From Escherichia phage P-GXEC-L2P5, in the sequence record PQ843332.1: a stretch of DNA of 64,000 nucleotides. One strand, written 5' to 3'. Positions 1 through 64,000 of this stretch are shown here, piece by piece (positions within the stretch are counted from its first letter, which is position 1; each line of letters begins with the position of its first letter). A model generated the notes under the pieces. It was not told the DNA's origin and ran no database searches. It saw nothing but the letters and a program-made list of their open reading frames with translations. The position numbers and the translations under genes were made by a program.

Positions 1-66
1 TTTAAAGATATCAAGCTAATGGAGCGAATCGCGCTTGATGAAATGGCGCAACAAAACCCCGCATAA
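1..66 (+). CDS. tail assembly chaperone, C-terminal end of the frameshifted gpT-like extension (partial; 5' end outside window)
   Basis: Frame 1 reads FKDIKLMERIALDEMAQQNPA-stop; the same peptide ends the T-frame extension after the G-like chaperone at 49363-49432. Confidence 0.5.
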   Translation, partial: FKDIKLMERIALDEMAQQNPA

Positions 67-604
67 TGAAGCGGGACAAGCGGGACGTCCCGTTTTGTCC
101 CGCCCCTCAAAAACTGCATACTTATTTACTATTATTGCATAAACTAAAAGCGGGACAAGCGGGACGTCCCGATCTGGCACCCCTCTGAAAAGCGCATACC
201 TATTCAGTTTTACTGCATAAACCAAACGGGACAAAAAGCGGGACAAACAAGGGGCGGGACAAAGCGGGACAGCACCCCCGCCCCGCCAGTGCTGCCGCGG
301 GGTTTAGCCGATCGGGACAGGCGGGACAAAGCCCAGTCTTTCAGACTAGACGGGGGTCAATGGCCCCCCTCGCGCGGTTTTTAGCCGATCGGGACAGGCG
401 GGACAAAGCCCAGTCTTTCAGACTAGACGGGGGTCAATGGCCCCCCTCGTCTGAGACTGAATAAGGTTTGTTTTAAATTCGCTGATACAATGTTTCAGAC
501 TAGACGGGGGTCAATGGCCCCCCTCGTCTGAGACTGAATAAGGTTTGTTTTAAATTCGCTGATACAATGTCAACCGGCAACTGCATAAAAAAGGGGGCTG
601 CATA
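67..604. repeat. non-coding repeat module R1: GCGGGACA(A) arrays in direct and inverted orientation, GC-rich tract, repeated strong hairpin, TGCATAAA boxes
   Basis: At least 10 GCGGGACA-type 8-mers; near-palindrome GCGGGACAAGCGGGAC/GTCCCGTTTTGTCCCGC at 70-102; no plausible ORF; paralogous modules at 31353-31610 and 49433-49893. Confidence 0.7.
411..459 (+). terminator. strong stem-loop (cagtctttcagactagacggggg...cccccctcgtctgagactg), terminator-like; also at about 334-371 and 487-535 through tandem duplication
   Basis: Long GC-rich inverted repeat seen directly; no clean U-tract, so terminator function is inferred only. Confidence 0.35.
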
Positions 605-3401
605 ATGGCAGATCAAGCAGCAGGCATCACGCTAAAGGCGGATGTCGCACAAATCAGAACGGCGAATACTGTGCTTGATTCATTCGCACAGAAATCCGAG
701 AACACAGAAAACAAGGTTAAGAAATTAAACGACACACTCGGCAAATCCAAAAAGGTTACGAGTGACGCCGCGGGTGGAATGGAGAAGCTGGCGACTGAAT
801 CGCAGCGCGCCGCAGATGGCATGACGAAACAGGAGCGACTTGCCAACAGGTTAGGCATGTCGACCAAAAACCTGGGCTTTGCCTCGCGTAACGCCGCATT
901 CCAGTTACAGGATATCGCAGTTACGCTTGAGATGGGGATGCCAGTTCACCGCGTCATGCTTCAGCAGTTACCACAGCTTACCGGGGCGTTCGGTGGATTG
1001 GGTAACACGCTGCGTTATGTTGCGGGCTTCCTCGGTCCGGTAGGGATCGGCATTGCAGCACTAACGGCAACGTTAGGCGTAGGAGTGGCGGTTACGTCCC
1101 GTGCCGAAAACCAGGTCGCAGCGCTTAACAAGACGCTGGCGCTGTCGGGTAACATTTCCGGACTCACTGCAAACCAGATCCTGGTGCTATCCGAGAACGC
1201 CGAGCGCATGGGCGGGTCGTTCCGCAAGACGCGTGACACAATCCAGGCGCTGGCGGCGGCGGGTGTGAAAGCGGGTGGTGACTTCGGCGCACTGGCGACC
1301 GCAAGACGCGTGACACAATCCAGGCGCTGGCGGCGGCGGGTGTGAAAGCGGGTGGTGACTTCGGCGCACTGGGGAAGGTAGTGAATGACTTCGCGAAGGT
1401 GTCCAGCCAGCCGATCGAGGATGTGGTCGCGGCGGTGGCGAAGCTGTCAACCGACCCGGTAGGCGGCTTACGGGCATTGGCGGATAAGTATCACGTCGTA
1501 AACGAAGCGCAGATCCAGCAGGTGCAGTCACTAGTGACGGCTGGTCGCGAAACCGAAGCGGTGGCGCTGGCTAACAAAACAGCCGCGGCGTCGTTTACCA
1601 CTATGACCAACGATATTAAGTCCAACATGGGTACGCTTGAGCGGTCGATGAACGTCGTTACATCGGCAGCTAAATCTATGTGGGACGCCATCCTGGATGT
1701 GGGCCGCGCGCAGTCCTCGAATGAGTCAGAGATGAAAGCGCGTGAATCATTGCAGCGACTGACCACGGCTTACTATGCCGAGATGAAAGCGGTCAACGCT
1801 GCCGGTGGGGTGATGACCGAAGCGCAGAAAGCACGTATTAACATGCTTTATAGCGAAATGGTCGCCCAGGAGAAAGTAGTCGCGTCGCTCACCCTGCGCA
1901 ACCGTGCAGAGCGTGACAACGCCAACGCCGCGGAACAATCAGCAAAGGCGAACGAGGAGGCAAACCGCACTGCCCGCGACCGCGCCGCGTTTGAGAAGGA
2001 GTACGCAACCAACGCTAAGCGGCGCGCCGACGAGATCGCCCGCCTCAATTTGCTTAATAAGCGCGGCGTGATTGACGAGAAAGAGCTTGCCGAGGCGGTG
2101 AAGCAGGTAAACGAGCGTTACAAAGACCCCGCCCCGAAGAAGGCCGCCGCTGTTCGAGTCGATGCCGGGCTGAAAATGCTGGAAGTCGCGCGAAGCGAAC
2201 TGGCACAGCTTCGTGAGTCTGGAAAGCAGATCGAAGCCAACTCCTCGACGCAGACCCGAACGCAACGCGCTCAAGCGGCCCTAAACAAGCTGATCGCGGA
2301 TAATGAGCAGTTAATCGCAGCAAGCAAAGAAAGAGCACTAACGGCAGCAGAAAAGCAGCAGATGGTCGAATTCGGACGCGTGAAGGAAGTACGCGAGCAG
2401 ATCGTCGAAGAAGCCAAATTGCTGGACGCGAAAGAGAAGCAGGTCAAGGCGCACGCGCAGATCGACTCCTTCGTTAAGAACCAGAACGCCGAGCTAAAAG
2501 CCACCGCGGCGGGCTATGCGCTTTCCACTCGCGAAGCGGCTAACCTGCGCGAAGAATTGCAGCTAATTGACCGCCTTAAGCGGGTGGGCGCTAGTGATAC
2601 CGATATTGATCTGGCGGTGTCTAAACTGCGCGAAGTGCAGGAAGCACAGACCGGTGCTAACGCCTCACTATGGGATGGATTCAGCCGTGGGCTTAAGGAT
2701 AGCGTGGATGAAATGGGTAACGGCTATACGCAGATGACGTCACTCACAAAATTCACGTTCGGCGCTATGCAGGACACGATGAACGAGTTTTTCGAGACTG
2801 GCAAGCTGAACGCAAAGGATATGGTTAAGTCCATCCTGAGCGAATTAATCAAGCTGGCTACCTCGCAGGCGTTCAAGTCCATCGTTAGCGCTTTCGGTGG
2901 CGACGGCGGCAAAAACGGATTGTTCGGCGCTATCTTCTCGGGCCTCACCAAGAATGCGGACGGCGGAGCGTACGTGGCGACGGCGGCAAAAACGGATTGT
3001 TCGGCGCTATCTTCTCGGGCCTCACTAAGAATGCGGACGGCGGAGCTTACGCAGGGGGCAATCTCGCGGCCTATTCTGGGAAAGTGGTAAGCCAGCCTAC
3101 CTTTTTCAGTTATGGCGTCCAGGCGTTCGCTAAGGGCGCAGGATTGATGGGCGAGGCTGGTCCCGAGGCCATCATGCCGCTGAAGCGCGGGCCGGACGGG
3201 AAACTGGGCGTTGCCGCGTCTGGCGCAGGCGGTGGTATGGTCGTGACGACTAACGTTTACACGGGGACCGGTAAAACGGATACCAGTGTCAGCGGGCCGG
3301 ATCCCCGTACCGCGCAGGCGTTCGGCAAGCAAATCACCGAGGCGGTGAAGGCCGAGATCGTGAAGGCGACGAAACCGGGTGGTGTACTTTACAAACGATG
3401 A
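605..3401 (+). CDS. tail length tape measure protein (frame broken by tandem duplications near 1218-1372 and 2894-3051)
   Basis: ORFs 605-1345, 1342-3090 and 2997-3401 are contiguous; long coiled-coil Ala/Lys/Glu-rich middle; Gly-rich C-terminus; sits upstream of gpM/L/K/I/J-like genes. Confidence 0.75.
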
Positions 3402-3435
3402 TAAAATGGCCCTCACTACAACGTGGGGGCTTTTT

Positions 3436-4112
3436 ATGTCACAAGGTACAATCACACTAACGAAAGGAAGTAAGACCGTCACGGGCGCGGGAACGGCGTT
3501 CCTTAGCGAGATCGGGAAGGTACTCGTATTCGCCCGCATCGACGGCAACGACTACACCGGCAAAATTGCGGCATTCAACTCGAACACGGTCATTACTCTG
3601 AAAGATAACTGGGCCGGTCCGACGAAATCCGGTGCGGCATATGAGCTAATCGAAGCACACGACCCGCGATCAAACGAATGGCCCTATTACTGGCACCGAC
3701 GAAATCCGGTGCGGCATATGAGCTAATCGAAGCACACGACCCACGGTCAAACGAATGGCCCTATTACTGGCACATGCAATTGCAGGGCGGCGGCGACGTG
3801 CAGTTAGCTTTCCGGTCGGAGGAATTGCAATTCGGTAATGGCTACGGACAGAACATCGCGGACGGACCGAACGCAGAAACGAAACAGTTCCCCGTGCAAT
3901 TCGTCGGACTGACTACTGATAAGTGGTGCGACCCTAAACTGGTTTATAACTTTCTGCGCGGTCACTTCGTCAAGCCGTTTGTTGTCACCGCTCCAGATGG
4001 CGAAACAGGTTTATTCGTGGTCGAGCGTTCGAGCTTGTCGTACACTGACAACGGGCACTACACGGCAACTGTGTCCGCCACCCTTAAGACAGCTATTGGA
4101 TTCGTAAGATGA
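3436..4112 (+). CDS. minor tail protein, lambda gpM-like C-terminal domain (frame broken by duplication 3619-3772)
   Basis: ORFs 3379-3726 and 3678-4112; GGAGG-like RBS before ATG 3436; position between tape measure and gpL-like gene. Confidence 0.55.
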
Positions 4113-4897
4113 ATAAACTATATCGCGAGGCGACGCGCTTTGACCCATCGGGACGCGTTCGCCTGATTCACATTGACGCGCAGGACGTGGAGCCTGGCGA
4201 CGGCGCGATCGGCGCGGGCCATCACTATTTTCACTACTGCTTTATTCCGCACACTGCCGAGGATATTGCTGCCGCGGGCGGAGACGAGGACAAGCTAAAG
4301 CCCAAATCTATCTTCTTCGGCGGGCAGGAATTCGAATTCTGGCCCTTCGATTTGTCCGGCCTTAACTTCTCCACATCAACGGCAGCAGAACCGCAGCTAA
4401 CCATCGTTGATATTGGCGGCATAATCACCCGGCTGTCGCTGAATCACGACCAGCTACTGGGCGCGAAGGTTGAAATAATCGACACGTTTGCGAAGTTCCT
4501 GGATAACGGGTCGGATCCAGACCCGACGCAAAAACGTGTCCAGGAGTATTACATCGACTCACAGGTTGGGCGCAATCCAGGCAAGCAGATCACCTTCGCA
4601 TTATCCTCACCCGCGGATATGGAGGGGCAAGTAGTTCCCCGCCGCCAGATCATGAACATGTGCGAATGGGCGCTCAATGGGAAGTACGCCAGCGGGGACG
4701 GCTGCACGTGGAACCTTGCGAAGCCTGGCATCAAGTATTACGACGAGCGAGGTAATGAAGTCATCGCGATGAACATGGACCGATGCGGCGGCTGTTTGTC
4801 CGACTGTTATCTTCGATTTGGGCAAGGGCTTGCGGACCCTAAAGCGGCGGTGCTGGACTTCGGCGGCTTTCCGGGGTCCAGATTAATTAAGGGGTAG
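4109..4897 (+). CDS. minor tail protein, lambda gpL-like
   Basis: Intact 262 aa ORF; C-terminal Cys cluster CGGCLSDC; conserved position; ATGA overlap with upstream gene. Confidence 0.75.
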   Translation: MNKLYREATRFDPSGRVRLIHIDAQDVEPGDGAIGAGHHYFHYCFIPHTAEDIAAAGGDEDKLKPKSIFFGGQEFEFWPFDLSGLNFSTSTAAEPQLTIVDIGGIITRLSLNHDQLLGAKVEIIDTFAKFLDNGSDPDPTQKRVQEYYIDSQVGRNPGKQITFALSSPADMEGQVVPRRQIMNMCEWALNGKYASGDGCTWNLAKPGIKYYDERGNEVIAMNMDRCGGCLSDCYLRFGQGLADPKAAVLDFGGFPGSRLIKG

Positions 4898-4899
4898 TC

Positions 4900-5640
4900 A
4901 TGTTAACGAAGAAGGTTAAAAGCGATATCGCCGCACACGTCGCGGCATGTCTGCCGGAAGAAGCCTGCGGCCTGGTTGTCATGGTGGGCCGCAAACAAGT
5001 TTTTATCCCGTGCGTTAACGTATTCGAAGATCCTACCGGTGCGCGCTCGCGTAAGGACGCGTTTACAATCAGTGATACGGCCTGGATGGATGCTGAGGAT
5101 ATGGGCGATGTCGTTCGCGTAGTCCACTCACACCCAGGTCAGCGCGAGTTAACCCCGTCATTGGGTGACGTCAACGGCTGCAACGGCAGCGGCGTCGTCT
5201 GGACAATTACCAATGAGTATGGCGACTTTATCGAGATCGACCCGGAAGACCCGCCACTGGTGGGTCGCCGATTTGTTCTCGGAATTACGGATTGTTATGG
5301 CCTCGTTATGGACTGGCATAAAAAGCATGGCGTAAACCTGCCAGACTTCCGCGTACCGTACAACTGGTGGGAGACAGGCGAAAACCTGTATATGGACAAT
5401 TGGTATGGAGCGGGCTTCCGGGAGTGTGCGGAGAATACGCCAGGGGCGATGGTCATCATGCAGATTAGCGCGCCAGTGCCTAACCACGCCGGAATCTACC
5501 TTCCGGGCAACCAACTACTACACCATATCTACGGCAGCCTGTCGAGCGTGATCCCCTTCCGGGCAGGATTTTTCCGCGACAATGTGGTTAAATGGGTACG
5601 TCATAAAGACTTACCGTGGGATATCACAGAATGGCAATGA
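4900..5640 (+). CDS. tail assembly protein, lambda gpK-like (JAB/MPN + NlpC/P60 domains)
   Basis: Intact 246 aa ORF; HSHPGQRELTPSLGD (JAMM-like His motif) followed by Cys/His peptidase-like region; position after gpL-like gene. Confidence 0.8.
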   Translation: MLTKKVKSDIAAHVAACLPEEACGLVVMVGRKQVFIPCVNVFEDPTGARSRKDAFTISDTAWMDAEDMGDVVRVVHSHPGQRELTPSLGDVNGCNGSGVVWTITNEYGDFIEIDPEDPPLVGRRFVLGITDCYGLVMDWHKKHGVNLPDFRVPYNWWETGENLYMDNWYGAGFRECAENTPGAMVIMQISAPVPNHAGIYLPGNQLLHHIYGSLSSVIPFRAGFFRDNVVKWVRHKDLPWDITEWQ

Positions 5641-6248
5641 CCACATTTAAATTATACGGCGTCTTAGGGCGTCGTTTTGGTAAAGTGCACAAGCTGGATT
5701 GCTTCACCCCGGGCGAAGGTATCACAGGCCTATGCGTGAAGCTGCCTGGCTTACAGGACTTTCTAATGTCGGCCCACCTGGAAAATATTATGTTCAAGGT
5801 GCGCAAAGGCAATCACACAATGACCGGATACGACGAGTTAGGAGAGTTCCACGGCGACCGCGTAGTTACCATCGCACCGGTTATGACCGGCGCAAAACGC
5901 GGACTAGGCCAATTACTGGCGGGCGTAGCCATCGTGGTGGCGTCGTTCTACACCGGCGGGCTTGCTACTGCCGCTTTCGGAGCTTCCGCCGCGACCGCTG
6001 CCGCTATCGGTACGGCAACGTTTTCGTTCGGGATGTCGATGGCGCTGGGTGGCGTTATGCAATTGCTGTCACCGCAACCGAAAGGATTGCAGACACGGCA
6101 GGACGTGGATAACAAGGCGTCTTATGCGTTCGGCGGACCGGTAAACACGACCGCGCAAGGTACGGCACTTGGTGTATTATGGGGCGAGCGTGAGATCGGC
6201 GGCGCTATTATTTCCGCCGGAATCGTAACCGAGGACTTGAACGAATGA
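5631..6248 (+). CDS. tail assembly protein, lambda gpI-like
   Basis: ORF 5616-6248; N-terminal TFKLYGVLGRRFGK ubiquitin-like region, Gly/Ala-rich hydrophobic C-terminal half; overlaps gpK-like stop. Confidence 0.65.
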   Translation: MAMTTFKLYGVLGRRFGKVHKLDCFTPGEGITGLCVKLPGLQDFLMSAHLENIMFKVRKGNHTMTGYDELGEFHGDRVVTIAPVMTGAKRGLGQLLAGVAIVVASFYTGGLATAAFGASAATAAAIGTATFSFGMSMALGGVMQLLSPQPKGLQTRQDVDNKASYAFGGPVNTTAQGTALGVLWGEREIGGAIISAGIVTEDLNE

Positions 6249-6321
6249 CGATTATCTACGACGTCACAGGCCATAAAGGCGGCGGCGGCAAAGCCGGAAT
6301 CGTAACCGAGGACTTGAACGA

Positions 6322-9300
6322 ATGACGATTATCTACGACGTCACAGGCCATAAAGGCGGCGGCGGCAAACAGCACACCCCACAGGAGACGCCGGACAGCC
6401 TGCATTCGCTGGCTAAAATCCGCATCTTGCTCGCACTGGGCGAAGGTGAGTTCGAAGGCATTACCGACCCTAACGAATTACGGCAGCGCGTATACCTGGA
6501 CGGAACACCGATCCAGAACGCCGACCTGTCAGAAAACTTCCCCGGCGCGCGCGTGGAGTTCCGCCCAGGCACACAGCACCAGGACGTGATCCACGGATTT
6601 TCAGCGGTGGAAAGTGAGCAATCCGTAGGCGTAAAACTGGAAAACGGCACGCCGTGGGTGCGCCAGATTAACGACACCAGTCTTGACGCCGTGCGCATTC
6701 GAATCGGCATTCCGGCCCTGTACACCAACGAAGACAACGGCGACCTGGTGGGCGGGCGCATCGACTACAAAATCGTTGTGTATACGGACAACGCTGATCC
6801 GCGTGAGTTTACCTTCGCTGCCGTTGGTAAAACAATGTCGCTGTACGAGCGCGACCACCGCATCGAGTTACCGCCGAACGTGAATACCGGCTGGCGCGTG
6901 GAAGTTCACCGCACAACGGCAGATTCCACATCGGCGAAAGTGGTGAACGATATTCAGGTACAGTCCATCACTGAGATTATTGACGCCCGCCTGCGTTACC
7001 CGCTAACCGCGCTGTTGTTTGTGGAGTTCGACGCCAAAGCGTTCCAGAACATCCCGCGCGTGTCCATTAAGTGCAAAGGTCGCAAAGTTCTAATACCGAA
7101 CAACTACGACCCGATCAATCATACCTATGCCGGGTACTGGGACGGCACGTTTAAACGCGCATGGACGGATAACCCTGCGTGGCACTGGTACGATATTTGT
7201 ATTACTGAGCGCTTCGGCCTCGGTCGGTTAAACGCGCATGGACGGATAACCCTGCGTGGCACTGGTATGATATTTGTATTACTGAGCGCTTCGGCCTCGG
7301 TCGCCGGATCAAGCCGCAAATGCTAAACAGATATGCGCTCTACCAGATTGCGAAGCGCTGCGATCAACTGGTCAGCGACGGCAACGGCGGGCAGGAAATC
7401 CGATTTAAGAATGATATGTACATCCAGTCGCAGACCGACGCCTGGACCGTGCTTAAGGATTTAGCCGCCATCTTTGCCGGTATGACCTGGTGGGGCAACC
7501 AGATGTTGAATATTGTAAGCGATCAGCCGGTCGCAGCGGTATCGCACACTATCACCAACGCCTCGGTCATTGATGGTCGATTCGACTACGCGTCAGGGAG
7601 CCAGAAAACTCGGTATTCCACGTTCGCTGTAGCATACGGCAACCCGAAGAACCACTATGAAGATGCCATTGCTACGGGACAGCGTGTCGAACTGGTACGC
7701 CGCCATAAGATTAACCGTCTGGATATAACGGCGATCGGCTGTACGCGTGAGTCAGAAGCGCAACGCCGCGGGCACTGGGCGCTAATCTCCAACCAGCTTG
7801 ACCAGCAAGTTAGCTTTAAGGTTGGCATGGAGGGACTTTTCTTTATTCCGGGTAGTGTAGTCGCGATCGCCGATACAAACATTTCTGGCGGCTTCGAGAC
7901 ACGCGGCGGTCGCCTGTTGTCAGATCCTGGCACGCGGACTGTGCTGAACACAGACAGCGAAATCACGTTCCGCCCTGGGGATAAATTCCTGGTACGCACC
8001 GATAGCGGTAATGTGGAGACTCGCGAGATTGCCAGCGTCAACGGCAACAAGGTTACGCTAAAAACCGCACTGGACGCCGACCCGATTCCTGATCAGCCGT
8101 TTTGCGTCGATGGCAACGATATCCAGTTGCAGAAGTTCCGCATCACCGACCTGGAATATGACGACTCTACCAGCACTTTTTCAGTGCGCGGGATCGAATA
8201 CAACGATAGCAAATATGATGCCGTTGATAATGGCGCTCGCCTTGACCCAGGCATCTTTACGCAAGTTCCTGACGGCGTAATGAAGGGGCCGGAGTCCGTG
8301 ACCATTACCCCGTCGCAGATTTCATCGCAAGGCCAGCTAATCACCAACGTGGATATTGTGTTCCCGCCGGTGAAGGATGCCGTTGTTTATGAGATCCAGT
8401 GGCGACGTACCAGCTTGCAGAATATGGCGGTACAGTGGGGAAACGACTGGGTAAACATCCCCCGCACGGCATCGAACGGCGCGCACATCCCTAACGTGTT
8501 CTCCGGTAACTACCAAGCGCGCGTCCGCGCGATCGGTATGGGCGAGATTTCATCCCCGTGGGTGTCGTCCGCTATCACGCCGGTGGAAGGTCGTCTCGGC
8601 GGTCTTAACGCGCCTATCATCACCAACGCGATTTCGGGCCTTCACCAAATTTTGTGGAAGTGGAACCACAACAACGCCGCGACGGATATTTCGTACACCG
8701 AGCTTGAAGTTCGCAAGACGGGTGAAACGGAATGGAAATTCCTAACCAACGTCCCATACCCGGGGTCGGAGTATGCGCAAACGTCGCTGGAGTTCGGCAT
8801 CTATCAGCAGTTGCGCGCCCGTGTAGCGGATAAAATCGGCAACCTGTCGGACTGGTCGGCCCCGTTTGAAGGGCAGGTGAGCAGCAGTTGCGCGCCCGTG
8901 TCGCGGATAAAATCGGCAACCTGTCGGACTGGTCGGCCCCGTTTGAAGGGCAGGTGAGTGACAATGTTGACGAGTACATGAAGGGGCTGGACGACGAGTT
9001 CTTGACTTCTGAGGACGGTAAACGCTTCCAGGAAGCGATCGACACCATGCCGCAAGGCATTTATGAGGCTATGCTCACCGACGCACAGCAATTGTTTAAC
9101 GCCCGCGCCGAGTACAAGGGGATTTATGCAGAAATCTCGGTCGCGTATAACGTGGCGGCAGATGCCCACCAGGCGGTAGCGCAACTGGAAACGTTGATCG
9201 GTACTCGCCTTGACGATGCGGAAGCGGCAATCCACACGTTGCAGACCGCGCAAAGCACGCACGAGCAAGCGTTCGCCCAGTACCAACAAACTGTTGCCGC

Positions 9301-9826
9301 TAAGTTCGGTCAGCAGTCCGCCGCGATCGAGCAGAAGATGACGTCCTCGTTTAACCACTCCGGTGGTAGCGCCACATACAGCCTTAAGGCGGGTGTGACG
9401 TATAACGGTACTTACTATGATGCGGGTATGCAGCTTTCCGTTGTAACGTCGGGCAGCGCGGTTAAATCTCGTATCGCGTTCAAAGCCGACCAGTTCTACA
9501 TCATGCACCCATCTAATGGGTCGCTTTCGTCCGCGTTCATCGTCGACGGAGGACAGGTGTACATCGACACGGCACGAATCAAGAACGCGTCCATTAACTT
9601 CGCACAGATCACGGACACGCTGCGGTCTAATAACTTCGTTGCGGGGTCGTCAGGGTGGAACCTGCCTAAATCGGGTAACGCGGAATTGAACAACGTAACG
9701 GTCCGCGGCAACCTGTACGCCACATCGGGTAACTTCGGGTTTTCTGGTGGGACCGTGACGATCGACAAGACAGGCGTAAACGTGCCGTTACCTGGCGGGG
9801 GGAGGGTGAAAGTCGGGACGTGGTAA
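6322..9826 (+). CDS. host specificity / tail tip protein, lambda gpJ-like (frame broken by duplications near 7151-7304 and 8806-8959; start codon duplicated at 6245 and 6322)
   Basis: ORFs 6322-7326, 7320-8957 and 8888-9826 are contiguous, about 1,100 aa after removing duplicates; conserved gpJ-like N-terminus MTIIYDVTGHKGGGGKQHTP; position after gpI-like gene. Confidence 0.8.
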
Positions 9827-9831
9827 ATGCG

Positions 9832-9853
9832 AAGGGGCCATCCGGCCCCTTTT
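9832..9853 (+). terminator. rho-independent terminator (aaggggccatccggcccctttt), usable on both strands
   Basis: GC stem, short loop, T-run; sits between convergent genes. Confidence 0.6.
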
Positions 9854-10818
9854 CAATACATATTCGGGATGACGAGTAGCGGGGTGGGTACGGCAATATT
9901 TTTACCTGGCATCTGGAATTGCTGCCGTGAGTAGTTGCCGATGACGCGGTTTTTAGCGACGCGCACATTATTACCCGCCATGCGTATTCCGTTCATGCGG
10001 ACGTGGTTATAGCCCCCGTTGTTCTGAATCAGCGCGCCGGTGTATGAAAGCTGGATCAGGCTGTTTCCTATATTCTGGTCGCCCGTGCCGATGTTAATCG
10101 TGCGGTCATATACGAACGGCTTGTTCACCGTCGAGAACGTGACCTGATTCTGGTTATTTGTCATAGTGATCCCGGCCCCTGGCGTGGGTGGTGTATTGTT
10201 GAATATGACAAGGTCCATGTCCACCGAAGCCGCCACATCGTCGATGCCACCATAGGCCGCGTTGCGGACGATAATACTGCCACCATCGAAGCCTACTGAT
10301 ACGTTGCCGTCATCCCAGCGGGCGAACGGGACACCGCTAACGGGCAAGGCCATACTACCGTTGACGCGTACTCGCTGTGCGTATCGGCAGGTCATTAGCT
10401 TAGACACGTTGGATATGGCGGTGAAGTCCGTCGAGTTCTCCACCAGTAAGCCCGCGTTGCGTGAACCAACCGGCAGCACTTCCATTATGACGCCAGCCCA
10501 TTGTGGTAAGCCAGAGTACGCGCCATACGCATCCTCCCCGCGCAGGGTGATACCACTATTCCCGTTGCGGGTAACAGACGTAACGTAAAACGGGTCGGGA
10601 ATTACCAGGGTCTGGTCGAATACCTCAATCACTTCTACCGGGCGAGTGAGCGCGACGACGACCTGCGACCCCTCCGTAAGCGGGGTGTTAATGGTTAGCG
10701 TCTTGTTGGACTGTGCCCGCTGGTTAAAGCTGGTGCAGTATGCTGGCGCGCGAAGCCCTGCGGTGATCTCCATGCGCGGTCTTCCGTCGTTGTAGTCGAT
10801 AAGTATTCCAGCACCCAT
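9853..10818 (-). CDS. hypothetical protein, Asn/Gly-rich with beta-helix-like repeats; co-transcribed with upstream lipoprotein
   Basis: Intact 324 aa ORF; start overlaps lipoprotein stop; repeated N-x-x-(V/I)-x-N segments; absent from second genome copy. Confidence 0.45.
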   Translation of the reverse strand: MGAGILIDYNDGRPRMEITAGLRAPAYCTSFNQRAQSNKTLTINTPLTEGSQVVVALTRPVEVIEVFDQTLVIPDPFYVTSVTRNGNSGITLRGEDAYGAYSGLPQWAGVIMEVLPVGSRNAGLLVENSTDFTAISNVSKLMTCRYAQRVRVNGSMALPVSGVPFARWDDGNVSVGFDGGSIIVRNAAYGGIDDVAASVDMDLVIFNNTPPTPGAGITMTNNQNQVTFSTVNKPFVYDRTINIGTGDQNIGNSLIQLSYTGALIQNNGGYNHVRMNGIRMAGNNVRVAKNRVIGNYSRQQFQMPGKNIAVPTPLLVIPNMY

Positions 10819-10820
10819 TA

Positions 10821-11042
10821 TTACCACTCCCGTGATTTAACTGATACTGTGCCTGAGAAATTGCCGTCGCTATCTGAAGACAGCCCAGTGAATCGCATGT
10901 CCACATCTCCTGCCGGGACTTTTTGCCCATCAACGTAGCGCAACATGCAGCTACCGTACGCAACCGTAATGCACTCGCCGTTGTTGCGTTCTACGGCGCA
11001 ACCGGATAAAAGAACCGCACAAATCATAATTAAAGTTTTCAT
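10821..11042 (-). CDS. small lipoprotein, candidate Llp/Cor-like superinfection exclusion protein
   Basis: Signal peptide MKTLIMICAVLLSGC with lipobox LSGC; AGGGGA RBS; lies between gpJ-like gene and tail fibre; mature part differs completely from paralogue at 61449-61667. Confidence 0.5.
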   Translation of the reverse strand: MKTLIMICAVLLSGCAVERNNGECITVAYGSCMLRYVDGQKVPAGDVDMRFTGLSSDSDGNFSGTVSVKSREW

Positions 11043-11122
11043 GGTATCATCCCCTATATTTGGTTGAGTTTTAGTATTACACCGCTCAACCAGGATTGCA
11101 ACCAATTTAAGAGGATTTAGCT

Positions 11123-12901
11123 ATGGCAGCGGGTACGCTATCCGTAACGAACAATAGCAAGGCTGTAGTAGGGGTCGGCACAACGTTTACCGCGTTTAAA
11201 GCGGGCGACTTCTTAACGCTGGTGGTAGGACAAGTCCCATACACCGTGGCAATCGCGTCCATTGAAAGCGCAACCGCGCTCACGCTGGTACTGCCGTTCG
11301 ACGGCCCAACGGCAACCGGCCTTGCGTGGGATGGCGTTAAGCGCGATACCATGTCGCTGGCAACGATGGGCGTTACCGTACAGGCCCAAAAAGCATTGCG
11401 CTTGATGATTGCAGATGAAAACAACTGGCGTGCAATCTTCGGCGATGCTGAAGAAATCACAGTCACGCTCCCGAACGGGCAAGTTATGCAGGGTATGTCG
11501 TGGGGCTACCTGTCGTCTTTGCTGAAGGAAGTAGACCCCGTTGAGATGCGCAACCTGCAACAACAAGCCGCCGCATCGGAAGCAGCCGCGCAAGGATTCC
11601 GTAACGAGGCGGAAGGCTTCAAGAACGACGCCAACACCATCAAGACGCAGACCAGCCAACTTAAGGCAGATACGCAGGCTATCAAGGACCAAACGAATCA
11701 GATCAAGACTGACACTGGCGTTATTCGTGATGAAGCCAATACCGCGAAGGAGGACGCGCAATCTGCCCGCACTGCCGCGCAAGGATTTCGCAATGAGGCT
11801 GAACAATTCGCTAATAGTGTTAACCCGGAAAACCTACTTGCGAAGGCCAACAACTTAAGTGATGTTGCGGATGTGGCTGTGGCGCGCGAAAACATTGGCG
11901 TAGACCGCCTAACGCAAAACATAACCAGCGGCGAAACACAAATCAGGACTGCGGCGAAGAATAAATGGATCTTCGTTAAGGAAAATGGCGACTGGGGCGG
12001 GTGGGATAATGCCAACAATAAAGCCATGCCGCTGCCGATTGCATTCGGTGGTACGGGGCGCGGCGATAACGTCGCCGAGTTCCGCCAATTCAAATCAAAC
12101 GGCGACACCCAAGATGGGTTAATCATTACGCAGAACGGGTCTGGATTTGGTGGTGTATGCTGGGGGGATTCCGCCAATAAAGTACGCTGGCGCATGGGGA
12201 TTAACGACGCCGCGGGTAATTTTAAGTTGCACTCATATGACGCGTCGGGCGCGTACCGCGATACCTTTATGGAGATCTCTGGATCGGGGATAAGCGGCAT
12301 GGTGTGTCATCGAGATATCATGGTCCGCCCAACAGAGACAGTTCCAGTGTTGTCTTTCGTCCTAAACAACGGAAAAGCTACCGTCCCGGCTGGTAACGTC
12401 CGCACGATGTGGGATACGGTTAACATCAATAGTAATATAATCTATAAATATTTTGAGAAGGGAGACGGCACTGGCTTCACAGTCAACTGGCCCTCATCTG
12501 GTGGTGTTATTGCCCTCCAGGGTACATCAGGAAGGGACTTTAAGAAAGATATTACCGACGCGGACGTTACAGAAGCGGTTGCACGCATTGAACAAATGCG
12601 CATGGTGCGCTACGTGTATAAGGACGATGTGCAGGAGCGCGTCCGCTTCGGCATCATTGCCGAGGAAGCAGAAGAGATTGCGCCTCAATACATCAAACAC
12701 CGTGAGGAGACGTACGATGTGGAGGTGGACCCCGAGACTAACGCCATCGTCGGGGGTAAGACGCGCGACCGTCCGTCGGTAGACGTTAACCCTATCGTGA
12801 TGGACTTGATGGGGTGCGCACAATATGCGATCGCTGAGTGTAAACGCCTGGCGGCGGAAGTGGAGGATTTGAAAGCCGAGATCGCGGCGTTGAAGAAATA
12901 A
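11123..12901 (+). CDS. tail fibre protein with C-terminal intramolecular chaperone (peptidase S74-like) domain
   Basis: Intact 592 aa ORF; coiled repeat region; C-terminal ...RFGIIAEEAEEIAPQYIK...DLKAEIAALKK resembles the auto-cleaving chaperone domain of endosialidase and L-shaped tail fibres. Confidence 0.7.
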   Translation: MAAGTLSVTNNSKAVVGVGTTFTAFKAGDFLTLVVGQVPYTVAIASIESATALTLVLPFDGPTATGLAWDGVKRDTMSLATMGVTVQAQKALRLMIADENNWRAIFGDAEEITVTLPNGQVMQGMSWGYLSSLLKEVDPVEMRNLQQQAAASEAAAQGFRNEAEGFKNDANTIKTQTSQLKADTQAIKDQTNQIKTDTGVIRDEANTAKEDAQSARTAAQGFRNEAEQFANSVNPENLLAKANNLSDVADVAVARENIGVDRLTQNITSGETQIRTAAKNKWIFVKENGDWGGWDNANNKAMPLPIAFGGTGRGDNVAEFRQFKSNGDTQDGLIITQNGSGFGGVCWGDSANKVRWRMGINDAAGNFKLHSYDASGAYRDTFMEISGSGISGMVCHRDIMVRPTETVPVLSFVLNNGKATVPAGNVRTMWDTVNINSNIIYKYFEKGDGTGFTVNWPSSGGVIALQGTSGRDFKKDITDADVTEAVARIEQMRMVRYVYKDDVQERVRFGIIAEEAEEIAPQYIKHREETYDVEVDPETNAIVGGKTRDRPSVDVNPIVMDLMGCAQYAIAECKRLAAEVEDLKAEIAALKK

Positions 12902-12905
12902 ATAG

Positions 12906-12930
12906 AAGGGGCCATGCGGCCCCTTTTTTA
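12906..12930 (+). terminator. rho-independent terminator (aaggggccatgcggcccctttttta), bidirectional
   Basis: Perfect GC stem plus T-run between convergent genes. Confidence 0.65.
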
Positions 12931-13580
12931 GTTTGAGTTTTCCCAGTCCATTTTGCGCCGCACCAGATGGCTTTCGTAATATTCCTTGCCCTCAACTTCC
13001 ACTAAGGGCCAATCGTTAACAATCACGTACGGTTCCGCAATATCCTCAATCACGCCGTGCGCGCTTTGCGGCCCTAACGACACGCCCACCAGGATAACAC
13101 CGGCAACACGACGGGCAAGATACTCACGAGCGCAGCGCGCCTCTACCAGTCCGCGACGGATGCCGCTGGTGGCCTTAACTTCGTAGGTCCATACGGCATC
13201 GATCACATGCTCGCGGAAGTCGGGACCGGACTTCACCTTGCGCTTGCCGACCATGATGATATCGCCGCGACGGCATCGATCACATGCTCGCGGAAGTCGG
13301 GACCGGACTTCACCTTGCGCTTGCCGACCATGATGATATCGCCGCGGTCAATGGTATTGGCGCTAAACAGGCCGGTACGCATGAGCAAGCCTTGAGGAAT
13401 ACAACTGCGCCCTCCTGCCTGCCCTTCAAGATACATGCCTGCAAACATCTCGCCCAGCACACCGACCAGTCGGCTTTGCTTGCACGCGTCAGACTTTAAG
13501 CGCCACTGGTCAAACTCGATGCTTGCTATCATTGCCGCCAGGTGGAATTGTTTACCGGATATTTCATATTCGCCGTACAT
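12928..13580 (-). CDS. hypothetical protein, possible PD-(D/E)xK-type nuclease fold (frame broken by duplication near 13195-13345)
   Basis: ORFs 13233-13580 and 12928-13254 are contiguous; GDII...YEVK resembles D...(E)xK; homologue at 63627-64000. Confidence 0.3.
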
Positions 13581-13622
13581 CGTGTGGTCCTCATTGATGC
13601 GGGCCGAAGCCCTCGATTAGAA

Positions 13623-14297
13623 TTATTTCAGTGCGCCAGTCACCAGTGTTTTTTCCATGTTGCGGAAATCTTCCGGCGTCATGAGGATTTTCGATCCGTC
13701 CTCGCCAGTGAGCACGACCATAGGCTGGACGTCCTGATCTGCGATGCCAAAATTAGCGGCTTTAACAGTCTTGCCCACAGATGAAGAAGGATGCCGCGTC
13801 CCGGCGGAGGCGATGGGCCGGCCTTTGAGGCTGTCGAATTGTGCTGCCGTTGTATCGATCTGAATCTCGTCATGTACGGTCATGTAAGACTCGCCCAGCA
13901 GGGCGGCATACCGAATTGTGCTGCCGTTGTATCGATCTGAATCTCGTCATGTACGGTCATGTAAGACTCGCCCAGCAGGGCGGCATACGCCACCAGATCC
14001 ACGATGTTATCTTCCTGGTGCTTACGGTGCTGGCGCACCAGCTTCAGGCAGATCAGGAAGGTCCAGGCTTCTTGCTCTGTAAGTTATCTTCCTGGTGCTT
14101 ACGGTGCTGGCGCACCAGCTTCAGGCAGATCAGGAAGGTCCAGGCTTCTTGCTCGGACAGGTCGCGACCGGTAATCGCGTTAAACACGGCCGCGATTTGT
14201 TTAGCGCTGCGTTCTTCTTTCGCGTTGTCATAGCCGTTTTCTTTCCCGCGCTGTTCCATAGTGGTGGCGGCGTTTTTGCAGTATTCGTATGCTTTCA
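13623..14297 (-). CDS. hypothetical protein (frame broken by duplications near 13835-13985 and 14005-14158)
   Basis: Removing the duplicated units joins ORFs 14053-14340 and 13623-13883 into one ~175 aa frame; GTG start with AAGGG RBS near 14297. Confidence 0.35.
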
Positions 14298-14348
14298 CAG
14301 TATTACCCTTTTTAGTGAAGGGGCGGTATTGCCCCGACACGTTTACTA

Positions 14349-14370
14349 TAGTGCAACCAACCTATTGGTT
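14349..14370. promoter_or_regulatory. perfect palindrome TGCAACCAA-TAGG-TTGGTTGCA (operator or intercistronic hairpin)
   Basis: 9-bp perfect inverted repeat seen directly; overlaps the stop codon of the HAD-like gene; same TTGGTTGCA core recurs in other intergenic regions. Confidence 0.5.
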
Positions 14371-14909
14371 GCAAGTGAATTTTGCAACGTTTATTGCGTA
14401 AATTTTCGGGACCAAATCACCACACGCCCGACGAATTGCCGCGATGTTCTTCTCGCAATCTTCAATGATGACCAGTTCAGACACGTCCGCGTAGCAGACC
14501 ATTTTGAACACGGCGCACGCTTTAAACTCAGGCGGCGTTCAATGATGACCAGTTCAGACACGTCCGCGTAGCAGACCATTTTGAACACGGCGCACGCCTT
14601 AAACTCTGGCGGCGGGGTGTCGTCCAGCATGTGGCGCATAAACAACCGGCCTACGGGGAAGACCTCCAATTGCTCGGCGGTGGTGTCCCAGCATTCTCGC
14701 TGCCGGTTGGTCAGATATGCGATCTCGAAGCCTTGCTCTTTATACATGCGCAGTAGCGGCAGCATATCCATGTTCAGGTCTTCGCGGACGTGCGCCTTGT
14801 GCCACTTCGCCCAAAAGGTGGATTTAGTTTTTATCCCCGGCACCAGGTCGGCGCGCGCATCGCTTGATCCATTAATAACGCCATCCAGGTCACAAATCAG
14901 TAATTTCAT
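14356..14909 (-). CDS. HAD-superfamily phosphatase (polynucleotide 3'-phosphatase / nucleotidase-like); frame broken by duplication near 14460-14615, start duplicated near 14853-15005
   Basis: N-terminal MKLLICDLDGVI (HAD motif I DxDG), downstream YLTNR and Lys motifs; GAGGAA RBS. Confidence 0.55.
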
Positions 14910-14999
14910 TTCAATTCCTCAATCAAATTTGCACGAACAATTGATCCATTAATAACGCCATCCAGATCACAAATCAGTAATTTCATTTCAATTCCTCAA

Positions 15000-15182
15000 T
15001 CAAATTTGCACGAACACTACGGGCGGAAAACGTGTCACACACACAAGATGACAGCGGGCAGTCATTACAAGCCAGCCAGTAAGGTCCATGCCCAGGATGT
15101 GTTCCGGACGTGACACACGACGCACTTTGTTCTCCCTCGGGTTTATTTGGTAGCGTTTAACAATTTCGTCCACGACGCGCAT
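15000..15182 (-). CDS. hypothetical small protein (60 aa)
   Basis: ATG at 15182 follows the Dam-like stop; ends TGA at 15000; contains a Cys/His cluster. Confidence 0.3.
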   Translation of the reverse strand: MRVVDEIVKRYQINPRENKVRRVSRPEHILGMDLTGWLVMTARCHLVCVTRFPPVVFVQI

Positions 15183-15189
15183 ACTGCGA

Positions 15190-15752
15190 TCAACGACTAA
15201 GATATTCAAGGAGTTCTCCTTCGCTCATTATTTCAATTTGTGCGCTGCCGGTGGGCGGCGCTTCGTCAAAGATTATCAATTGCTGGCACTTGTTATTGCT
15301 CGGCCCGTTTCAATTTGTGCGCTGCCGGTGGGCGGCGCTTCGTCAAAGATTATCAATTGCTGGCACTTGTTATTGCTCGGCCCGACTTCGCCGGTTACAG
15401 CATGTATGAATCGGATCCGCCAGTCCAGAAGAATTATCAGGTTTGCAGTCTTCCGGGCCAGCTTCGCCCACTTCGTCGACGTGTCCTGATTCAGTAGCAT
15501 GACGGTCCGGCGTCCGTGCGCCGCGCACTCGACCCACGGCAGCGGATCGGAATACGGCGGGTTGCACCACTTCCACCCTTTCAACTCTGACCAGTCCGCA
15601 TCGAGCGCGCTGTGCTCTGCCGTGAAGTAACGCGGTAGCAGGTGGTTGGCATCGCTCGCCGCCATGTCATAACGGAATCTGTACTTCCGGCGCAGCGGTT
15701 TAAATAAAGCTGGCGGCGTGCGCCAGCTATCTTTTTGCTCACTCTTCTGCAT
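15190..15752 (-). CDS. DNA N6-adenine methyltransferase, phage Dam-like (frame broken by duplication near 15231-15382; start duplicated 15752/15829)
   Basis: WRTPPALF N-terminus and NPPY catalytic motif typical of phage Dam family. Confidence 0.65.
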
Positions 15753-15815
15753 GATCGGTACTTCCGGCGCAGCGGTTTAAATAAAGCTGGCGGAGTGCGC
15801 CAGCTATCTTTTTGC

Positions 15816-16280
15816 TCACTCTTCTGCATGGTCTGTGTCTATCGCATAAAGTGGAGTCTTACCACCTTTATTGATGACGCGCTGCACGCGCTTTGCTTCT
15901 TCGACACTAAGCGGGCGCGCGTTATGGTAGATGCTGCCGTTTGTAGGGTTGCGCCACGCCATGAGCACAAGGTCTTTACGGTCGATCTTCGTTGTGCGAC
16001 CTTTTGGGCGCACGTACTCCTCGGCACGTTTGCAATGCTCGCGCAAACCTTCGGCAGTGATGCGGTTTAGTGCAACGCTGGTTGTGTATCCGGTGCGCTG
16101 CATAATCCCCATCAATTCGAAAAGCAGTTCGAAACGCTCCTCTAGCTCCTGGCGCACTTTCTTCTCTCCTTCATATAGCGCCTGGTTGGTGTCAGCCACC
16201 GCGTTCGCACGTTCGGCCTGTTCGCGGGCTTCGAGGCATTGCGCGGCCCAGTAATTTTTCTCTTCTTGTAAAATTTTCAT
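15816..16280 (-). CDS. hypothetical protein with N-terminal coiled coil
   Basis: 154 aa ORF; stop overlaps Dam-like start; terminator immediately upstream. Confidence 0.4.
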   Translation of the reverse strand: MKILQEEKNYWAAQCLEAREQAERANAVADTNQALYEGEKKVRQELEERFELLFELMGIMQRTGYTTSVALNRITAEGLREHCKRAEEYVRPKGRTTKIDRKDLVLMAWRNPTNGSIYHNARPLSVEEAKRVQRVINKGGKTPLYAIDTDHAEE

Positions 16281-16297
16281 CGTGTCGTCTCCGGGTA

Positions 16298-16326
16298 TTA
16301 AAAAGGGCGTCCAAACCGGACACCCT
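16298..16326 (-). terminator. rho-independent terminator on minus strand (gggtgtccggtttggacgccc + ttttta)
   Basis: Stem-loop followed by T-run when read on the minus strand. Confidence 0.5.
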
Positions 16327-16328
16327 CA

Positions 16329-16361
16329 ATATAATGCAACCAATCTAATTATGCAACCAAT
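16329..16361 (-). promoter_or_regulatory. two direct copies of ATTGGTTGCA (minus-strand orientation) upstream of gene 15816-16280
   Basis: TGCAACCAAT at 16335-16344 and 16352-16361 on plus strand; same motif in at least five other intergenic sites. Confidence 0.45.
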
Positions 16362-16685
16362 TTACGAATAAAAATTTGGGTCGCGTGCAACGTCTACCAG
16401 ATACAGATTGCTGATTCGGTTGCCGTAGTGGCCTGGTGTTCGCTGGCGGCACACAACGGCGTAGCCTGGAGGAATTGTATTGCCGGTCGCGATAATCCAC
16501 GCCACGCGTGCGCCAGACAGCGTCTTTCCGTTGCATTCGATACGTGTTCCGCCGTCGGCAGTATTGATGTTGCCAATCTTGCAGCCGGTGGACTTCAGAC
16601 GAATGACGCCGGTTTTGCTGTCGTAGGAGAATAACTGGTTAGTCATTGCGACCGAAAAGTCGATGGCTTCGAATGTCGTATTCAT
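16362..16685 (-). CDS. HNH-like homing endonuclease-related protein (possibly degenerate)
   Basis: 107 aa; DGGTRIECNGKT...ARVAWIIATGNTIPPGY...GNRISNLYLV resembles NUMOD4/HNH_3 layout but lacks a clear catalytic His. Confidence 0.4.
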   Translation of the reverse strand: MNTTFEAIDFSVAMTNQLFSYDSKTGVIRLKSTGCKIGNINTADGGTRIECNGKTLSGARVAWIIATGNTIPPGYAVVCRQRTPGHYGNRISNLYLVDVARDPNFYS

Positions 16686-17531
16686 TTTAAATTTTCCTCG
16701 TTAACCGCTATCGCGAAGCCGCGCGGAGTGAGCGACCGGATTAATTTTGTGCGGGCTGATTTGCCTCCGAGGCGACTATACTGCTTCGAGTACCCTTTTT
16801 CAACGAAAACAGGTTTCTTCTCTGGCATACGGAAGCCGTTGCCGGTCCATAAGCAGGTCAGCTTCGGATATGAATCGCGGGCGTTGATGTATTCTTCTCT
16901 GGCATACGGAAGCCGTTGCCGGTCCATAAGCAGGTCAGCTTCGGATATGAATCGCGGGCGTTGATGTATTCCGGGAAGAGCGGGTGTACGTCATCATCCG
17001 GCAGATATCCCCCATACTCCCACGGGTCGAATGAGTGATCCGGTTTGCGCCACTGTGTGGAAAGCACACTGCGCGGATTCTCAATCATATACGGCACTTC
17101 GAAGAAGTCACCCAGGTAAGCGGCGATCTTCGCGGTGCGCACCGCCTTAAGCTGAAAGGCTGGGTCTTTTGCACGCCGAAGAAGTCACCCAGGTAAGCGG
17201 CGATCTTCGCGGTGCGCACCGCCTTAAGCTGAAAGGCTGGGTCTTTTGCACGCTTGCGCGGGAAAGCTGGCGCACCGCTCACTGCCAGATCCGTGCACGG
17301 AGGAAACGCATAGATGATATCTGGCGTACCGAAATCGCCATTCATCGCACGGTCTACAAAGTCCAGATCGATAAACTCATTGCGATAGCGGATTCCGCGA
17401 CCATAAATCCGGTAGTCAAGGTACGACCCGTGATCGGCTTCGGAGTAGTTGAAGCAATAACACTTATGCCCCATCTCGGCAGCACGCTCAATCATCAAGC
17501 CGCTGCCGTCAAACAATGACCAGATTATCAT
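16682..17531 (-). CDS. DNA (cytosine-5)-methyltransferase-like protein (frame broken by duplications near 16816-16971 and 17098-17253; start duplicated near 17456-17608)
   Basis: Motif I LFDGSG, motif IV PPCTD (Pro-Cys), ENP motif; ORFs 17085-17531, 16858-17142 and 16682-16927 are contiguous. Confidence 0.55.
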
Positions 17532-17604
17532 TTATAACACTTATGCCCCATCTCGGCAGCACGCTCAATCATCAAGCCGCTGCCGTCAAACAATGACCAG
17601 ATTA

Positions 17605-19329
17605 TCATTTGCGCGCCTTTTTAGCTTTCATGTATTCCATCAAGTCGTCCTGTATATCTCGCTTACTGTCGCGACGCTCGGCGACCAGTTCGTCTAGTGT
17701 TCCGCGCGCCTGGATAATGTAGACGAATACCGGTCGAGGGTGTCCGGCCTGCATCTGGCGAACCGGCCCGATACGTTCAACGATCTGCGAAAAGTGCTCA
17801 AAGTTCCAGGTATCGGAGAAGATTGCCAGGTGATGACCGCCGTCCTGCAAGTTAAGGCCGTGGCCCGCCGATGCCGGGTGTGCAAACATGATGGGGATCT
17901 CGCCCCTGTTCCACGCTTCCATATCCTTATTGCCCTGCTTACCCTTACCCAACGCGACGCCGTGCGGAAATTTCTTCTTAAGACGTGCCAGGTCATGCTT
18001 ATACTGATACGCAACGAGCAACGGCGCGCCGTTCAACTCCTCCACGATACTTTCCAGTGCGTCCAGCTTCGCGTCGTGAATCTTCACCCACTCGTCGGTC
18101 CGTTCGCCGTCTTCGTCCACCTTATACACAGCGCCGGAAGCAAGCTGAAGGCACTTAATTGTCTTCGATGCCGCGTTCGCCGCTTCCACTGTTCCGCTTT
18201 CCAGTTCGGCAAATAGCTCGCTTTCAAACTGGTCGTAAATCTTGCGGGCTTTCTTCGGCAGGTCCACAACAACCGGCGTATAGATTGGCTTGTCGCACCC
18301 GAAGTATTCAGCCGCGTCAACGGTGAGGGATACATCTGACAGACGTTGTTGTATCTCTTTCTCGGAGTTCTTTAGCGGAGCGTGCTGCATAGTGAAGCTG
18401 CCAGGCTTAACAGGCTTGCTAATGAACCAGCGGTCGGTGAATGCCTTATAGCTACTACCGAGGCGTTCACCACCGTCGACGAACCACGTCTGACCCCATA
18501 AGTCTTTCAAGCCGTTTGGTGCGGGTGTGCCGGTCAAGTTAATCCAGCGCTTGACGTGCTTATGTGCAATCGCCGCCAGTGCGCGTGCGCGCTTACTGCC
18601 CTGCTTGCTTCGATAGCCTTTCAGCTTAGTCGATTCATCGGCAACAACGACCGTAAAGGGCCACGCATCGCCGTAATAGTCGACCAGCCACTCAACCACA
18701 TCGTAGTTAACACAAACCACGTTAGCGTCGCTCTCAAGCGCCGCAATACGGTCCTTCTCCGGCCCGGTGCCGTCTACAACCAGCAGGGATGAGAACCGCC
18801 ATTTCTCCTGCTCCGGGGGCCATGTACCTGACGCAACACGCAGCGGGGCCAGCACCAGTACGCGGTCCTCATGATGGGACAGGACGCCAGTCTGGAACAT
18901 TTTATTCAGCGCCCACATTGTCGCGCCGGTTTTACCCGATCCCATTGTCGCCCAGATATTACATCGCTTATGCTTGAGGATGAACGCGGTTATCAACTTC
19001 TGATATTCGCGGCGTCGGAATCGTGCCATATCTTTATTCCGCCTTTTTCCAGACTTCGGTTTCACTGTTCCAGTTCCTTTTTGTAGCGTCGTAGTTGGTG
19101 GCGTGTCCGATGTGGACGCCTTTTTCCAGACTTCGGTTTCACTGTTCCAGTTCCTTTTTGTGGCGTCGTAGTTGGTGGCGTGTCCGATGTGGACACCAGT
19201 AGCCCGGAAGCTCTTAAATTTTTGCCAGCACACCGTCAACGGCAGCGGGTCATTCATGCCAGCAATAAACCACACGCGATCGCCCGGTTTGCATTCGCCC
19301 AGCTTGGTGAGTCGGTAATGTTCTTTCAT
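17605..19329 (-). CDS. superfamily 2 DNA helicase (DEAD/DEAH-like N domain + helicase C domain); N-terminal region carries duplication near 19070-19160
   Basis: Walker A ATMGSGKTGA, DEST box (VVADESTKL), helicase C motifs (HPASAGHGLNLQ); start choice from GGGAGA RBS. Confidence 0.75.
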   Translation of the reverse strand: MKEHYRLTKLGECKPGDRVWFIAGMNDPLPLTVCWQKFKSFRATGVHIGHATNYDATKRNWNSETEVWKKASTSDTPPTTTLQKGTGTVKPKSGKRRNKDMARFRRREYQKLITAFILKHKRCNIWATMGSGKTGATMWALNKMFQTGVLSHHEDRVLVLAPLRVASGTWPPEQEKWRFSSLLVVDGTGPEKDRIAALESDANVVCVNYDVVEWLVDYYGDAWPFTVVVADESTKLKGYRSKQGSKRARALAAIAHKHVKRWINLTGTPAPNGLKDLWGQTWFVDGGERLGSSYKAFTDRWFISKPVKPGSFTMQHAPLKNSEKEIQQRLSDVSLTVDAAEYFGCDKPIYTPVVVDLPKKARKIYDQFESELFAELESGTVEAANAASKTIKCLQLASGAVYKVDEDGERTDEWVKIHDAKLDALESIVEELNGAPLLVAYQYKHDLARLKKKFPHGVALGKGKQGNKDMEAWNRGEIPIMFAHPASAGHGLNLQDGGHHLAIFSDTWNFEHFSQIVERIGPVRQMQAGHPRPVFVYIIQARGTLDELVAERRDSKRDIQDDLMEYMKAKKARK

Positions 19330-19355
19330 CGTCATGTCTCCCAAAAATGGCGGGA

Positions 19356-19372
19356 CAAGCCCGCCGTATTAA
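19356..19372 (-). terminator. hairpin ggcgggacaagcccgcc followed by T-run on minus strand (duplicated at 19425-19441)
   Basis: Perfect 6-bp GC stem; lies just upstream of helicase RBS. Confidence 0.35.
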
Positions 19373-19449
19373 TTATTTTTGCTCTGCGCCGGTAATGTTC
19401 TTTCATCGTCATGTCTCCCAAAAATGGCGGGACAAGCCCGCCGTATTAA

Positions 19450-19623
19450 TTATTTTTGTTCTGCACGGTAGCGGCGCTGCCGTTCGCGCTCTTTCTTATT
19501 GCGGCACGATTTGCACTCTGCCCGATACCCGTCTGGACTGCGCGCAGTCTTACCGGTGTATTTGTGGAACTGGGATAGCGGCTTTACACAGCCGCAATTA
19601 CTACAACGTTTTTCTTCAATCAT
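19450..19623 (-). CDS. small zinc-ribbon protein (CxxC...CxxC), hypothetical
   Basis: MIEEKRCSNCG...ECKSCRNKKERERQRR; GAGGA RBS before ATG 19623. Confidence 0.4.
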   Translation of the reverse strand: MIEEKRCSNCGCVKPLSQFHKYTGKTARSPDGYRAECKSCRNKKERERQRRYRAEQK

Positions 19624-19663
19624 CTCTAAAATCCTCGATATGGCTAACCGGCACACTATACCG

Positions 19664-19942
19664 CTATGCGACCAATTCAGCAACCAATAAATCGCAGTCG
19701 GATATGTTGTCGATAACGCGAACGTCAGCACCGCGGCGGGCCATTCGCTCATGTTCACGTACCTGGTGCGGCTTCGGTTTTCCTCCGGGGCGCTTCACTT
19801 CGACGAACACTATTTTGCCGTTGATGATAATAATCAGGTCGGGCGCACCCGCGCGCCCCTCCCATGCCAGTTTTCGGCAGAAGCCGCCAACCTCTTTCAC
19901 CCGTCGCATCAGGTGGCTTTGAATCTTGCCTTCTGGTGTCAT
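19664..19942 (-). CDS. VRR-NUC domain nuclease
   Basis: GAPDLIIIINGKIVFVEVKRPGGKPKPHQ matches VRR-NUC signature (PD...E-V-K). Confidence 0.6.
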   Translation of the reverse strand: MTPEGKIQSHLMRRVKEVGGFCRKLAWEGRAGAPDLIIIINGKIVFVEVKRPGGKPKPHQVREHERMARRGADVRVIDNISDCDLLVAELVA

Positions 19943-20541
19943 TGTCGGCTTTTCCTTACGGCCGCGATGGCCGGTCCGATAAACTTCTTCATTTCGTCCG
20001 GGGTAAACCGGTCCCCGCGGGCTATGTTGCACTCTACGCAGCACGGCACGCAGTTATCTTTCGTATGGCCTACTGCGTTGTCGAGTCGGTCCGCGCCATT
20101 GTCGCCGGTGAATCCGCAGTATGCGCATGGTTGAGAAGTAAGGCGTAGCACGTCCTCGGTGGTTAGGTCGGTGGTTAGCCCCTTCCTTTCGTCCGCCTTA
20201 CGGTACTGAAAGAGCTTATAGTAAGCTCGGATCTCTGGTGTCCGGTGGTTGTACTCACGGCGGGACTTATTAGAGCACGACCTGCATTCTTTACGAATGT
20301 GTGACTGGCTTGCCCGGTTTCCGGGCCGGAAGTTTTCCGGCGTAAGCGGCTTGCGTTCCCCGCACTGACGGCACGTTACGATCTCCCCGGTATACTCTCG
20401 CCATACTTCGCGCGGCGGCGCTCCTCTTTCCTTATCACGTCTCTCTTTCTTATACGCCGCCATGCATTTGGCACACCACGACTGACCCTTGTTGAAAGCG
20501 GACTCATCTTTATCCGTATTACAACGCCCACAATGTTTCAT
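19939..20541 (-). CDS. HNH endonuclease with N-terminal zinc-ribbon repeats
   Basis: Repeated CxxC pairs; C-terminal CAYCG...DRLDN...H...CCVECN resembles HNH core; ATGA overlap with VRR-NUC gene. Confidence 0.5.
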   Translation of the reverse strand: MKHCGRCNTDKDESAFNKGQSWCAKCMAAYKKERRDKERGAPPREVWREYTGEIVTCRQCGERKPLTPENFRPGNRASQSHIRKECRSCSNKSRREYNHRTPEIRAYYKLFQYRKADERKGLTTDLTTEDVLRLTSQPCAYCGFTGDNGADRLDNAVGHTKDNCVPCCVECNIARGDRFTPDEMKKFIGPAIAAVRKSRQ

Positions 20542-20607
20542 ATACCCCCCGAAAAAGAAAACGCCAGACAATATTGCCTGACGTTTCCGCTAAAAGCAAC
20601 ATTTCCG

Positions 20608-23600
20608 CTACTTGCGGTATCGATACATACAATCGCCCTCTGCGGCAAGTGGGAAGCCTTTCGCCCAAATCGGCAGGTCGCACATCAGCGCGCAAAGTTC
20701 CTCGGTCGTGTAGTCGTCAGTGTCCGGCACTTCGGTGATCAATTCATCGTGCACTGACAGGACGATTTCATAGCCCGCAGCTTCAACGCCAGGCATGGAC
20801 CACGCGAGAATATCGCGACACAACGCTTGCACGATGTTCTCCGTAAGTTTGCCGCCGTAGGTGTACTGGAATCCCCACTGGCGCGTCGTCTGATTCTCGC
20901 CCTGATATTTGATGCGGGTACTGGTGCGCTTCTTGCCGGTGTCTTCGTCGATCTCGGTCGTGACAGACAGTGCGATGCCGGGGTAGCTCATGATGCGCCC
21001 CGACGGCAACTCAATTTTTAACCACCACCCCGCGGCGTTCGGGTCGTCGCGCTCCTCGTCAAAGGTTGGGTCGTGCTTCGCCTTCGTACGGACAATCTTG
21101 AGCGCTTTTCTACCGTCCGGGCGAACGTTCGCACCAGCCCAGTATGCTTTGCCCGGATTGCGGATTGCACACAACACCGCGTCCTCAAGCTCGGCCCAAA
21201 AGGCTACCGTCTTCGGGTGAGCCTCACGCCACATACGTTTGATCGCGTCACAAGTAAGCCATACGTTTTTCGGCAGTATGTAAGTCGGGCGCTCGTCCTT
21301 CTTGCCCGGCTTCGGTGGGCGTTTCGCTTCGTTAATGCGGGCGTACTCATAACCGCGCTTCGCCGCCGCCCAAATGTGATCCGGGAACGTGCCTTTCATC
21401 ACGTCCGCCATAGTGTAAAGGTCGAGTCCCAGGTTTTTAGCGAACTGCAAGAACGCCGCGACGCCGCCACCATAGCCCAGGCCAAGCTCGCAGTTATGCG
21501 CCACCAGAAAACCAGACTTAGACGCAATAAGGAACCGGTTTCCGTCTTCCACATCAATCAGGTCGTAAACCGGCTCGCAATAGGTTAACTTCCCGTTCCA
21601 GTTCAGCAATGCGGGTAAGGGCTTCATCGTACTTTCTCTGAAGCTCGGGCACGCTGCGCCGGTTACGGCAGTTTTCCGAACGGCTGACAAACCGAAGGTT
21701 TCCAGGCTCATAGTTGCCGTCTGTATCGATCCGGTCCATTTCGAAGTCGGGATTATCCCAGCCGTCCAGCGTTTGAACGTAGAGAAGAAACGACCTTTTA
21801 TCTCTCTTCCATTCGTCACATACGGCAATCCCACGACTGCCGTAGTTTTTATACCCTTTGGCGCGGGGGTTTGTCGTTCGTGATATTGCCGCTGACAGCC
21901 GGTTGAGCAGCCGCGTTCTGTGCGCATCGTCTGGCATTGCGTCATCGTAGCAAAAATACTGTTTACGATACCGCTTTGTCGCTTCAATTGCGCAGAGGTT
22001 GCATTGGGATGTTTTACCCCTTCGGACGTTGTCATACCCGACGCGTCCTGGCATCGCTCCGCAATCACATTGGGCCAGCAGTTGTCTGTGCCCCTGTCGT
22101 TTTGGTAATTCGCGCAGGATAACCAGGCGTCCATACCTCTCGCCAGGGCGCGGGCCATCGTGCACCTGTCTGAAACGAGTTGCCTTGCCTCCTTCCATGA
22201 ATGCGTCAAGATTTTGTGGTCTTCTGTCATCAAGACCCCGTCCACGTCTATCACTGGTTTCCACCCCATAAGGTGCGCGCCTTGTGTACTCACCCATTTT
22301 TCGCCGTTCCATACTTTATCCGTTGATGTTACGGCCATAATATCCTTGAACCCGCCATTGGTCAATACTTGGGTATGGCGGTGCAAGCAAGCCTTACCGA
22401 TCTGGCGTAAGTCCTTGCGGTTAGCTTTAATGTAATCCGGGTCCAGGCCGAACATTTTACCGGCAGTCTCGCAATAAATATCGCGACCGGCCTTAAACAC
22501 CATTAACGCGGTTTTCTCGCCAGCGACCCAGGCAAGGCCGCGCCCTTCCACGTTGGAGTAGTCCGCGACGACAAACTTCTTGCCCTTAGCCGGAATGATG
22601 CACCCGCGAACGGTCGAGGCGGTTAGCTTCGATATGTCATACGCCCAGTGCGCTGTCCCGCGTAACAGGGAGTTGATGCCGTTGGTGAGCATGTGCGACC
22701 GAACCCAAAACGAGACGTCGCTTTCACCCTCGCGGCGTTTAATCTTCCCTTCGTGGTCGTCGCTGTACTCGCCACGCGCCAGGTTTTGAGGTTGAAAGCC
22801 TTTACCGGCCCAGCGTAGCGTGCGCTTTGCCCCACCATACTGAAGACACCCACGGCGGCGACCATCTGCGGATAAGCCGTTAACTAGCGGATTGTACTTA
22901 GTCGATGCCGTTGATGACGCTCCGAGGCGCATTTCTATAAGCGCTTTGCCTTCGTCGGGGAAGTCCGGGTCTTCAAGCAGGTCGTTAAGTGTGGATTTCT
23001 GCGCGTTGTGGATTGTGAACGCCGGGGCGATATCACGCAGGATTGGCAGGAAGTCATTGCCTGTCAGTTTACCACCAAATCGCTCCCAGGCTTCTTCCTT
23101 CAATTCTTCCTTATGCGCCTGCACCGCTTTGATCGCGGCGTTCGCCAGGTCAACGTCGACGTAGAAGCCGCGGTCGTTAATCAACTGGTCGATGAGCAGG
23201 ATTTCATCTTCCTTAGGCGAGTTTCCCCAGTCCGGTATGCGCCAGTAGACTTCACGCATTGCGATAATATCCAGCGCGGCATAGCGCAGAAATTTGGCCC
23301 ATTCTTCCGGGTGAGTCTCGCGAGTGTAGCGGCGGATTTTGTAGGTCTTAGGGGTAGGCTTACAGAATCGGTTAATCAGCGCCTTGCCTGCCTTATCCTT
23401 CGCGTGCTCTGCGTCAACGCCCAGAACCTGGCACTGCATATCGAGGCTACCGGGCAGCGCGTGGCGAAAGGCCATAATCATAGTGTCTTCGATCTGGCTT
23501 ACCGGCAGGTCAATACCCCACTTCTCGCGGATAACCAGGCGGTCAAACAGGAGGCCGTTAGCCATCACTATTTTAGCCTTCTTGCGGGATACCCGGCGGA

Positions 23601-23796
23601 GCGCCTTGCGCAGTTCACGCGGCATTGTGGGGGATTCAGTGGCATCCCATGTCTGCACGCGGCCCTCGTCTATGGCGTAGGTGCAAATCATAATCTCTGT
23701 GGTTGGGTGCTCCGCGTAGGCGTACGCCCCAACTTTCTTCAGGTCCACCCCGCTAAATGTCTCGGTGTCGAGAAACAGGCGTTCGAAGTCTTTCAT
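20608..23796 (-). CDS. family A DNA polymerase with 3'-5' exonuclease domain, interrupted by an in-frame intein
   Basis: Intact 1062 aa ORF; exo motif FLDTETFSG; motif A VVADYSNVEGRG; motif B split as RQIGKA/intein/CELGLGYGG; motif C VHDEL. Confidence 0.85.
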   Translation of the reverse strand: MKDFERLFLDTETFSGVDLKKVGAYAYAEHPTTEIMICTYAIDEGRVQTWDATESPTMPRELRKALRRVSRKKAKIVMANGLLFDRLVIREKWGIDLPVSQIEDTMIMAFRHALPGSLDMQCQVLGVDAEHAKDKAGKALINRFCKPTPKTYKIRRYTRETHPEEWAKFLRYAALDIIAMREVYWRIPDWGNSPKEDEILLIDQLINDRGFYVDVDLANAAIKAVQAHKEELKEEAWERFGGKLTGNDFLPILRDIAPAFTIHNAQKSTLNDLLEDPDFPDEGKALIEMRLGASSTASTKYNPLVNGLSADGRRRGCLQYGGAKRTLRWAGKGFQPQNLARGEYSDDHEGKIKRREGESDVSFWVRSHMLTNGINSLLRGTAHWAYDISKLTASTVRGCIIPAKGKKFVVADYSNVEGRGLAWVAGEKTALMVFKAGRDIYCETAGKMFGLDPDYIKANRKDLRQIGKACLHRHTQVLTNGGFKDIMAVTSTDKVWNGEKWVSTQGAHLMGWKPVIDVDGVLMTEDHKILTHSWKEARQLVSDRCTMARALARGMDAWLSCANYQNDRGTDNCWPNVIAERCQDASGMTTSEGVKHPNATSAQLKRQSGIVNSIFATMTQCQTMRTERGCSTGCQRQYHERQTPAPKGIKTTAVVGLPYVTNGREIKGRFFSTFKRWTAGIIPTSKWTGSIQTATMSLETFGLSAVRKTAVTGAACPSFRESTMKPLPALLNWNGKLTYCEPVYDLIDVEDGNRFLIASKSGFLVAHNCELGLGYGGGVAAFLQFAKNLGLDLYTMADVMKGTFPDHIWAAAKRGYEYARINEAKRPPKPGKKDERPTYILPKNVWLTCDAIKRMWREAHPKTVAFWAELEDAVLCAIRNPGKAYWAGANVRPDGRKALKIVRTKAKHDPTFDEERDDPNAAGWWLKIELPSGRIMSYPGIALSVTTEIDEDTGKKRTSTRIKYQGENQTTRQWGFQYTYGGKLTENIVQALCRDILAWSMPGVEAAGYEIVLSVHDELITEVPDTDDYTTEELCALMCDLPIWAKGFPLAAEGDCMYRYRK
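21493..22389 (-). mobile_element. intein (299 codons) inserted in polymerase motif B
   Basis: Block A CLHRHTQVLTNGG, block B DGVLMTEDHKILT, block F/G VYDLIDVEDGNRFLIASKSGFLVAHN followed by +1 Cys; removal restores RQIGKACELGLGYGG. Confidence 0.7.
21554..22198 (-). CDS. HNH homing endonuclease encoded in an alternate frame inside the intein
   Basis: ORF 21554-22312 in a different frame from the polymerase; GERYGRLVIL...QCDCG...GKTSQCNLC and GYKNYGSRGIAVCDEW...DRIDTDGNYEPGNLRFVSRSENCRNRR match the common phage HNH family; ATG at 22198. Confidence 0.6.
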   Translation of the reverse strand: MEGGKATRFRQVHDGPRPGERYGRLVILRELPKRQGHRQLLAQCDCGAMPGRVGYDNVRRGKTSQCNLCAIEATKRYRKQYFCYDDAMPDDAHRTRLLNRLSAAISRTTNPRAKGYKNYGSRGIAVCDEWKRDKRSFLLYVQTLDGWDNPDFEMDRIDTDGNYEPGNLRFVSRSENCRNRRSVPELQRKYDEALTRIAELEREVNLLRAGLRPD

Positions 23797-23963
23797 TGCT
23801 TTATCCTCACTACGGCGTCAGCGCTGCCGATCATGGAGAAGATGCCGTCGGACAGGGCGATCTCTTCGCCGTTGTTGCGAATCTCGGCAACTGTGAAATA
23901 TTCCCCCAGTAGCTTGGACCATACTTGCATTCCGACTTTTACTTCGCTGGCTTTAATACGCAT
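23793..23963 (-). CDS. hypothetical small protein (56 aa)
   Basis: ORF MRIKASEVKVGMQVW...; stop overlaps polymerase start (ATGA). Confidence 0.3.
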   Translation of the reverse strand: MRIKASEVKVGMQVWSKLLGEYFTVAEIRNNGEEIALSDGIFSMIGSADAVVRIKQ

Positions 23964-23978
23964 TTTTCATTGTCCTGT

Positions 23979-24002
23979 TAAAAAGCCCGCATTAAGCGGG
24001 CT
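23979..24002 (-). terminator. rho-independent terminator on minus strand (aagcccgc-ttaat-gcgggctt + ttttta); the unit is triplicated to about 24215
   Basis: Perfect 8-bp stem seen directly; T-run on minus strand. Confidence 0.55.
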
Positions 24003-24175
24003 TGAATAGTGGGCTTTGCCCTTAACGGCGGCGACGGTTACGTGGTGCTTCGTCTTAAAAAGCCCGCATTAAGCGGGCTTGAATAGTGGGCTTTGCCCTT
24101 AACGGCGGCGACGTTTACGTGGTGCTTCGTCTTCGTCGTCGTCCATTAAGCGGGCTTGAATAGTGGGCTTTGCCC

Positions 24176-24850
24176 TTAACGGCGGCGACGTTTACGTGGC
24201 GCTTCGTCTTCGTCGTCGTCTTCGTCATCGTCATCACGACGTTTTGACTTTTTGGACTTACGCGGGCTTTCATCTTCGTCATCGTCGCCCAGGTCTTCGT
24301 CGGAACATGAAGACCCGCCACCGCCGAAGGCTTCGCCGTCATCACGGAAGCGCATACCCAGCAGACCACAGCCTAAGCCTTTGCCGTTGGTATTGTTCCA
24401 GGCCCAAATATCTAAGGAAACGTTGCAATAGCAACCGGAATAGATTTCCTTCCCTTCGATTTCGTCGCCGTCGATGGTCAGACCCTGCTCCGTCTGCTTC
24501 TCGCCTTCGGAAGTCTGGATGATCGGCTGTTTGAACGATTTGGCGTTGATGTACAACATGCCTTCGAATTCTTCGGTTACTTCGTCGCGCTCGTCACCGT
24601 CGCGAACTGCGCATTCCTTAGAATCCTGGGCGTAGTGGCGGTCCATCCACTTATCGGCATTCTTCTCGGATTTCAGCTTGTCGGTGAGCACTGCGCGCGC
24701 TGCCGCTTCCACTTTGTCCACCTGCGGATCTTCTTTATCAAGAAGAATCACGGCGCGGTATGCCGGTTTTTGTCCATCCTGTTTAGGGGTATCACGTTCC
24801 CAAATTTTAAGGAAACATACACGCACATTTTTCAGGTTGACTTTAGCCAT
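24176..24850 (-). CDS. single-stranded DNA-binding protein candidate, DUF2815-like with acidic C-terminal tail
   Basis: MAKVNLKNVRVCFLKIWE...IYSGCYCNVSLDIWAWN...GKGLGCGLLGMRFRDDGEAFGG followed by D/E-rich tail; GAGGAA RBS; C-terminus affected by the triplicated unit. Confidence 0.5.
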   Translation of the reverse strand: MAKVNLKNVRVCFLKIWERDTPKQDGQKPAYRAVILLDKEDPQVDKVEAAARAVLTDKLKSEKNADKWMDRHYAQDSKECAVRDGDERDEVTEEFEGMLYINAKSFKQPIIQTSEGEKQTEQGLTIDGDEIEGKEIYSGCYCNVSLDIWAWNNTNGKGLGCGLLGMRFRDDGEAFGGGGSSCSDEDLGDDDEDESPRKSKKSKRRDDDDEDDDEDEAPRKRRRR

Positions 24851-25017
24851 TTTCCAATTCCTCATTTTCACATGTATCGGGGTTATTGGAAGCCACCCCG
24901 TTCGGCTTGGTTGCTAATTTACTCCATTTTCCAATTCCTCATTTTCACATGTATCGGGGTTATTGGAAGCCACCCCGTTCGGCTTGGTTGCTAATTTACT
25001 TGGTTGCGCCTGAGCGG

Positions 25018-25260
25018 TCAAGCATTTTCATTAAAAAGATTTCGGGTAACGTAGTTGGTCGCGTTCTCGATCCAGCTTAACGGCGGGCGGTTGATGTTCT
25101 TCTCCACCCAATCGACGGCAGCTTCGCTATAGCCGTCATCCAGCCAGCGGGTCGGATGTCTAATCATCCATGCCACCATTAACACGCCTTGCACACAATG
25201 CAGGATAAAGCCCAGCGCGCCGATAACAAACATCAATAAGATTGCGAATACTTTATTCAT
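25018..25260 (-). CDS. small membrane protein, hypothetical
   Basis: 80 aa with one clear transmembrane helix (AILLMFVIGALGFIL). Confidence 0.4.
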   Translation of the reverse strand: MNKVFAILLMFVIGALGFILHCVQGVLMVAWMIRHPTRWLDDGYSEAAVDWVEKNINRPPLSWIENATNYVTRNLFNENA

Positions 25261-26760
25261 TGCTTAAGTCCTCGTCAGTAGCTACAGACCACGCAGGGCG
25301 CGGGTCGTCGATGGGTGCTAATACCGGTTTAGCTGGTGCGCGCGTGATTTTATCACACAGCTTCGCCCATACTTTCGGCTTCTCGTCCTTCAATACCTTC
25401 TCGGCATCAGTAGGGCTGAGTAATGTTTCTTTGTACATCACATCGCGCTTGATCCGGGCCTTCGTGAAGATTTCAATCACTTCGCTTTCGTCCGCCCACT
25501 TGCGAATCCCTTCCTTACCTGCAACCATCTTGAGGCCCAGCGATTCGCCGTCGCCCGCCATCACAGCCTTGAATACCGCGGACTCGATAGCCTTGATGTG
25601 CTGGCGCATTGCGTCCAGGCCTTCATAAGCCTTGCGCAGTTCCGCGGCGGTCATAGCGCCGGGGGCCGCTTCTTTCTTGCCACGCTTCGCACGTCGTGCC
25701 GCTTTGCGGGCTTCGCGGGCCATATTGCGGTCGTGATTGGCGCATTCTTCCTCTGTCGCAATACTCACGTCGTCGCCCAGGTCTTCGTCTGTTGCCGTTG
25801 GTGGGGTCATCGTGCCGATTGCAGCCTTAGCGCGGGCGCTACACTGATCCGCAAATCTGCACCACTGACACGCATCAACGCTCGGTCGGAAGTCGGCGCG
25901 GGTGAGTCCCTTTTTTCCGCGGGAGTACGCTTCCAGGGCGGCGATAGCACGCTTGGACGCAAACTTAGCGAATATCTCCAGGGCTTCTACCGAAATATCC
26001 CACTCCGACGCCCCGCCGCAATACGGCTGGAAGATAACAAGGCGCACGGTTGTAATGTCGTACATAGTTTTCAGCTTGCGCAGCAAGCCCAGCGCATACA
26101 ACATAAGCTGTTTGTTTTCTTTCGCCTCGACCTTATGCCGCCCCGTCTTCAGGTCGCCAACAATCAGCATGTACGTGCCGTCGGTCTTCTTCATGACCAT
26201 GACCATATCGGCAGTACCGAACGTCTTAACCCGGTTGCCGTCGATCTCGAAGCCTGAGTGAAGGACGCGGGTCAGATCGGCGCGCATCTCAAGCTGAACA
26301 AACTCCGCCACTTCGAGGAGCGGTCGCCAGTGGTCGATGTACGCGTCGCACTGTTTCACCATGTCGTCGTTGACCAATACGCCGCCTTTCGGTGCTTTAG
26401 GGTGTGCCTTTCGATGTACGCGTCGCACTGTTTCACCATGTCGTCGTTGACCAGTACGCCGCCTTTCGGTGCTTTCGGGTGGGCCTTTACCGGCCCCTTA
26501 CCTTCGTTCTCTACGTAGCACCCTTTGTACGTCTTAGCGGTTATCAGCTTCTCCCCGGCAATGATGCGGTTTAGCACCACTTCAGATACGGTGTGCATAC
26601 TCGTACCGTTAATCGCCGCTTGCCCGGATTCGTTCGGGATATCTTTTTCCACCACCAGGGCGGCGGGACACCCCATCCATTTTTTAGCACCGGATGGGCC
26701 AAGTAATGAGTGTTCTGTATTGCTACCGGATTGCGTTTTACGTTTTGGTTTAATCGCCAT
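25253..26760 (-). CDS. PD-(D/E)xK exonuclease, DUF2800/Cas4-like (frame broken by duplication near 26340-26480)
   Basis: N-terminal HSLLGPSGAKKWMGCPAAL; Cys cluster C-x-W-C-R-F...C; ORFs 26356-26760 and 25253-26428 are contiguous. Confidence 0.6.
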
Positions 26761-26845
26761 TATTCCACCCGTGTAAACTGGACAATTACATATTTCACAT
26801 TACCGGATTGCGTTTTACGTTTTGGTTTAATCGCCATTATTCCAC

Positions 26846-27022
26846 CCGTGTAAACTGGACAATTACATATTTCACATTCGCCAAGCCCGCTTTTTCGACA
26901 CGGCTGCGCACTTCATGCTGCGCATCGGTCCAGCACATCGAGGCGTCCTTGTTAACAACAAGAAAAGAGAAATGGTCGTTTAATTCGTGGCAAGTTGCCA
27001 GCACGAAAAATTTCATTATTTT
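26846..27022 (-). CDS. hypothetical small protein
   Basis: 58 aa ORF; stop overlaps the DUF2800-like start. Confidence 0.3.
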
Positions 27023-27267
27023 GTCTCCCAGCGGTCAATTGTTTTTGCTTCGGATGCAACGGCGAAGCGAACATATTCCAGATTGGAGTCAGCCCAAATA
27101 TAAAAATCGGGGTTAGTAAAGGTGGTGCGCTTAATTTGCGCGGGGGTGTTGCGGCGTTTATCTATTACGGCAACGCGGGATTGAAAGCTGCCGATGCGTT
27201 CGAATAGCCAATAGTACGGGCGCTGGTCGCGGGAATCCACCGCCTCGATTAGCGTGAATCGTGCCAT
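27016..27267 (-). CDS. hypothetical protein
   Basis: 83 aa ORF in operon context; no recognised motif. Confidence 0.35.
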   Translation of the reverse strand: MARFTLIEAVDSRDQRPYYWLFERIGSFQSRVAVIDKRRNTPAQIKRTTFTNPDFYIWADSNLEYVRFAVASEAKTIDRWETK

Positions 27268-27276
27268 TGTCTCGTC

Positions 27277-27306
27277 CTCTAAAAAGAGGCCCGCTAATAT
27301 GCGGGC
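27277..27306 (-). terminator. hairpin ggcccgc-atatta-gcgggcc followed by T-rich run on minus strand
   Basis: Perfect 7-bp stem seen directly. Confidence 0.45.
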
Positions 27307-27445
27307 CGGATAATATTAATCTTCACCGCCGAGTTGTTTATAAACCTCGTCCGGGTCGTCGCCTCTTTCTTCGCAGAAGGCGGTGAATGCCGCCCAATTT
27401 TCTGCTATGAAATCGAGCATGATTCTCATTTCATAGTCCATGATA

Positions 27446-28040
27446 TTAATCTTCCAGTTCGAAATAAGTTTCGACGATTTCTTTTAGCTCTTTGTGGAAG
27501 TCTTCGACGTCGTCATCTTCCAGCTTAGCGATTGATTTGATCTCGAACGATTCCAGAAGGTCGTCGAATTCGTCGTTCGCATCGTCGTCATCGCCACCGG
27601 CGATAATCGCGGCATACTGTTTGATTTCGTCGCGCATCTCCGCCAGCGGATCGGCATCTTTCTTACCTTTGCCTTTCGCCGGTGCTTTCTTAGACTTAGC
27701 CGGTTTTTCGTCTTCGGCATCGGCATCGTCGTCGTCATCTTCTACGACTTCTTTTTTGGCCTTACCTTTCGCCGGTGCTTTTTTGGTTTTCGCCGGTGCT
27801 TCGTCTTCAGCGTCGTCATCTTCTACGACTTCTTTTTTTTACCTTTCGCCGGTGCTTTTTTGGTTTTCGCCGGGGCTTCGTCTTCAGCGTCGTCATCTTC
27901 TACGACTTCTTTTTTGGCCTTAGACGGCTTCTTGTCTTCCTGTTTACCAACGGCAGCGCCAACGGTTTCATAATGCTTAGCGATGATTTCCAGTGCTACT
28001 ACGCCGCGAGTGATCAGGTTTACGATTTGCTCAAACATGG
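27446..28040 (-). CDS. highly acidic protein with Lys-rich repeats (frame broken by duplication near 27740-27880)
   Basis: MFEQIVNLITRGVVALEIIAKHYE... then repeated AKKEVVEDDD / PAKTKKAPAKGKK blocks and a D/E-rich C-terminus; GGAGA RBS; first gene of the minus-strand operon. Confidence 0.45.
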
Positions 28041-28065
28041 TATATCTCCGATTGGTTAAGTTTAG

Positions 28066-28516
28066 GTGTCGACCATTAACTTCGTCGGTGGCCTTAACAT
28101 AGTGCCAGGTTACGCGTTCTCCCTTTCGGGTAGTGGACCTGGTTATATAATCACGGTTGGGAATCCTGACACTTCGATCCGGCCCCTGCGTTGCCCCTCT
28201 CCAGTTTGCGTCCTGCATCCTGTCGACGAGGTGAATATTAGATTGGTTGCAGAAGGGAGTCAACAACTAATTTCAAAAAAAAAGCGCCGAAGCAAAATGC
28301 GACGGCGCTAACCAATAAGAGACAATGAGACGGGAGTATTATTACACGCGTGCGCGCCCGTTTCAATATTCCAAAGGAGTTGACACCACCAATAAGAGAC
28401 AATGAGACGGGAGTATTATTACACGCGTGCGCGCCCGTTTCAATATCCCAAAGGAGTTGACACCCTGCGGTTTTAGGTGTAGTTTCATTGGTCATTAACC
28501 AACCGGAGACAGAATA
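28066..28516. promoter_or_regulatory. divergent intergenic control region between minus-strand replication operon and plus-strand regulator/primase operon
   Basis: About 450 bp without a convincing ORF; TTGACA (28453-28458), 17-bp spacer, TAGTTT upstream of ATG 28517; AGATTGGTTGCA at 28240-28251; minus-strand hairpin plus T9 at about 28272-28305; internal 77-bp duplication. Confidence 0.5.
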
Positions 28517-28846
28517 ATGAATATCAACGACGCAATCGAAATGCTAACGAAGACTGTCTGCAGTGAGACTAGCCGGTCCTGGGCGTATACCGATGCCGTG
28601 GGGGCGGTGCTATTTGAAATCGAACGTCTGCGACTTACCGAAAAAGAATTGCGCGCCAGGCTGGAATTACTCAACGGTACGGCAGCCAGCAAGCTGCAAA
28701 AGCACAATGAAGAAATGGAAGAATACAAAAAACAGGTTATCCGTCTACGTGAGGAAGGTAAATCCTGGGCTATGATCGCCGAGCTAACCGGAATCAACCA
28801 GAGCACCGTGCGCTCCTGGGTACGCAATAATAAAACTTCGAAGTAA
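28517..28846 (+). CDS. HTH DNA-binding protein, putative transcriptional regulator
   Basis: 109 aa; C-terminal GKSWAMIAELTGINQSTVRSWVRNN helix-turn-helix; coiled-coil middle. Confidence 0.5.
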   Translation: MNINDAIEMLTKTVCSETSRSWAYTDAVGAVLFEIERLRLTEKELRARLELLNGTAASKLQKHNEEMEEYKKQVIRLREEGKSWAMIAELTGINQSTVRSWVRNNKTSK

Positions 28847-28856
28847 GGCAACGGCA

Positions 28857-31352
28857 ATGAGCTTAATTAAATTCGCTGTAACACGACCCGCTAAAAAAGG
28901 CGAAAAAGCCAGGGCGGAAAACTTCCAGATGACCACCGATGAATTTTTCGAATTTATCAATGATGCGAAAGAAATCGCGAAAAAGCCAGGGCGGAAAACT
29001 TCCAGATGACCACCGATGAATTTTTCGAATTTATCAATGACGCGAAAGAAATATCATCGGTGCATATCAACAAGACCGAGGATAAAGCGGAGTATGCGCG
29101 CCGCAAGCGTAAGGCCGATGGCATCGTAGCGTATACCAGTGACGGCTTACGCCGCAAGACCAGCGCGGTGGACCGCTCGATCCTGTTCTTTGATATTGAC
29201 CGCACCGACACTCGCACCTTACGCCGCTGCCGTAAGGCGTTCATTGACGCGGGTCTGGAACACGTATTCCACACAACCACCGGCGACCGCCACCCGCTTA
29301 AAGGCGGCACGCGTTGCGCTCGCTTCCTGGTACTCACTGATAAGCCGGTCCCGGCTGAAGACCTGGGCCGTGTCCAGTATGCGCTATTACATCAACTTGG
29401 TCTGTCGGATGTGGACTTCGACGATTGCACGAAAGACACAAACCGCCTGATGTACCTGCCGCACCAGCAATCGGTTATTAAGTGCCACTACGGCAAACGT
29501 GCCCGCGTCCGTCGTCTGCTTCGCCTGGCGGATACGCTTGGCGTGGAGAAGGAAGAAGTACGCCGCGAGCTTACCCAGGGCGACGACGCAGTGGCGGACG
29601 GGATTCTGGACTGGTGCTTCCAGGCAGGATTCGAGGAGTTATCTTCCGGTCGCGGTTATGAAGTGCCGTGCCCGAACGAACATCTGCACAGCGGCGAAGG
29701 GTCGACGGCTATCATGGTCAAGGATGGCGAGATCCGTTTCAAGTGTATGCACACCGGCAACGAGTGTTGCTCTGAGCTGAACAGACACCAGCACCTGGCG
29801 CTACGTCTTATCGGGATACCGGACCACCTGAACGTCGAGCCGCACAACATGTCACGTAAGCAAATCGCCGCCATCCTCCCAGGGCTGGACGACGAGGAAG
29901 TCGAATCCTTATATGAACATATTGTTGATGCGGTTGGCGACGGCGAAGAATACGGCGTGTGCACCGATGCGGATCTGGATAACGAGCCGGTCGCACTGTT
30001 GTTGATGCAGTTGGCGACGGCGAAGAATACGGCGTGTGCACCGATGCGGATCTGGATAACGAGCCGGTCGCACTATTCAGTAAGCACGACCCGATCATCG
30101 AAGGCCTGGTCAACTTCAAATCGACCTGGTACATGGCTGGCGAGTCGAACATCGGTAAATCGTTCTACGTGCTGGGCCAAATGGGCGCGGTTGCCGCGGG
30201 GATTCCGTTCGGCGGTGCGAAGGTCGTCCAGTCTCATTGCTTCTATTTCGACGCGGAAGGTGGCGAAGCCTCCAACCAGCGTAAGGAAGCATTGCAGATC
30301 AAATATGAGCACGACCTGGACAAGCTGCACATTATTGACCTGCAATCACGCGGCTGGGATATCACCAGCAAATCAGGCTTGCGTGAAGTTATCAGCTTCA
30401 TCAACCGCACCGCTAACGGCGAGCCGGTTGGCCTGGTGGCGTTCGACTCACTCAACCAGACTGTTGCGCTGCGGTCCGCCGATGCAAAACCGTTCGACGA
30501 GAACAACGCCAGCGATATGGGCGAAGTGGTCAAAGCGCTGAAGGCCATTGCGGAAAATACAGGCGGCAGTGCGGGCGTCATCCACCACCCGGCGAAAGGT
30601 GCAAACGGCCGCAGATCTCCCCGTGGGTCCGGCGCGCTGCATGGTGCTGTCGATTCTGCGTTCTTCCTGGAGCAACCGGACGACAACCAGCCAGGTCAAT
30701 TGAACCTGTATCACGAAAAGGCACGTAACGGCATCAAGCAAGCGCCGCGCGGCTTCGTCCTGCTCAAGTGCAAGGTTAAGGTGGATCTCCGCAAGTCCGA
30801 AGCGTTCGAAGCCCACCAGTCCACCAGCACCGGGCCAGACTTCGGCGATGTGGTTGCCGGTTGGGACGTCAAACCAATTGCGTCCACCCCGCGCGACGAG
30901 ACTCTATACCTCGTACCGGTAGCCCTGGCACCGTTCGCGATAGAACAGGCGAAGGCGGCGGGCAAAGCCGCAGTTAAGGAAGAGAACACCGCCGGTCCGC
31001 GCAACGAAAAAGAGAAAGTGCTTTATGCGGCCCTGGAAAAACTGATGGCAGATAACCCTGACCATACTGGATTCAGTAAATCGGCAATTGTACGCCAGGC
31101 GGGACTCGCTAAGGGTGGCACTTCGACGAAGGCAATAGACGATATGGTCGAGCGCGGCGTGATTGGTTTCTATACAGATCCGCACACCGGGGCCATATAT
31201 GGGTCGTCGAATTTAGTCATCAAATCTGATATCCCCTGATTGGTTTCTATACAGACCCGCACACCGGGGCCATATATGGGTCGTCGAATTTAGTCATCAA
31301 ATCGGAGATCCCCATAACGCTTTCGGCGACCGATGACGACCTGAAAGACTAA
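28857..31352 (+). CDS. primase-helicase: primase-polymerase-like N domain, zinc-binding region, RecA-like C domain (frame broken by duplications near 28910-29050, 29940-30070 and 31170-31290)
   Basis: ILFFDIDR and VFHTTTGDRH primase-like motifs; Cys/His cluster; Walker A GESNIGKS and Walker B VAFDSLN. Confidence 0.7.
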
Positions 31353-31610
31353 ATCCTATTTTGAGTGTTTTTAGCTGGTCGCATTGGTTGCCGTGCAGTA
31401 TAAATATAGTGAATAGTTATGCAATAAAACTGCATAAAGTAAGCGGGACAAAAAGCGGGACAAACTTGGGGCGGGACAAAGCGGGACAGCACCCCCGTCC
31501 CGCCCCGGATGACGCGGCCTGGAGAGGAGCGGGACAGGCGGGACAACTCCCAGTCTTTCAGACTAGACGGGGGTCAGCGGCCCCCCTCGTCTGAGACTGC
31601 ATAAAATCCG
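31353..31610. repeat. non-coding repeat module R2, paralogue of R1
   Basis: aagcgggacaaaaagcgggacaaacttggggcgggacaaagcgggacagcacccccgtcccgcc is nearly identical to R1 226-290; same hairpin at about 31553-31607. Confidence 0.7.
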
Positions 31611-31753
31611 GGATTGCAAAATACACGGCAGCACATTGGAAATCGCGGTCGTCGATGAACTGGGCAACCAATGCGAGTTGCAGAATGTGGTGTGAAAAAT
31701 GCAGTTTGCAGTCACAGCTGATAGCGATCAACTTTTTCATGCGCATGATTAAT

Positions 31754-31794
31754 ATTGGTTGCATTCATGCCAGCACCCTGCTAGATTGGTTGCA
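31754..31794 (+). promoter_or_regulatory. two copies of ATTGGTTGCA upstream of gene 31816
   Basis: ATTGGTTGCA at 31754-31763 and AGATTGGTTGCACACCAACA at 31783-31802; identical extended 17-mer upstream of minus-strand gene start 43131. Confidence 0.45.
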
Positions 31795-31815
31795 CACCAA
31801 CATGAGGGCTGAACA

Positions 31816-32142
31816 ATGAAAGCGATTATCTGGAATTACGCAATGGCTATGGCGAAGGCACAAGAAGCGGCGGAGTTCGCCGGGGAGGGGGCGGAAGCAG
31901 TAGAGAGACTATCGGCAGCGTGGTCCGTTGTTCGCGTCACGCAGCAGGCCATCGCCTGTATGCTTGAGCGCCGCTTCGACACGATGGCGGAGATCCAGCC
32001 GTTGGCGAACGCTATCCAGGACTACGCGCTTGCATTTGCCCGTGAACGCCTGGCGTATCGCTTCGGGATCGGAGAGACGGCAGTGACAAACGTTGCCCGG
32101 ATTAAAGCCCAGCGTGAGCTATTCGCCCAGCTTGCGAAATAA
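31816..32142 (+). CDS. hypothetical protein (early region)
   Basis: 108 aa intact ORF directly downstream of motif pair. Confidence 0.4.
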   Translation: MKAIIWNYAMAMAKAQEAAEFAGEGAEAVERLSAAWSVVRVTQQAIACMLERRFDTMAEIQPLANAIQDYALAFARERLAYRFGIGETAVTNVARIKAQRELFAQLAK

Positions 32143-32151
32143 GAGGCCAAA

Positions 32152-32421
32152 ATGACCCGTAGACGCGCAAAACAGCTTTCGTGGCATATCCCCCTGCATT
32201 GCATACGAATATGGGCTAAGAATGCGAATGCGGGGGACTCTGTGTACTGGTGCTATCGCGACGACGTTAAGCCGTTGACGCAGACTCGCTACTTGCACCA
32301 GTTCGCCGCGCAACATGATTTCTATGTGCGGACCTCCTTGCAACCAATGGGGATCCGTATTACATTACGCCGGAAGCCCGCAGTCGAGCGGGTAGGCAAA
32401 CACTGGAGACTGAGCAAATGA
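32152..32421 (+). CDS. hypothetical protein
   Basis: 89 aa intact ORF, tightly spaced. Confidence 0.35.
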   Translation: MTRRRAKQLSWHIPLHCIRIWAKNANAGDSVYWCYRDDVKPLTQTRYLHQFAAQHDFYVRTSLQPMGIRITLRRKPAVERVGKHWRLSK

Positions 32422-32960
32422 AATTACTATTCCGCCGAAAATCAGATGGCCGCATTCTTAAGCCAATACAGACCCTTGACACCCATGTGCGACTTCACCA
32501 CGCCGCAAGCGATCGTGTCTGGTGGGCGAATAAGGCAAAGCTGCCGGAGAAATACGAAATCCTCACGCATGATATTGAGCGCGGCGATGTGCTGCGTGAT
32601 ATTCGCGACGGGCAATTGTGGGTCGTTGAGCACACCAGCCAGCACGGCTTGCGTATGCAAACCCGCAAGGGCGGAGTAGTGGGTAACATACAGAGGGTTA
32701 TGACGTACTTCGGGCTAATCCACTACGAGCGCGTGGGGCGCAAATACTGCCTGCGCAACCGCCAGCCTCATGAGCGCGCAACCTACGACTCCCACCAGGT
32801 GCAAGCGAAGATGGGCCGCGCCGTACACCAAATCGTCAATCGCTTTGATGCCGTGACGAACGCACAACGCCATGCGCAGGAATACGGTGTTGGATTCATC
32901 CAGGTGGAACGAGACGGCAGCATGAAAGCCATCGACCCGCGCTCGGTGATTCTGAAATGA
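32418..32960 (+). CDS. hypothetical protein
   Basis: 180 aa intact ORF; ATGA overlap with upstream gene. Confidence 0.4.
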   Translation: MKLLFRRKSDGRILKPIQTLDTHVRLHHAASDRVWWANKAKLPEKYEILTHDIERGDVLRDIRDGQLWVVEHTSQHGLRMQTRKGGVVGNIQRVMTYFGLIHYERVGRKYCLRNRQPHERATYDSHQVQAKMGRAVHQIVNRFDAVTNAQRHAQEYGVGFIQVERDGSMKAIDPRSVILK

Positions 32961-33167
32961 GTGCGACGATCCGTGATATGCTTCAGCACAACCGCTTTGA
33001 GATAGGCGGTCGGGTGTTTCGCAATTACTTCGTGGCGCGTGCATGGGCGCGCCATATTGGCAAACCGGAAGGGGCAATTCGATGCTATACGTCTTCGCGG
33101 TAGTATGTGGCGGTAGTCTGGCGGCCCTGGTGCTGTTGGCGTCGGTTATTAGTCTGGTTAAATACCT

Positions 33168-33467
33168 ATGGGGCAGATTATGATTCATGATGTGATTTAT
33201 TGGTTTGGTATGGCCAGCATGTTATGCCTGGTTACGGGAGTGCTGGGCGCAATATGGGTATTCCTGGTATGGCCTGCGGTGGAAGCTGCCAGCATTACCC
33301 GGATGACATTCGAGATCTACAAGCGCCGTGGAATAACGGAGCACCCGACCAGGCTTCGGATGTGGTGGCTGTGGTATCGGGATATGATAGGCGGTCGAAC
33401 ATTCGAAGCCGTCCGCTCATCCGGGTGGGAGTGGAAAGGCGTCGGCAAGTTGTCCGTTTTCGATTAA
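33168..33467 (+). CDS. membrane protein, hypothetical (C-terminal region duplicated near 33420-33560)
   Basis: Hydrophobic N-terminal segment MASMLCLVTGVLGAIWVFLVW. Confidence 0.35.
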   Translation: MGQIMIHDVIYWFGMASMLCLVTGVLGAIWVFLVWPAVEAASITRMTFEIYKRRGITEHPTRLRMWWLWYRDMIGGRTFEAVRSSGWEWKGVGKLSVFD

Positions 33468-33566
33468 TTATGCAAGCGTGATATAGTCCCAGTGAGCTCG
33501 GGTGGGAGTGGAAAGGCGTCGGCAAGTGGTCCGTTTTCGATTAATTATGCAAGCGTGATATAGTCC

Positions 33567-33597
33567 CAGTGAGCTAAAACTTACTGGGACTTTTTTA
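33567..33597 (+). terminator. rho-independent terminator (agtcccagt...actgggact + tttttt)
   Basis: 9-bp perfect stem plus T-run immediately before the holin-like start. Confidence 0.6.
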
Positions 33598-33887
33598 TGG
33601 ATAAGCTAAACGAGTGGCTATTCGCCCTGGCATGTCTGGCGGGTGGCTTCGTAGGCGCACGCATTCATGGTGAGGCTACGAAGGGGCCGCTAAACTTCGT
33701 TTTGTATGTTGTAGTTGGCTTCCTGTGTGCCATATTTGGCGCACCGGCTATTGCCGAGTGGGCTGGTTTGTCGGGTGAGCGCACTGTCGCCGGTTTGGGC
33801 TTCGTAACTGCGATCTTCTGGATGCCAATCGCCGACCGGATCAGGGAGACTATTGCGTCGTTCCGACTTCCGGGGGGCGCAAAATGA
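33597..33887 (+). CDS. holin-like membrane protein
   Basis: 96 aa with three hydrophobic segments; immediately upstream of second membrane protein and lysozyme. Confidence 0.5.
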   Translation: MDKLNEWLFALACLAGGFVGARIHGEATKGPLNFVLYVVVGFLCAIFGAPAIAEWAGLSGERTVAGLGFVTAIFWMPIADRIRETIASFRLPGGAK

Positions 33888-34129
33888 TTATCTCCGTCCT
33901 GTTGTTTGTTATCATCGGGGCTTCGTCCCTGTTTAACGTGTATGCGCCGTCCGTCCGGGATGGCATTTTCGGTCGGGTGCTGTATCTGTTAACGGCAATG
34001 GTCTGTATTATCGGATTGTTGCAAACAGGAGACGTATCGGATACCACCTGGACCGCGTTAATCTGGCTGTTTGCATTGCGCACCCTGCGTAATGCTGTTT
34101 TAAATGGGGTAAAACATGCGATTCAGTGA
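33884..34129 (+). CDS. membrane protein, holin/antiholin candidate
   Basis: 81 aa, 2-3 hydrophobic segments; stop overlaps endolysin start. Confidence 0.4.
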   Translation: MIISVLLFVIIGASSLFNVYAPSVRDGIFGRVLYLLTAMVCIIGLLQTGDVSDTTWTALIWLFALRTLRNAVLNGVKHAIQ

Positions 34130-34192
34130 TAACGGTCTTCTGGCTGTTTGCATTGCGCACCCTGCGTAATGCTGTTTTGAATGGGGTAAAAC

Positions 34193-34838
34193 ATGCGATT
34201 CAGTGATAACGGTCTACGATTTACGGCAGCCTGGGAGGCTTTCAGCCCGGTGCCGTATTTCGCGACCAAGAAAGAGCAGGCCCGCGGCCTGTACACCTGG
34301 GGCTATGGTCACAGGCTTTCAGCCCGGTGCCGTATTTCGCGACCAAGAAAGAGCAGGCCCGCGGCCTGTACACCTGGGGTTATGGTCATACCGGCACTAA
34401 TCCGCCTCGAAGCATTACCCGCGAGGAAGCGCTGGCACTGCTCAAGCGCGATGTGGCGTATGCTGAGGACTGGGTTAACAAATACGCACATCCGAGCATT
34501 AACCAGGCGCAATTCGACGCGCTGGTGGACCTGGTAATCAACGCCGGTCCGGGTCCGATCGTACCGGATGACGTCGCGAATGATTTCGATGATGCGGTGT
34601 GGTGGACCTGGTAATCAACGCCGGTCCTGGTCCGATCGTACCGGATGACGTCGCGAATGATTTCGATGATGCGGTACGGTTGGGCGACTGGGCGAAGGTC
34701 CGTGCTACGCTGCCGCAGTTCCGCAAGCAAGGCGGCGAAGTGCTTAAGGGTCTGGTACGCCGTGCAATCGGCAGACAGGCGTTGTTTGATGGTAAGCAGT
34801 GGGACGTTGCCGAACGAATCGGTCGTAACGCTGCATAA
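34193..34838 (+). CDS. endolysin, lysozyme-like (frame broken by duplications near 34270-34360 and 34540-34640; start duplicated at 34112 and 34193)
   Basis: WEAFSPVPYFATKKEQARGLYTWGYGHTG resembles the lysozyme E...Y...G-x-GHT signature. Confidence 0.65.
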
Positions 34839-34854
34839 TACGAGGTAACACAGT

Positions 34855-35022
34855 ATGTTAAAAAGTATTCTTGATCATAATGCGGACGCGCTTGCTGCAC
34901 TGGCTAAAACCGAAGATCCGGGCGCTCGCGCTATCATCGCGGACTCTATAAACCACGCTGGGGTCTTCGATGCGAAGCTGCCTAGCCCACCACCGCAGGA
35001 GGAATCTGGTCCTGCAGCGTAA
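34855..35022 (+). CDS. hypothetical small protein
   Basis: 55 aa ORF with GAGGT RBS, followed by a duplication and terminator. Confidence 0.3.
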   Translation: MLKSILDHNADALAALAKTEDPGARAIIADSINHAGVFDAKLPSPPPQEESGPAA

Positions 35023-35105
35023 ACAATCAAGCCCGGGGGGTCTTCGATGCGAAGCTGCCAAGCCCACCACCGCAGGAGGAATCTGGTCCTGCAGCGTAAA
35101 CAATC

Positions 35106-35133
35106 AAGCCCGGAATTAACCGGGCTTTTTATT
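35106..35133 (+). terminator. rho-independent terminator (aagcccgg-aattaa-ccgggctt + tttta)
   Basis: Perfect 8-bp stem plus T-run. Confidence 0.65.
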
Positions 35134-35136
35134 GCT

Positions 35137-35172
35137 TGACTTGCAACCAACATAGACTCTATACTGCGACCA
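35137..35172 (+). promoter_or_regulatory. sigma70-like promoter TTGACT - 18 bp - TATACT; spacer contains TGCAACCAA
   Basis: Hexamers read directly from sequence; located after terminator. Confidence 0.45.
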
Positions 35173-35336
35173 ATCAACGAGAGGAGTAATCAAGATGGCA
35201 CGTAAAGATATTTGGGTATTAGCGATCTGGACCACCACGGCTTTTATCGACATGGTTATTTGCGAATTGATATAGCCCGCCGCCATACGGACCGTGGTAT
35301 ATTGTCCGCGGTCCACTAATCAGGAATTAATTAAAT

Positions 35337-36556
35337 ATGCACCCGCAAACTAAAATTACCGATGAGCAATTGATCGCAGAAATTCAGGAAGGGACTACAG
35401 TTAAAGAGATTGCGAAGAAGTACGGCATCGCACTTCGAAATGTCTATATGCGCAAAGCCCGCCTGTCTAAAAAGGGGATTGGTCACGGCAATGATGCAGT
35501 GATCCGTAAGCGCGTTGCCGATGGTTTTGGTGTTAAGCGCGTATCGGCCCTGGTACGCGGCAATGGCGAAGAGGTCATGTCGTGGGTCATCACTGAGCAG
35601 GACAAAGAGCGCCAACTCGAAGCCATGCGCGCTGTTGCAATGGCGAAGAGGTCATGTCGTGGGTCATCACTGAGCAGGACAAGGAGCGCCAACTCGAAGC
35701 CATGCGCGCTGTTGTCGAGGGTATGAACAGCGAAATCACACCGGCAGCGCCCGTAAACGCCACGCCAGTCCCGATTCAGGCGCTCGACTTGCTCAACCTG
35801 TACACAGTGTCCGACTTCCACCTGGGTATGCTGGCGTGGGGCGAGGAGACTGGCGAAGACTGGGATATGGCGATTGCTGAAGACCTGTTCTACCGCTGGT
35901 TTGTCGAAGCCTTCGCCCGCGCACCGGACGCAGGAACTGCCGTTATCAATATCCTCGGGGATATGGCCCACTTTGATAGCCTTGATGCCGTCACACCGGC
36001 AAGCGGTCACGTACTGGACGCCGACACACGATACCAGAAGTTGGTCCGCTATATGATTCGCATGGTGCGCAACGTGGTTGACCTGGCGCTGCAAAAACAC
36101 CACAAAGTAAAACTGCTAATCGTCCAGGGTAATCATGACGAGTCGGGCATGATTTGGCTTGCTGAGATGTTCAATACCCTGTATGAGAACGAGCCGCGCG
36201 TCGATGTGGACACGTCCCCGGACGTCTACAAAATGGTGCAGCACGGTAAGACCACGCTATTTTTCCACCACGGGCACAAAGCGCGATTCGATGTTATCGA
36301 GCAGGTTATGATCGCTAAATTCAGACAGGCGTTCGGGGCGAGCGAATACAGCTACGCGCACGTAGGCCATTTGCACCACCAGAAGATTGTTGAATCCCGC
36401 AACATGATTGTCGAACAGCACAGGACGCTCGCAGCGAAAGACGCCTACGCCAGTCGTGGCGGCTGGATGAGCGGTCGCAGCGCAAACGTCATCACCTATA
36501 GCGCCAACTACGGAGAAGTAGCGCGCTTAACCATTAGCCCGGAAATGTTGAAGTAA
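35337..36556 (+). CDS. metallophosphoesterase (calcineurin-like) with N-terminal HTH domain (frame broken by duplication near 35560-35710)
   Basis: N-terminal TVKEIAKKYGIALRNVYMRKARL; phosphoesterase motifs ILGDMAHFDS, VQGNHDE, FFHHGHK, HVGHLHH. Confidence 0.55.
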
Positions 36557-36570
36557 CGGCGACCCGTAAC

Positions 36571-36603
36571 CAGCCCAGCCTGCCGATTTGGTGGGCTTTT
36601 TTG
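36571..36603 (+). terminator. rho-independent terminator (cagcccagc...gtgggct + tttttt)
   Basis: Stem-loop plus T6 after the phosphoesterase gene. Confidence 0.5.
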
Positions 36604-36605
36604 TG

Positions 36606-36620
36606 CCTGTTATAATCCCC
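36606..36620 (+). promoter_or_regulatory. extended -10 promoter element TGT-TATAAT upstream of the terminase operon (duplicated near 36690)
   Basis: Consensus TATAAT with upstream TG read directly; no good -35. Confidence 0.4.
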
Positions 36621-36763
36621 GTTAGATGGCAGGGCCGTCTCCTATGTTGCCGATGGCTGCCGATTTGGTGGGCTTTTTTGTGCCTGTTATAATCCCCCTT
36701 AGATGGCAGGGCCGTCTCCTATGTTGCCGATGGTCGGCGCATATGAACAAAAGGGCATATATC

Positions 36764-37315
36764 ATGGCAGAAATCAAAGTTAAGGGCCGACGCGCCAAAC
36801 TGGACGGACGAGTAGCAGTTACCCCGCGCCGTAAACCAGGCGAGCAAACCGAGCATACCAATCTCGGACCTGAAATCGAGTACGGAAAGCGCCGTAAAGG
36901 CGGCAAATGTGGACGCCCTACGGACTACCGATCCGTTTACTGCGACCAGCTTCGCCGCTATTTTGCCGACGCCGACGCCTGGCAGGTCAACTACTCCGAT
37001 AAAGGCGCTGCGCAAGTAATCCCCCGCAACAAAATGCCAACCTTTGGTCGATTTGCCGCGGAAATCGGTGTGGGCGTAGCTTGCCTGTATCGCTGGGCGC
37101 GCGCACATGAGGAGTTCGCCGAGGCGATGGCGGATGCTATGGAGTTGCAGAAAACTTTCCTGATGGAAGCTGGTGGCGTAACCATCGCGGCGGGCTTCGC
37201 TACGTTCCTGCTTAAAGCAAACCACGGCGTCCGCGACGATGTACCGCTGGACGACGACGAAGATGATAACGGCGACGTCGTTGTGGAACCTACCGGCAAA
37301 GGTCAGGGTGATTAA
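36764..37315 (+). CDS. terminase small subunit candidate
   Basis: 183 aa immediately upstream of and overlapping terminase large subunit; basic N-terminus, acidic C-terminus; AAGGG RBS. Confidence 0.5.
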   Translation: MAEIKVKGRRAKLDGRVAVTPRRKPGEQTEHTNLGPEIEYGKRRKGGKCGRPTDYRSVYCDQLRRYFADADAWQVNYSDKGAAQVIPRNKMPTFGRFAAEIGVGVACLYRWARAHEEFAEAMADAMELQKTFLMEAGGVTIAAGFATFLLKANHGVRDDVPLDDDEDDNGDVVVEPTGKGQGD

Positions 37316-38777
37316 TGCGTAACTATGCGGCAGAACACCGCGCACTGGAACGCGCGATCGCAAAGCGCAACCGACCACCACGCCCCACACGCGTTGCGCA
37401 GGCTGTGCGTCTTTACCAGCCAGATTGCCTTCCTCACCAGGTTGAACTACTGCGCGACACGAAGACTAAAATCCTCGGCCTGTGTTCCGGCTTCGGCGGT
37501 GGCAAGTCATGGGTTGCCGCACGTAAGGTCATCCAGCTTCTGACACTTAACCCTGGTTATGACGGCATCGTGACCGAACCGACTATTCCACTCCTGGTCA
37601 AAATCATGTACCCGGAACTGGAGAAGGCATTCGACGAGGCTGGCTTACGGTGGAAGTTCAATAAGCAGGACAAGATCTACAACGTGCTGGTGAAAGGCAA
37701 ATGGACTCGCGTTATCTGTGAGTCAATGGAGAACTATACCCGCCTGATCGGGGTCAACGCCGCGTGGATTGTTGCCGACGAGTTCGACACCACGAAACAA
37801 GACGTCGCAATGGCGGCATACCACAAATTGCTCGGTCGTCTGCGTGCGGGCTTCGTCCGCCAGTTTGTCATCGTGTCCACGCCGGAAGGCTACCGGGCGA
37901 TGTATCAAATATTCGAGGTGGAGAAGGGTAGCCAGAAGCGCCTGATCCGGGCGAAGACCACGGACAACCACCATTTACCGGCAGACTTTATCGACACGCT
38001 GCGCAGTCAGTACCCGGCTAACCTGATTGATGCGTACCTGAACGGCCTGTTTGTTAACCTTACGTCGGGCGCGGTGTACAAGATGTTCAACCGCGAGGAG
38101 AACGCCAGCACCGAAGAAGTGCAGCCGGACGACACGCTGATTATCGGTATGGACTTTAACGTCACGAAAATGGCGGCGGTTGTGTATGTCAGACGGCAGC
38201 GCATCACCGAGAACAAGGAGTTCCGCGACGAGATCCACGCAGTGGATGAATTTGTGGACCTGTTTGACACCCCGGCTATGATTGAGGCGATCGAGGAGCG
38301 CTACCCGGAACATTGTGCCGCCGGTAGGGTCGTCGTTTACCCGGATAGCAGCGGCAAATCCCGCAAGACGGTCAACGCGTCGTCGTCCGATATCGCACAA
38401 CTGGAAGACGCGGGCTTCGAGGTGGAGTATGACAGCGTTAACCCGCCTGTGAAAGACCGATTGATCGCGATGAATACGATGATGTGCAACTCGAAGGGCG
38501 TGCGCCAGTATTTGTTAACCCGCCTGTGAAAGACCGATTGATTGCGATGAATACGATGATGTGCAACTCGAAGGGCGTGCGCCAGTATTTTGTCAACCTG
38601 GATAAATGCCCTACACTAGCGAAATGTCTGGAACAGCAGGTTTACGACCTGAAGAAAGGCGAGCCGGATAAAACCGCCGGGGTGGACCACATGAACGATG
38701 CCGCGGGCTACCCTATTGCGCACTTGTTCCCTGTGATTCGTCCGATCGCCGTTGTTCCAACTGTAGACTTCTACTAA
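37315..38777 (+). CDS. terminase large subunit (frame broken by duplication near 38450-38570)
   Basis: Walker A GLCSGFGGGKS, Walker B-like IVADEFD; nuclease-like C-terminal half; ORFs 37315-38529 and 38484-38777 are contiguous. Confidence 0.75.
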
Positions 38778-38788
38778 GGAAACCGACC

Positions 38789-40691
38789 ATGACCGTTAAC
38801 GTTGACAACCAGCACCCGCTCTATGCGCGCATAGCGCCAGAGTGGAAAATGATCCGTGACTGCGTAGCAGGGGAGCGCGCCGTGAAGGCGTGCGGGCCAT
38901 TGTACCTGCCACACCCCGCAAGCGGGGACACCACCGACCCGAAATCACGGGCACGCTATAAGGCATATAAGCAACGCGCTGTCTTCCTGAACGCCACCGC
39001 CCGCACACTGAATGCGCTGTTAGGTGTCGCCTTCGCCAAACCGGTGAGTATGGACCTTTCCGGGGCAATGGCTGACCTGATTGATGACGTAGACGGCAGC
39101 GGGATGCCACTGGCGCAACTACTGCGCGGCGCTATGTCGGAAGTGCTGCAATCAGGCCGTGCCGGTTTTATGGTGGACTACGACCGCCAGGCGCATTTTG
39201 ACGAACTGGGTAACGTAGTGCCGCAGACCGCCGCTGAAATGGCGGCACACCGCCCGCTTATCCGCCTGTATACGGCTGAACAGATCATCAACTGGCGGCG
39301 CAGACCGCCGCTGAAATGGCAGCACACCGCCCGCTTATCCGCCTGTATACGGCTGAACAGATCATCAACTGGCGGCAGACCCACGGGGTAGACACGCTAA
39401 TCGTGCTGAAGGAGACGGACGAAATCAGCACCGAAGACCCGGACGACTTCGCAAACCACGAAGTTACGATCTGGACCGAGTGCTGAAGGAGACGGACGAA
39501 ATCAGCACCGAAGACCCGGACGACTTCGCAAACCACGAAGTAACGATCTGGACCGAGCTTCGCATGATTGCAGGTGCGGCACATGCCCGCCGCTGGTTTT
39601 ACAACGCGGACACGTCCGAGGTGCAAATGGACTTGCCGCGGGGATTCACCCGCACCGATCTTGTACCGCTGGTGGATGCCTCCGGTAATGCGCTTACTCA
39701 ACTGCCATTTTGCTGGTGTGGTGCGGTGGACAACAACGCGACACCGGACGCCGCACCGCTGGCGGATATTGCGTCCATCAACATTAAGCACTACAACGCC
39801 GAGTGGACAACAACGCGACGCCGGACGCCGCACCGCTGGCGGATATTGCGTCCATCAACATTAAGCACTACAACGCCGAAGCAGACGTCGCCGAGATTGC
39901 GCACATTGTGGGCCAACCTACACTCATTGCGACCGGTCTGACCCAATCATGGGCCGATAAAAACCTGAAGGGAGGCATCGCGCTCGGTGCAACTAAGGGC
40001 GTTATCTTGGGCCAGAACATGGACGCTAAACTGCTTCAAGCTGAGGAGAGAAACCTGTCAGTTGCGCTGTGTGAGCGACGCGAATTGCAAATGGCTAAAC
40101 TGGGCGCGGCCCTGGTCGAGAAGGGGGAAACCTGTCAGTTGCGCTGTGTGAGCGACGCGAGTTGCAAATGGCTAAACTGGGCGCGGCCCTGGTCGAGAAG
40201 GGGACCGCACCTAAGACGGCAACTGAAGCGGCCTACGATGCGCAGACTGATAACAGTATCCTGTCACTGATTGCCGGTAACGTTGAGAAGGCTTTCAACC
40301 GTGCGCTGCAGATCGTCAAGCTGTTCACGGGGGACACCGCAGATCAACGTGTAACGCTGAATAAGTTCTACACCGAGATCACGGTGGATGCACAGCTTAT
40401 GACCGCAATGATGGCGGGTGTGCAGACCGGTACGGTCCGTCTGGCGGACTTTATCAAGTGGATGATGCACAGCTTATGACCGCGATGATGGCGGGTGTGC
40501 AGACCGGTACGGTCCGTCTGGCGGACTTTATCAAGTGGATGATGGCCCAGGGCGTTATTGATGACTCGCAAACCGTCGAGCAGGTGGAAGACGAACTGCG
40601 AAATCAGAATCCATTGCCTCAAATGTCCCCGGATGCGGTAGAATCTACCGAAGAAGACCAGGACAAGGTAGCGGACAATGGCGAAGACAAT
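38789..40691 (+). CDS. portal protein (frame broken by five duplications between about 39260 and 40500)
   Basis: About 560 aa after removing duplicates; position directly after terminase large subunit; acidic C-terminus. Confidence 0.55.
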
Positions 40692-42012
40692 TAATCAATA
40701 TATGGCGGATCGAATGATCCGCCGTCACATCTTCACCCAGCGCCTTAGCAATGACCAGGCGCGAAGGGTGCTGTCCATGTGGGAGAAGTTCCGGCCCACA
40801 TTACTGGGAAAGCTGACCGAGTTGCTTGATGGCAAATCGTCAATGAATAACAGGGCACTTTCCACCCTGCTAACGCAAATCGACAAGACCGTTAAATCAG
40901 AATTGCGCACCGAGTTTAAGGCGTTGGCTGAAAGCCTTCAGGAGTTCGCCGACACGGAGGCTGATTATCTCACCGACACATTAACGGCAGCGATCCAGCC
41001 GGTGGTGAAAGCCTTCAGGAGTTTGCCGACACGGAGGCTGATTATCTCACCGACACATTAACGGCAGCGATCCAGCCGGTGGTCGCTGTACCTGCGGTCG
41101 AGGTGGTTGGCGTAGTGACCGGTGCGCAGATCGCAGCGACGGCAATGAAAAACCCGTTTCAGGGCAATACCCTGATGCAATGGCCCGATTCACTTTCAGA
41201 ATGGACCAGGACGCAGATCGGCAATCAGGTGCGCGCGGGATTCATCCAGGGTAAGCCGACTTTGGAAATTATAGCGGACGTGAGGCGCGCGCTCGGCGGT
41301 CGTAGTGCGCAAGCTCTCTCAAGCGTTGTTAAGTCCGCAGTCAACCACTATGCGGCGACCGCCCGCGAACTAATGGTAAAAGCAAATGACGATATTCTCG
41401 AAGGTCGCCAACAGCAGTCAACCACTATGCGGCGACCGCCCGCGAACTAATGGTAAAAGCAAATGACGATATTCTCGAAGGTCGCCAATGGTTATCTACA
41501 TTGGACACGCATACTTCTCCCATGTGCCAGCTACGCGATCGCCTGTTTTATCCGGTTGATGTTACTCCCGACACCAAAGGAAAGCGCGGCGGGAAAATGG
41601 TGGCTGGGTCACAATATGGCGCTGGTCCGGGCAAGTTGCATTATTGCTGCCGGTCTACGGAGACGTGGAAGGTTAAAGGCATGGAAGATTGGCCCAGTGG
41701 TAAGCGGGCAAGTTGCATTATTGTTGCCGGTCTACGGAGACGTGGAAGGTTAAAGGCATGGAAGATTGGCCCAGTGGTAAGCGTCCGGCACTGAAGGCTG
41801 ACGCTGGTCGATTGCTGAGTGAGCAGGTCGACGCGCAGACTGATTTCTTCTCATGGGTGCAGCGCCAGCCGCGCCATATCCTGGAAGAATTATACGGAGT
41901 GCAACGCGCCGACCAGATTATGCGCGGCGTGAAAGTGCCGAAGATGTTCACCGATTCAGGCGAACTAATGACTATCGCACAGCTTAAAAACCGGGGGTTA
42001 TGGCGTGATTAA
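40678..42012 (+). CDS. head morphogenesis protein, Mu F / SPP1 gp7-like (frame broken by duplications near 40960-41080, 41340-41460 and 41640-41760)
   Basis: WLSTLDTHTSPMCQLRDRLFY signature region; position after portal. Confidence 0.6.
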
Positions 42013-42334
42013 ATATGCAGCGATTGGACTGATTATCGGTCTGGCGGTAGGATTCTGGCTAGGTGACTCCTATCGCACTGGCGTAGTGGCGGAGGCGGCG
42101 CAAGAAGCGCAAGCCCAAGCCCAACGGCAGCAAACTAAAGTTGTTGAGCGCTCCGTGCAGGCCGAACAAGCCCGCGACGTAGAATACCGGACTATCACGA
42201 AAGAGGTTGTTAAATATGTTACGCGCCCTAACCGCCCTGATTGTAGTTTTGATGCTGAGCGCGTGCGGATCAAGCAACGCGCCGTTGATGCCGCTAACGG
42301 AGTCGGCACTGCGACCGCCGTGCAAGTTCGATAA
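42005..42334 (+). CDS. Rz-like inner-membrane spanin candidate
   Basis: N-terminal TM helix IKYAAIGLIIGLAVGFWLG then Gln/Ala-rich coiled coil; embedded lipoprotein ORF in +1 frame. Confidence 0.45.
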   Translation: MIKYAAIGLIIGLAVGFWLGDSYRTGVVAEAAQEAQAQAQRQQTKVVERSVQAEQARDVEYRTITKEVVKYVTRPNRPDCSFDAERVRIKQRAVDAANGVGTATAVQVR

Positions 42335-42440
42335 CCCGTCTGCGGACCCCGACGAAGATTTGATGATTGATGTTAAAAATATGGAATGCGGGGGCCGTGC
42401 AAGTTCGATAGCCCGTCTGCGGACCCCGACGAAGATTTGA
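42207..42440 (+). CDS. Rz1-like outer-membrane lipoprotein spanin candidate, embedded in and extending past Rz-like gene (C-terminus affected by duplication near 42300-42440)
   Basis: Signal peptide MLNMLRALTALIVVLMLSACGSS with lipobox LSAC; Pro-rich mature part. Confidence 0.45.
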   Translation: MLNMLRALTALIVVLMLSACGSSNAPLMPLTESALRPPCKFDNPSADPDEDLMIDVKNMECGGRASSIARLRTPTKI

Positions 42441-42475
42441 TGATTGATGTTAAAAATATGGAATGCGGGGCGAAG

Positions 42476-42700
42476 CTAAGGGCGCAGGTGCTGGAGTTGC
42501 AGCAAATAATTAAGGGGCCGTAATGGCCCCTTTTTCGTTAGCGCGGCGAATGTGCGAATGCCGTCCGGCATACAGTCCAGCGTGATTGCGTACGCCAGAT
42601 CGCGTGAGTCCATCATGATTTGTTTGGCTTCGGTTGCGATTTCGTGGTCGCGCAGGATGTTAGCCAGGATCTGATGTTTAATATCTTTCGTCAGTCTCAT
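42476..42700 (-). CDS. hypothetical small protein on minus strand within head module
   Basis: 74 aa ORF; 3' end runs into the terminator hairpin, so true stop is uncertain. Confidence 0.3.
   Translation of the reverse strand: MRLTKDIKHQILANILRDHEIATEAKQIMMDSRDLAYAITLDCMPDGIRTFAALTKKGPLRPLNYLLQLQHLRP
42512..42537 (+). terminator. bidirectional rho-independent terminator (aaggggccgtaatggcccc + ttttt)
   Basis: Perfect GC stem with A-run before and T-run after. Confidence 0.6.
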
Positions 42701-42771
42701 TTTTGTGTCCTCATTATTGGGGCTTTCGCCCCGATTGGTTTAGTTAAATTTGATGTTGCCGCTGGTTGAGG

Positions 42772-43131
42772 TTAAGCGAGCACATACAGCTTCAACGGCA
42801 TCGACGCACATGAAATCGTTAAAGGCTTCGACCAGCCACCGGTGGAAGTTAAGCGGGCACATACAGCTTCAACGGCATCGACGCACATGAAATCGTTAAA
42901 GGCTTCGACCAGGGCGTTTATGAAAGATGCCGGAACCAGGCCGCAAGCCGGATTATCGAATATCGCGGAGTTGATCGCCGCTTTTGCCGCTTCAGAAGCA
43001 TTCATGCTCTGGCACAGATTCAGCGCTTCCGCGTTACGCATTGCGTGAAAGGTAAAGGTATTCGCTACGGTAGCTTTATTGAAACGGGCCATTGCGGCGT
43101 CTACTGGAGTTGCTACGGTCATGTTAGTCAT
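42772..43131 (-). CDS. hypothetical protein on minus strand (frame affected by diverged duplication near 42768-42912)
   Basis: Start ATG 43131 with AGGAAG RBS; ATTGGTTGCACACCAACA about 28 nt upstream. Confidence 0.35.
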   Translation of the reverse strand: MTNMTVATPVDAAMARFNKATVANTFTFHAMRNAEALNLCQSMNASEAAKAAINSAIFDNPACGLVPASFINALVEAFNDFMCVDAVEAVCARLTSTGGWSKPLTISCASMPLKLYVLA

Positions 43132-43348
43132 TTTGTCTTCCTTCATATCTCTGTTGGTGTGCAACCAATTCCAGCAGCGCAAGCGAATTTTGCGATTATT
43201 TTTATCACTGATAATATTAAGGCGTGAAGTCAAGCGGGTGGCCCGCTTTGCCACAATCAGCGAATTTTGCGATTATTTTTATCGCTGATAATATTAAGGC
43301 GTGAAGTCAAGCGGGTGGCCCGCTTTGCCACAATCCCAGGGGGATAGC

Positions 43349-44050
43349 ATGAAACTTACTAAAGCAGAATATGACGCGTTGCCAGAAGGCATGAAGGCTT
43401 TATTTGTTGCCGATGGCGATGGGTATAAATCCACGTTCATGACCGCCGAAGAAGTACAGGCGGAGATCAAGGGTCTGAAAGACAACAACGCGAAGCTGGT
43501 TAGCGAGAAGAAAGCAGAAGCCGAACGTCGCGCCGAAGCCGAGCGCCTTGCGAAAGAGAAAGAGGAAGCCGCCGCGCGCAAAAATGGCGACCTCGAAGCG
43601 ATCGATAAGTCCTGGAAAGATAAGTTCGCAAAACATGAAGCGGACACATCGGGGAAGATCGAAGCCTACCGCAAGCAGATCCACGACCTAACCATCGGCA
43701 GCGCTGCCAAAGATTTGGCCTCGAAGCTGTTCGGTAAGAATGCCGGCATCATGCAACGCCACGTTATGGACCGCCTCACGCTGGAAGACGGCGAGGACGG
43801 CAGCTTGAAGGTGCGGGTACTGAAGGACGGCAAACCCTCCGCGCTGACTATGGAAGAGCTAGAAAAAGAGTTCCGTAGTAACGCCGATTTTGCATCCGTC
43901 CTGGCTGGCACGCCAGCCGGTGGTGCTCCGAGCAAACCGACGCAGGTCGTCGAAGATGTGAAGTCGAAAATCACTATGGGACACAGCTTCGGTATCACTG
44001 ACTTGACGAAACAGGCCGGGGATATCATTGCTAAAATGGGCGACGAGTAA
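43349..44050 (+). CDS. scaffolding-like protein (coiled coil, upstream of major capsid gene)
   Basis: MKLTKAEYDALPEGMKALF then Lys/Glu/Ala-rich helix; GGGGGA RBS; position before capsid gene. Confidence 0.45.
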   Translation: MKLTKAEYDALPEGMKALFVADGDGYKSTFMTAEEVQAEIKGLKDNNAKLVSEKKAEAERRAEAERLAKEKEEAAARKNGDLEAIDKSWKDKFAKHEADTSGKIEAYRKQIHDLTIGSAAKDLASKLFGKNAGIMQRHVMDRLTLEDGEDGSLKVRVLKDGKPSALTMEELEKEFRSNADFASVLAGTPAGGAPSKPTQVVEDVKSKITMGHSFGITDLTKQAGDIIAKMGDE

Positions 44051-44147
44051 GCAGGCCGCCCGCGAAAGCGGGCGATTTTGCGAGCGCGTAAATCTAAGGT
44101 AACATTAACGGCACTGGGCGAATGCTCACAACTCAAAGGATTCTAAT

Positions 44148-45325
44148 ATGTCTTTAACAGTGTTCCAGCGTAAACTCGTCACCGCGGTTACGCAAATGAT
44201 TCCCGATAACCTGAACGTGTTCAACGCTGCCGCTAACGGCGCTGTTGTTCTCGGTACGGGTGAAGTGCTTAAGGACGTTGTAGAAAAAATGTCCGTAGGC
44301 TTGATCGCCAACCTCGTTACCGACCGTAACGCCTATGCCCCTGTCGGTACACCGGCAACCGCAAAAGTGCTGGCGCGTATGCTGACCAACTCGGTTAACC
44401 TTTCCGCGAAAGTGGGTCCGGTTGCGATCACGAAGGCCATGATGGCTAAAATCGAAACCAACGTTAACAGCGTTGCGGCTGAGATTGCGGCACAGGCAAC
44501 TCAAGCGATTATGCTGCACTATCTGAAAGCTGGTATCGGCGCGGGTAAAGCGGCTATCGAAAGCAACACAGCGGCAAACTACACCCAACCGGCTCGCGTT
44601 GACGGCGTTGGCGGTCGTACATTCCCGACCCTGGCAGACTTCCCGCTGGCGGCTTCTAAGTTCGGCGATCAGGCGTCTTTGATTAAGTCCTGGTTTATGG
44701 ATGGCGTTACCTGGGCAAACTTCATCGCTTACCAGGCGCTTCCATCTGCCGAGCAGGTATTCGCGATCGGCGATCTGCAGGTAATGGGCGATGGTCTGGG
44801 CCGCCGTTTCATTATCTCCGATGCCGCTGCCGATGCAATGGGCGCGGGTAAAATGCTGGGTCTGGTCCCTGGCGCGGTTGCAGTTACCACCAACGGCCTT
44901 GATATGCTGGCGCAGGAGGCGCGGGTAAAATGCTGGGCCTGGTCCCTGGCGCGGTTGCAGTTACCACCAACGGCCTTGATATGCTGGCGCAGGAAAAAGG
45001 CGGTAACGAGAACATTGAGCGCTGGTGGCAGGGCGAGTTCGACTTCAACGTGGCTGTTAAAGGCTATCGTCTGAAGGCGTCCGCTCGTACTCCGATCGAA
45101 GGGGTACGCTCGTTCACGCTGTCCGATATCACCACTAAGGACAACTGGGAGCTGGATCAGGGCCAGGTAGACAACGCACCGGCAACCGTTCAGGACGTTG
45201 GTGCGGTGGGTGATGGCGATACTAAAGTCCGTCGTAAGACCCAGGCCGCACAGGCAGTGCCTACCCGTCACATCAAGGAAACGGCGGGCGTACTGGTTAC
45301 GCTGACTGCGACCACAGCGTCCTAA
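44148..45325 (+). CDS. major capsid protein candidate (frame broken by duplication near 44860-44995)
   Basis: About 365 aa after removing duplicate; position after scaffold, followed by strong terminator. Confidence 0.5.
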
Positions 45326-45339
45326 CAGGCGCACATCCC

Positions 45340-45370
45340 AAAGGGGCGGGCTTATGCCCGCCTTTTTTAT
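45340..45370 (+). terminator. rho-independent terminator (aaaggggcgggcttatgcccgcc + tttttt); duplicated copy near 45418-45448
   Basis: Stem-loop plus T-run after capsid gene. Confidence 0.6.
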
Positions 45371-45460
45371 AGGAGTGAATACAATGTATGGCGACCCGCA
45401 AACATTTGTCGATTACAAATGGGCGGGCTTATGCCCGCCTTTTTTATAGGAGTGAATGAA

Positions 45461-45961
45461 ATGTATGGCGACCCGCAAACATTTGTCGATTATGCCGCGG
45501 CGCGAGGCGTTGAAGTCACGCTGAGCGATGCAACGCGACACCTTACCGTAGTTAATGACTTCCTTAACGGCATCAACTGGATCGGAGAACCCGCAGACCA
45601 GACCGGAATCGACGCATGGCCTCGCATCAATTACCAATCGGACGGTAAGCCGGTGCGCGACACGCTCACTGACGTCGTGGCAGTAGTGCCCGCAGGGCAG
45701 ATCGTAGATTTTGCATCAATCCCCATTGCCGTCGAGCAAGCCGTTTACAGGTTGGCGATGTTGGTGGCGGACGAGGTCGATATTTCTCCTGTTGGCAGTG
45801 GTAAGGAGACTATCCGCGAAACTGTCGGCCCGATCACGATGGAATATGACCCTGCGACGATTGGTAGCGGTGTCTCGTTCCCGTGGTGGGATGGCTTGCT
45901 GGGCCACTGGATTGACTCAGACGGCAACGCAGCGGGTAATTTTGATGTATTCCGGGGGTAA
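45461..45961 (+). CDS. hypothetical head-tail joining region protein
   Basis: 166 aa ORF (MYGDPQTF...) between capsid and tail genes. Confidence 0.35.
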   Translation: MYGDPQTFVDYAAARGVEVTLSDATRHLTVVNDFLNGINWIGEPADQTGIDAWPRINYQSDGKPVRDTLTDVVAVVPAGQIVDFASIPIAVEQAVYRLAMLVADEVDISPVGSGKETIRETVGPITMEYDPATIGSGVSFPWWDGLLGHWIDSDGNAAGNFDVFRG

Positions 45962-46136
45962 TATGAATCCTGCATTACTGGCGGCTATTATCGCCGCAAA
46001 TACTAAACGCCAACCAGAACCGGGTATTCCGGGGGTGATATGAATCCTGCATTACTGGCGGCTATTATCGCCGCAAATACTAAACGCCAACCAGAACCGG
46101 AACCAGCGCCAGAACCGGAACCACCGGTACAGGAGG

Positions 46137-46496
46137 ATGATAATGGCGGGCTTTAATTACGCTGGGTTAAAGCGGAAAGTCAATCCGCTGATTAAAAAGT
46201 TCGGCATGACGGCTACGGTGACGCGTCCGGGGTCGGTTGACCGCGTAGACGGCGACGAAGTGATAATCCCGCCAACGTCGTTCGACGTCATCGGTCTTCG
46301 AGAGGAGTACAAGCCAAGCGAGATCGACGGGACGCGTATCGTTGCCGGTGATGTGAAGTTTTTGTGTCAGGCCGTCAAGCAGGTAAAGGTCGGGGATTTG
46401 GTTAGCCTGAACAATACAGACTACCGGGTTATCAATCCAAACCCCCTGCAACCGGCGGGCCAGACCATGCTGTTTCAACTACAGCTAAGGGGCTAA
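46137..46496 (+). CDS. hypothetical structural protein (head-tail connector region)
   Basis: 119 aa intact ORF in morphogenesis operon. Confidence 0.35.
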   Translation: MIMAGFNYAGLKRKVNPLIKKFGMTATVTRPGSVDRVDGDEVIIPPTSFDVIGLREEYKPSEIDGTRIVAGDVKFLCQAVKQVKVGDLVSLNNTDYRVINPNPLQPAGQTMLFQLQLRG

Positions 46497-46497
46497 C

Positions 46498-47243
46498 GTG
46501 GCTGAAGTCTACTCATTCGCCGCCACTATTGCTACATGGGTGGATAAGACGAAGGAGAACAACGATAAGATAACGTGGCTGAAGTCTACTCATTCGCCGC
46601 CACTATTGCTACGTGGGTGGATAAGACGAAGGAGAACAACGATAAGGCGGTGCGGGCGTACGGAATGCAAATACTCGGACGCCTTATTGAGATCTCCCCG
46701 GTGGGCGACCCTCGCCGGTGGAAAATTAACAAGGCTTATGCAATGGCCCGCCAGCACGCGAACAAGGTGAACGCCGCACAGCGCCGCAAGAATGGCGGCA
46801 AACTGAAGCGCGGGCAGAAGAAGCACGCCAGTGTGCTGGTATCATTCAAGACTAAAAACGGCAATGTGACATTCCGCCAGCGCGGCTGGGCCGCGAAGAA
46901 CTACACCGGGGGGCGCTTCCGGGGGAACTGGCAGGTGACATTTGATCGCCCGGCTGTCGGTGCTATTGACCGCGTTGACAAGGCCGGAACGGCAACATTA
47001 GCCGCGGGGCGTGAAGTGCTGGCGCATTACGATTCGAGTGAATACGGGTCGATCTGGTTTACTAACAACGTGCCATACGCGCAGCGACTTGAGTATGGCT
47101 GGAGTAAACAACCGGTGAATACGGGTCGATCTGGTTTACTAACAACGTGCCATACGCGCAGCGACTTGAGTATGGCTGGAGTAAACAAGCGCCCGCGGGG
47201 ATTGTTCGCGTCGTAGCGGCAGAAATTAATTCGAAGGTGAAAT
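46498..47243 (+). CDS. hypothetical neck / tail completion protein (frame broken by duplications near 46500-46640 and 47060-47180)
   Basis: GTG start at 46498 immediately after upstream stop; stop TAA 47241-47243 abuts next ATG. Confidence 0.35.
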
Positions 47244-47244
47244 A

Positions 47245-47744
47245 ATGAGCAATACCGCAATCCGCAAAGCGCTTAACAGCGTGGTAGAAGAGTTATCGGT
47301 AAGCCTGAGCACTAGCCAGCGCCCGATCCAGGTTAACTGGGAGAACGTGAGCGGCGACCACGCAAACGGCAGCGGTGTCTACCTGGAGCCGTACCTGCTA
47401 CCGGCAGGGTTAACTGGGAGAACGTGAGCGGCGACCACGCAAACGGCAGCGGTGTCTACCTGGAGCCGTACCTGCTACCGGCCCCGACCCAGTTTGTGGG
47501 CTTACAGCAGAAGGGCCGGATCTATGCTGGCGTATATCAGGTTGCCGTAGTGTTTCCCGCGGGCACTGGTACACAGTATGCGAGCGAACTGGCGGACGCC
47601 ATCGCGACGTCGGATAAATGGCAGGCCGTAAGGATTTCCGGAGCGGCCTTCCAGCTTCAGGACTCGCCTTATACCAGTTCGGTGGTCGAGGACGTTGATC
47701 GCGCCCGCATCGTGGTTACAGTCCCCTACACCTGTTGCGCCTGA
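47245..47744 (+). CDS. hypothetical tail terminator-like protein (frame broken by duplication near 47330-47460)
   Basis: ORF directly upstream of major tail protein gene. Confidence 0.35.
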
Positions 47745-47805
47745 TTTGGCGCAATTATGCGCGTGCTGTATCATTAAACCGTATATCTAAACAGGAGCGT
47801 TCATT

Positions 47806-48531
47806 ATGGGTTATCAACTTCCTAACGGGTCCAGCGTGCAGATCGGGTCCGTATTGGGTGCAGGCATCGCAGTTACGGCAGCGACCAACGCCGCGGCGTC
47901 AATCTCCGATCTTACGCAAGGCTGCGTTATCACCTGCGCGGAGTCGCATGGTCTTGCTGTGGGAGACGTGGTTATGTTCACTAAAACCCCGTGGGTACGT
48001 GCGCTTAACCGCGCGTTCATCGTGGGTAAAGTGGATGCTAACGACGTGACGCTGGCGCGCTTCGATACTCAAGACGTAACCAAATACCCGACCGGTGCTT
48101 TCGGCGTAGGCACACCGGGTGAGGTGGTGAAGGTGTCGAGCTTTATCGACTTCCCGTTTATCACTAACGTTGGTGTGTCGGGTGGCGACCAGCAGACCAC
48201 CACCTTCCAGCCGTTGCAGGTGAATACCGCGATCAGTCTGAACACCACGAAAAACCCGTTGGTCCAGACCTACACTTTCACCCACGACGAAGAAGACCCG
48301 ATCCGCCCGATTCTGGAAGACCTGGACGACACACAGAAAACCACTGTGATTAAGTTCACCAACCCGGCAGCGGCAAGCGGCAAAGGTGAGATCCGCATTT
48401 ACCCGGCTAAGGTGTCTTTCCAGAAGATTCCATCTGCTGAAGTAAACAACGTGGAGACGGTGGAGTCCACCCTCACTATGCAGTCCGATATGGTTATTTA
48501 CCGTAAGGACTTGGTCGAGGCGCTGTCGTAA
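47806..48531 (+). CDS. major tail protein candidate
   Basis: Intact 241 aa ORF; position directly upstream of G/GT chaperone genes; followed by terminator. Confidence 0.5.
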   Translation: MGYQLPNGSSVQIGSVLGAGIAVTAATNAAASISDLTQGCVITCAESHGLAVGDVVMFTKTPWVRALNRAFIVGKVDANDVTLARFDTQDVTKYPTGAFGVGTPGEVVKVSSFIDFPFITNVGVSGGDQQTTTFQPLQVNTAISLNTTKNPLVQTYTFTHDEEDPIRPILEDLDDTQKTTVIKFTNPAAASGKGEIRIYPAKVSFQKIPSAEVNNVETVESTLTMQSDMVIYRKDLVEALS

Positions 48532-48561
48532 TTTGGTCGCTTAAATAGCGGGTGTTAATAT

Positions 48562-48587
48562 GGGGCCAGTACGGCCCCTTTTTTATT
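48562..48587 (+). terminator. rho-independent terminator (ggggccagtacggcccc + tttttt)
   Basis: Perfect stem plus T-run. Confidence 0.6.
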
Positions 48588-48600
48588 GGAGAATTACATA

Positions 48601-48963
48601 ATGGCTAAATCACCACTCTTCACACTTGACCCTAAGCCGACCTTTAAGCTACCGATTGAGATCCCGCGCCCCGGAGAAAACGAACCTGGCAAAATGACGT
48701 TTACCGTGCGCCACCGTCCGATCGACGAGTTTTCGCAGACCATGCAGGATACTGAGCGCAAGTTGTCAGAATATGACGACAATGACCCGGACGGCTTTAA
48801 TGTTATGGTCGAGGCCATCATGCACGTCGCAGAAGGCTGGAATCTGCCGGACGAATTTAACGCGGAGAACGTCCGCCGCCTGGTGGTCAACTACCCGCGC
48901 GCGTTCGGCGTGTTCCATACGTCGTACTACCTCGAATTGATGGGGTTGCGTGAAAAAAACTAA
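48601..48963 (+). CDS. tail assembly chaperone, lambda gpG-like
   Basis: 120 aa ORF (MAKSPLFTLDPKPTF...) with GGAGA RBS; ends with slippery A-AAA-AAC then TAA. Confidence 0.6.
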   Translation: MAKSPLFTLDPKPTFKLPIEIPRPGENEPGKMTFTVRHRPIDEFSQTMQDTERKLSEYDDNDPDGFNVMVEAIMHVAEGWNLPDEFNAENVRRLVVNYPRAFGVFHTSYYLELMGLREKN

Positions 48964-49432
48964 TTGAGGCGGCGCGGCGCTTTTATGGCCCGCCCACTTC
49001 GTACTATCTCGAACTGATGGGATTGCGTGAAAAAAACTAATTGAGGCGGCGCGACGCTTTTATGGCCCGCCGCCACCCTCCGAAGATTTAGCCGCGAGTT
49101 TATGGGGCGCGGCCCCTGAAGATGTTTGCCCACCAGTTGCGCTATGGCCCGACAACGCGAAGGTAGTCGCCGTCTTCACGGATTGCTCCACGCAATGGCG
49201 CACCGGATTCGGCGGCGCATACGGCATCGACTACGGCGTACTGGAATGGCTTTTTAAGATGCACGGCATCGAAAACGCGCCGGATTCGGTGGCGCATACG
49301 GCATCGACTACGGCGTACTGGAATGGCTATTTAAGATGCACGGCATCGAAAACGCGCAACGTGCGTTTAAAGATATCAAGCTAATGGAACGCGTTGCGCT
49401 GGATGAAATGGCGCGGCAGAACCCCGCATAAC
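48954..49432 (+). CDS. gpT-like extension reached by -1 frameshift from the G-like gene (region contains duplications near 48937-49080 and 49180-49330)
   Basis: The -1 frame after AAAAAAC reads KKLIEAARRFYGPPPPSEDLAASLWGAAPEDV... and ends ...KLMERVALDEMARQNPA-stop at 49432. Confidence 0.5.
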
Positions 49433-49893
49433 GGAGCGGGACAGGCGGGACGTCCCGTTTTGTCCCGCCACCACTAAACCGCATATATACTCACTTTCAT
49501 TGCATAAATTAAAAGCGGGACAGGGGTGCTGTCCCGCTTTGTCCCGCCCCCAAAATGTGAATATCTATTCGATTTTCGTGCATAAAACAAACGGGACAAA
49601 AAGCGGGACAGAATTGGGCGGGACAAAGCGGGACAGCACCCCTGTCCCCGCCAGTGCTGCCGCGGGTTTTAGCCGATCGGGACAGGCGGGACAAAGCCCA
49701 GTCTTTCAGACTAGACGGGGGGTCTGTCACCCCCCTCGTCTGAGACTGAATAAGGTTTGTTTTAAATTCGCTGATACAATGACCGACGGCAACTGCATAA
49801 AAAGGGCCCCCCTCGTCTGAGACTGAATAAGGTTTGTTTTAAATTCGCTGATACAATGACCGACGGCAACTGCATAAAAAGGGGGACTGCATA
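49433..49893. repeat. non-coding repeat module R3, second-copy counterpart of R1
   Basis: Same GCGGGACA arrays, inverted pair GCGGGACAGGGGTGCTGTCCCGC, hairpin and TGCATAAA boxes; ORFs called here are spurious. Confidence 0.7.
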
Positions 49894-52800
49894 ATGGCAG
49901 ATCAGGCAGCGGGCATCACGCTCAAGGCGGACGTCGCGCAAATTAAAACGGCGAATACTGTGCTGGACACATTTGCGCAGAAATCCGAGAACACAGAACA
50001 GAAAGTCAAAAAATTAAACGACACCCTCGGCAAGTCGAAAAAGGTCACTGGCGACGCCGCGGGCGGAATGGAAAAGTTAGCGACTGAATCGCAGCGCGCC
50101 GCCGACGGCATGACGAAACAGGAGCGACTAGCCAGCCGATTAGGCATGTCGACCAAGAACCTGGGATTCGCATCGCCGCCGACGGCATGACGAAACAGGA
50201 GCGACTCGCCAGCCGATTAGGCATGTCGACCAAAAACCTGGGATTCGCATCGCGGAACGCCGCATTCCAGTTACAGGATATCGCGGTTACGCTTGAGATG
50301 GGTATGCCGGTGCACCGCGTCATGCTTCAGCAGCTACCGCAGCTTACTGGGGCGTTTGGCGGACTGGGAAACACGCTGCATTATGTCGTCGGCACACTCG
50401 GCCCGTTAGGGATTGGCATCGCTGCATTAACGGCAACGCTCGGCGTAGGGGTGGCAATTACGACCCGCGCAGAGAACCAGGTGGCGGCGCTTAATAAGAC
50501 GCTGGCGCTGTCCGGTAATATTTCAGGCCTGACAGCTAACCAGATCCTTGTGCTGTCCGAGAACGCCGAGCGCATGGGCGGGTCATTTCGCAAGACGCGT
50601 GACACAATCCAGGCGCTGGCGGCGGCGGGTGTGAAAGCGGGTGGTGACTTTGGCGCATTGGCTAAGGTAGTGAATGACTTTGCGAAGGTGTCCAGCCAGC
50701 CGATCGAGGATGTGGTGGCGGCGGTGGCGAAGCTGTCAAGAAGGTAGTGAATGACTTCGCGAAGGTGTCCAGCCAGCCGATCGAGGATGTGGTAGCGGCG
50801 GTGGCGAAGCTGTCAACCGACCCCGTTGGCGGACTGCGTGCGCTGGCGGATAAGTATCACGTCGTAAACGAAGCGCAGATCCAGCAGGTACAGTCGCTCG
50901 TTGATGCGGGTCGTGAGACAGACGCAGTTGCGTTGGCTAACAAAACAGCCGCTGCGTCGTTCACCAGCATGACCAATGAGATCAAGGCGAACATGGGTAC
51001 GCTTGAGCGATCTATGAACGTCGTCACATCGGCAGCCAAATCAATGTGGGACGCTATCCTGGATGTGGGTCGCGCGCAGTCCTCCAATGAGTCCGAGATG
51101 AAAGCGCGCGAATCACTCCAGCGCATGACCACGGCTTACTATGCCGAGATGAAAGCGGTAAACGCTGCCGGTGGGGTAATGACTGAAGCGCACTGCAGCG
51201 GCTGACCACGGCTTACTATGCCGAGATGAAAGCGGTAAACGCTGCCGGTGGGGTAATGACTGAAGCGCAGAAAGCACGTATTAACATGCTTTACAGCGAA
51301 CTGGTCGCCCAGGAAAAAGTGGTGGCGTCGCTCACCCTGCGTAACCGTGCGGAGCGAGACAACGCCCGCGCCGCAGATGAATCCGCAAAGGCGAACGAGG
51401 AGGCCAACCGCACCGCCCGCGACCGCGCCGCGTTTGAAAAGGAGTACGCAACTAACGCGAAGAAGCGCGCCGACGAGATCGCCCGCCTCAATTTGCTGAA
51501 TAAGCGCGGCGTTATTGATGAGAAAGAGCTTGCCGAGGCGGTTAAGCAGGTAAACGAGCGTTACAAAGACCCGGCCCCGAAGAAGGCCGCGGCTGTTCGC
51601 GTGGATGCCGGTATGAAAATGCTGGAAGTCGCACGGAGCGAACTGGCCCAGCTCCGAAAAAGGCCGCGGCTGTTCGCGTGGATGCCGGTATGAAAATGCT
51701 GGAAGTCGCACGGAGCGAACTGGCCCAGCTTCGAGAATCCGGCAAGCAGATCGAAGCCAACGCGTCTACGCAGACCCGCACGCAACGCGCGCAAGCGGCC
51801 TTAAACAAGCTGATCGCCGACAATGAGCAGTTAATCGCCGCAAGCAAAGAAAGAGCGCTAACGGCAGCCGAAAAGCAGCAATTAGTCGAGTTCGGGCGCG
51901 TGAAGGAAGTCCGCGAGCAGATCGTCGAAGAAGCCAAATTGCTGGACGCGAAAGAGAAGCAGGTTAAGGCGCACGCGCAGATCGATGCCTTCGTTAAGAA
52001 CCAGAACGCCGAACTATGCTGGATGCGAAAGAGCAGCAGGTTAAGGCGCACGCGCAGATCGATGCCTTCGTTAAGAACCAGAACGCCGAACTAAAAGCCA
52101 CCGCCGCGGGGTATGCGCTTTCCACTCGCGAAGCGGCAAACCTGCGCGAAGAATTGCAGCTAATCGACCGCCTGAAGCGTGTAGGCGCTAACGATACCGA
52201 TATTGACAAGGCGGTGTCTAAGCTGCGAGAATGCAGCTAATTGACCGCCTGAAGCGGGTTGGCGCTAACGATACCGATATTGATAAGGCGGTGTCTAAGC
52301 TGCGAGAAGTGCAGGAAGCACAGACCGGCGCTAACGCCTCGTTATGGGATGGATTCAGTCGCGGGCTTAAGGATAGCGTGGATGAAATGGGTAACGGATA
52401 TACGCAGATGGCGTCTCTCACGAAATTCACATTCAGCGCTATGCAGGACACGATGAACGAGTTTTTCGAGACTGGCAAGCTGAACGCAAAGGATATGGTT
52501 AAGTCCATCCTGAGCGAATTAATCAAGCTGGCTACCTCGCAGGCGTTCAAGTCCATCGTTAGCGCTTTCGGTGGCGACGGCGGCAAAAACGGATTGTTCG
52601 GCGCTATCTTCTCGGGCCTCACCAAGAATGCGGACGGCGGAGCGTACGTGGCGACGGCGGCAAAAACGGATTGTTCGGCGCTATCTTCTCGGGCCTCACT
52701 AAGAATGCGGACGGCGGAGCGTACACCGGAGGCAATCTCGCGGCCTATTCGGGGCAAGTGGTGAGCCAGCCTACCTTTTTCAGTTATGGCGTCCAGGCGT

Positions 52801-53152
52801 TCGCTAAGGGCGCTGGGTTGATGGGTGAGGCTGGACCCGAGGCCATCATGCCGCTGAAGCGCGGGCCGGACGGGAAACTGGGCGTTGCCGCGTCTGGCGC
52901 AGGCGGTGGTATGGTCGTGACGACTAACGTTTACACGGGGACCGGTAAAACGGATACCAGTGTGCCGCGTCTGGCGCAGGCGGTGGTATGGTCGTGACGA
53001 CTAACGTTTACACGGGGACCGGTAAGACGGATACCAGTGTCAGCGGGCCGGATCCCCGTACCGCGCAGGCGTTCGGCAAGCAAATCACCGAGGCGGTGAA
53101 GGCCGAGATCGTGAAGGCGACGAAACCGGGTGGTGTACTTTACAAACGATGA
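49894..53152 (+). CDS. tail length tape measure protein, second copy (fragmented by tandem duplications)
   Basis: ORFs 49894-50190 through 52671-52997 are collinear with 605-3401 at about 95% aa identity. Confidence 0.7.
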
Positions 53153-53186
53153 TAAAATGGCCCTCACTACAACGTGGGGGCTTTTT

Positions 53187-54017
53187 ATGTCACAAGGTAC
53201 AATCACACTAACGAAAGGAAGTAAGACCGTCACGGGCGCGGGAACGGCGTTCCTTAGCGAGATCGGGAAGGTACTCGTATTCGCCCGCATCGACGGCAAC
53301 GACTACACCGGCAAAATTGCGGCATTCAACTCGAACACGGTCATTACTCTGAAAGATAACTGGGCCGGGACGGCAACGACTACACCGGCAAAATTGCGGC
53401 ATTCAACTCGAACACGGTCATTACTCTGAAAGATAACTGGGCTGGGCCGACGAAATCCGGTGCGGCATATGAGCTAATCGAAGCACACGACCCGCGATCA
53501 AACGAATGGCCCTATTACTGGCACATGCAATTGCAAGGCGGCGGAGTGAGCTAATCGAAGCACACGACCCGCGATCAAACGAATGGCCATATTACTGGCA
53601 CATGCAATTGCAGGGCGGTGGCGACGTGCAGTTAGCTTTCCGGTCGGAGGAATTGCAATTCGGTAACGGTTACGGACAGAACATCGCGGACGGCCCGAAC
53701 GCCGAAACGAAACAGTTCCCCGTGCAATTCGTCGGGCTGACTACGGACAAATGGTGCGCATCGCGGACGGCCCGAACGCCGAAACGAAACAGTTCCCCGT
53801 GCAATTCGTCGGGCTGACTACGGACAAATGGTGCAATCCTAAACTGGTTTACAACTTCCTTCGCGGTCACTTCGTAAAACCGTTTGTCGTCACAGCACCA
53901 GATGGCGAAACAGGTTTATTCGTGGTCGAGCGTTCGAGCTTGTCGTACACGGACAACGGGCACTACACGGCAACGGTATCCGCCACCCTTAAGACTGCTA
54001 TTGGATTCGTAAGATGA
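53187..54017 (+). CDS. minor tail protein, gpM-like, second copy (frame broken by duplications near 53330-53430, 53470-53620 and 53690-53840)
   Basis: Collinear with 3436-4112. Confidence 0.5.
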
Positions 54018-54879
54018 ATAAACTTTATCGCGAGGCGACGCGCTTTGACCCATCGGGCCGCGTTCGCCTGATTCACATTGACGCGCAGGACGTGGAACCA
54101 GGCGACGGCGCGATCGGAGCGGGCCATCACTATTTTCATTACTGCTTCATTCCGCTGACGCGCAGGACGTGGAACCCGGAGACGGCGCGATCGGCGCGGG
54201 CCACCACTATTTTCATTACTGCTTTATCCCACACACTGCGGAGGATATCGCTGCCGCGGGTGGTGACGAGGATAAGCTAAAACCTAAATCAATCTTCTTC
54301 GGCGGGCAGGAGTTCGAATTTTGGCCCTTCGATTTGTCCGGCCTTAACTTTTCCACATCGACGGCAGCAGAACCGCAACTAACAATCGTCGATATTGGCG
54401 GCATAATAACCCGGCTGTCACTGAATCACGACCAGCTACTGGGCGCGAAGGTTGAAATAATCGACACATTCGCGAAGTTCCTGGATAACGGGTCGGACCC
54501 AGACCCGACGCAGAAACGAGTGCAGGAGTATTACATCGACTCGCAGGTCGGGCGCAATCCAGGCAAGCAAATCACCTTCGCACTATCCTCCCCCGCGGAT
54601 ATGGAAGGGCAGGTCGTTCCCCGTCGCCAGATCATGAACATGTGCGAATGGGCGCTCAACGGGAAGTACGCCAGCGGGGACGGTTGCACATGGAACCTTG
54701 CACAGCCTGGAATAAAGTATTACGACGAGCGAGGTAATGAAGTCATCGCAATGAATATGGACCGATGCGGCGGCTGTTTGTCCGACTGCTATCTTCGTTT
54801 TGGGCAAGGGCTTGCGGATCCTAAAGCTGCGGTGCTGGACTTCGGTGGTTTTCCTGGGTCCAAATTAATCAAGGGGTAG
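54014..54879 (+). CDS. minor tail protein, gpL-like, second copy (frame broken by duplication near 54090-54200)
   Basis: Collinear with 4109-4897. Confidence 0.7.
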
Positions 54880-54881
54880 CC

Positions 54882-55622
54882 ATGTTAACGAAAAAGGTTA
54901 AAAGCGATATCGCCGCGCACGTTGCGGCATGTCTGCCTGAAGAAGCCTGTGGCCTTGTTGTCATGGTGGGCCGCAAACAAGTATTTGTCCCGTGCATGAA
55001 CGTATTCGAAGACCCGACCGGCGTGCGCTCACGCAGAGACGCATTCACGATTAGTGATATGGCCTGGATGGATGCCGAGGATATGGGCGACGTCGTGCGA
55101 GTAGTCCACTCGCATCCAGGCCAGCGAGAGCTTACACCCTCACTTGGCGACGTTAACGGATGCAACGGCAGCGGCGTAGTCTGGACCATCACTAACGAAT
55201 ATGGCGACTTTATCGAGATCGACCCTGAAGACCCGCCGCTGGTAGGCCGCCGATTTGTTCTCGGAATTACAGATTGTTATGGCCTCGTCATGGACTGGCA
55301 CAAAAAGCAGGGTGTAAACCTGCCAGACTTCCGCGTGCCGTATAACTGGTGGGAGACAGGCGAAAATCTGTATATGGATAATTGGTACGGTGCTGGCTTC
55401 AGGGAATGCGAGGAGAATACGCCGGGGGCAATGGTCATCATGCAGATTAGCGCGCCTGTGCCTAACCACGCTGGGATATTCCTTCCGGGCAACCAACTAC
55501 TACACCATATCTACGGCAGCCTGTCGAGCGTGATTCCCTTCCGGTCAGGATTTTTCCGGGACAATGTGGTTAAATGGGTACGTCATAAAGACCTACCGGG
55601 GAATATAACAGAATGGCAATGA
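54882..55622 (+). CDS. tail assembly protein, gpK-like, second copy
   Basis: Intact 246 aa ORF; about 11 substitutions relative to 4900-5640. Confidence 0.8.
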   Translation: MLTKKVKSDIAAHVAACLPEEACGLVVMVGRKQVFVPCMNVFEDPTGVRSRRDAFTISDMAWMDAEDMGDVVRVVHSHPGQRELTPSLGDVNGCNGSGVVWTITNEYGDFIEIDPEDPPLVGRRFVLGITDCYGLVMDWHKKQGVNLPDFRVPYNWWETGENLYMDNWYGAGFRECEENTPGAMVIMQISAPVPNHAGIFLPGNQLLHHIYGSLSSVIPFRSGFFRDNVVKWVRHKDLPGNITEWQ

Positions 55623-56384
55623 CCACATTTAAATTATACGGCGTTTTAGGACGTCGATTCGGTAAAGTGCATAAGCTGGACTGCTTCACTCCGGGCGAGG
55701 GTATCACCGGCCTGTGCGTGAAGTTACCCGGCTTACAGGACTTTCTAATGTCGGCCCACCTGGACAATATGATGTTCAAGGTGCGCAAAGGCGACCACAC
55801 GATGACCGGCTATGATGAGCTGGGCGAGTTCCACGGCAACCGCGTATGATGTTCAAGGTGCGCAAAGGCGACCACACGATGACCGGCTATGATGAGCTGG
55901 GTGAGTTCCACGGCAACCGCGTCGTTACCATCGCGCCGGTTATGACGGGCGCAAAAAGAGGGTTGGGACAATTGCTGGCGGGTGTCGCGATCGTAGTGGC
56001 GTCGTTCTATACGGGCGGACTTGCTACTGCCGCTTTCGGGGCTTCGGCTGCAACCGCTGCCGCTATCGGGACGGCGACGTTTTCGTTCGGGATGTCGATG
56101 GCGCTGGGTGGCGTTATGCAATTGCTGTCGCCACAACCGAAAGGATTGCAGACAAGGCAGGACGTGGATAACAAAGCGTCGTACGCGTTCGGCGGGCCTT
56201 GCTGTCGCCACAACCGAAAGGATTGCAGACAAGGCAGGACGTGGATAACAAAGCGTCGTATGCGTTCGGAGGCCCAGTAAACACTACCGCGCAAGGCACG
56301 GCGCTTGGTGTATTATGGGGCGAGCGTGAGATCGGCGGCGCTATTATTTCAGCCGGAATCGTAACCGAGGACTTGAACGAATGA
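55613..56384 (+). CDS. tail assembly protein, gpI-like, second copy (frame broken by duplications near 55790-55880 and 56150-56260)
   Basis: Collinear with 5631-6248. Confidence 0.6.
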
Positions 56385-59300
56385 CGATTATCTACGACGT
56401 CACAGGGCATAAAGGCGGCGGCGGCAAACAGCACACCCCGCAGGAGACGCCCGATAGCCTGCATTCGCTGGCTAAAATCCGCATCTTGCTTGCGCTGGGG
56501 GAAGGGGAATTCGAAAGTATTACCAGCGCCAGCGAATTGCGGCAGCGTGTATATCTGGACGGAACACCGATCCAGAACGCGGACTTGTCCGAAAACTTCC
56601 CCGGCGCGCGTGTGGAGTTCCGCCCCGGAACACAGCACCAGGATGTGATCCACGGATTTTCAGCGGTGGAAAGTGAGCAATCTGTCGGCGTAAAACTGGA
56701 AAACGGCACGCCGTGGGTGCGCCAGATTAACGACACCAGCTTGGACGCCGTGCGCATTCGCATCGGCATTCCGGCACTGTACACAAACGAAGATAATGGC
56801 GACCTGGTGGGCGGGCGCATCGACTATAAGATCGTTGTGTATACGGATAACGCCGACCCGCGTGAGTTCAGATTCGCCGCCGTTGGTAAAACAATGTCGA
56901 CTATAAGATCGTTGTGTATACGGATAACGCCGACCCGCGTGAGTTCAGATTCGCCGCCGTTGGTAAAACAATGTCGCTGTATGAGCGCGACCACCGCATA
57001 GAATTACCTCCGAACGTTAACACCGGCTGGCGCGTGGAGGTGCACCGCATAACGGCAGACTCCACATCGGCGAAAGTGGTTAATGATATCCGGGTGCAGT
57101 CCATCACTGAGATTATTGACGCCCGCCTGCGTTACCCGCTAACCGCGCTGTTGTTTGTGGAGTTCGACGCCAAAGCGTTCCAGAACATCCCGCGCGTGCC
57201 CGCCTGCGTTACCCGCTAACCGCGCTGTTGTTTGTGGAGTTCGACGCCAAAGCGTTCCAGAACATCCCGCGCGTGTCCATCAAGTGCAAAGGCCGCAAAG
57301 TTCTAATACCGAACAACTACGACCCGATCAATCATACCTATGCCGGGTACTGGGACGGCACGTTTAAACGCGCATGGACGGATAACCCTGCGTGGCACTG
57401 GTACGATATTTGTATTACTGAGCGCTTCGGCCTCGGTCGGCGTATCAAACCGCAAATGCTAAACCGATACGCGCTCTGTACGATATTTGTATTACTGAGC
57501 GCTTCGGCCTCGGTCGGCGTATCAAACCGCAAATGTTAAACCGGTACGCGCTCTACCAGATTGCGCAGCGCTGCGATCAGTTGGTCAGCGACGGCAACGG
57601 TGGTCGAGAAATCCGCTTTAAGAATGATATGTACATTCAGTCACAGACGGATGCCTGGACCGTGCTTAAGGATTTAGCCGCCATCTTCGCTGGGATGACC
57701 TGGTGGGGAAACCAAATGTTGAATATCGTCAGTGACCAACCGGTCGCAGCAGTGTCGCACACTATCACCAACGCCTCGGTTATTGATGGCCGATTCGACT
57801 ACGCATCAGTGACCAACCGGTCGCAGCAGTGTCGCACACTATCACCAACGCCTCGGTTATTGATGGTCGATTCGACTACGCGTCCGGTAGCCAGAAAACT
57901 CGGTATTCCACATTCGCGGTAGCATACGGCAACCCGAAGAACCACTATGAAGATGCCATCGCAACGGGGCAACGTGTCGAACTGGTACGCCGCCATAAGA
58001 TTAACCGTCTTGATATAACGGCGATCGGCTGTACGCGTGAGTCAGAAGCGCAACGACGTGGGCACTGGGCGCTAATCTCCAACCAGCTTGACCAGCAAGT
58101 TAGCTTTAAGGTGGGCATGGAGGGACTTTTCTTTATTCCTGGTAGCGTAGTCGCGATCGCCGATACAAACATTTCTGGCGGCTTCGAGACACGCGGCGGT
58201 CGCCTGTTGTCGGACCCTGGCACGCGTACCGTGCTTAACACGGACAGCGAAATCACATTCCGCCCAGGTGATAAATTCCTGGTACGCACCGATAGTGGTA
58301 ATGTAGAGACTCGCGAGATCGCCAGCGTCAACGGCAACAAGGTTACGCTAAAAACCGCACTGGACGCCGACCCGATTCCTGATCAGCCGTTTTGCGTCGA
58401 TGGCAACGATATCCAGTTGCAGAAGTTCCGCATCACCGACCTGGAATATGACGACTCTACGAGCACTTTCTCGGTGCGCGGGATTGAATACAACGATAGC
58501 AAGTATGATGCCGTTGATAATGGCGCTCGCCTTGATCCTGGTATCTTCACGCAAGTGCCCGACGGGGTAATGAAGGGGCCGGAATCCGTGACCATCACCC
58601 CGTCGCAGATTTCATCGCAAGGACAGCTAATCACCAACGTGGATATTGTTTTCGGCCGGAATCCGTGACCATCACCCCGTCGCAGATTTCATCGCAAGGA
58701 CAGCTAATCACCAACGTGGATATTGTATTCCCTCCGGTGAAGGATGCCGTGGTGTATGAAATCCAGTGGAGGCGTACCAGCCTTCAGAATATGGAAATCC
58801 AGTGGGGTAACGACTGGGTGAATATCCCACGCACGGCGTCGAACGGCGCGCACATCCCTAACGTGTTCTCCGGTAACTACCAGGCACGCGTCCGCGCGAT
58901 CGGTATGGGCGAGATTTCATCTCCGTGGGTGTCGTCCGCCATCACGCCGGTGGAAGGTCGTCTCGGTGGGCTTAACGCACCAATCATCACCAACGCTATT
59001 TCGGGCCTTCACCAGATCTTGTGGAAGTGGAACCACAACAACGCCGCTACTGATATCTCGTACACCGAGCTTGAAGTGCGCAAGACCGGTGAGACTGAAT
59101 GGAAATTCCTTACCAACGTCCCATATCCGGGGGCGGAGTATGCGCAAACATCGCTGGAGTTCGGAATTTACCAGCAGTTGCGCGCCCGTGTAGCGGATAA
59201 AATCGGCAACCTGTCGGACTGGTCGGCCCCGTTTGAAGGGCAGGTGAGTGACAAAGTTGACGAGTACATGAAGGGGCTTGATGACGAGTTCTTGACTTCC

Positions 59301-60339
59301 GAGGATGGTAAACGCTTCCAGGAAGCAATCAAGTTGACGAGTACATGAAGGGGCTTGATGACGAGTTCTTGACTTCCGAGGATGGTAAACACTTCCAGGA
59401 AGCTATTAACACGATCCCGCAAGGCATTTATGAGTCAATGCTCACCGACGCCCAGCAGCTATTCAACGCCCGCGCCGAGTACAAAGGGATTTATGCGGAA
59501 ATCAAGGTCGCGTATAACGTGGCGGCGGACGCCCACAAGGCGGTCGCTCAACTGGAGACGTTGATCGGCACGCGACTTGATGACGCGGAAGCTGCGATCC
59601 ACACGTTGCAGACGGCGCAGACGCTCAACTGGAGACGTTGATCGGCACGCGACTTGATGACGCGGAAGCTGCGATCCGCACGTTGCAGACCGCGCAGAGC
59701 ACACAGGAACAAGCGTTCGCCCAGTACCAGCAAACTGTTGCCGCTAAGTTCGGGGAACAGGAAGCCGCCATCCAGCAGGTACAAACGGCAACCGCAGACG
59801 TGGCGGGAGCGCTGGCGGAATATAAGACCCAGGTCGCTACACAGTTCGGTCAGCAGTCCGCCGCTATCGAGCAGAAGATGACGTCCTCGTTTAACCACTC
59901 TGGTGGTAGCGCCACGTATAGCCTTAAGGCTGGCGTGACATATAACGGGACTTATTATGATGCGGGTATGCAGCTCTCCGTCGTGACGTCTGGCAACGCG
60001 GTTAAATCGCGTATTGCGTTCAAGGCGGACCAGTTCTACATCATGCATCCGTCCAATGGGACGCTGTCGTCTGCGTTTATTGTGGACGGTGGCGCGGTGT
60101 ATATCGACACGGCACGCATCAAGAACGCGTCCATCAACTTCGCGCAGATAACAGACACGCTGCAATCGAATAACTACGACGGCAGCACGCGCGGCTGGCG
60201 CTTAGGGAAAGATGGAACGTTTATCAACCTGGGCACCGGTAGCGGCGGCGGGATGAAACAGACGAACACAAGAATCAGCGTGAAGGACGGAAACGGCGTT
60301 CTCCGCGTGCAGATTGGTGAGCTTACTGGTAGCTGGTAG
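56381..60339 (+). CDS. host specificity protein, gpJ-like, second copy with divergent C-terminal domain (fragmented by at least seven duplications)
   Basis: N-terminal about 1,000 aa collinear with 6322-9826; extra repeat block and a different last ~60 aa. Confidence 0.75.
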
Positions 60340-60375
60340 TATAGGGGCTTCGGCCCCTTTTTAACGAGGTTATTT

Positions 60376-60678
60376 ATGGCATTCGGTATCGCAACGTGGG
60401 ACGCGCAAGGACGCCCAAACAACTACGGCATTAAACCGGTAAGCGTGATCGGAAGGATTCATCTTGCGGAAGGACAAAAATCAGGCGCATGGTCATTCCC
60501 TGTACCGGCGGGGATGAAGGTCGGATACGTGGTCGCACTGGATAAAGGCGCGGTCGGGCCAGGACGCAGAATATCTGCCAGCGGGAACACTATCACGGTT
60601 TCCGCGGCAAGTGCAGTAGGTGGCGGGGTTTACTCCGCATCTGAATGTGACGTTATTGTTTTTGTGGAGCGAGCATAA
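60376..60678 (+). CDS. hypothetical protein specific to second copy
   Basis: Intact 100 aa ORF replacing the minus-strand cassette found after gpJ in copy 1. Confidence 0.4.
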   Translation: MAFGIATWDAQGRPNNYGIKPVSVIGRIHLAEGQKSGAWSFPVPAGMKVGYVVALDKGAVGPGRRISASGNTITVSAASAVGGGVYSASECDVIVFVERA

Positions 60679-61429
60679 TGGCTAATTACGGCGCGTTGAT
60701 TGACTTACCAAACGGCAACCCGTTTATCACGCCAGAATCGACGCCGTTTTGTCTCTTCCGCCGTGTGGTTGTTGGGTCTTCGGCTAACGGCACTGCGCAG
60801 TCGGCGGCTGCCGATATTAATTTGGGTGGTGACTACCCTGCAATAGCGTTTGTTAAAACTACGCACACCGCCCAGCCGACCGTCGTAGGGTCTTCTCGCG
60901 TTGGTAATGTGGTGAAGGTGAGCGCCAGCAATCCATTCGGGCAGGGCTTCACGATGACGGCTTACATCTTTGCTATATTCCCACAGACCCTTCCGCGGTG
61001 GGGCTTCGCTATTTGGGATAAGACGGGGAAGCTAGTGCTTACTAATGAGAGTCGCGTACTAAGTCCCTTCCGCGGTGGGGCTTCGCTATTTGGGATAAGA
61101 CGGGGAAGCTAGTGCTTACTAATGAGAGTCGCGTACTGAGCGATTTAGTTACCGTCGGGTCGCCTGGCGCTAACGGGGGGATTAACATTGATCAGACGCT
61201 AAACGGCAGCTACGCCGTCGCACCGGGAATATTGGGGTCTACGCTGATCCGGTTTTTTGTGCAGGGCCAGCCGCAGGTAATATCGGTAACGGCGTACACG
61301 GGGGCCAGATTTGATGGGTCGCGAACTCGTATATCGGCAGCGTCGTCGGGGAACGCCACGGGGGATGTGGTGGGGTATACTAACAACGGCAACGCGATTA
61401 TGGCGATTAACACTGCCAATTATGATTGA
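60678..61429 (+). CDS. hypothetical protein specific to second copy (duplication near 61030-61130)
   Basis: ORFs 60678-61112 and 61112-61429; ATGA-type overlap with upstream gene. Confidence 0.4.
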
Positions 61430-61430
61430 A

Positions 61431-61456
61431 GAAAGCCCCGAAAGGGGCTTATTTGC
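61431..61456 (+). terminator. bidirectional rho-independent terminator (aaagccccgaaaggggctt)
   Basis: Perfect stem between convergent genes. Confidence 0.55.
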
Positions 61457-61667
61457 AGGTTGTGCTTTTGAAATGGTCTACAGACACGTACTGGAAGCTA
61501 AACGGATAACCCGCCCTTAGCATTTTATGCCCGGAGAAGTCCGCAACACCATACACAGGTACCGCATAATCCATGCCGCTATTCTGGTATGTGGCGTCGC
61601 AGACTTTAGCGGGCATGTTGGCACAACCGGACAAAAGAACCGCACAAATCATAATTAAAGTTTTCAT
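61449..61667 (-). CDS. small lipoprotein, second-copy variant with unrelated mature domain
   Basis: Same signal peptide MKTLIMICAVLLSGC as 10821-11042; mature part ANMPAKVCDATYQNSG... is unrelated. Confidence 0.5.
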   Translation of the reverse strand: MKTLIMICAVLLSGCANMPAKVCDATYQNSGMDYAVPVYGVADFSGHKMLRAGYPFSFQYVSVDHFKSTTCK

Positions 61668-61747
61668 GGTATCATCTCCTATATTTGGTCGAGTTTCAGT
61701 ATTACACCGCTCAACCAGGATTGCAACCAATTTATGAGGATTTAGCT

Positions 61748-63526
61748 ATGGCAGCGGGCACACTATCCGTAACGAATAACAGCAAGGCGGTTGTAGGGGT
61801 CGGCACAACGTTTACCTCGTTTAACGCTGGCGACTTCTTAACGCTGGTGGTAGGACAAGTCCCCTACACCGTAGCAATCGCGTCCATTGAAAGCGAAACC
61901 GCGCTTACGCTGGTGTTGCCGTTCGACGGCCCAACGGCAACCGGCCTCGCGTGGGATGGCGTTAAGCGCGATACCATGTCACTGGCGACGATGGGTGTAA
62001 CCGTACAGGCACAGAAAGCATTGCGCTTGATGATTGCAGATGAAAACAACTGGCGTGCAATCTTCGGCGACGCTGAAGAAATCACCGTGACGCTGCCTAA
62101 CGGGCAGGTAATGCAGGGTATGTCATGGGGCTACCTGTCGCAGTTGATGAAACAGATCGACCCCGTTGAGATGCTAAACCTGCAACAACAAGCCGCCGCA
62201 TCGGAAGCAGCCGCGCAAGGATACCGCGACCAGGCCGAAGGCATTAAAACCGAGACGGCAGGCATCCGCGACGACACCAGGTTGATTAATGCTGATACGC
62301 TGGCGATCCGCAACGACACCGATGCCATCAGGACGAATACCAACCAGATTAAATCAGATACGCAGGCCATTAAGGACCAGACGAACCAGATCAAGACGGA
62401 CACCGGCGTTATTCGCGACGAAGCCAATACCGCGAAGACGGACGCGCAATCCGCCCGCGATGCTGCGCTGGGATACCGGAACGAGGCCGAACAGTTCAAG
62501 AATGAGATCGACCCGTCGAAACTTCTGGCAAAGGCCAACAACCTTAGCGACGTTGCCGACCCCGCGGCAGCGCGCGACCACTTAGGCATCGGGCCTGACG
62601 ACACCCTTAACCTTGGTGGCCTGGTAACGTCCGGCAGTATCTCCGCGGGCCGCAACACATGGGATGGGTCTAACTGGGGGAGCCAGGGACTTCTCGCCTC
62701 ATTAGTGGTCCTATACCCGGACGGAAGCTCAGCCCCAGGCTTATACGTGCGAAAATCCAACGGCGACAGCGGATATGCGGCGGGATGGTTGTATAACGAG
62801 AACAGTATCAGTTGGGCTACTAACGCGCGTATTGCGGGCTTTCAGTTCCGGTCCCCTAAAGGCGCGATGGGGTATAACCAGCTATGGTCAGAGGCTGTGG
62901 TGCGTGCGGACGACTTCATGGCACAGAATGGCGCGGAAAACTATAAGTCGTTAATCGCGGGGGCCGCTACAACGCAAGGTCACGGATACTCGGGCGGTGT
63001 CTCGTTCGGGATAATGACAACTGGCATAAACAACTGGCCCCGGGCGCAGATCTCGATCGGCACAGCAGACCGTGACGCCGCTGGGAATATGGCTTCGCAG
63101 ATGCACTTCCGCTTTAATGAATATGGGCAGATTTCTTACACAGGGCCACTGGGGACGGGGTCGTTCCAGCAAGTACCTGCGTCGGATCGCAACCTGAAGC
63201 ATGACATTGCCGATGACGCAAGCAGCACCGCCTACGACAATATCAAGGCTTTGCGGTTCCGCACGTTCGTATTCAACAACGATGAACAGGAACGGCAGCG
63301 TCGCGGTATTATTGCGCAGGAAGCGGAAGAAATCGACCCGCTGTATGTGAAGCACCGCGTGTATAACAATCACGAATTAAATGGGCCTCTGGTGCACCAG
63401 CTTGAACTGGATACGACACCGCTGTTACTCGACACTATGCGAGCGTTGCAGGATACGATTAAGCAGGTGGAGGATTTGAAGGCGGAGATCGCAGCGATGA
63501 AGCAGGCGGAAGAGTTGAAGAAATAA
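61748..63526 (+). CDS. tail fibre protein, second copy, with different distal domain and same type of C-terminal chaperone
   Basis: N-terminal about 300 aa collinear with 11123-12901; distal domain non-homologous; C-terminal ...RRGIIAQEAEEIDPLYVK...DLKAEIAAMKQAEELKK. Confidence 0.7.
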   Translation: MAAGTLSVTNNSKAVVGVGTTFTSFNAGDFLTLVVGQVPYTVAIASIESETALTLVLPFDGPTATGLAWDGVKRDTMSLATMGVTVQAQKALRLMIADENNWRAIFGDAEEITVTLPNGQVMQGMSWGYLSQLMKQIDPVEMLNLQQQAAASEAAAQGYRDQAEGIKTETAGIRDDTRLINADTLAIRNDTDAIRTNTNQIKSDTQAIKDQTNQIKTDTGVIRDEANTAKTDAQSARDAALGYRNEAEQFKNEIDPSKLLAKANNLSDVADPAAARDHLGIGPDDTLNLGGLVTSGSISAGRNTWDGSNWGSQGLLASLVVLYPDGSSAPGLYVRKSNGDSGYAAGWLYNENSISWATNARIAGFQFRSPKGAMGYNQLWSEAVVRADDFMAQNGAENYKSLIAGAATTQGHGYSGGVSFGIMTTGINNWPRAQISIGTADRDAAGNMASQMHFRFNEYGQISYTGPLGTGSFQQVPASDRNLKHDIADDASSTAYDNIKALRFRTFVFNNDEQERQRRGIIAQEAEEIDPLYVKHRVYNNHELNGPLVHQLELDTTPLLLDTMRALQDTIKQVEDLKAEIAAMKQAEELKK

Positions 63527-63528
63527 GA

Positions 63529-63555
63529 GAGGGGCCATACAGCCCCTTTTTAGTT
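63529..63555 (+). terminator. rho-independent terminator (gagaggggccatacagcccc + ttttt)
   Basis: Stem-loop plus T-run after tail fibre gene. Confidence 0.55.
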
Positions 63556-63626
63556 TGAGTTTTCCCAGTCCATTTTGCGCCGCACCAGCGGGCTTTCGTA
63601 ATATTCCTTCCCCTCCACTTCCATTT

Positions 63627-64000
63627 TTAGTTTGAGTTTTCCCAGTCCATTTTGCGCCGCACCAGCGGGCTTTCGTAATATTCCTTTCCTTCCACTTCCA
63701 CCAAAGGCCAGTCGTTCACAATCACGTATGGCTCCGCGATATCCTCAATCACGCCGTGCGCGCTTTGCGGCCCTAACGACACACCAACCAGGATAACACC
63801 GGCAACGCGACGGGTCAGATATTCGCGAGCGCAACGTGCCTCAACCAGCCCACGACGGATGCCGCTGGTGGCCTTAACCTCGTAGGCCCATACGGCATCA
63901 ATCATGTGTTCTTTGTAGTCAGGGCCGGACTTAACCTTGCGCTTGCCGACCATGATAATATCGCCGCGGTCGATAGTGTTAGCGCTAAACAGGCCAGTAC
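63627..64000 (-). CDS. hypothetical protein, homologue of 12928-13580 (partial; 5' end beyond window; duplication near 63550-63680)
   Basis: ORF 63627-63953 closely matches 12928-13254. Confidence 0.3.
   Translation of the reverse strand, partial: TGLFSANTIDRGDIIMVGKRKVKSGPDYKEHMIDAVWAYEVKATSGIRRGLVEARCAREYLTRRVAGVILVGVSLGPQSAHGVIEDIAEPYVIVNDWPLVEVEGKEYYESPLVRRKMDWENSN

Follow-up and report, generated by a model that had tools for sequence, protein, structure and literature searches.

A small group of phage and prophage RNAs offers the closest described parallels to the locus analysed here. The c4 RNA of phages P1 and P7 is a short RNA that acts in trans, through imperfect complementarity to a ribosome-binding region encoded nearby in the same control region; it is processed from a longer transcript, pairs through two loops and belongs to temperate phages. 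The sar RNA of P22 and the OOP RNA of lambda, of 60–80 nt, have their own promoter and intrinsic terminator and down-regulate a neighbouring regulatory gene as true cis-antisense RNAs, with full complementarity. DicF, from the Qin prophage, is, in the manner of Hfq-type sRNAs, an RNA of about 55 nt with a single-stranded 5′ end aimed at a Shine–Dalgarno sequence and a terminator hairpin that runs into a long U tail; it arises by processing of a polycistronic RNA, its target being the host ftsZ. The 6S RNA of lambda, made from the PR′–tR′ unit, is a constitutive short transcript in which a strong promoter is followed by a strong terminator, with no gene between them. To our knowledge, almost no regulatory RNAs have been characterised in virulent coliphages outside T4 and T7.

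Here, we analysed a stretch of 64,000 nt from Escherichia phage P-GXEC-L2P5 (PQ843332.1; hereafter, the window). The explanation that we consider best overall, and to which we give about an even chance of being correct, is that the early control region of Dhillonviruses holds a candidate trans-acting small RNA of 57 nt and, separately, a structured leader RNA. Like c4, the candidate would act in trans on ribosome-binding regions of its own control region, by imperfect pairing; unlike c4, it is predicted to be transcribed directly, as a primary RNA from a dedicated promoter to a dedicated terminator, and to pair through a linear 5′ end, its phage is virulent, and the corresponding Rfam family (C4 antisense RNA) gave no match at the gathering score or at E ≤ 10. 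It shares with sar and OOP the possession of a dedicated promoter and intrinsic terminator in a unit of similar size, and its proposed role resembles theirs by analogy, whereas the inferred transcripts at the present locus do not overlap. The general plan of DicF recurs in the candidate, including the open 5′ end and the long U tail, but the origin by processing and the host target do not, and neither sequence nor Rfam comparison relates the two. As in the lambda 6S unit, no gene lies between promoter and terminator; the operon downstream, however, carries early genes (replication/recombination) and has a promoter of its own.

For the leader, the relevant comparisons are with the put RNAs of HK022, with riboswitch aptamers and with CsrB-type RNAs. 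The put RNAs are promoter-proximal structured RNAs that head the early operons of a siphophage dependent on host RNA polymerase, and function independently of the gene that follows, in all of which the leader resembles them; put, however, is about 70 nt long with two hairpins, whereas the leader has 160 nt, a closing P1 stem and five helical elements. Homology was rejected: the leader model finds nothing at the put sites and gives only a 14-bit match in a tail gene of HK022. With riboswitch aptamers the leader shares a P1-closed 5′ leader domain and invariant junction nucleotides, but it has no detected expression platform and the downstream genes are unrelated between phages. The motif of CsrA SELEX experiments and CsrB, CAGGAUG, recalls the GGA presented in the P2 loop of the leader (GCAGGAUGC), but just one loop-exposed GGA is conserved there.

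The early control region and its artefactual duplications

By sequence, the window phage is a Dhillonvirus, an HK578-like virulent siphophage, and its closest complete genome is that of Shigella phage EP23, to which the window is 99.3% identical (megablast). The gap under study is the early control region that separates a leftward replication and recombination operon from a rightward operon for a helix-turn-helix (HTH) regulator and a helicase-primase. The EP23p44 homologue, whose reading frame is interrupted in the window by an artefactual 77-nt duplication, heads the leftward operon, which extends over about 12.4 kb in the EP23 gene map. On the other side, EP23p45 has matches to Pfam HTH_23 and Sigma70_r4_2, and the helicase-primase gene is next downstream. 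Searched by tblastn, the HTH protein had homologues in Dhillonviruses only; the gene shows 80–96% nucleotide identity among relatives where this is measurable, and is wholly substituted in CHD5UKE2. The positions of all features discussed are collected in Table 1.

Table 1. Features of the control region and its flanks, in window coordinates (arrows follow the minus strand)
Feature	Position	Strand	Basis
First leftward gene, EP23p44 homologue, acidic, function unassigned	27446..28039	-	ORFs, EP23 annotation, PHROG 3127
Predicted target 1, Shine–Dalgarno region of first leftward gene, UAACCAAUCGGAGA	28045..28058	-	12/14 bases complementary to 5′ part of RNA
Structured leader RNA, ~160 nt	28068..28227	-	Covariance model, covariation
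Leftward operon promoter, TTGACT (28263->28258), 17 nt, TAATAT (28240->28235)	28235..28263	-	Promoter scan, conservation
Candidate small RNA, 57 nt	28275..28331	-	Promoter and terminator, sequence conservation
Small-RNA U9 tail	28283->28275	-	Sequence
Small-RNA terminator hairpin, 25 nt	28308->28284	-	Sequence, fold
Small-RNA single-stranded 5′ part, 23 nt, GUCUCAUUGUCUCUUAUUGGUUA	28331->28309	-	Sequence, MFE fold
Small-RNA promoter, -35 TTGAAA (28366->28361), 17-nt spacer, TGT and -10 AATAAT (28343->28338)	28338..28366	-	Promoter scan, conservation
Artefactual second copy of 77-nt segment	28388..28464	.	TRF; single copy in relatives
Rightward early promoter, TTGACA (28457-28462), 17 nt, TAGTTT (28480-28485)	28457..28485	+	Read from sequence
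Predicted target 2, Shine–Dalgarno region of first rightward gene, UAACCAACCGGAGA	28496..28509	+	11/14 bases and one G-U
First rightward gene, 109-aa helix-turn-helix protein, EP23p45	28517..28846	+	EP23 annotation, PHROG 9366

Positions 28311–28387 and 28388–28464 are tandem copies of one 77-nt segment, and TRF detects about 80 duplications of exactly this period in the window; the segment is single-copy in EP23 and in every other relative read. These duplications across the window are assembly artefacts. The extra copy repeats some of the small-RNA 5′ region together with the promoter of that RNA, and it also holds a -35 box in proper register with the rightward -10. Systematic duplications of this kind will mislead readings made from the window sequence alone, and the original prediction, in which the gap was scanned without relatives at hand, was only partly confirmed: the hairpin and T-run that it described are real, but the duplicated -35 box belongs to the artefact and is single in relatives, and the gap of ~450 bp is in truth an intergenic region of 402 nt in EP23 (36079–36480), as against 477 nt in the window.

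Read along the minus strand, the region presents the strong small-RNA promoter, which stands back to back with its rightward counterpart, then the 57-nt unit, the leftward promoter and the 160-nt leader; from there a brief linker rich in A, C and U leads to the ribosome-binding site of the leftward operon. The -35 boxes of the small-RNA and rightward promoters are 13 bp apart. The rightward promoter, with a predicted transcription start site near 28491, was not listed by the promoter scan because its -10 agrees with the consensus at only three of six positions; its hexamers and 17-nt spacing are retained despite a diverged spacer in CHD5UKE2 (TAGTAT) and LM40P1. The over-represented motif of which a copy had been reported in the region is indeed there, as AGATTGGTTGCA at 28240–28251 on the plus strand; on the minus strand it forms an operator-like motif, TGCAACCAATCT (28251->28240), within the spacer of the leftward promoter. 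Motifs of the AGATTGGTTGCA type, with up to two mismatches, occur 13 times in the window against 4.0±1.8 expected, and GCAACCAA occurs 17 times in EP23 against 2.0±1.3 expected, an over-representation of boxes of this type of about 8-fold; they are located in promoter spacers and palindromes.

A candidate small-RNA unit

The in silico evidence supports the presence in the gap of an unannotated, self-contained gene for a small RNA of about 57 nt. The plus strand at 28275–28308 reads A9 and then GCGCCGAAGCAAAATGCGACGGCGC, so that the minus strand forms a hairpin of 6 bp, a 2×2 internal loop and 3 bp (about -14 to -16.2 kcal/mol), followed by U9. The original prediction had placed this hairpin with its nine T residues at 28272–28305, 3 nt away from their actual position. 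The hairpin was missed by a generic terminator scan because the rules of the scan admit only loops of 3–8 nt. In a survey of both strands of the EP23 genome, chosen as artefact-free, the small-RNA terminator was the sole hairpin-preceded run of eight or more T; its tail is of the U8–13 kind, and none of the other terminator-like sites in EP23 has so long a U-tract. As originally stated, the terminator is not fed by any minus-strand gene, the next genes rightward being on the plus strand.

The promoter prediction that had been proposed as a check yielded a conserved promoter upstream of the 25-nt hairpin and its U-tract. The motif TTGAAA-17-TGtAATAAT, about 30 nt upstream of the hairpin, has ten of 12 consensus matches and an extended -10 TG in the promoter scan. 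Its hexamers are invariant in 23 distinct relatives, save for the -35 of CHD5UKE2 (TTGAAC), and the spacer contains a 14-nt perfect purine/pyrimidine alternation that all spacer substitutions keep. By these in silico measures it is a conserved, near-consensus σ70 promoter, suitably spaced from the terminator. The 5–7 nt that separate the -10 from the predicted +1 differ among relatives in both sequence and length, and invariance restarts exactly at the predicted G+1, the G of GUCUCAUUG, which would be the 5′ end of the RNA. The first 22 nt of the RNA are open in the MFE fold. Nine of the ten phages compared agree at every position of the 23-nt 5′ part, which is unchanged in all sequences read except those of the LM40P1-type lineage, where there is a 1-base deletion. 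Thus, a near-consensus promoter, variation confined to the stretch between -10 and +1 and a near-invariant 5′ part all agree, in silico, with the short non-coding transcript originally suggested. The whole control region is highly conserved, however, and not its transcribed part alone, so that an unvarying 5′ part does not specifically prove a role at the RNA level.

The terminator stem is 100% paired in all four of its sequence variants. The hairpin of the LM40P1/Ioannina type keeps its pairing through two compensatory changes (G-C to U-A and G-C to C-G), in line with the covariation that had been suggested as a further check; the covariation is shallow, since the four variants represent effectively one independent compensatory event and 36 of 500 shuffles do equally well. 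The full-length unit is present in 154 GenBank records of Dhillonvirus-type phages, none of which annotates it as a small RNA. Patterns derived from the 5′-part sequence recover only contigs of Dhillonvirus size, no homologue was found in 5,426 complete Escherichia coli genomes, and literature searches, including literal sequence strings, located neither a published description nor a Dhillonvirus transcriptome. Comparison with Rfam gave nothing usable, either at the gathering threshold for the whole window or at E ≤ 10 over the region; a weak RsaE-like match (E 0.19) was rejected, as it is driven by a C/U-rich stretch together with the terminator and spans the artefactual duplication.

Predicted targets and alternative readings

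In the mechanism that we propose, host RNA polymerase would produce the 57-nt RNA, ended by the strongest intrinsic terminator of the genome; the open, invariant 5′ end, UGUCUCUUAUUGGUUA, resembles an anti-Shine–Dalgarno sequence and would pair in trans with the sequence UAACCAAYNGGAGA, which both operons have at the ribosome-binding site of their first gene. Such pairing would reduce translation of both first genes and so couple the two arms of early expression. Both neighbouring operons could, in other words, have their ribosome-binding sites occluded by the RNA.

The predicted complementarity is imperfect and extends over 11–15 nt. The leftward site, with a duplex energy of -17.9 kcal/mol, is the best non-self match in the window, and nowhere else within these 64 kb, self-matches aside, does the sequence fit the complement of the 5′ part as well as at the two flanking Shine–Dalgarno regions. 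The rightward site gives -18.2 kcal/mol, or -23.1 kcal/mol for the allele of phage 'rolling' (UAACCAAUAGGAGACA), and pairing is retained for four different rightward-site alleles (-16.4 to -23.1 kcal/mol). Among 57 translation-initiation regions of EP23 (mean -11.7, sd 3.4 kcal/mol) the flanking sites rank second and third. None of 1,000 shuffled RNAs matched both of them, and five of 1,000 matched either. By raw duplex energy the flanking sites are not the best of the genome, several non-initiation sites (down to -23.8 kcal/mol) and the p41 initiation region, top-ranked at -18.9 kcal/mol, being equal or better; p33 reaches -17.6 kcal/mol. The CUCU core of the small RNA will match many Shine–Dalgarno sequences of the GGAGA type. 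The RNA may therefore be real and yet base-pair with host or other phage mRNAs instead of its two neighbours, a reading that the anti-Shine–Dalgarno-like core would allow for GGAGACA-type sites such as p41 and p33 and for the stronger non-initiation sites. We consider it unlikely, in view of the complementarity that the flanking sites keep across divergent alleles.

The complementarity also has an explanation at the DNA level, because TAACCAA is rare in EP23 (four copies, three of which are the two ribosome-binding sites and the RNA gene) and shares AACCAA with the operator-like GCAACCAA motif. The TAACCAA boxes could be protein-binding sites, or the relic of a duplicated ribosome-binding site. 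It is conceivable, if in our judgement rather improbable, that nothing in the unit acts as RNA: the promoter-like element would simply be half of a divergent back-to-back pair (coupled, for instance, by supercoiling to the weak rightward promoter), the terminator would insulate the leftward promoter from its transcription, and the TAACCAA boxes would be bound, as DNA, by a regulator of the phage, the HTH protein for example. The enrichment of GCAACCAA-type boxes and their location fit such an arrangement, as do the clustering of three of the four genomic TAACCAA copies in the control region, the close spacing of the two -35 boxes, the purine/pyrimidine alternation kept through every spacer substitution and a conservation that spans the entire control region, beyond the transcribed part. 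An insulator, however, has no need of an invariant 23-nt transcribed segment that begins at the exact predicted +1; the third TAACCAA box is oriented so that the RNA complements both mRNAs; the match runs on through the Shine–Dalgarno GAGA(CA), outside the GCAACCAA motif; and TAACCAA departs from the operator-like consensus at its two defining positions (GC).

A strong promoter with a strong terminator within 57 nt, codirectional with a 12-kb operon, also recalls a promoter-proximal terminated leader, which would serve as an antitermination or attenuation control point for the leftward operon, of the lambda 6S/Q or N/nut type. A boxA-like sequence, GUCUCUUA, lies 7 nt upstream of the hairpin, which is itself the terminator, and agrees by eye with lambda boxA (CGCUCUUA) at six of eight positions. 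We nevertheless regard this role as improbable: the genes of the leftward operon are preceded, on their side of the terminator, by a conserved σ70 promoter of their own, they belong to the early replication class and not to the late one, no Q- or N-like protein was found among p44 and p45, the two proteins screened, and no other intrinsic terminator turned up within the EP23 leftward operon.

The unit lies on the opposite strand to, and near, the regulator gene, and it had been proposed as an antisense RNA to the regulator's leader. This is very unlikely, since the inferred transcripts diverge back to back: the predicted rightward start site lies beyond the small-RNA start at 28331, 160 nt to its right in the window and 83 nt in the real genome, and the sequence to the left of the unit yielded no promoter on the plus strand. 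Least credible of all is a protein-coding role for the unit, for which some GenBank records (PaulFeyerabend gp49, CHD5UKE2 gp39 and an extended Ioannina ORF) list a small protein, open reading frames being present and having been called by annotation pipelines. One-nucleotide indels between -10 and +1 in Sponge, Envy, CHD5UKE2 and LM40P1 shift every frame, LM40P1 has its additional 1-nt deletion in the RNA 5′ part, the ORFs traverse the terminator and there is no Shine–Dalgarno sequence at a suitable distance; small ORFs on either strand were rejected on account of such frame-shifting indels among relatives.

The structured leader RNA

The largest occupant of the region, the 160-nt leader, had escaped the original reading. 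Its P1 closing stem is formed by GUCGAC/GUCGAC (28227->28222 with 28073->28068), P2 is a hairpin whose loop carries GGA in every lineage, and a long-range helix with a 6×6 purine-rich internal loop encloses two hairpin domains; the junction nucleotides are invariant. The covariance model matches the window at 28053–28234 with 182 bits (E 7e-41), and finds one copy per phage at 142–203 bits, whereas no score in 0.95 Mb of control DNA exceeded 14.8 bits. The 31 predicted pairs are 99.2% paired; 14 of them have changed on both sides, as compared to two to five in slid controls, and P1 and P2 covary across at least six lineages. A 15-mer pattern, AGGCYACCGACGAAG, was discarded as a means of searching for the leader, having returned about 115 chance loci, which were reused as a negative control for the model; L028, which has a 17-mer match, was likewise dismissed as a carrier, the match being a chance one according to the covariance model.

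The leader is carried by virulent siphophages of at least five classified lineages and several unclassified ones but is absent from five Dhillonviruses; EP23 has it, whereas Envy and JLBYU37 lack it. The proteins encoded downstream of it are unrelated between phages. Searches against Rfam 15 gave no gathering-score match in the window and none overlapping 28068–28227 at E ≤ 10, and four diverse members of the leader had no match at E ≤ 1, riboswitch and Csr families included. The 5,426 complete E. coli genomes contain no match, and a host or prophage origin was accordingly rejected for both RNAs; no published description was located by literature searches that included literal sequence strings. 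No tRNA or tmRNA was found, despite an NCCA-like tail 3′ of P1 in many copies. As judged from these comparisons, the leader is a conserved folded RNA of no catalogued family and a movable cassette common to unrelated virulent phages; at this locus it is a separate accessory module of promoter plus RNA, at the extreme 5′ end of the early transcript.

As to what the leader does, our leading guess, of low confidence, is a domain acting in cis as a binding site for host machinery, be it RNA polymerase, the ribosome or CsrA. From P1 to the start codon there is no terminator, and no segment that would sequester the Shine–Dalgarno sequence was found by eye. The Shine–Dalgarno sequence itself contains GGA in Dhillonvirus, BUCT618, L014 and L022 and lacks it in Arya, KMI8 and tunus. 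Antitermination of the put type is weakened as an explanation because no intrinsic terminators were found inside the EP23 leftward operon. More speculatively, the leader may represent an undescribed class of horizontally mobile phage accessory RNA, acting autonomously on conserved host machinery or on a signal (by binding RNA polymerase, the ribosome or CsrA, by sensing a ligand, or as a stable decoy), with the adjoining 57-nt RNA as a dual-arm anti-Shine–Dalgarno regulator that couples translation of the two operons; we put this combined proposal forward tentatively, as possible rather than probable.

Comparative support is stronger for the leader than for the 57-nt RNA, the leader having conservation and covariation of riboswitch grade and no Rfam family. 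Existing annotation is corrected as well, in that the ORFs placed over the two RNAs in several GenBank records are spurious. Both candidate regulatory RNAs are testable in phages that are already laboratory tools, as Dhillonviruses are included in the BASEL collection and SECphi4 and SECphi18 belong to the same genus. The leader has been exchanged between unrelated phage genera and yet is dispensable in sister phages, a pattern typical of accessory functions in host takeover or counter-defence. If the 57-nt RNA represses both first genes, it would provide a lytic phage with a compact post-transcriptional timer for its replication genes.

Assembly duplications and gene context

Shigella phage EP23, a 44,077-bp member of the genus Dhillonvirus (HK578-like virulent siphophages), shares 99.3% identity with the window between 27900 and 28700, and about 170 further records match this segment at 90–97% identity. 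The window exceeds the ~44-kb phage genome length and wraps around: 79–13154 is repeated at 49444–63853, with copy offsets that vary by multiples of 77 (49289, 49366, 49674, 49751 ... 50625), and the count of 77-nt duplications differs between the two passes. Tandem Repeats Finder detected about 80 two-copy tandem duplications across the window, each of exactly 77 nt, with copies 94–100% identical to each other. Such duplications are artefacts of assembly, of the kind that untrimmed k=77 overlaps would leave; they generate false repeats and disrupt reading frames, among them those of the helicase-primase and of the first leftward gene. One falls in the control region, at a segment that is single copy in EP23 and every other relative; the duplicated −35 box of the original prediction stems from this artefact and is therefore not biological, and the region, put at ~450 bp, is a true intergenic region of 402 nt (EP23 36079–36480). 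The observation behind the prediction is real, but assembly artefacts distort part of it. The first leftward gene also contains, at 27669–27915 on the minus strand, genuine imperfect repeats encoding K/E/D-rich segments, with 93-nt spacing, on top of its artefactual duplication; three plus-strand terminator-like scan matches lie within this K/E/D repeat and are not terminators.

The EP23p44-type gene is the first of a ~12.4-kb leftward operon, which includes genes for an exonuclease, a single-strand annealing protein, a DNA polymerase, a helicase, a ligase and a methyltransferase; on the rightward side, the helicase-primase gene follows the gene for a helix-turn-helix (HTH) protein. This gene content places the finding in the early replication control region. 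Proteins of the rightward (EP23p45) type are labelled variously transposase, resolvase or "nuclease inhibitor gamma" in GenBank. The hexamers and spacing of the rightward promoter are retained in CHD5UKE2 and LM40P1 despite spacer divergence.

Features of the control region and related sites in the window
Feature	Position	Strand	Remarks
First leftward gene	ATG at 28039	minus	Acidic protein, EP23p44, PHROG 3127
Leftward target (predicted)	28058->28045		UAACCAAUCGGAGA; 12/14 positions matched
Leader RNA	28227->28068	minus	Covariance model and alignment
Leftward operon promoter	28263->28235	minus	Conserved, downstream of small-RNA terminator
A9 run and 25-nt inverted repeat	28275–28308		Minus-strand reading GCGCCGUCGCAUUUUGCUUCGGCGC, then U9
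Small RNA (predicted)	28331->28275	minus	57 nt
Small-RNA promoter	28366->28338	minus	Predicted; TTGAAA-17-AATAAT, TG before −10; scan, 10/12 matches
Small-RNA promoter spacer	28344–28360	minus	CGGGCGCGCACGCGTGT; contains Z-DNA-prone 14-nt alternation
Artefactual copy of small-RNA promoter	28443->28415	minus	
Duplication in control region	28311–28387 / 28388–28464		77 nt
Example 77-nt duplications	28311–28464, 27762–27915, 28895–29048, 29922–30074		
Rightward promoter	28457–28462, 28480–28485	plus	TTGACA, 17 nt, TAGTTT; predicted start near 28491
Rightward target (predicted)	28496–28509		UAACCAACCGGAGA; 11/14 positions matched and one G-U pair
First rightward gene	ATG at 28517	plus	109-aa HTH protein, Pfam HTH_23 and Sigma70_r4_2
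Split helicase-primase ORFs	29006–30541, 30034–31239		Frame-shifted by 77-nt duplication
TGCAACCAAT copies	28240–28251, 11097, 14352/14362 (palindrome), 16335/16352, 31752/31783, 32339, 35142/35165, 43160, 61722		

A candidate small-RNA transcription unit

The predicted minus-strand hairpin and nine-T run are present, displaced by 3 nt from the position first assigned to them, and, as had been noted, no minus-strand gene lies upstream to feed this terminator. GCGCCGUCGCAUUUUGCUUCGGCGC folds into a stem of 6 bp and 3 bp separated by a 2x2 internal loop (about −14 to −16 kcal/mol); the loop-length rule of a generic terminator scan had kept it from being detected. In a survey of the artefact-free EP23 genome, this was the only hairpin-preceded run of at least eight T on either strand, the remaining terminator-like sites having T6–7 and being located at gene or operon ends.

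Among 23 distinct Dhillonvirus sequences, the −35 and −10 boxes and their 17-nt spacing are retained with two exceptions (−35 TTGAAC in CHD5UKE2 and a 15-nt spacer in a metagenomic contig, L175). The stretch past the −10 box (5–7 nt) is free to vary, in length as well as sequence (ACTCC, AATTCC, ACTTTC, AATCA and AAAACCA among others), and invariance restarts exactly at a G 7–8 nt downstream of the box, the expected start site. From that G, the 5′ part (GUCUCAUUGUCUCUUAUUGGUUA) is identical except in the LM40P1/Ioannina type, where one base is deleted. The hairpin exists in four variants, all fully paired; the LM40P1 type carries double changes (G-C to U-A and G-C to C-G) plus A-U to G-U. As these compensatory changes amount to effectively one independent event, equalled in 36 of 500 shuffles, covariation support for the hairpin is modest.

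In GenBank records, annotation pipelines have placed ORFs, some short and some extended, across both non-coding RNAs of the region (PaulFeyerabend gp49, CHD5UKE2 gp39, Ioannina WFD55466, Bas97_0052). Across the small-RNA unit, 1-nt indels frame-shift every called ORF (gp49, gp39 and the extended Ioannina ORF), so that coding is excluded. The unit is full length in 154 GenBank records, none of which annotates an RNA and one of which marks a "terminator"; no counterpart turned up among 5,426 complete E. coli genomes, nor any match in Rfam. The first 22 nt of the predicted RNA are unpaired in the MFE fold. A short non-coding transcript is therefore supported in silico, and we consider it quite likely that the small RNA is made.

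Predicted targets and alternative readings

Such a transcript had been proposed to be antisense to the regulator's leader; however, the predicted start of rightward transcription lies beyond the small RNA's own start, so that the two units are back-to-back and divergent and this reading fails. A different mode of action is suggested by the 5′ end of the small RNA, which shows complementarity to the Shine-Dalgarno region of the first gene on either side, these two regions being its best non-self matches in the 64-kb window. The two sites rank second and third of 57 EP23 translation-initiation regions (−18.2 and −17.9 kcal/mol; mean −11.7, sd 3.4), and of 1000 shuffled RNAs none matched both and five matched either. 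The rightward site reads CCGGAGACAG in EP23, CAGGAGACUG in Sponge, CUGGGGGCAG in Envy and JLBYU37, UAGGAGACAG in rolling and GGGACAAGACAAUGAG in CHD5UKE2, where it is the start of an unrelated gene; all alleles retain a predicted duplex (−16.4 to −23.1 kcal/mol). Because both sites are complementary, and remain so across alleles, we favour, tentatively, a reading in which the small RNA would act in trans as an anti-Shine-Dalgarno RNA and damp translation of the first gene in both early operons. The p41 initiation region ranks first, ahead of the flanking sites, several non-initiation sites outscore them, and the CUCU core also fits other GGAGACA-type sites; diversity among the relatives is low, and conservation extends across the whole control region rather than the unit alone.

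Alternatively, the TAACCAA boxes could be protein-binding DNA sites, or the RNA gene the relic of a duplicated ribosome-binding site: EP23 has only four TAACCAA copies, three of which fall at the two ribosome-binding sites and in the RNA gene. An operator-like motif, GCAACCAA (AGATTGGTTGCA in the original prediction), occurs 17 times in EP23 against 2.0±1.3 expected, in palindromes and in promoter spacers; the copy at 28240–28251 lies in the spacer of the leftward promoter. Strongly over-represented, this motif (TGCAACCAAT at the window positions tabulated) falls just past −35 boxes in promoter spacers, forms direct pairs and makes up one perfect palindrome (TGCAACCAACCTATTGGTTGCA). A phage regulator probably uses it as an operator, and the neighbouring HTH protein may be that regulator. 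The divergent small-RNA promoter could also serve as an insulator or in supercoiling coupling. Its spacer contains a perfect 14-nt purine/pyrimidine alternation (GCGCGCACGCGTGT), preserved by every observed substitution (A to G, C to T in relatives), which may indicate a supercoiling-sensitive promoter. A further alternative, an antitermination leader of the lambda-6S or nut type, is weakened by the early nature of the leftward operon and by the conserved promoter that this operon has beyond the terminator.

A structured leader RNA

In a sensitive search with the EP23 intergenic region, unrelated phages matched over 50–150 nt, always in unannotated gaps, among them Warwickvirus (tunus, swan01), Klebsiella drexlervirus KMI8, Sortsnevirus IME279, Jilinvirus Arya and phage BUCT618, with Changchunvirus PHB17, Tempevirinae phage Motto and Bas97 added later. 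A consensus of 31 pairs was derived from 18 sequences (RNAalifold), and the covariance model built on that alignment, R1, found exactly one copy per phage at 45 loci (142–203 bits); unrelated viral DNA (0.95 Mb) scored no higher than 14.8 bits. Across 37 distinct sequences, 99.2% of cells are paired (30–47% with slid partners), 14 pairs change on both sides (2–5 in slid controls) and the covariation score is 0.385 (at most 0.07 in controls). Two further helices, misaligned by MAFFT, are clear when read per lineage: the closing stem P1 (GUCGAC/GUCGAC, GACGGGC/GCCCGUC, GGGCGGCG/CGCCGCCC, AGACGG/CCGUCU, GACGGGUG/CACCUGUC, GGCAG/CUGCC) and hairpin P2, with GGA in the loop of every version (GCGGCAA-GGA-UUGCUGC, GUGGCAA-GGA-UUGCUAC, AGCUAUA-AGGA-UAUAGCU, UGC-AGGAC-GCA). 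The junctions GGAGAGG, CCCAACCGUGA, AGAACGC and CCGACGAAG are invariant. The leader gave no Rfam match at any threshold tried, its model found nothing at HK022 put sites, and its core sequence is printed in none of the literature searched. Thus, the region holds a well-supported structured RNA family, not described in the sources searched.

The leader is co-oriented with the flanking genes in each case, starts ~10–12 nt past a −10-like box (TATAGT, CATAAT, TATTAT or TAATAT) in most lineages and is followed by an A/C/U-rich linker of ~13–30 nt, a Shine-Dalgarno sequence and an ORF; the encoded proteins are mutually unrelated. It was matched in 171 GenBank phage records and is absent from all complete E. 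coli genomes searched; "hypothetical protein" features lie beneath it in ~15 of the records listed. Pattern scans found it only on phage-sized contigs (~20 in IMG/VR, 15 in metagenomes) and on a single 42.7-kb scaffold binned as a Cereibacter MAG. This scaffold (L151; QFQS01000013.1, 42,764 bp, "Cereibacter sphaeroides MAG") carries an IME279-like copy (197 bits), the only match among 185,579 bacterial and archaeal species genomes, and is probably a mis-binned phage contig. Motto (L172, 151 bits) is recorded with Pseudomonas aeruginosa as its host; either this label is questionable or the leader is not confined to phages of Enterobacteriaceae.

Five Dhillonviruses (JLBYU37, Envy, rolling, CHD5UKE2 and LM40P1) lack the leader and retain the small RNA; this marks the leader as an accessory cassette that does not depend on the small RNA. 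Their corresponding position holds a short sequence, which in the LM40P1 type is a small hairpin. At the leader-less loci (L030–L034, L175, L177) this sequence lies at the 5′ end of the leftward transcript, being GUCG-AAA-CGAC in LM40P1/Ioannina, as though the cassette had taken the place of a 5′ stem's loop. In Sponge (L029) there is a partial internal duplication at the 5′ junction of the cassette.

Past P1 (28067->28060; loci L003, L004, L013, L173, L174, L165), most lineages have ACCA, GCCA or ACCU and then an A/U-rich stretch with UAAC, a tail reminiscent of the NCCA end of a tRNA or of an exonuclease stop; ARAGORN found no tRNA or tmRNA. The P1-closed ends and ACC(A/U) tail suggest, as an alternative, a released stable decoy RNA. 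Against a classical riboswitch count the unrelated downstream genes and an expression platform that was not found. Our leading reading, held with low confidence, is a domain that would act in cis on conserved host machinery from the 5′ end of early transcripts; it would fit a leader that works whatever gene is downstream, lies at a fixed distance from the promoter, has invariant junctions and is confined to phages using the host polymerase. Such a domain might act put-like on RNA polymerase or Rho, although no internal intrinsic terminators were found in EP23 for put-like antitermination, or might recruit the ribosome or CsrA.

Follow-up and report, generated by a model that had tools for sequence, protein, structure and literature searches.

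P4 alpha joins a TOPRIM primase to an SF3 helicase, and P4 has a second cis site, crr, which carries the repeats of the origin and is needed in cis. The C-terminal winged helix of P4 alpha is described as binding the origin repeats; RSF1010 oriV is described as containing iterons for RepC, with RepA as the helicase and two stem-loops, ssiA and ssiB, that are primed by RepB′ (PMC4234260). The same source describes the pRN1 ORF904 replicon, in which a stem-loop origin, shown experimentally, lies immediately 3′ of the gene for a primase-helicase-winged-helix protein, and names Bordetella phage BIP-1 as a predicted equivalent (PMC4234260). According to the sections of the SPP1 literature that we drew on, SPP1 has two similarly organized origins made of direct repeats together with a DUE rich in AT, with oriL inside the gene for the origin-binding protein and oriR among late genes; oriR is proposed to stall forks and thus trigger the switch to concatemer (sigma) synthesis (PMC6316719, PMC3485210).

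Among coliphages and Salmonella phages, Dhillonvirus and Guernseyvirinae are common groups that are used in work on therapy and defence systems, and we found no mapped replication origin for either in the literature. In the available part of a recent preprint, mutants of the Dhillonvirus HK578 that escape OLD defence are reported to map to the helicase-primase gp46 and the gp45-gp46 promoter; OLD activation is attributed to ssDNA hairpins at replication origins, and the HK578 origin is not located there (bioRxiv 10.64898/2026.07.10.737580). Here we describe a repeat and hairpin module, R2, directly 3′ of the helicase-primase gene. Its sequence, the comparison with relatives, a structure model and the analogy to the systems above suggest that R2 is probably an iteron-type origin bound by the C-terminal domain of the helicase-primase, with an adjacent priming or melting hairpin.

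As a description, the repeats are not new. The record of Sodalis phage SO-1 (NC_013600) already flags two repeat regions, “region A” and “region B”, whose repeats it calls direct, inverted and palindromic, and notes that the two are alike. As far as the parts of the record available to us go, these are the same two loci as here, with “region A” corresponding to the second locus, R1, and the annotation is descriptive only, with no tie to the helicase-primase C-terminal domain or to relatives. Our literature search found no account of the repeat and hairpin element.

Assembly state of the window

The window, the whole stretch analysed, is 64,000 nucleotides of Escherichia phage P-GXEC-L2P5 (PQ843332.1). 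The region matches Dhillonvirus phages (158 phage records), and positions 31237-31850 are 100% identical to Shigella phage EP23. In a blastn comparison of the whole window with EP23, collinear segments were interrupted by 70 junctions at which the EP23 coordinate steps back by about 77 nt. On this comparison, the window was assembled as a mosaic from related strains and contains near-duplications of 77 nt that are artefacts. It circles a genome of about 44-45 kb more than once, with a repeat period of 49.3-50.7 kb that is inflated by the artefacts.

This state of the assembly accounts for several features of the window. The helicase-primase frame is broken because of the 77-nt artefacts, including one junction (31236/31237) through which the gene's end is present twice. 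Hairpins at 296, 373 and 450 in R1 are a single hairpin, triplicated in the same way. The first-pass annotation had counted a third module, R3 (49556-49737). Because the window laps the genome more than once, R3 is the R1 locus again, seen twice, and there are only two loci per genome:

49433-49752, + strand: “R3”, the assembly's second pass over R1, from another strain and without an internal 77-nt artefact; the next junction is at about 49806

In EP23, R2 lies at 39086-39548 and R1 at about 12050-12446. The module occurs at 325 places in the 158 GenBank Dhillonvirus records, nearly every one of which has two. R2 itself lies within a clean segment, 31237-33498, that is 99.7% identical to EP23 38970-41231. 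The concern that R2 could be an assembly duplication of R1 is answered by the presence of both copies in these ~158 independent records and by their different flanks, which are the tail chaperone and tape-measure genes for R1 and the helicase-primase and p48 genes for R2.

Anatomy of R2

R2 and its surroundings contain the following features.

31350-31352, + strand: stop codon of the helicase-primase gene, from the sequence
31384-31391, + strand: TTGGTTGC box, of a second motif class tied to promoters and intergenic regions
31399-31442, + strand: AT-rich stretch with 9 G/C in 44 nt (20% GC), a candidate DNA-unwinding element
31410-31423, + strand: conserved box TGAATAGTTATGCA, inside the AT-rich stretch
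31430-31437, + strand: CTGCATAA, inside the AT-rich stretch
31443-31488, + strand: iteron cluster, four direct copies of GCGGGACA at 31443, 31455, 31471 and 31481 (spacings 12, 16 and 10)
31497-31504, − strand: inverted iteron copy GTCCCGCC, from the sequence and the RNA fold
31529-31545, + strand: iteron doublet GCGGGACA-G-GCGGGACA
31551-31599, + strand: imperfect hairpin of 49 nt with a G/C-rich apex, CAGTCTTTCAGACTAGACGGGGG-TCAGCGG-CCCCCCTCGTCTGAGACTG (DNA fold −12.7 kcal/mol, z = −3.85)
31598-31632, + strand: conserved 3′ flank, with CTGCATAA (31598-31605) and ACGGCAGC (31625-31632)
31664-31793, + strand: promoter-like region, with an inverted TTGGTTGC at 31664-31671 and TTGGTTGC at 31755-31762 and 31786-31793
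31816-32142, + strand: next gene, homologue of EP23 p48, 108 aa (PHROG 9839, unknown function)

The module had been proposed to span 31353-31610. It is real, but the functional block begins at about 31399, with its elements from the AT-rich box to the hairpin falling within 31399-31605, and 31353-31398 is a spacer past the stop codon with one TTGGTTGC box. A hairpin does follow the core as was noted, at 31551-31599 rather than at about 31553-31607.

The motif GCGGGACA is present in 27 copies in the window, against 3.3 expected, and none of 100 shuffles reached 27. EP23 has 17 copies, of which about 14 are within the two modules, against about 1.7 expected under a third-order Markov model. The R2 copies, at 31443, 31455, 31471, 31481, 31529 and 31538, are all on the + strand. 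R2 thus has clustered direct copies of a short motif, far over chance, in a non-coding stretch, as an iteron origin does, and next to them an AT-rich stretch whose 20% GC compares with 49-58% in windows across the genome. The inverted copy is part of a 10-bp inverted repeat formed by GGGGCGGGAC (31468-31477) and GTCCCGCCCC (31497-31506).

In 27 copies of the module (R1 or R2) drawn from 14 genomes, there is essentially no variation in the iterons and hairpin stems, and the spacers and loop vary with 1-nt indels; the block is therefore non-coding and constrained at its motifs. No protein family supports the open reading frames that overlap it, among them the minus-strand EP23p47. The second motif class, TTGGTTGC, occurs 17 times in EP23 against about 1.5 expected, chiefly as intergenic pairs.

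Two further candidates were dropped. The likeness of TTATGCA to a DnaA box extends to 7-8 of 9 positions, with a mismatch at a key position. ACGGCAGC was considered as a strictly single-stranded motif, and counts of ACGGCADC on both strands gave only a partial bias, explained in large part by the orientation of the genes. GC skew in EP23 likewise mirrors gene orientation and gave no origin signal.

R1, the copy in the tail operon

The other locus lies 27 kb away from the helicase-primase gene.

68-470, + strand: R1, the paralogue of R2, located after the tail-chaperone frameshift ORF (stop 64-66) and before the tape-measure gene (ATG 606)

The first-pass annotation had described a core of roughly 60 bp in R2 as nearly identical to R1, and this is borne out by 60 identical positions in a 70-column alignment against window 223-290. 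Beyond the core, pairwise alignment gives 83-86% identity over about 180 nt: a repeat search within the window pairs 191-372 with 31408-31589 at 83% over 182 nt, and window 31430-31604 matches R1 of EP23 at 85.9% over 177 nt. The likeness spans the AT-rich box and the complex hairpin and so is not confined to low-complexity GC runs. The core repeats of R1 have the same spacings as those of R2 (12, 15-16, 10, 48-49 and 9 nt). Upstream of this core, R1 has two more units, each with a pair of iterons, an inverted copy and an AT-rich box.

Orthologous identity (0.89 between R1 copies and 0.87 between R2 copies) exceeds paralogous identity, so the R1/R2 duplication is older than the sampled radiation. 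Within a genome, R1 and R2 are nonetheless more alike than between genomes (0.832 versus 0.809; permutation p = 0.002), and copies in the same genome share variants, namely a doublet variant, the sequence of the loop and a GGGACGTCCC palindrome, the last in the divergent genome m003101. These shared variants would fit gene conversion from time to time, or selection imposed on both copies by a single reader protein.

R2 had been labelled the second copy, and here the comparison reverses the order. The module is single-copy in relatives outside Dhillonvirus, which carry only R2 (one cluster in the whole phiEap-2 genome; 33 places in 32 Salmonella and Enterobacter records); R2 is therefore ancestral and R1 a Dhillonvirus-specific duplication. 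A protein search with the tail chaperone found Dhillonvirus R1 loci only and recovered no distant lineages.

Conservation of the module and of its hairpin

Relatives of the helicase-primase (37-49% identity) have the same block straight after the stop codon, and in every lineage it lies directly 3′ of the replication gene. Their loci came from IMG/VR, metagenomes and GenBank Guernseyvirinae (phiEap-2, Pantoea AH01, St162, Shemara, SE1 and Hafnia TS33). The usual order is one or more GAATAGTTATGCA boxes, three or four direct repeats with an inverted copy, a spacer, two repeats, the hairpin, TTATGCA..ACGGCARC and a promoter. The inverted copy after the direct repeats was found in every lineage examined; the doublet just 5′ of the hairpin, and TTATGCA/TGCATAA with ACGGCARC 3′ of it, were found in most. 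The conserved box is kept in most lineages of Dhillonvirus and Guernseyvirinae type and is degenerate or absent in TS33-like and L193-like phages, in which some module elements are degenerate or missing. When viral contigs were scanned with the 14-mer TGAATAGTTATGCA, the matches listed were mostly due to chance; among them, requiring a nearby CACGGCA gave at least seven loci, one by chance, with phiEap-2 as the sole new lineage.

A long imperfect hairpin with a G/C-rich apex follows the repeat doublet in nine lineages, and the stems are unrelated in sequence (for example, AGTCT../AGACGGGGG.. in EP23, CATCTA../TGGTGGTGG.. in L029 and ATCCTC../TGGGGTG.. in L030). When the nine hairpins were aligned with MAFFT and passed to RNAalifold, four apical pairs only were recovered. 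Since automatic alignment left the stems out of register, each lineage was folded separately and compared with shuffles. All nine hairpins beat dinucleotide shuffles, with DNA z values of −2.5 to −4.4. A structure that is kept beside a replication gene while its sequence changes is the pattern of a stem-loop origin.

Repeat units co-vary with the C-terminal domain of the helicase-primase

The genes upstream of R2 are as follows.

28517-28846, + strand: small HTH protein gene, homologue of EP23 p45, 109 aa, first in the p45-p46 operon (Pfam HTH_23, HTH_28 and Sigma70_r4_2; PHROG 9366)
28857-31352, + strand: replicative helicase-primase gene, homologue of EP23 p46, by blastn against EP23
30982-31352, + strand: coding region for the C-terminal winged-helix domain and an acidic tail (DDDLKD), holding the artefactual duplication 31160-31236 / 31237-31313

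The helicase-primase matches Pfam AAA_25 at residues 357-531 and PHROG 3228, “replicative helicase-primase” (E = 0). In Pfam, neither its C-terminal domain nor its N-terminal 360 aa matches a family, and a PDB sequence search gave no match. The last ~90 residues, about 665-754 in EP23, are modelled as a winged helix. The models were built on a 5-sequence alignment, a homologue search having given 7 proteins, and in the first of them, which covered 180 aa, the part beyond the C-terminal domain was poor. Foldseek matches to the domain were weak (best E-value 0.06), and the winged-helix fold is generic.

About 25 loci were examined. Across these, the architecture of the module is kept and the repeat unit falls into eight classes, each with its own motif at the start of helix 3 of the C-terminal domain.

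GCGGGACA: helix-3 start motif KGG-TSTK
CGGACAA: helix-3 start motif GGGN[SK]RRR
TCCGACA(G): helix-3 start motif DGGRRRPA
AGGGAT[AG]A: helix-3 start motif AGG[GN]RRPA
GGGGGAGA: helix-3 start motif KGGDRY
GGGGATGA: helix-3 start motif KGGGRY
GGGACA/AGGACA: helix-3 start motif PGGRRRPA
TTGCGAGT: helix-3 start motif GGQKFTSGNYKK

There was no discordant pair of iteron and C-terminal domain among the ~25 loci. Identity over the C-terminal domain divided by identity over the core gives about 1 in close pairs with the same iteron (St162/Shemara/SE1; EP23/m003101), 0.69-0.77 in two more distant pairs of the same class and 0.45-0.91 in pairs with different iterons. A cassette swap separates Pantoea phage AH01 from the metagenomic L029, in which the helicase-primase cores are 98% identical and the C-terminal domains 48%. 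At the DNA level, the two are 90.8% similar up to L029 nt 4490, and similarity is back at 5036 (98.9%). Judging from these sequences, only the last ~96 codons and the iteron/hairpin block were exchanged.

Because the C-terminal domain adjoins the iterons, linkage alone could explain part of the co-variation through co-inheritance. We nevertheless argue for a functional tie, because the distant R1 retains the same iteron and no discordant pairs were found. The upstream HTH protein was also considered as the reader of the iterons and rejected. It is identical at 71 of 72 positions between AH01 and L029 and near-identical between phiEap-2 and L034, phages with unlike iterons, and is therefore probably not the specificity determinant. 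The positional counterpart of p45 in relatives of Guernseyvirinae type is a different, XRE-type HTH protein.

The proposed origin and how it compares with known replicons

We infer binding, melting and priming at R2, and any role of R1, as follows. The C-terminal winged helix of the helicase-primase would recognize the iterons, and the protein would assemble there and melt the AT-rich and hairpin region. The extruded hairpin would be an entry or priming site for the protein's own primase, after which the T7-like DNA polymerase and Gp2.5-like SSB, both encoded near R2, would take over. R1 may be read by the same protein and would then be either another origin or a fork barrier with bound protein that aids the concatemer switch, as proposed for SPP1 oriR. 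An alternative candidate for the origin is found upstream of p45, where the divergent promoter region is AT-rich (GC 0.485). The OLD-escaper data from HK578 point the same way as the origin reading.

By analogy, this reading combines the logic of P4 alpha, RSF1010 and pRN1. As in P4 alpha, one polypeptide would hold primase, helicase and a predicted repeat-binding C-terminal winged helix, and there is a second cis site with the same repeats. Unlike P4 alpha, the helicase here is AAA_25/RepA-like and the N-terminal ~360 aa lack a Pfam match; we found no sequence similarity to P4 alpha, and the P4 domain was absent among the fold matches listed. As in RSF1010, where the stem-loops turn into priming signals once single-stranded, iterons adjoin a stem-loop and the helicase is of RepA/AAA_25 type, whereas RSF1010 uses three separate proteins and two opposed ssi sites in place of one fused protein and one hairpin per module. 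As in pRN1, the operon consists of a small DNA-binding protein followed by a (here predicted) primase-helicase-winged-helix protein. The pRN1 replicon, however, has an SF3 helicase, no iterons and a stem-loop of ~100 nt, compared with 49 nt here. With its AAA_25 helicase and an N-terminal 360 aa without a Pfam match, the protein is not of the ORF904 type (prim-pol plus SF3), and the R2 system would be pRN1-like in its working without being a member of that type.

The arrangement of the two loci resembles that of SPP1. R2 lies at the helicase-primase gene and R1 among tail genes, so that, as known here from sequence, one of two origin-like loci is at the predicted initiator gene and the other interrupts late structural genes. 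As in SPP1, the phage encodes an exonuclease (EP23 p40), a Gp2.5-like annealing SSB (p38) and a RusA-like Holliday-junction resolvase (p08), a toolkit that could restart a stalled fork. The differences lie in the proteins and the hairpin. As far as the available descriptions go, SPP1 has a separate origin binder (gp38), helicase loader and DnaB-type helicase, with oriL inside gene 38, whereas here the predicted binder is fused and the site is 3′ of the gene; those portions mention no hairpin like that of R2 (PMC6316719, PMC3485210).

Alternative explanations

We consider it unlikely that the module is a transcription boundary cassette, in which the hairpin would end or attenuate the upstream transcript and the repeats would be operator or activator sites of a phage regulator for a downstream promoter (of the late/lysis operon past R2, and of the tape-measure and distal tail genes past R1). 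R1 and R2 do lie at boundaries of gene blocks, on the transcribed strand. A moderately T-rich TTATTCATT follows the hairpin of Guernseyvirinae, but the Dhillonvirus hairpin has no T-run and is followed by GCATAAAATCC; no terminator-like site was found on the + strand in 31237-31900 or in EP23 11700-12500, so the hairpin does not have the form of a Rho-independent terminator. Promoter-like sequences can be read past R2 (TTGCAT at 31759-31764, 17 nt, TAGATT at 31782-31787) and past R1 (TGaTACAAT), and relatives have near-consensus promoters 60-100 nt past the hairpin (e.g., TTGACA-N17-TATTGT). The scan for consensus promoters, however, found none on the + strand in R1 or R2, the pair past R2 did not pass it in strict form, and promoters are already marked by the separate motif class TTGGTTGC (ATGTTGGCTGC in relatives). 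Moreover, it is the C-terminal domain of the helicase-primase, not the neighbouring HTH regulator, that changes together with the repeat unit.

The first-pass annotation had argued for a repeated cis element or trans-acting factor, not a chance repeat, and had listed an origin, a pac-like signal and a terminator-promoter cassette as options. The comparative evidence supports its general claim, and among the options we favour the iteron origin over the cassette or pac because the repeat unit co-varies with the winged-helix domain while the architecture stays constant. A regulatory role at the same site may coexist with an origin; the module lies where a transcription boundary is expected.

Less probable still is a structured RNA in the transcript, such as a processing or stability site, a put/nut-like antitermination element or a protein-sponge RNA of repeated GGGACA. 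Such a role would suit a structure that is kept while stem sequences differ, the orientation of all elements with transcription and the RNA fold of 31425-31615 (z = −3.05). Rfam 15, however, gave 0 matches at the gathering threshold in the whole window, and the repeat class tracks the winged-helix domain of a replication protein. In phiEap-2 and AH01, moreover, the inverted copy forms an almost perfect palindrome around a centre of 2 nt (GGACAAcgTTGTCC), which makes an RNA role less likely because it suits a dimer site on double-stranded DNA and is too tight for an RNA loop.

It is very improbable that the module signals packaging or a genome end, as a pac or cos accessory site. The hint in its favour, that some Dhillonvirus records end about 115 nt past the R2 hairpin (WFI, Zar3M) or at the hairpin (HH3), is weak, and most records begin, by convention, at the small terminase gene. 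About 5 kb separate R2 from the terminase genes, R1 lies within the tail operon, and the partner in co-variation is the helicase-primase, not the terminase. Finally, an assembly artefact or a functionless selfish miniature mobile element is scarcely credible: for all the artefactual duplications and strain mosaic of the window, R2 sits in a clean segment and is syntenic over the whole subfamily, and both loci are at fixed positions in the independent genomes, so that the artefact reading is refuted for R2 and R1 and applies to nothing but R3 and the surplus copies of the hairpin at 296-541.

Implications for Dhillonvirus and Guernseyvirinae

The locus is best explained as the replication origin of a phage replicon whose type is known, with a second copy that is specific to Dhillonvirus, not as a new kind of system. 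Tentatively, and with more doubt than attaches to the origin itself, a wider picture can be drawn. Dhillonvirus and Guernseyvirinae may use a self-loading helicase-primase whose replicon specificity is set by a swappable cassette of winged helix, iterons and hairpin, exchanged as a unit so that co-infecting relatives would not cross-activate each other's origins. In Dhillonvirus, a copy of the DNA half of this cassette would have entered the tail operon, where it would drive the theta-to-concatemer switch as a second origin or a programmed fork barrier. The hairpins extruded at both sites might then be the ssDNA signal sensed by OLD-type, and perhaps Lamassu-type, defences in HK578-like phages.

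The origin assignment is specific and testable, with a precise candidate site and a named candidate binder. It would account for the odd non-coding insert of ~400 nt in the middle of the Dhillonvirus tail operon, and it would give a concrete DNA target for the OLD-escaper observation in HK578. For the study of winged-helix recognition, nature provides a data set in the eight C-terminal domains and their matching iterons.

Assembly of the window and record ends

Compared with the Dhillonvirus Shigella phage EP23 (L002), collinearity across the whole window is broken at 70 junctions by a backward jump of ~77 nt. The tandem 77-nt duplications at these junctions are near-identical, not exact, and disrupt many ORFs, the helicase-primase gene among them. 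Examples in the window are:
31160-31236 / 31237-31313, duplicated pair
296/373/450, one R1 hairpin in triplicate
1223/1300, duplicated pair
3541/3618, duplicated pair
The window combines strains in a mosaic and makes more than one turn round the genome; the duplications look like an artefact of a k=77 assembly graph.

Two longer stretches lack an EP23 counterpart, each mapping to a single EP23 coordinate:
16703-17617, ~915 nt, at EP23 26939
19944-20608, ~665 nt, at EP23 29111
At similar places, SSL-2009a and SO-1, both sister phages, have genes for an HNH endonuclease or a methyltransferase; the SO-1 DNA polymerase gene contains an intron. Both stretches are probably mobile insertions.

Record ends were compared near R2, the iteron and hairpin module 3' of the helicase-primase gene, using MK373791 (L005), NC_073065 (L004) and PP759150 (L003). 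Two of these Dhillonvirus records stop ~115 nt 3' of the R2 hairpin (about window 31717-31720), their ends lying no more than 3 nt apart, and one stops directly after the hairpin. These ends may reflect a common convention or an assembly break; the parts of the literature covered by our search gave no physical genome ends for these phages.

Coding sequences around the modules

Some GenBank records draw small "hypothetical protein" genes over the hairpin and iterons:
31558-31764, minus strand, p47 of EP23 (EP23 39291-39497)
Shemara (L179) 2011-2304, gp58-gp59
A search for family matches to these genes returned none, and sister-genome annotations have no counterparts of them. Small genes annotated across the hairpin and iterons are probably spurious.

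At its extreme C-terminus the helicase-primase itself carries a tail of acidic character, DDDLKD, EDDLEN or DVDLAD (window ~31335-31349, EP23 39068-39082), that is conserved in all relatives regardless of iteron class, the lineage-specific repeat unit of the module. The tail is reminiscent of the acidic tails through which T7 gp4 and gp2.5 make contact with DNA polymerase, and the phages with this tail have genes for a Gp2.5-like SSB and for a polymerase of the T7-like type.

R1, the paralogous module, lies upstream of the tape-measure gene, whose start-codon region carries repeats:
580-608, tape-measure start-codon region
49785-49800, tape-measure start-codon region
Two copies of CTGCATAA stand immediately upstream of the start codon, the second overlapping the ATG (CTGCATAATG); ~35 nt upstream there is TGATACAAT, which resembles an extended -10. 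Together, the -10-like element and the repeat pair suggest that the tape-measure gene may be transcribed from a promoter of its own, 3' of R1.

Repeated motifs

ACGGCA[GAT]C is ~8-10-fold over-represented, with 61 copies genome-wide in EP23 and 47 in phiEap-2 (L175). ACGGCAGC alone occurs 21 times on the plus and 3 times on the minus strand of EP23, against ~1.4 expected per strand; the motif's strand bias largely, not fully, tracks gene orientation. One copy (window 31625-31632) is kept right 3' of the module hairpin in most lineages.

The second motif, TTGGTTGC, has 17 copies in the whole EP23 genome, against ~1.5 expected, mostly as intergenic pairs overlapping -35-like TTGCAT/TTGCAC:
31384-31391, 31755-31762 and 31786-31793, window copies
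31664-31671, minus strand, window copy
6462, 6476, 22006, 24913/24925, 26579/26596, 33255/33271, 36283 and others, EP23 copies
Guernseyvirinae relatives use ATGTTGGCTGC in the same role in place of TTGGTTGC, and in a distant lineage (L033) the repeat 3' of helicase-primase is GCAACCAAC. TTGGTTGC may be the site for a phage regulator, a candidate reader perhaps being p45, the small HTH protein encoded upstream of helicase-primase.

Follow-up and report, generated by a model that had tools for sequence, protein, structure and literature searches.

The region at 31816-33467 of the window (the 64,000-nucleotide stretch of Escherichia phage P-GXEC-L2P5 DNA analysed here, sequence record PQ843332.1) is a real and conserved operon of six small function-unknown genes, A to F, located between the replication and lysis genes: a helicase-primase of the replication module precedes the block and two holins of the lysis cassette come after it. 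Nearly all EP23/HK578-like coliphages (genus Dhillonvirus) possess this block, and it is already known from public genomes, where EP23 and more than 150 others carry it as "hypothetical proteins". The best overall explanation, to which we assign a probability of about one half, is that A to F are genus-specific, separately transcribed, small non-structural genes in a nin-like position of an EP23-like Dhillonvirus.

Identity and assembly of the locus

A megablast search with positions 31300-34200 as the query returned 158 phage records, almost all of them Escherichia or Shigella Dhillonviruses, and the best match was Shigella phage EP23 at 99.4% identity. Positions 31237-33498 formed a single unbroken alignment to EP23 38970-41231 (99.7% identity), and the genes EP23p48-p51 (NC_016566) are the same as those of the window block, with order and spacing alike. 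The window C protein was 100% identical to EP23p50 (P0001), and the other block proteins were 98-100% identical to those of EP23. Orthologues were present in ~155 Dhillonvirus genomes, including HK578, the TheodorHerzl/Bas14 group, SM_S22 and SECphi18. Four block genes appear in the EP23 annotation, all as hypothetical proteins: A, C, F and a version of B that is 30 residues too short (EP23p49, the last 59 aa only). D and E have no entry there. Both D and E are annotated in TheodorHerzl (E as gp58) and in SM_S22, in which A-F correspond to CDS0058-0064.

When the whole window was aligned to EP23, it covered more than one genome length of Dhillonvirus sequence, joined as a strain mosaic, and the window is a metagenome-style assembly of a Dhillonvirus. 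A tandem repeat of 76-77 nt was found at every assembly joint, with copies differing by 1-3 mismatches, and we take these 77-nt tandem duplications to be artefacts of the assembly. The block has one on each side: the duplication at 31160-31313 falsely truncates the helicase-primase ORF at 31239, and the first copy of the duplication at 33422-33575 contains the 3' end of F. EP23 does not have the duplications that flank the window copy, and from the start of A to the stop codon of F the sequence is free of them.

Gene content and coding status

All six reading frames lie on the plus strand. Gene A (31816-32142) encodes 108 aa and corresponds to EP23p48 (phrog_9839); gene B (32152-32421) encodes an 89-aa protein with a pI of 11.0 (phrog_12533); gene C (32418-32960) encodes 180 aa with a pI of 10.2 (EP23p50, phrog_10243); gene D (32957-33103) encodes 48 aa with a pI of 11.2 (phrog_13628); and gene F (33168-33467) encodes 99 aa (EP23p51, phrog_2531). 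Between D and F lies ORF E (33082-33183), a candidate gene for a 33-aa protein with a single transmembrane segment. The first-pass annotation had listed ORFs of 108, 89 and 180 aa, a very small one at 32957-33103 and a membrane protein, which are A, B, C, D and F, and its description of tight packing was borne out: A and B are separated by a 9-nt gap with a Shine-Dalgarno sequence, and all other junctions overlap, with ATGA overlaps at B/C and C/D, a 22-nt overlap between D and E and a 16-nt overlap between E and F. The second of the two very small ORFs that it listed does exist, but at 33083-33184 it had been placed one base out of frame.

One could regard the small ORFs as annotation noise, that is, as frames left open by chance in a spacer that is non-coding or regulatory. 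This would fit ORF E, which is found only in a subset of phages and without informative substitutions, and the adjacent minus-strand ORF EP23p47 (31558-31764), for which we obtained a dN/dS of 0.86. It does not fit the other five frames. The reading frames of A, B, C, D and F were conserved, with full-length homologues in all loci; the five genes were syntenic and in the same order in 15 of 15 related loci, and they occurred in 151-156 of ~158 Dhillonvirus records, which marks them as core genes, unlike variable counter-defence cargo. In tblastn searches the number of phage records with a match was 156 for A, 155 for C and 151 for D, and almost all of these phages bear Escherichia, Shigella or Dhillonvirus names. 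The dN/dS values calculated by the Nei-Gojobori method were 0.36 (A), 0.19 (B), 0.41 (C), 0.07 (D) and 0.18 (F), while the flanking helicase-primase and holins gave 0.07-0.15. Since A, B, C, D and F are under purifying selection (0.07-0.41), they are real genes. The start/stop overlaps within the block, the Shine-Dalgarno sequences read for A and B, and the confident folding of B and C in AF2 also speak against chance frames. We consider annotation noise highly improbable for the small ORFs taken together and effectively refuted for A-D and F, which are genuine genes, co-oriented and translationally coupled. A plus-strand ORF at 31655-31819, upstream of A, was dropped from the list, as relatives have an in-frame stop in it.

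Scans of the block ORFs against Pfam and NCBIfam gave nothing significant, and every PHROG match fell into a family of "unknown function". Zero matches were obtained when A-F and p47 were compared with the PADLOC defence models at E values up to 1, and PDB searches with single sequences of A and C and with profiles of A, B and F found nothing. The genes had been called uncharacterised at first pass, and these searches bear that description out; confident homology to structural or metabolic proteins, the outcome that had been named as speaking against the first reading, did not appear. No virion structural family was matched by the block genes. In a lysate of the related phage EE09, 24 proteins were detected, including 16 of the 17 annotated structural proteins, and the block genes were not among them, with the C homologue EE09_46 the only one mapped by name (PMC10673088). 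Together these results supported the description of the block as uncharacterised and non-structural.

Promoter, terminator and repeated motifs

Reading the sequence upstream of A, we found a promoter-like region on the plus strand (31759-31800) with a putative -35 element TTGCAT (31759-31764), a 17-nt spacer and a putative -10 element TAGATT (31782-31787), which in most relatives is TATATT. A GAGGG Shine-Dalgarno sequence precedes A at 31804-31808. A consensus promoter scanner made no call at this site because the -35 agrees at only 3 of 6 positions. The region was nevertheless conserved across 12 related loci, and it is overlapped by two ATTGGTTGC motifs (31754-31762 and 31785-31793) and by the palindrome TTGGTTGCACACCAA (31786-31800). 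The same motif architecture recurs at the RusA promoter and at other intergenic sites, and at both the A and RusA promoters TTGGTTGCACACCAA directly follows the -10.

At the other end of the block, an intrinsic terminator on the plus strand (33562-33596) directly abuts the ATG of the holin gene (33597); it has a perfect stem of 12 bp, a loop of 6 nt and a U6 tract. Its folding energy was -21.5 kcal/mol (z = -6.5). All 12 loci compared retain the terminator, and the most divergent of them (L016) has a compensatory C:G insertion. An extended -10-like sequence, TGATATAGT, precedes the terminator. An Rfam scan of the region gave only a sub-threshold match, on the terminator hairpin, and a tRNA scan found none. 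With a conserved promoter-like site before A and a strong terminator after F, A-F appear to form a single operon that is kept apart from the lysis genes. The "early" timing given to the block at first pass is plausible, judging by the sigma-70-like promoter sequence, the separate unit and the terminator ahead of the lysis genes.

The R2 module of the first-pass annotation proved to be a real array of six GCGGGACA repeats at 31443-31545, ~350 bp upstream of A, followed by a conserved hairpin at 31552-31598 (z = -4.1). The array was conserved in all loci examined, and the tail region contains a homologue of it. The motif pair mentioned in the same annotation is probably ATTGGTTGC. In EP23 this motif occurs at 27 sites when up to one mismatch is allowed, compared with 12.7 expected, and 0 of 100 shuffled sequences reached 27. 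Exact matches make up 13 of these 27 sites, which are mostly intergenic, often paired and mostly oriented with the genes.

Gene A and a putative helix-turn-helix

Gene A consists of a conserved N-terminus, a hypervariable, indel-bearing middle (residues 18-61) and a near-invariant C-terminus. The pN/pS ratio was 0.74 for the middle and 0.27-0.32 for the ends (0.27 for the C-terminus). Residues 76-95, RERLAYRFGIGETAVTNVAR, carry the expected residue at every diagnostic position of the 20-residue helix-turn-helix (HTH) signature, which calls for a hydrophobic residue at position 4, Ala at 5, a hydrophobic residue at 8, Gly at 9, Ile or Val at 10 and 15, and a hydrophobic residue at 18. This segment was nearly invariant in 11 homologues, with the pattern LAxxFGIxxxxVxxxV. 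The Pfam model HTH_Tnp_4 matched 9 of the 11 homologues below threshold (E = 0.038-0.075; 13 bits against a cut-off of 27), and a Cro model matched 2 of the 11, also below its family threshold. The first-pass annotation had found no assignable motif in any of the block genes. As far as significant family matches are concerned this holds for all six, but A does bear a textbook helix-turn-helix signature.

The HTH signature is shared by A and small HTH phage regulators of the Cro-like and HTH_Tnp-like kinds. A differs from them in that its N-terminal two-thirds is hypervariable and has no counterpart, and all matches to such regulators were sub-threshold. A may be a DNA-binding regulator whose invariant recognition module would probably read the paired ATTGGTTGC sites or the GCGGGACA arrays. 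Candidate target motifs are found at its own promoter and in at least 8 other intergenic regions. The presence of a genus-specific motif system beside a genus-specific HTH protein suggests that either A or EP23p45 is the reader; EP23p45, which is also an HTH protein, has an equal claim to this role. The possibility that A and EP23p45 are paralogues was ruled out by comparison.

Genes B, C and D

The B family comprised 20 clusters in a database of 5.8 billion proteins, and the lowest identity to the window copy in the alignment was 62%. The AF2 model of B (pLDDT 77.9) has a helix-strand-helix arrangement followed by four strands, from which B is predicted to be a conserved basic alpha/beta protein. 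A weak match of B to the lambda Int arm domain (Pfam Arm-DNA-bind_1) was not reproduced in homologues and was rejected; the B model does not have the three-stranded sheet and helix that form the fold of the lambda integrase arm-type DNA-binding domain.

For C, the AF2 model predicts an all-beta region at residues 1-112 (pLDDT ~90), followed at low confidence by a long helix and a hairpin. We read residues 1-112 of this model as two SH3/Tudor-like barrels. A variable linker follows residue 112 and leads to a C-terminal helix and hairpin module with the pattern YGVGFIxVxxDGSMxxIDP. In the looser form YGxGFxxVxxDGxMxxIDP, this module also occurs alone or with other N-termini (P0220, P0231); the stand-alone copy, P0231, lies on a 1.6-kb contig with uninformative neighbours. 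The second barrel has a 114-aa paralogue in one phage, and alleles of C are mosaics of exchangeable segments that range from 35 to 100% identity between phages. A profile search with C (HMMER, 1.84 billion representatives) gave 21 matches, all to its own family or to fragments, and a BFVD structure search returned its own family only. One source labels a C homologue (P0127) as an HNH endonuclease; this label was rejected, as Pfam gave it no support.

The modelled barrels of C have the Tudor/SH3-like fold found in the CarD/TRCF-RID and UvrD/PcrA domains, and with low Z scores they resemble the Tudor domains by which CarD, UvrD/PcrA and Mfd bind RNA polymerase, a likeness at the level of the fold. 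Sequence identity to the CarD/TRCF RID and UvrD/PcrA Tudor domains was 2-13%, and no Pfam signal accompanied it. Nor was the structural match specific to the CarD/UvrD Tudor domains, for dozens of unrelated SH3-like barrels scored equally, including ribosomal L19, NdhS, PsaE, TraI and KOW.

D was the most conserved protein of the block, with identities of at least ~87% in all 151 phage records. The strongly basic proteins B, C and D probably associate with nucleic acids or a polymerase and would act inside the cell in early or middle infection, with C using its two predicted barrels as a binding platform. Basic charge by itself is weak evidence of nucleic-acid binding.

ORF E and gene F

ORF E owes its origin to an insertion of 98 nt, which took over the start codon that F ancestrally used and provided F with another. 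Some Dhillonviruses have E, but most lack it. Only 2 pairs were informative for its dN/dS, and scans of E against Pfam, NCBIfam and PHROG found no family match. F is the membrane protein that had been noticed in the block at first pass: it has one hydrophobic stretch, at residues 4-43, which forms an N-terminal membrane anchor and is followed by a W/R-rich domain. F matched phrog_2531 and phrog_31127, both of unknown function. The first of these families was found in 481 phage records, including Salmonella Jerseyviruses, and the F family also occurs in other phage genera, in lambdoid-type contigs and in E. coli prophages. In Jerseyviruses the F homologue has NinH-like genes around it and is located downstream of the lysozyme gene, ~1.3 kb away, with the terminase genes on its other side. 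In lambdoid-type contigs (L069, L077) it directly follows a DnaB-like helicase, and in E. coli prophages (L051) it adjoins an Rv2179c-like exonuclease. The common factor in these contexts is an early or nin-like position rather than adjacency to holins. E and F would be small inner-membrane proteins that act at the membrane independently of holins, and superinfection exclusion or membrane conditioning would be their most plausible role.

Alternative roles for the block

If E and F, and perhaps D, were lysis accessories, their role would be that of an antiholin, of a regulator of lysis timing or of a partner in membrane disruption. E and F are both small membrane proteins, and the end of F lies 130 bp from the holin start in the window, of which ~52 bp is real, as in EP23, and the rest is a 77-nt duplication. 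The ~1.3 kb between the Jerseyvirus F homologue and the lysozyme gene could be counted here as well, and the lysis genes of Dhillonviruses are already scattered, with spanins adjoining the head genes. Several observations nevertheless run counter to this role. The strong, conserved terminator stands between F and the holins; F matched no lysis family, be it of holins, antiholins or spanins, whereas both genes downstream of it match holin PHROGs (2359 and 2508); the F homologues of lambdoid-type contigs and prophages lie beside replication and exonuclease genes with no lysis genes nearby; and most Dhillonviruses do without E. The terminator and the contexts of F in other phages make an accessory role in lysis less likely, and we judge it distinctly unlikely.

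The first-pass annotation had assigned the block to host takeover or anti-defence, that is, to proteins that would inhibit or act as decoys for host immunity or machinery and would be made before lysis. Position was its sole argument, and the assignment is speculation. The genes are indeed small orphans confined to the genus, for which no homology to structural or metabolic proteins was found, and the evolution of A and C is fast and mosaic, pN/pS reaching 0.74-0.77 in some segments. The junctions around A and C are insertion hot spots for tiny genes, including one for an acidic protein of 44-50 aa, and the low-Z likeness of the C barrels to the Tudor domains of CarD, UvrD/PcrA and Mfd could also be counted in favour of this role. 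On the other hand, A, B, C, D and F belong to the core of the genus, selection on B, D and F is strongly purifying, and neither PADLOC nor named families were matched; nothing in the analysis connected the block with a defence system. The Dhillonvirus anti-defence and trigger genes identified by experiment appear to be located elsewhere. Anti-Tmn is ORF35 of SM_S22 and is missing from SM_A8, and nmad5 has the capsid gene in its neighbourhood (PMC11846954). Ksap1, a protein of 74 aa, is encoded between methyltransferase and phosphatase genes in the opposite-strand replication block (10.1101/2024.01.31.578182). Going by gene numbering, ORF35 would lie in the opposite-strand replication block too. 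A-F did not coincide with the anti-Tmn, Ksap1 or nmad5 loci when judged by position and presence pattern, as distinct from sequence comparison with anti-Tmn; A, B, C, D and F were found in all relatives, unlike anti-Tmn. Within the literature on RAZR triggers, the Mokosh trigger and the BASEL phages, none concerned the block. We therefore regard anti-defence or host takeover as an unlikely role for the block as a whole. The fast, mosaic evolution of A and C fits host interaction without proving it and suggests a variable partner. A related reading, which we hold to be doubtful, takes A and C as diversifying host-contact factors and the block as a genus-specific host-takeover, immune-evasion or immune-trigger module. 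In such a module the twin barrels of C would attach to host machinery, RNA polymerase for example, or to an immune sensor, the hypervariable segment of A and the swapping of A and C alleles would record an arms race, and the neighbouring insertion hot spots would take up extra small effectors.

Discussion

The reading that we prefer, of small, separately transcribed, non-structural genes in a nin-like position, draws on a comparison with the lambdoid nin region, a set of small delayed-early genes between the replication and the late/lysis genes. The block likewise follows a replicative helicase and precedes lysis genes, and like the nin region it has many tiny, overlapping and mosaic genes. 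It differs in that no sequence homology was found between A-D and any Nin protein, and no Q-type antiterminator was identified; moreover, the block is carried by a virulent phage and has a terminator of its own at the end.

As it stands, the block is ordinary and matters little: it consists of the usual orphan genes of phages, deposited in more than 150 genomes. Its value lies in a short, defined target list: one operon holds six genes, A and C among them evolving fast, and the genus is a common experimental subject (BASEL phages Bas14-18 and Bas83-85 and the SECphi phages) that can be rebuilt in vitro. As a probable regulator, A could explain the genus-wide system of ATTGGTTGC and GCGGGACA motifs. 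The F family, phrog_2531, is common to Salmonella Jerseyviruses, lambdoid phages and E. coli prophages, and establishing its function in one of them would annotate hundreds of genomes.

Composition of the window

Alignment to Shigella phage EP23 (NC_016566) showed that the window exceeds one 44-kb genome in length and is a mosaic of strains, its identity to EP23 ranging by segment from 82 to 100%. At every joint of this alignment, a 76-77-nt segment is present in tandem duplicate with 1-3 mismatches, as for example at 28311-28464, 28895-29048, 29922-30075, 31160-31313, 33422-33575, 34062-34215, 34236-34388, 34523-34676, 34960-35113, 35560-35713 and 36580-36733. These duplications, which interrupt helicase-primase, holin 2, endolysin and further ORFs, we read as assembly or concatenation artefacts.

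Sequence elements upstream of gene A

Gene A, the first of the six small genes (A to F) of the block, is preceded by a repeat and hairpin module at 31443-31598. It consists of six direct repeats of GCGGGACA at constant spacing, with an AT-rich stretch before the array and, 3' of it, a long conserved hairpin (31552-31598; dG -30.4 kcal/mol, z -4.1) in which the stem is kept and the loop is variable. Every Dhillonvirus locus has kept the array upstream of gene A. Further positions of the feature are ~71-400 and 49436-49690 in the window, and 12056-12317 and 39177-39330 in EP23. The tape-measure gene and the gene for its chaperone have a homologous module (~83-86% identical) between them. The GCGGGACA array looks like either a set of iterons, that is an origin, or a regulator-binding array.

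In and near the block, the motif ATTGGTTGC occurs at 31383-31391, 31754-31762 and 31785-31793, and on the minus strand at 31664-31672 and 32340-32348. EP23 carries 13 exact copies genome-wide; allowing up to one mismatch raises the count to 27, where 12.7 are expected. The majority of the copies are intergenic, and they often occur in pairs, in the same orientation as the genes. Directly 3' of the -10 element at both the predicted gene A and the RusA promoters is the palindrome TTGGTTGCACACCAA. The motif probably serves as an operator or promoter element specific to the genus.

Gene content and variation of the block

EP23p47, a 68-aa minus-strand ORF annotated in EP23 (window 31558-31764), shares sequence with both the conserved hairpin and the promoter region of gene A. 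The reading frame is open in all relatives, yet dN/dS is 0.86, and we consider it doubtful as a gene. Gene B is annotated in EP23 from an internal start, giving 59 aa. Since the 30 codons upstream (32152-32241) are conserved at the protein level in all relatives, and the upstream start has its own Shine-Dalgarno sequence, the product is likely the 89-aa form.

Comparison with related loci shows three sites at which tiny genes are repeatedly inserted (hot spots). Between the promoter and gene A, four loci (L002, L004, L010, L014) carry a 59-aa protein (phrog_3623). The B-C junction, minimal in the window and in EP23, holds an insert in L002, L008, L009, L012, L015 and L019, which encodes a protein of 44-50 aa (acidic, phrog_15977), 50 aa (basic) or 62 aa, or else a 114-aa paralogue of the second predicted barrel of C. 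At the D-F junction, a 98-nt insertion (window 33092-33189) is the source of ORF E.

In viral contigs of lambdoid type (L069, 3977-4270; L077, 3977-4576), a homologue of the membrane protein F (phrog_2531) directly follows a DnaB-like helicase; in E. coli prophages (L051, 4001-4312), F homologues adjoin an Rv2179c-like 3'-5' exonuclease. Of 5426 complete E. coli genomes, 24 cover at least 80% of the L051 prophage segment and 818 match at least part of it; the annotation is 'hypothetical' every time.

A terminator hairpin at the holin start

Downstream of the block, the extended -10-like sequence TGATATAGT stands directly upstream of a terminator hairpin (region 33545-33600). The holin ATG adjoins the U-tract of this hairpin, whose 3' arm covers the expected position of the holin ribosome-binding site. 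The arrangement may be a device that shuts off holin translation from read-through transcripts and releases it on those begun within the hairpin.

Follow-up and report, generated by a model that had tools for sequence, protein, structure and literature searches.

Several described systems built on a calcineurin-like metallophosphoesterase (MPE) domain can be set beside the gene analyzed here. These are the nuclease domain of Mre11/SbcD, which comes with a C-terminal capping domain and a Rad50/SbcC partner; the small subunit DP1 of PolD, a 3'-5' proofreading exonuclease; and, in phages, the MPEs of cluster A mycobacteriophages such as Bxb1 gp47 and A10ZJ24 Gp48 (PHROG 221, 255 aa), which have no helix-turn-helix (HTH). 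Bxb1 gp47 is reportedly a recombination directionality factor (RDF) and is said to be needed for replication. An RDF works together with a serine integrase, and Dhillonviruses have none. For A10ZJ24 Gp48, a phosphodiesterase, disruption of or damage to host DNA and blunted expression of defense genes have been reported (PMC12287305). These mycobacteriophage MPEs are the nearest characterized phage proteins, and they serve as functional leads rather than as demonstrable relatives, the motifs common to the whole superfamily being all that they have in common with the family described below. Bxb1 gp47 was rejected as a member of the family described below (PHROG 704), as it maps to PHROG 221 and its alignment with hhalign had a probability of 4.7%, with only motifs III-V aligned. 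It should be noted that Bxb1 gp47 (8021-8788 of the Bxb1 sequence compared) aligns to just positions 110-363 of the PHROG 221 profile, which has 367; the other proteins of that separate family therefore have some 110 further residues at the N terminus, possibly a parallel to an HTH followed by an MPE.

Within PHROG 704 itself, a close counterpart is the 'DNA repair exonuclease' of the Drexlerviridae, represented by gp37 of Klebsiella phage Sushi. It has the same HTH and MPE layout as the protein studied here and is 44% identical to it. This orthologue is persistent, and its module is present in 508 of 522 Drexlerviridae (PMC13164509).

The window, that is, the whole stretch of 64,000 nucleotides of Escherichia phage P-GXEC-L2P5 (PQ843332.1) that was analyzed, had been described in a preliminary way as carrying an HTH-MPE gene in a single frame at 35337-36556. 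This was not the case for the raw sequence. The interval is 1220 nt long on the plus strand (1220 mod 3 = 2) and contains no single continuous open reading frame (ORF); frame 1 from 35337 hits a stop after 129 codons, and the HTH and the MPE lie on two ORFs in different frames, both of which encode the peptide GNGEEVMSWVITEQDKERQLEAMRAV. The split arises because a tandem duplication with a period of 77 (35560-35636 and 35637-35713, one synonymous mismatch), detected with Tandem Repeats Finder and a repeat finder, shifts the frame. When one 77-bp copy is removed, 1143 nt encoding a 380-aa protein are left and, since the mismatch is synonymous, deleting either copy gives an identical protein. 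In the raw sequence, then, the HTH stands on an ORF of its own, and collapsing the duplication fuses it to the MPE. The fusion therefore stands after sequence correction, and the preliminary description had evidently read through the duplication. The features of the locus are as follows:

35337-35726, plus strand: raw ORF with the HTH part, 129 aa, beginning MHPQTKITDEQLIAEIQEG (from the ORF list for 33000-40000)
35654-36556, plus strand: raw ORF with the MPE part, 300 aa, in another frame than the HTH ORF
35337-35636, plus strand: first part of the gene, codons 1-100, with HTH residues 9-45 at 35361-35471, then a flexible linker
35526-35636, plus strand: beta-hairpin and start of the following helix, residues 64-100
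35637-35713, no strand: artefactual second 77-bp copy, which splits the gene (which copy is called the artefact is arbitrary)
35714-36556, plus strand: second part of the gene, codons 101-380 and the stop codon
35789-36553, plus strand: MPE catalytic domain, residues 126-380, with D134 at 35813-35815

The locus is one gene of 1143 nt, the Dhillonvirus orthologue of gp03 of Escherichia phage JL1 (YP_006990390, 'DNA repair exonuclease') and of gp44 of phage B2 ('putative phosphoesterase'). The collapsed protein is identical to JL1 gp03 at 377 of 380 positions (99%), and all three proteins are 380 aa long. Three substitutions and the artefactual 77-bp duplication are the only differences from JL1 gp03 and B2 gp44. 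Aligned with JL1 and B2, the window carries a clean 77-nt insertion, the duplication being missing from both. In a megablast search against phage genomes, a stretch of 2301 nt around the gene corresponded to 2147 nt in each reference, that is, 2 x 77 nt less. Gene order is also common to the window, JL1, and B2: two holin genes, the endolysin gene, two small ORFs, the HTH-MPE gene, terS, and terL.

A direct scan revealed 80 tandem duplications of exactly 77 bp each across the whole window (at 296, 416, 1222, 2897 and so on up to 63547), with 0-6 mismatches and about 500 bp (median) from one to the next. Any that falls within a gene causes a frameshift (77 mod 3 = 2). As the duplication at our locus is one of these 80, we consider it an assembly artefact and not biology. 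Genes broken in the same way include:

34193-34838: endolysin gene, broken by a duplication
37315-38777: terL, broken by a duplication at 38437
38789 onward: portal gene, broken by duplications at 39222, 39403, 39726, and 40050

The two overlapping ORFs of the raw sequence are what would be expected if the split were real, with the HTH and the MPE made as separate polypeptides or joined by programmed frameshifting across a genuine 77-bp duplication. Against this stand the identical length of the 80 duplications, the disruption of essential genes such as terL, portal, and endolysin, the absence of the duplication from related genomes, and the composition of the window itself. With all duplications collapsed, the window measures 57,840 nt, about 1.3 times the genome of phage B2 (44,283 bp), and the tail-gene region is present twice (1 to about 13000 and about 49400-64000). 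The chance that the split is genuine is therefore close to nil. Since the two copies of the tail-gene region are only about 90% identical, the window joins two related strains and is not one natural molecule. It has the appearance of a walk along the k=77 (SPAdes-type) assembly graph of several Dhillonviruses in mixture, written out without trimming the overlaps between nodes. The type of assembler is something we infer; the nonbiological origin of the duplications is firm. Many of the 77-bp copies differ by 1-3 bases, where exact de Bruijn overlaps would show no difference. Of note, a duplication at 36580-36733, just downstream of the gene, doubles a terminator hairpin and gives the terS ORF a spurious N-terminal extension: the ORF is listed at 36626-37315, as compared with 36743-37315 for terS as annotated in JL1 (mapped from JL1). 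Gene calls anywhere in the window need the collapsed sequence.

The collapsed protein is a full-length member of PHROG 704 ('DNA repair exonuclease'), its residues 5-380 matching positions 2-390 of the 390-position profile with an E-value of 6.9e-161. The family is very large. It comprises 3731 clusters at 90% identity (E <= 1e-5), or 4674 representatives at 50% clustering (E <= 1e-3), most of them 370-420 aa long. A tblastn search of 50,697 phage records gave matches in 2073, and in 1681 of these the match extended over 80% or more of the protein. Members occur in Dhillonvirus, Kagunavirus, Jerseyvirus, and Drexlerviridae phages, as well as in phages of Erwinia, Rhodobacter, Vibrio, Ruegeria, and Campylobacter. 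The orthologue in Klebsiella phage Sushi had already been annotated as 'RNA polymerase sigma factor 70 region 4 type 2 and metallo-dependent phosphatase-like domains'. The fusion had been called unusual in the preliminary description, but the size of the family and the recording of both domains by the Sushi annotators make it the family norm, noticed before: the gene, one of those typical of HK578/JL1-like coliphages, is already catalogued and annotated, and its HTH-MPE architecture is genuine and ordinary. No experimental work on any PHROG 704 member was found in a literature search. Other searches gave little. NCBIfam returned nothing meaningful (PdeM, E-value 0.59; UhpA HTH, 0.012; no SbcD/Mre11 match), and the hits of a PDB sequence search with the single protein were confined to designed armadillo-repeat proteins, which are spurious and repeat-driven. 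A preprint on m6-dAMP and PUA-Cal-HAD was discarded as a lead, as it is about a host defense system and T2 denA, another protein.

All five metal-ligand and catalytic-histidine motifs of the calcineurin-like metallophosphoesterase superfamily (PF00149 / PF12850) are present in the protein: SDFH (motif I, residues 133-136), GDMAH (II, 182-186), GNHD (III, 239-242), HHGH (IV, 285-288), and GHLHH (V, 318-322). The four motifs named earlier (GDxxH, GNHD, HHGH, and GHLHH) are thus all there, with motif I in addition, which had gone unlisted. In an alignment of 79 homologues (33-81% identity), D134, H136, G182, D183, N240, H241, H286, G287, G318, and H321 are invariant. The wider sets D134/H136, G182-D183, N240-H241-D242, H285-H288, and G318-H319-x-H321 are invariant or at least 90% conserved, and H186 is likewise invariant or nearly so. 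The Pfam matches of the protein itself fall below the gathering cut-offs (Metallophos_2, PF12850: E-value 7.6e-5, score 23.2 versus 27; Metallophos, PF00149: E-value 8.4e-4, score 20.3 versus 21.5), while some family members pass them (P0148, 27.0; P0127, 25.1 versus 21.5, among others). An AlphaFold2 model built from the 79-sequence alignment had a mean pLDDT of 92.6 and a pTM of 0.80, with a pLDDT of 94-99 over residues 126-380, and showed the alpha/beta sandwich of MPEs. The MPE fold of the core is certain. It should be noted that a nearly invariant insert specific to this family lies between motifs II and III (window positions 35970-36032, residues ~186-206) and outside the classical MPE motifs. 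It reads H186-x-D188 ... T194-P195 ... L201-D202-x-D204-x-R206, with the consensus VTPxSGHxLDADxR, and may be a substrate-binding loop.

Comparison of the AlphaFold2 model with known structures gave the highest values for nucleases acting on DNA: 15.6 for the 3'-5' exonuclease PolD DP1, 15.1 for Mre11, and 15.0 for Staphylococcus aureus SbcD. These were followed by LpxH (13.9), MJ0936 (13.5), Rv0805 (11.9), and PP5 and calcineurin-type protein phosphatases (8.9-9.1). A nucleic-acid phosphodiesterase is therefore the best-supported activity class for the core. Protein phosphatase activity is unlikely, and assignment to the PPP-type Ser/Thr protein phosphatases (lambda PP / NinI-like) was rejected, as close structural and sequence similarity to them was not found.

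The protein is not a member of the Mre11/SbcD family proper. In structural alignments with the nuclease domains of Thermotoga maritima Mre11 (3qg5/4o43), S. aureus SbcD (7dog), and Escherichia coli SbcD (6s6v), identity was 14-18%, and the family profile matched T. maritima Mre11 weakly (E-value 0.38), which is not a significant match at the sequence level. The motifs are nonetheless in register (tDyHLG/SDWHLG, GDflHyD/GDLLHSRN, GNHD/GNHD, and GHlH/GHIH for the phage family and Mre11, respectively). In the AlphaFold2 model, the phage protein has an N-terminal HTH instead of the C-terminal capping domain of Mre11/SbcD. No Rad50/SbcC partner is annotated in the complete B2 genome, nor in six other neighborhoods, and the large unannotated ORFs of B2 turned out to encode an AAA_25 primase-helicase, a DUF2800/PD-(D/E)XK protein, an Enc34 SSB, and Nmad5, none of which is Rad50/SbcC. 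As a side observation, a Gam-like RecBCD inhibitor is encoded in the B2 genome besides the nucleotide-modification-associated protein Nmad5, the DUF2800/PD-(D/E)XK nuclease, and the Enc34-type SSB, by genes that are mostly annotated as hypothetical (e.g., 26796-27560, 39872-40201, 41521-42951, and 43277-44059). The similarity to DP1 (5ihe) is also limited to the core: identity is 13%, the accessory domains of DP1 are missing from the model, and there is no PolD large subunit. To our knowledge, the T1-like phages with a member of this family have no DNA polymerase gene.

The N-terminal HTH that had been proposed is a three-helix fold with sequence-profile support. In the AlphaFold2 model, its helices (residues 9-17, 22-29, and 33-45; pLDDT 92-94) are followed by a linker of lower confidence, after which come a beta-hairpin (64-88) and another helix (90-107). 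The HTH is of the resolvase / LuxR-GerE / sigma-70 region 4 type. Some members are called 'winged' HTH proteins at NCBI, a name that we did not retain, as the hairpin is confident in the full-length model only. When the N-terminal part was modeled alone, the HTH kept a pLDDT of 84-87, but the hairpin and helix dropped to ~45-57. Because of this collapse we took the hairpin for an extension docked on the MPE rather than for a wing, and the modeling suggests that the hairpin and helix pack onto the catalytic domain. The HTH is the least conserved segment of the protein (mean top-residue frequency of 0.36 versus 0.56 for the core). In longer relatives the HTH is doubled or of another type, and a few short ones do without it. 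This pattern fits a constant enzyme to which exchangeable modules for DNA targeting are attached, and the combination of one core with differing or doubled HTHs suggests that DNA targeting is the selected property.

The predicted transcription signals around the gene, all of them pattern or consensus matches only, are as follows:

35106-35127, plus strand: terminator-like hairpin at the end of the lysis-gene transcript (8-bp stem, 6 GC pairs, T-tail)
35136-35165, plus strand: sigma-70-like promoter TTGACT-18-TATACT (10 of 12 positions), ~170 nt before the start codon
36577-36597, plus strand: terminator-like hairpin between the gene and terS, 21 nt past the stop codon

Judging from these signals, the HTH-MPE gene looks like a transcription unit of its own. 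A 66-aa ORF on the minus strand (35116-35316), hypothetical in JL1 (gp04) and B2 (gp45) and without a Pfam match, is found between the lysis cassette and the HTH-MPE gene, antisense to the ~170-nt 5' leader that would run from the predicted promoter to the start codon.

As originally noted, the genes for the small and large terminase subunits are directly downstream, and from this position it had been suggested that the protein could be a packaging-associated nuclease or regulator that works on DNA ends where the terminase operon begins. This role is very unlikely, and nothing in the analysis connects the gene with packaging. Adjacency to the terminase genes is specific to Dhillonvirus; it was missing in every other genus examined (the Jerseyvirus, Webervirus, Casjensviridae, Vibrio, N4-like, and Campylobacter phages). 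In Jerseyvirus Ent1 the gene is found among tail genes, next to an HNH endonuclease gene, and in Webervirus Sushi it precedes the lysis cassette, by the polynucleotide kinase (Pnk) and dNMP kinase genes. It follows the lysis genes in Rhodobacter phage RcAquaphina, adjoins an HNH endonuclease gene in a Vibrio phage, comes after the ThyX and dCMP deaminase genes in an N4-like roseophage, and lies between DNA ligase/RusA and the tail sheath gene in a Campylobacter myovirus. The recurrent theme of these neighborhoods is DNA and nucleotide metabolism, not packaging. Moreover, in the window itself the terminator-like hairpin separates the gene from terS, the gene has a predicted promoter of its own, and the packaging nuclease of such phages is supplied by TerL.

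Other functions were weighed against the same evidence. The phosphoesterase domain of bacterial Pnkp provides a model for the healing of RNA or DNA ends, in which the MPE would remove 2',3'-cyclic or 3'-phosphates and act with polynucleotide kinase (and ligase) after attack by host anticodon or defense nucleases. We regard such a role as unlikely, even though the polynucleotide kinase gene is directly downstream in many Drexlerviridae (PMC13164509) and a DNA ligase gene is directly upstream in a Campylobacter phage. There is likewise a low probability that the protein is a bifunctional transcription regulator whose HTH binds promoters of the phage (perhaps including its own) or of the host, the MPE being a sensor or moonlighting enzyme. 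The resemblance of the HTH to the DNA-binding domains of LuxR/GerE, sigma-70 region 4, and resolvases, and the apparent isolation of the gene as a transcription unit, speak for regulation. Against it, family members share an invariant active site but vary most in the HTH, some members have no HTH at all, and no operator-like inverted repeat of at least 14 nt was found in 35000-37000. Regulation and nuclease activity are not exclusive of each other. An anti-defense phosphodiesterase that destroys the second messengers of host immunity (cyclic oligonucleotides or cNMPs) is quite improbable: structural neighbors of that kind come after the DNA nucleases in the ranking, an enzyme for a small-molecule substrate would have no use for a DNA-binding domain, PADLOC gave no match and no other link to a defense system was seen, and the gene contexts point to DNA and nucleotide metabolism.

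We therefore favor a nuclease, and the protein is probably a Mn2+-dependent DNA exo- or endonuclease with DNA affinity supplied by the HTH, which would act in phage replication or recombination and/or in the breakdown of host DNA. The neighboring genes counted toward this reading are those for Pnk and dNMP kinase, ThyX and dCMP deaminase, DNA ligase and RusA, and HNH endonucleases. Points against it are the sub-threshold Pfam scores, the missing capping domain and Rad50/SbcC partner, the placement of the characterized phage MPEs in another family, and the low conservation of the HTH. The parts of the protein are a small three-helix HTH, a flexible linker, and a two-metal MPE core preceded by the beta-hairpin and helix. 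The core would cleave DNA as a phosphodiesterase, in the manner of the nuclease domains of Mre11/SbcD or PolD-DP1, and the HTH would provide the affinity for DNA, taking the place of the Rad50/SbcC clamp and the capping domain. Expressed from its own predicted host-type promoter, the enzyme would serve replication and recombination by processing DNA ends or intermediates, and/or nucleotide salvage by breaking down host DNA, rather than packaging. That DNA is the substrate, that the HTH binds it, and that the protein has such a biological role is what we infer, whereas the gene structure, the artefact, the two folds, the intact active site, the broad distribution, and the changing gene context come from the analysis directly.

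The gene in the window is by itself of minor interest, being 99% identical to an annotated JL1 gene and part of a catalogued family, and the features that seemed unusual vanish on inspection. Taken as a whole, however, the family supplies a persistent gene to several large groups of virulent siphophages that are used in phage therapy and in research on defense systems, and it persists in phages of the T1-like, Jersey-like, and Dhillon-like kinds. More tentatively, PHROG 704 might be a distinct class of stand-alone nucleases in which an interchangeable HTH replaces both the Rad50/SbcC clamp and the Mre11/SbcD capping domain, although we hold this to be rather doubtful. If true, possible roles would include degradation of the host chromosome, for nucleotide salvage or for the shut-off of defense genes as claimed for Gp48, or, alternatively, an essential step in phage DNA replication, as for Bxb1 gp47. 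PHROG 704 is a reasonable, if unremarkable, target for biochemistry, and since no biochemical study of the family was found, a defined activity would improve the annotation of a gene carried by more than 2000 sequenced phages.

Follow-up and report, generated by a model that had tools for sequence, protein, structure and literature searches.

On sequence evidence, the gene pair that follows the head-morphogenesis gene of Escherichia phage P-GXEC-L2P5 (PQ843332.1) is very probably a Dhillonvirus two-component spanin that belongs to the 'Jersey' family and has overlapped genes, one of which is broken in the raw sequence by an assembly duplication. We refer to the whole 64,000-nt stretch that was analysed as the window. 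Judged by similarity, the window is a Dhillonvirus, a coliphage like HK578, JL1 and SSL-2009a. A megablast search of GenBank phages with positions 41000-43300 matched 157 phage records, nearly all of them Escherichia siphophages of the genus Dhillonvirus, including JL1 (98.4% nucleotide identity), vB_Eco_Lzu_P3 (97.3%), SSL-2009a (96.8%) and PEC14 (96.5%). In these matches the spanin region is labelled 'head morphogenesis', 'hypothetical protein' or 'Rz-like spanin'. Many GenBank records have a truncated outer-membrane gene, or leave the spanins as 'hypothetical protein'. The features used below are the following.

33597-33887, + strand: first holin gene, 96 aa, phrog_2359 'holin' (E-value 8.5e-32)
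33884-34129, + strand: second holin gene, 81 aa, phrog_2508 'holin' (E-value 1.9e-27)
34116-34838, + strand: endolysin gene, 163 aa without the apparently artefactual inserts 34139-34215, 34312-34388 and 34599-34675; PF00959 (E-value 9.1e-21), phrog_7
40678-42012, + strand: head-morphogenesis gene, 367 aa without the apparently artefactual inserts 41006-41082, 41412-41488 and 41705-41781; SSL-2009a gp04 has 1104 nt
42005-42334, + strand: predicted inner-membrane spanin (i-spanin) gene, GTG start, 109 aa; phrog_2536, SSL-2009a YP_002720087.1, Jersey homology
42216-42393, + strand: predicted outer-membrane spanin (o-spanin) gene, 5' part, ATG 42216, +1 frame relative to the i-spanin; SSL-2009a YP_008550147.1
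42317-42393 and 42394-42470: copies 1 and 2 of the duplication in the spanin locus, the second copy apparently artefactual
42471-42523, + strand: predicted o-spanin gene, 3' part, …AKLRAQVLELQQIIKGP, stop codon TAA 42521-42523; codon selection, phrog_5672, Jersey homology
42512-42532: terminator-like hairpin AAGGGGCC-GTAAT-GGCCCCTT then TTTCG, GC-rich, conserved in SSL-2009a

The i-spanin ORF had been recognised, together with a transmembrane segment, in an earlier reading made from the sequence alone, and both hold. The protein begins with MIKYAAIGLIIGLAVGFWLG, followed by a charged remainder rich in Q, A and E. It is hydrophobic only at residues 1-20 (Kyte-Doolittle 1.97), and the best 17-aa windows begin at residues 1-5. 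The prediction is thus of a single N-terminal transmembrane segment (~residues 2-20) and a periplasmic domain of ~89 aa that contains a single cysteine, Cys80. Single-sequence AlphaFold2 modelling placed one helix at residues 5-72 and another at 84-97, joined by a linker (73-83). The confidence of this model is low (mean pLDDT 58.8), so it does little more than hint at a helical periplasmic domain. For the short i-spanin subfamily, Kongari et al. (PMC6139136) predict two helices and one beta motif. A GGGGG stretch at 41993-41997 lies 7 nt upstream of the GTG at 42005. As the sequence-only reading had noticed, the i-spanin start overlaps the end of the head-morphogenesis gene, by 8 nt (42005-42012) that include the stop codon of the latter. 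Translation of the spanin pair is probably coupled to that of the head-morphogenesis gene.

Removing either copy of the 77-nt unit from the spanin locus results in an o-spanin gene of 231 nt (42216-42393 plus 42471-42523), which encodes the 76-aa protein MLRALTALIVVLMLSACGSSNAPLMPLTESALRPPCKFD(N/S)PSADPDEDLMIDVKNMECGAKLRAQVLELQQIIKGP. The protein has the signal peptide MLRALTALIVVLMLSA and the lipobox LSAC, with a predicted lipidated Cys17 and a Gly rather than an Asp at position +2; the N-terminus is laid out as MLRALTALIVVLM-LSAC-G. The mature protein would have 60 aa, including seven prolines and the residues that are Cys36 and Cys58 of the precursor. It does not resemble a unimolecular spanin of the T1 gp11 type, in which one protein has both an N-terminal lipobox and a C-terminal transmembrane domain, as it is hydrophobic only in the signal peptide and has a polar C-terminus (…LELQQIIKGP). 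In the raw sequence, the +1-frame ORF spans 42207-42440 and has the N-terminus MLNMLRALTALIVVLMLSAC. This is the ORF that had been proposed to encode the lipoprotein. Its signal peptide, its lipobox LSAC and the location of its start (TTG 42207 or ATG 42216) stand, while its end at 42440 and its tail …GRASSIARLRTPTKI are products of the duplication. We rejected TTG 42207 as the start codon: the Shine-Dalgarno motif AAGAGG at 42201-42206 leaves 0 nt to this TTG versus 9 nt to the ATG at 42216, and RefSeq uses the ATG. A third listed ORF, 42386-42523, has a product that repeats 'PCKFD.PSADPDEDLMIDVKNMECG' and then runs on.

Tandem Repeats Finder identified 42317-42470 as two copies of a 77-nt unit with 98% identity. 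The length of 77 nt is not divisible by three, so the second copy throws the lipoprotein ORF out of frame and gives rise to the tail up to 42440. The copies differ at a single position, 42334 (A) versus 42411 (G), which corresponds to N39/S39, and both are natural alleles. We counted 80 tandem duplications of period exactly 77 across the window, and none of period 60, 70, 75, 76, 78, 79, 80, 90 or 100. Alignment to the complete SSL-2009a genome showed that at least 57 of the period-77 duplications are exact 77-nt insertions. Deleting the second copies shortens the window to 57,917 nt and leaves genes intact, among them those for head morphogenesis (367 aa) and the endolysin (163 aa). In the twelve duplications near the spanin locus there are 16 mismatches between copies, and for 15 of these both alleles are seen in natural relatives. 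We therefore rejected random (in-silico) mutation as the source of the mismatches; the copies look like the alleles of co-assembled strains placed in tandem. The 77-nt duplications thus look like an artefact of assembling a strain mixture. A k-mer size of 77 is common in assemblers, and the period may derive from it. The two strains merged in the assembly are ~92% identical.

Alternatively, the sequence could be correct as given, in which case a genuine 77-bp duplication would lead to a 77-aa lipoprotein with the novel C-terminus …GRASSIARLRTPTKI, and the o-spanin would be either a variant or defective. In favour of this, the window sequence does contain both copies, and phage genomes do undergo tandem duplication. 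Even so, we find this scarcely credible, as the ~80 duplications share the identical length of 77 nt and frameshift each of the three genes examined (head morphogenesis, endolysin and o-spanin). Others lie inside further genes, for example those for the portal and the DNA polymerase. With the portal, DNA polymerase and endolysin among the genes struck, a genome carrying ~80 frameshifting duplications could not be viable. The duplication at 42394-42470 was not found in SSL-2009a, JL1 or 15 IMG/VR Dhillonvirus genomes, and the junction between copies 1 and 2 had no exact match in IMG/VR or JGI metagenome contigs. Finally, the copies differ by alleles that occur naturally, which also argues against a genuine duplication. 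Below, we therefore interpret the spanin locus as a normal gene pair interrupted by an assembly artefact.

In the de-duplicated sequence, the two spanin genes share the stretch 42216-42334 (119 nt), and the predicted o-spanin gene continues for 112 nt after the i-spanin stop, to 42523. The architecture is overlapped and not the 'classic embedded' arrangement that the sequence-only reading had described. That description fails on the raw coordinates as well, since 42440 already lies beyond the i-spanin stop at 42334. The 15 close IMG/VR relatives, whose i-spanins are 75-98% identical, all have an overlapped layout, with an overlap of 98-119 nt and an extension of 112-133 nt past the i-spanin stop. 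Two relatives at ~37% identity are overlapped too. The lipoprotein ORF is likewise conserved: all 15 close relatives keep a 76-aa ORF with a lipobox of the form L/M-S/T-A-C, the lipobox Cys17, and Cys36/Cys58. Cys80 of the i-spanin and Cys36 and Cys58 of the o-spanin are conserved in relatives L006-L020.

We also compared codon differences between the relatives and the window in the separate parts of the two genes. The part that belongs to the i-spanin only has 136 synonymous and 86 non-synonymous codon differences in the i-spanin frame. The non-overlapping 3' part of the o-spanin has 99 synonymous and 32 non-synonymous differences in the o-spanin frame, while the corresponding counts for the other two frames are 9:123 and 4:120. 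The synonymous excess in the frame of each gene shows that purifying selection acts on both.

Several searches bear out the proposal that the locus encodes a two-component spanin. The i-spanin matched phrog_2536 (E-value 2.6e-36), and the o-spanin matched phrog_5672 (E-value 2.4e-26) and phrog_1267 (E-value 4.4e-12), all three annotated as 'Rz-like spanin'. BLASTP against the spanins of Salmonella phage Jersey detected 38% identity for the i-spanin (E-value 2e-15) and 46% for the o-spanin (E-value 9e-21). In the RefSeq record of SSL-2009a, both genes are annotated as 'Rz-like spanin' (YP_002720087.1, 109 aa; YP_008550147.1, 231 nt). The i-spanin family was found by tblastn in 666 phage records. 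Neither spanin had a Pfam match at an E-value ≤1, the Rz (Phage_lysis) and Rz1 lipoprotein models included, and an NCBIfam scan of both resulted in nothing meaningful. Membership of the lambda Rz/Rz1 sequence family, which the term 'Rz/Rz1-like' had suggested, is thus not borne out.

The pair is already known: it is catalogued for HK578-like phages and stands in its usual place. Kongari et al. 2018 (PMC6139136) list the spanins of HK578, JL1 and SSL-2009a among the members of the overlapped Jersey family, and describe a shorter EP23-to-SO-1 subfamily as well as the two conserved o-spanin cysteines. The short-subfamily spanins of HK578, JL1, SSL-2009a, EP23 and SO-1 (PMC6139136) are the same genes with the same lengths of 109 and 76 aa, and the i-spanin of the window has 95-98% amino-acid identity to those of HK578 and SSL-2009a. 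Spanins of this subfamily likewise share 119 nt, extend 112 nt past the i-spanin stop, occupy the slot after head morphogenesis and have the same cysteine pattern. We found no biological difference between them and the window pair, which departs from them by a small number of natural substitutions and the artefactual 77-nt insert.

The prototype of the family, gp09/gp10 of Salmonella phage Jersey, is a homologous pair that is overlapped as it is here. Its i-spanin, with 128 aa, is longer and falls into a subfamily whose linker has two predicted beta strands, and its overlap measures 155 nt. The Jersey spanins have head morphogenesis on one side, at a distance of two extra genes, and scaffold on the other; a stretch of ~8.7 kb that runs over the record ends separates them from the holin-holin-endolysin genes. 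In the paper on Jerseyvirus SeF1, the same four PHROGs (2536, 5672, 2359 and 2508) are found as Gp_009/010 and Gp_063/064.

Like the window pair, lambda Rz/Rz1 combines a type-II inner-membrane protein with an outer-membrane lipoprotein whose gene is in the +1 frame, and the mechanism is presumably shared, although a sequence-family relationship is undetectable (no Pfam match). Whereas Rz1 is wholly embedded in Rz, the o-spanin of the window runs past the i-spanin stop; and the lambda pair adjoins S and R, while the window pair is ~6.2 kb downstream of the holin-endolysin genes. In Kongari et al. (PMC6139136), LysB/LysC of phage P2 also fall under the overlapped architecture as a separate sequence family. 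The same authors place T4 PseT.3/PseT.2, which are unlinked to holin and endolysin, in a 'separated' class and a family of their own (PMC6139136). The T4 example shows that spanin genes need not adjoin the holin and endolysin.

The sequence-only reading had also placed the spanins in the head-gene cluster, apart from a holin-endolysin cassette at 33597-34838. This cassette is present, as two holin genes followed by an endolysin gene. The endolysin belongs to the phage lysozyme fold family, and no N-terminal transmembrane or SAR segment is evident in it. The separation of the two modules is real, but its proposed size of 8 kb was inflated by inserts: from the endolysin stop to the i-spanin start there are 7,166 nt in the raw sequence and 6,242 nt once twelve artefactual 77-nt inserts are removed. 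The same gap in SSL-2009a is ~6.65 kb, across the record origin, and includes an Ig-domain protein, an exonuclease-like gene, the terminase subunits, the portal and head morphogenesis, all on one strand. A check of relatives confirmed the location: the spanins lie apart from the holin-endolysin genes in SSL-2009a and Jersey too, and the spanin slot is common to JL1. The location after head morphogenesis is therefore real, conserved and already annotated. In Yersinia phage P400, the head-assembly gene is followed in this slot by an endolysin gene, a gene for a small membrane protein and a homologous spanin pair, also overlapped, which physically links this spanin family to lysis genes.

This location, between head morphogenesis and scaffold and ~6 kb from the holin-endolysin genes, might instead mean that the pair has no part in lysis. 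A membrane protein and a lipoprotein could serve another role, for example in superinfection exclusion or as an accessory to head assembly, and the lack of a Pfam Rz/Rz1 match would fit with this. In the literature searched, Jersey-family and Dhillonvirus spanins had annotation-level mentions only, with neither an experimental test nor a discussion of their location, so the case for a lysis role is one of features, homology and gene linkage. These nevertheless make a role other than lysis highly improbable. The pair combines the spanin traits that can be checked in sequence, namely an N-terminal transmembrane segment, an outer-membrane-type lipobox, overlapping out-of-frame genes and periplasmic cysteines. 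The annotation of SSL-2009a offers no other spanin candidate, homologues adjoin the endolysin inside the lysis cassette of Yersinia phage P400, and Kongari et al. include the pair among their curated spanin families. Given that the pair is a spanin, its conserved placement in Dhillonvirus and Jerseyvirus could reflect a regulatory logic that ties spanin dosage to the structural genes, or be the relic of a P400-like lysis cassette. We consider either of these unlikely compared with a neutral rearrangement.

A related suggestion was that the lysis genes are split across two late transcription units, with a bidirectional terminator following the spanin pair. We did find a GC-rich hairpin followed by a T-run at 42512-42532, and the o-spanin stop codon lies within its loop. 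Its U-tract is canonical on the + strand and weaker on the − strand (AATTATTT). Whether the two modules are independently terminated units or parts of one long rightward transcript is an even call. Phage lambda has a transcript of the latter kind, which starts at pR' and continues across the lysis genes to the head genes. In the window, a consensus scan identified further + strand terminator-like hairpins at 33562-33591, 35106-35127 (8 pairs, 6 GC) and 36577-36597, the latter two between the modules. A promoter-like site with a 10/12 consensus match is located at 35136-35165, between the endolysin and terminase genes, and the annotation of Jersey has a promoter-like site just after the endolysin there too. 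These pattern matches, the hairpins and the promoter-like site, are compatible with a holin-endolysin unit that is separate from a terminase-to-spanin unit. Conversely, all annotated genes of SSL-2009a from the holins through the o-spanin are on one strand, and the hairpin at 42512-42532 is the first convergent point. The scan detected 19 terminator-like sites versus 9.7 in shuffled sequences, some of them duplicated by the artefact, so that each individual site is weak evidence.

By analogy with lambda Rz/Rz1, the i-spanin would be anchored in the inner membrane with its N-terminus inside and its C-terminus outside. The o-spanin would be lipidated at Cys17 and, given the Gly at +2, sorted to the outer membrane. 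The C-terminal periplasmic parts of the two proteins may then bind each other through the murein meshwork, and both are probably disulfide-linked homodimers, through Cys80 of the i-spanin and Cys36 and Cys58 of the o-spanin. After the holins have released the lysozyme-type endolysin and the peptidoglycan has been degraded, the spanin complex would fuse the inner and outer membranes and so finish lysis. The pair would be expressed from the structural-gene block, in which terminase, portal and head morphogenesis precede the spanins and which would be closed by the hairpin at 42512-42532.

The practical lesson of this locus is one of data quality, as period-77 duplications pervade the assembly. 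Where an ORF looks odd, be it truncated, 'embedded', fused or split, the de-duplicated sequence should be consulted before the oddity is interpreted. To the biology of these phages the locus adds little, as it holds the catalogued spanin of the HK578-like phages.

At 64,000 nt, the window exceeds one genome (approximately 44-45 kb), and its tail region is present twice, at 1-13378 and again at 49366-64000. After de-duplication, the removal of second repeat copies described below, the two tail copies are only approximately 88-92% identical, and so the contig joins two different Dhillonvirus strains and is not one genome wrapping around. Across the whole window we also found approximately 80 tandem duplications, every one with a unit of exactly 77 nt (e.g., at 296, 1222, 2897 and 63547) and with a median spacing of approximately 500 nt, which cause frameshifts in the genes examined and are absent from the reference genomes. 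Because the differences between copies checked near the spanin locus are natural alleles, the duplications probably arose as an artefact when a mixture of strains was assembled, and we infer that their period reflects an assembler k of 77.

At and beyond the 3' end of the o-spanin gene, two ORFs lie on the opposite strand:

42476-42700, minus strand: convergent ORF of 74 aa, similar to phrog_1965
42772-43254 (de-duplicated), minus strand: gene for a conserved 109-aa protein (phrog_24635, E-value 1.4e-71)

The convergent ORF covers only positions 3-60 of the 208 in phrog_1965 and looks like a deletion remnant; SSL-2009a, a reference Dhillonvirus, has a 765-nt gene at its place. The 3' end of the 74-aa ORF crosses the terminator hairpin of the spanin locus in antisense orientation and shares 48 nt with the end of the o-spanin gene. 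The 109-aa protein, whose gene separates the spanin pair from the scaffold gene, has counterparts in JL1 gp56 and SSL-2009a gp08.

Both spanin genes are labelled 'hypothetical protein' in most Dhillonvirus GenBank records, and in the RefSeq record of JL1 the i-spanin is the only one of the pair annotated. The phrog_5672 family has only 47 positions and matches just o-spanin residues 32-76, which suggests that it was derived from truncated gene calls. The coordinates in other phages are:

JL1 (NC_019419.2), 2561-2791: annotation gap in the spanin pair
Yersinia phage vB_YenS_P400 (OK042081.1), 2750-4319: complete lysis cassette, directly after head-assembly and HNH genes
P400, 4080-4319: o-spanin, lipobox MSGC

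The P400 cassette encodes a small protein, an endolysin, a 75-aa hydrophobic holin-like protein, the i-spanin and the o-spanin, the last annotated only as a shortened 47-aa 'hypothetical protein' (4176-4319).

Just downstream of the window's own lysis cassette, a consensus scan identified one further region:

35106-35165: GC-rich hairpin and sigma-70-like promoter

The hairpin (AAGCCCGG…CCGGGCTT, with TTTATT) is followed after 9 nt by a 10/12 match to a sigma-70 promoter (TTGACT-18-TATACT). The site is a candidate transcription-unit boundary.
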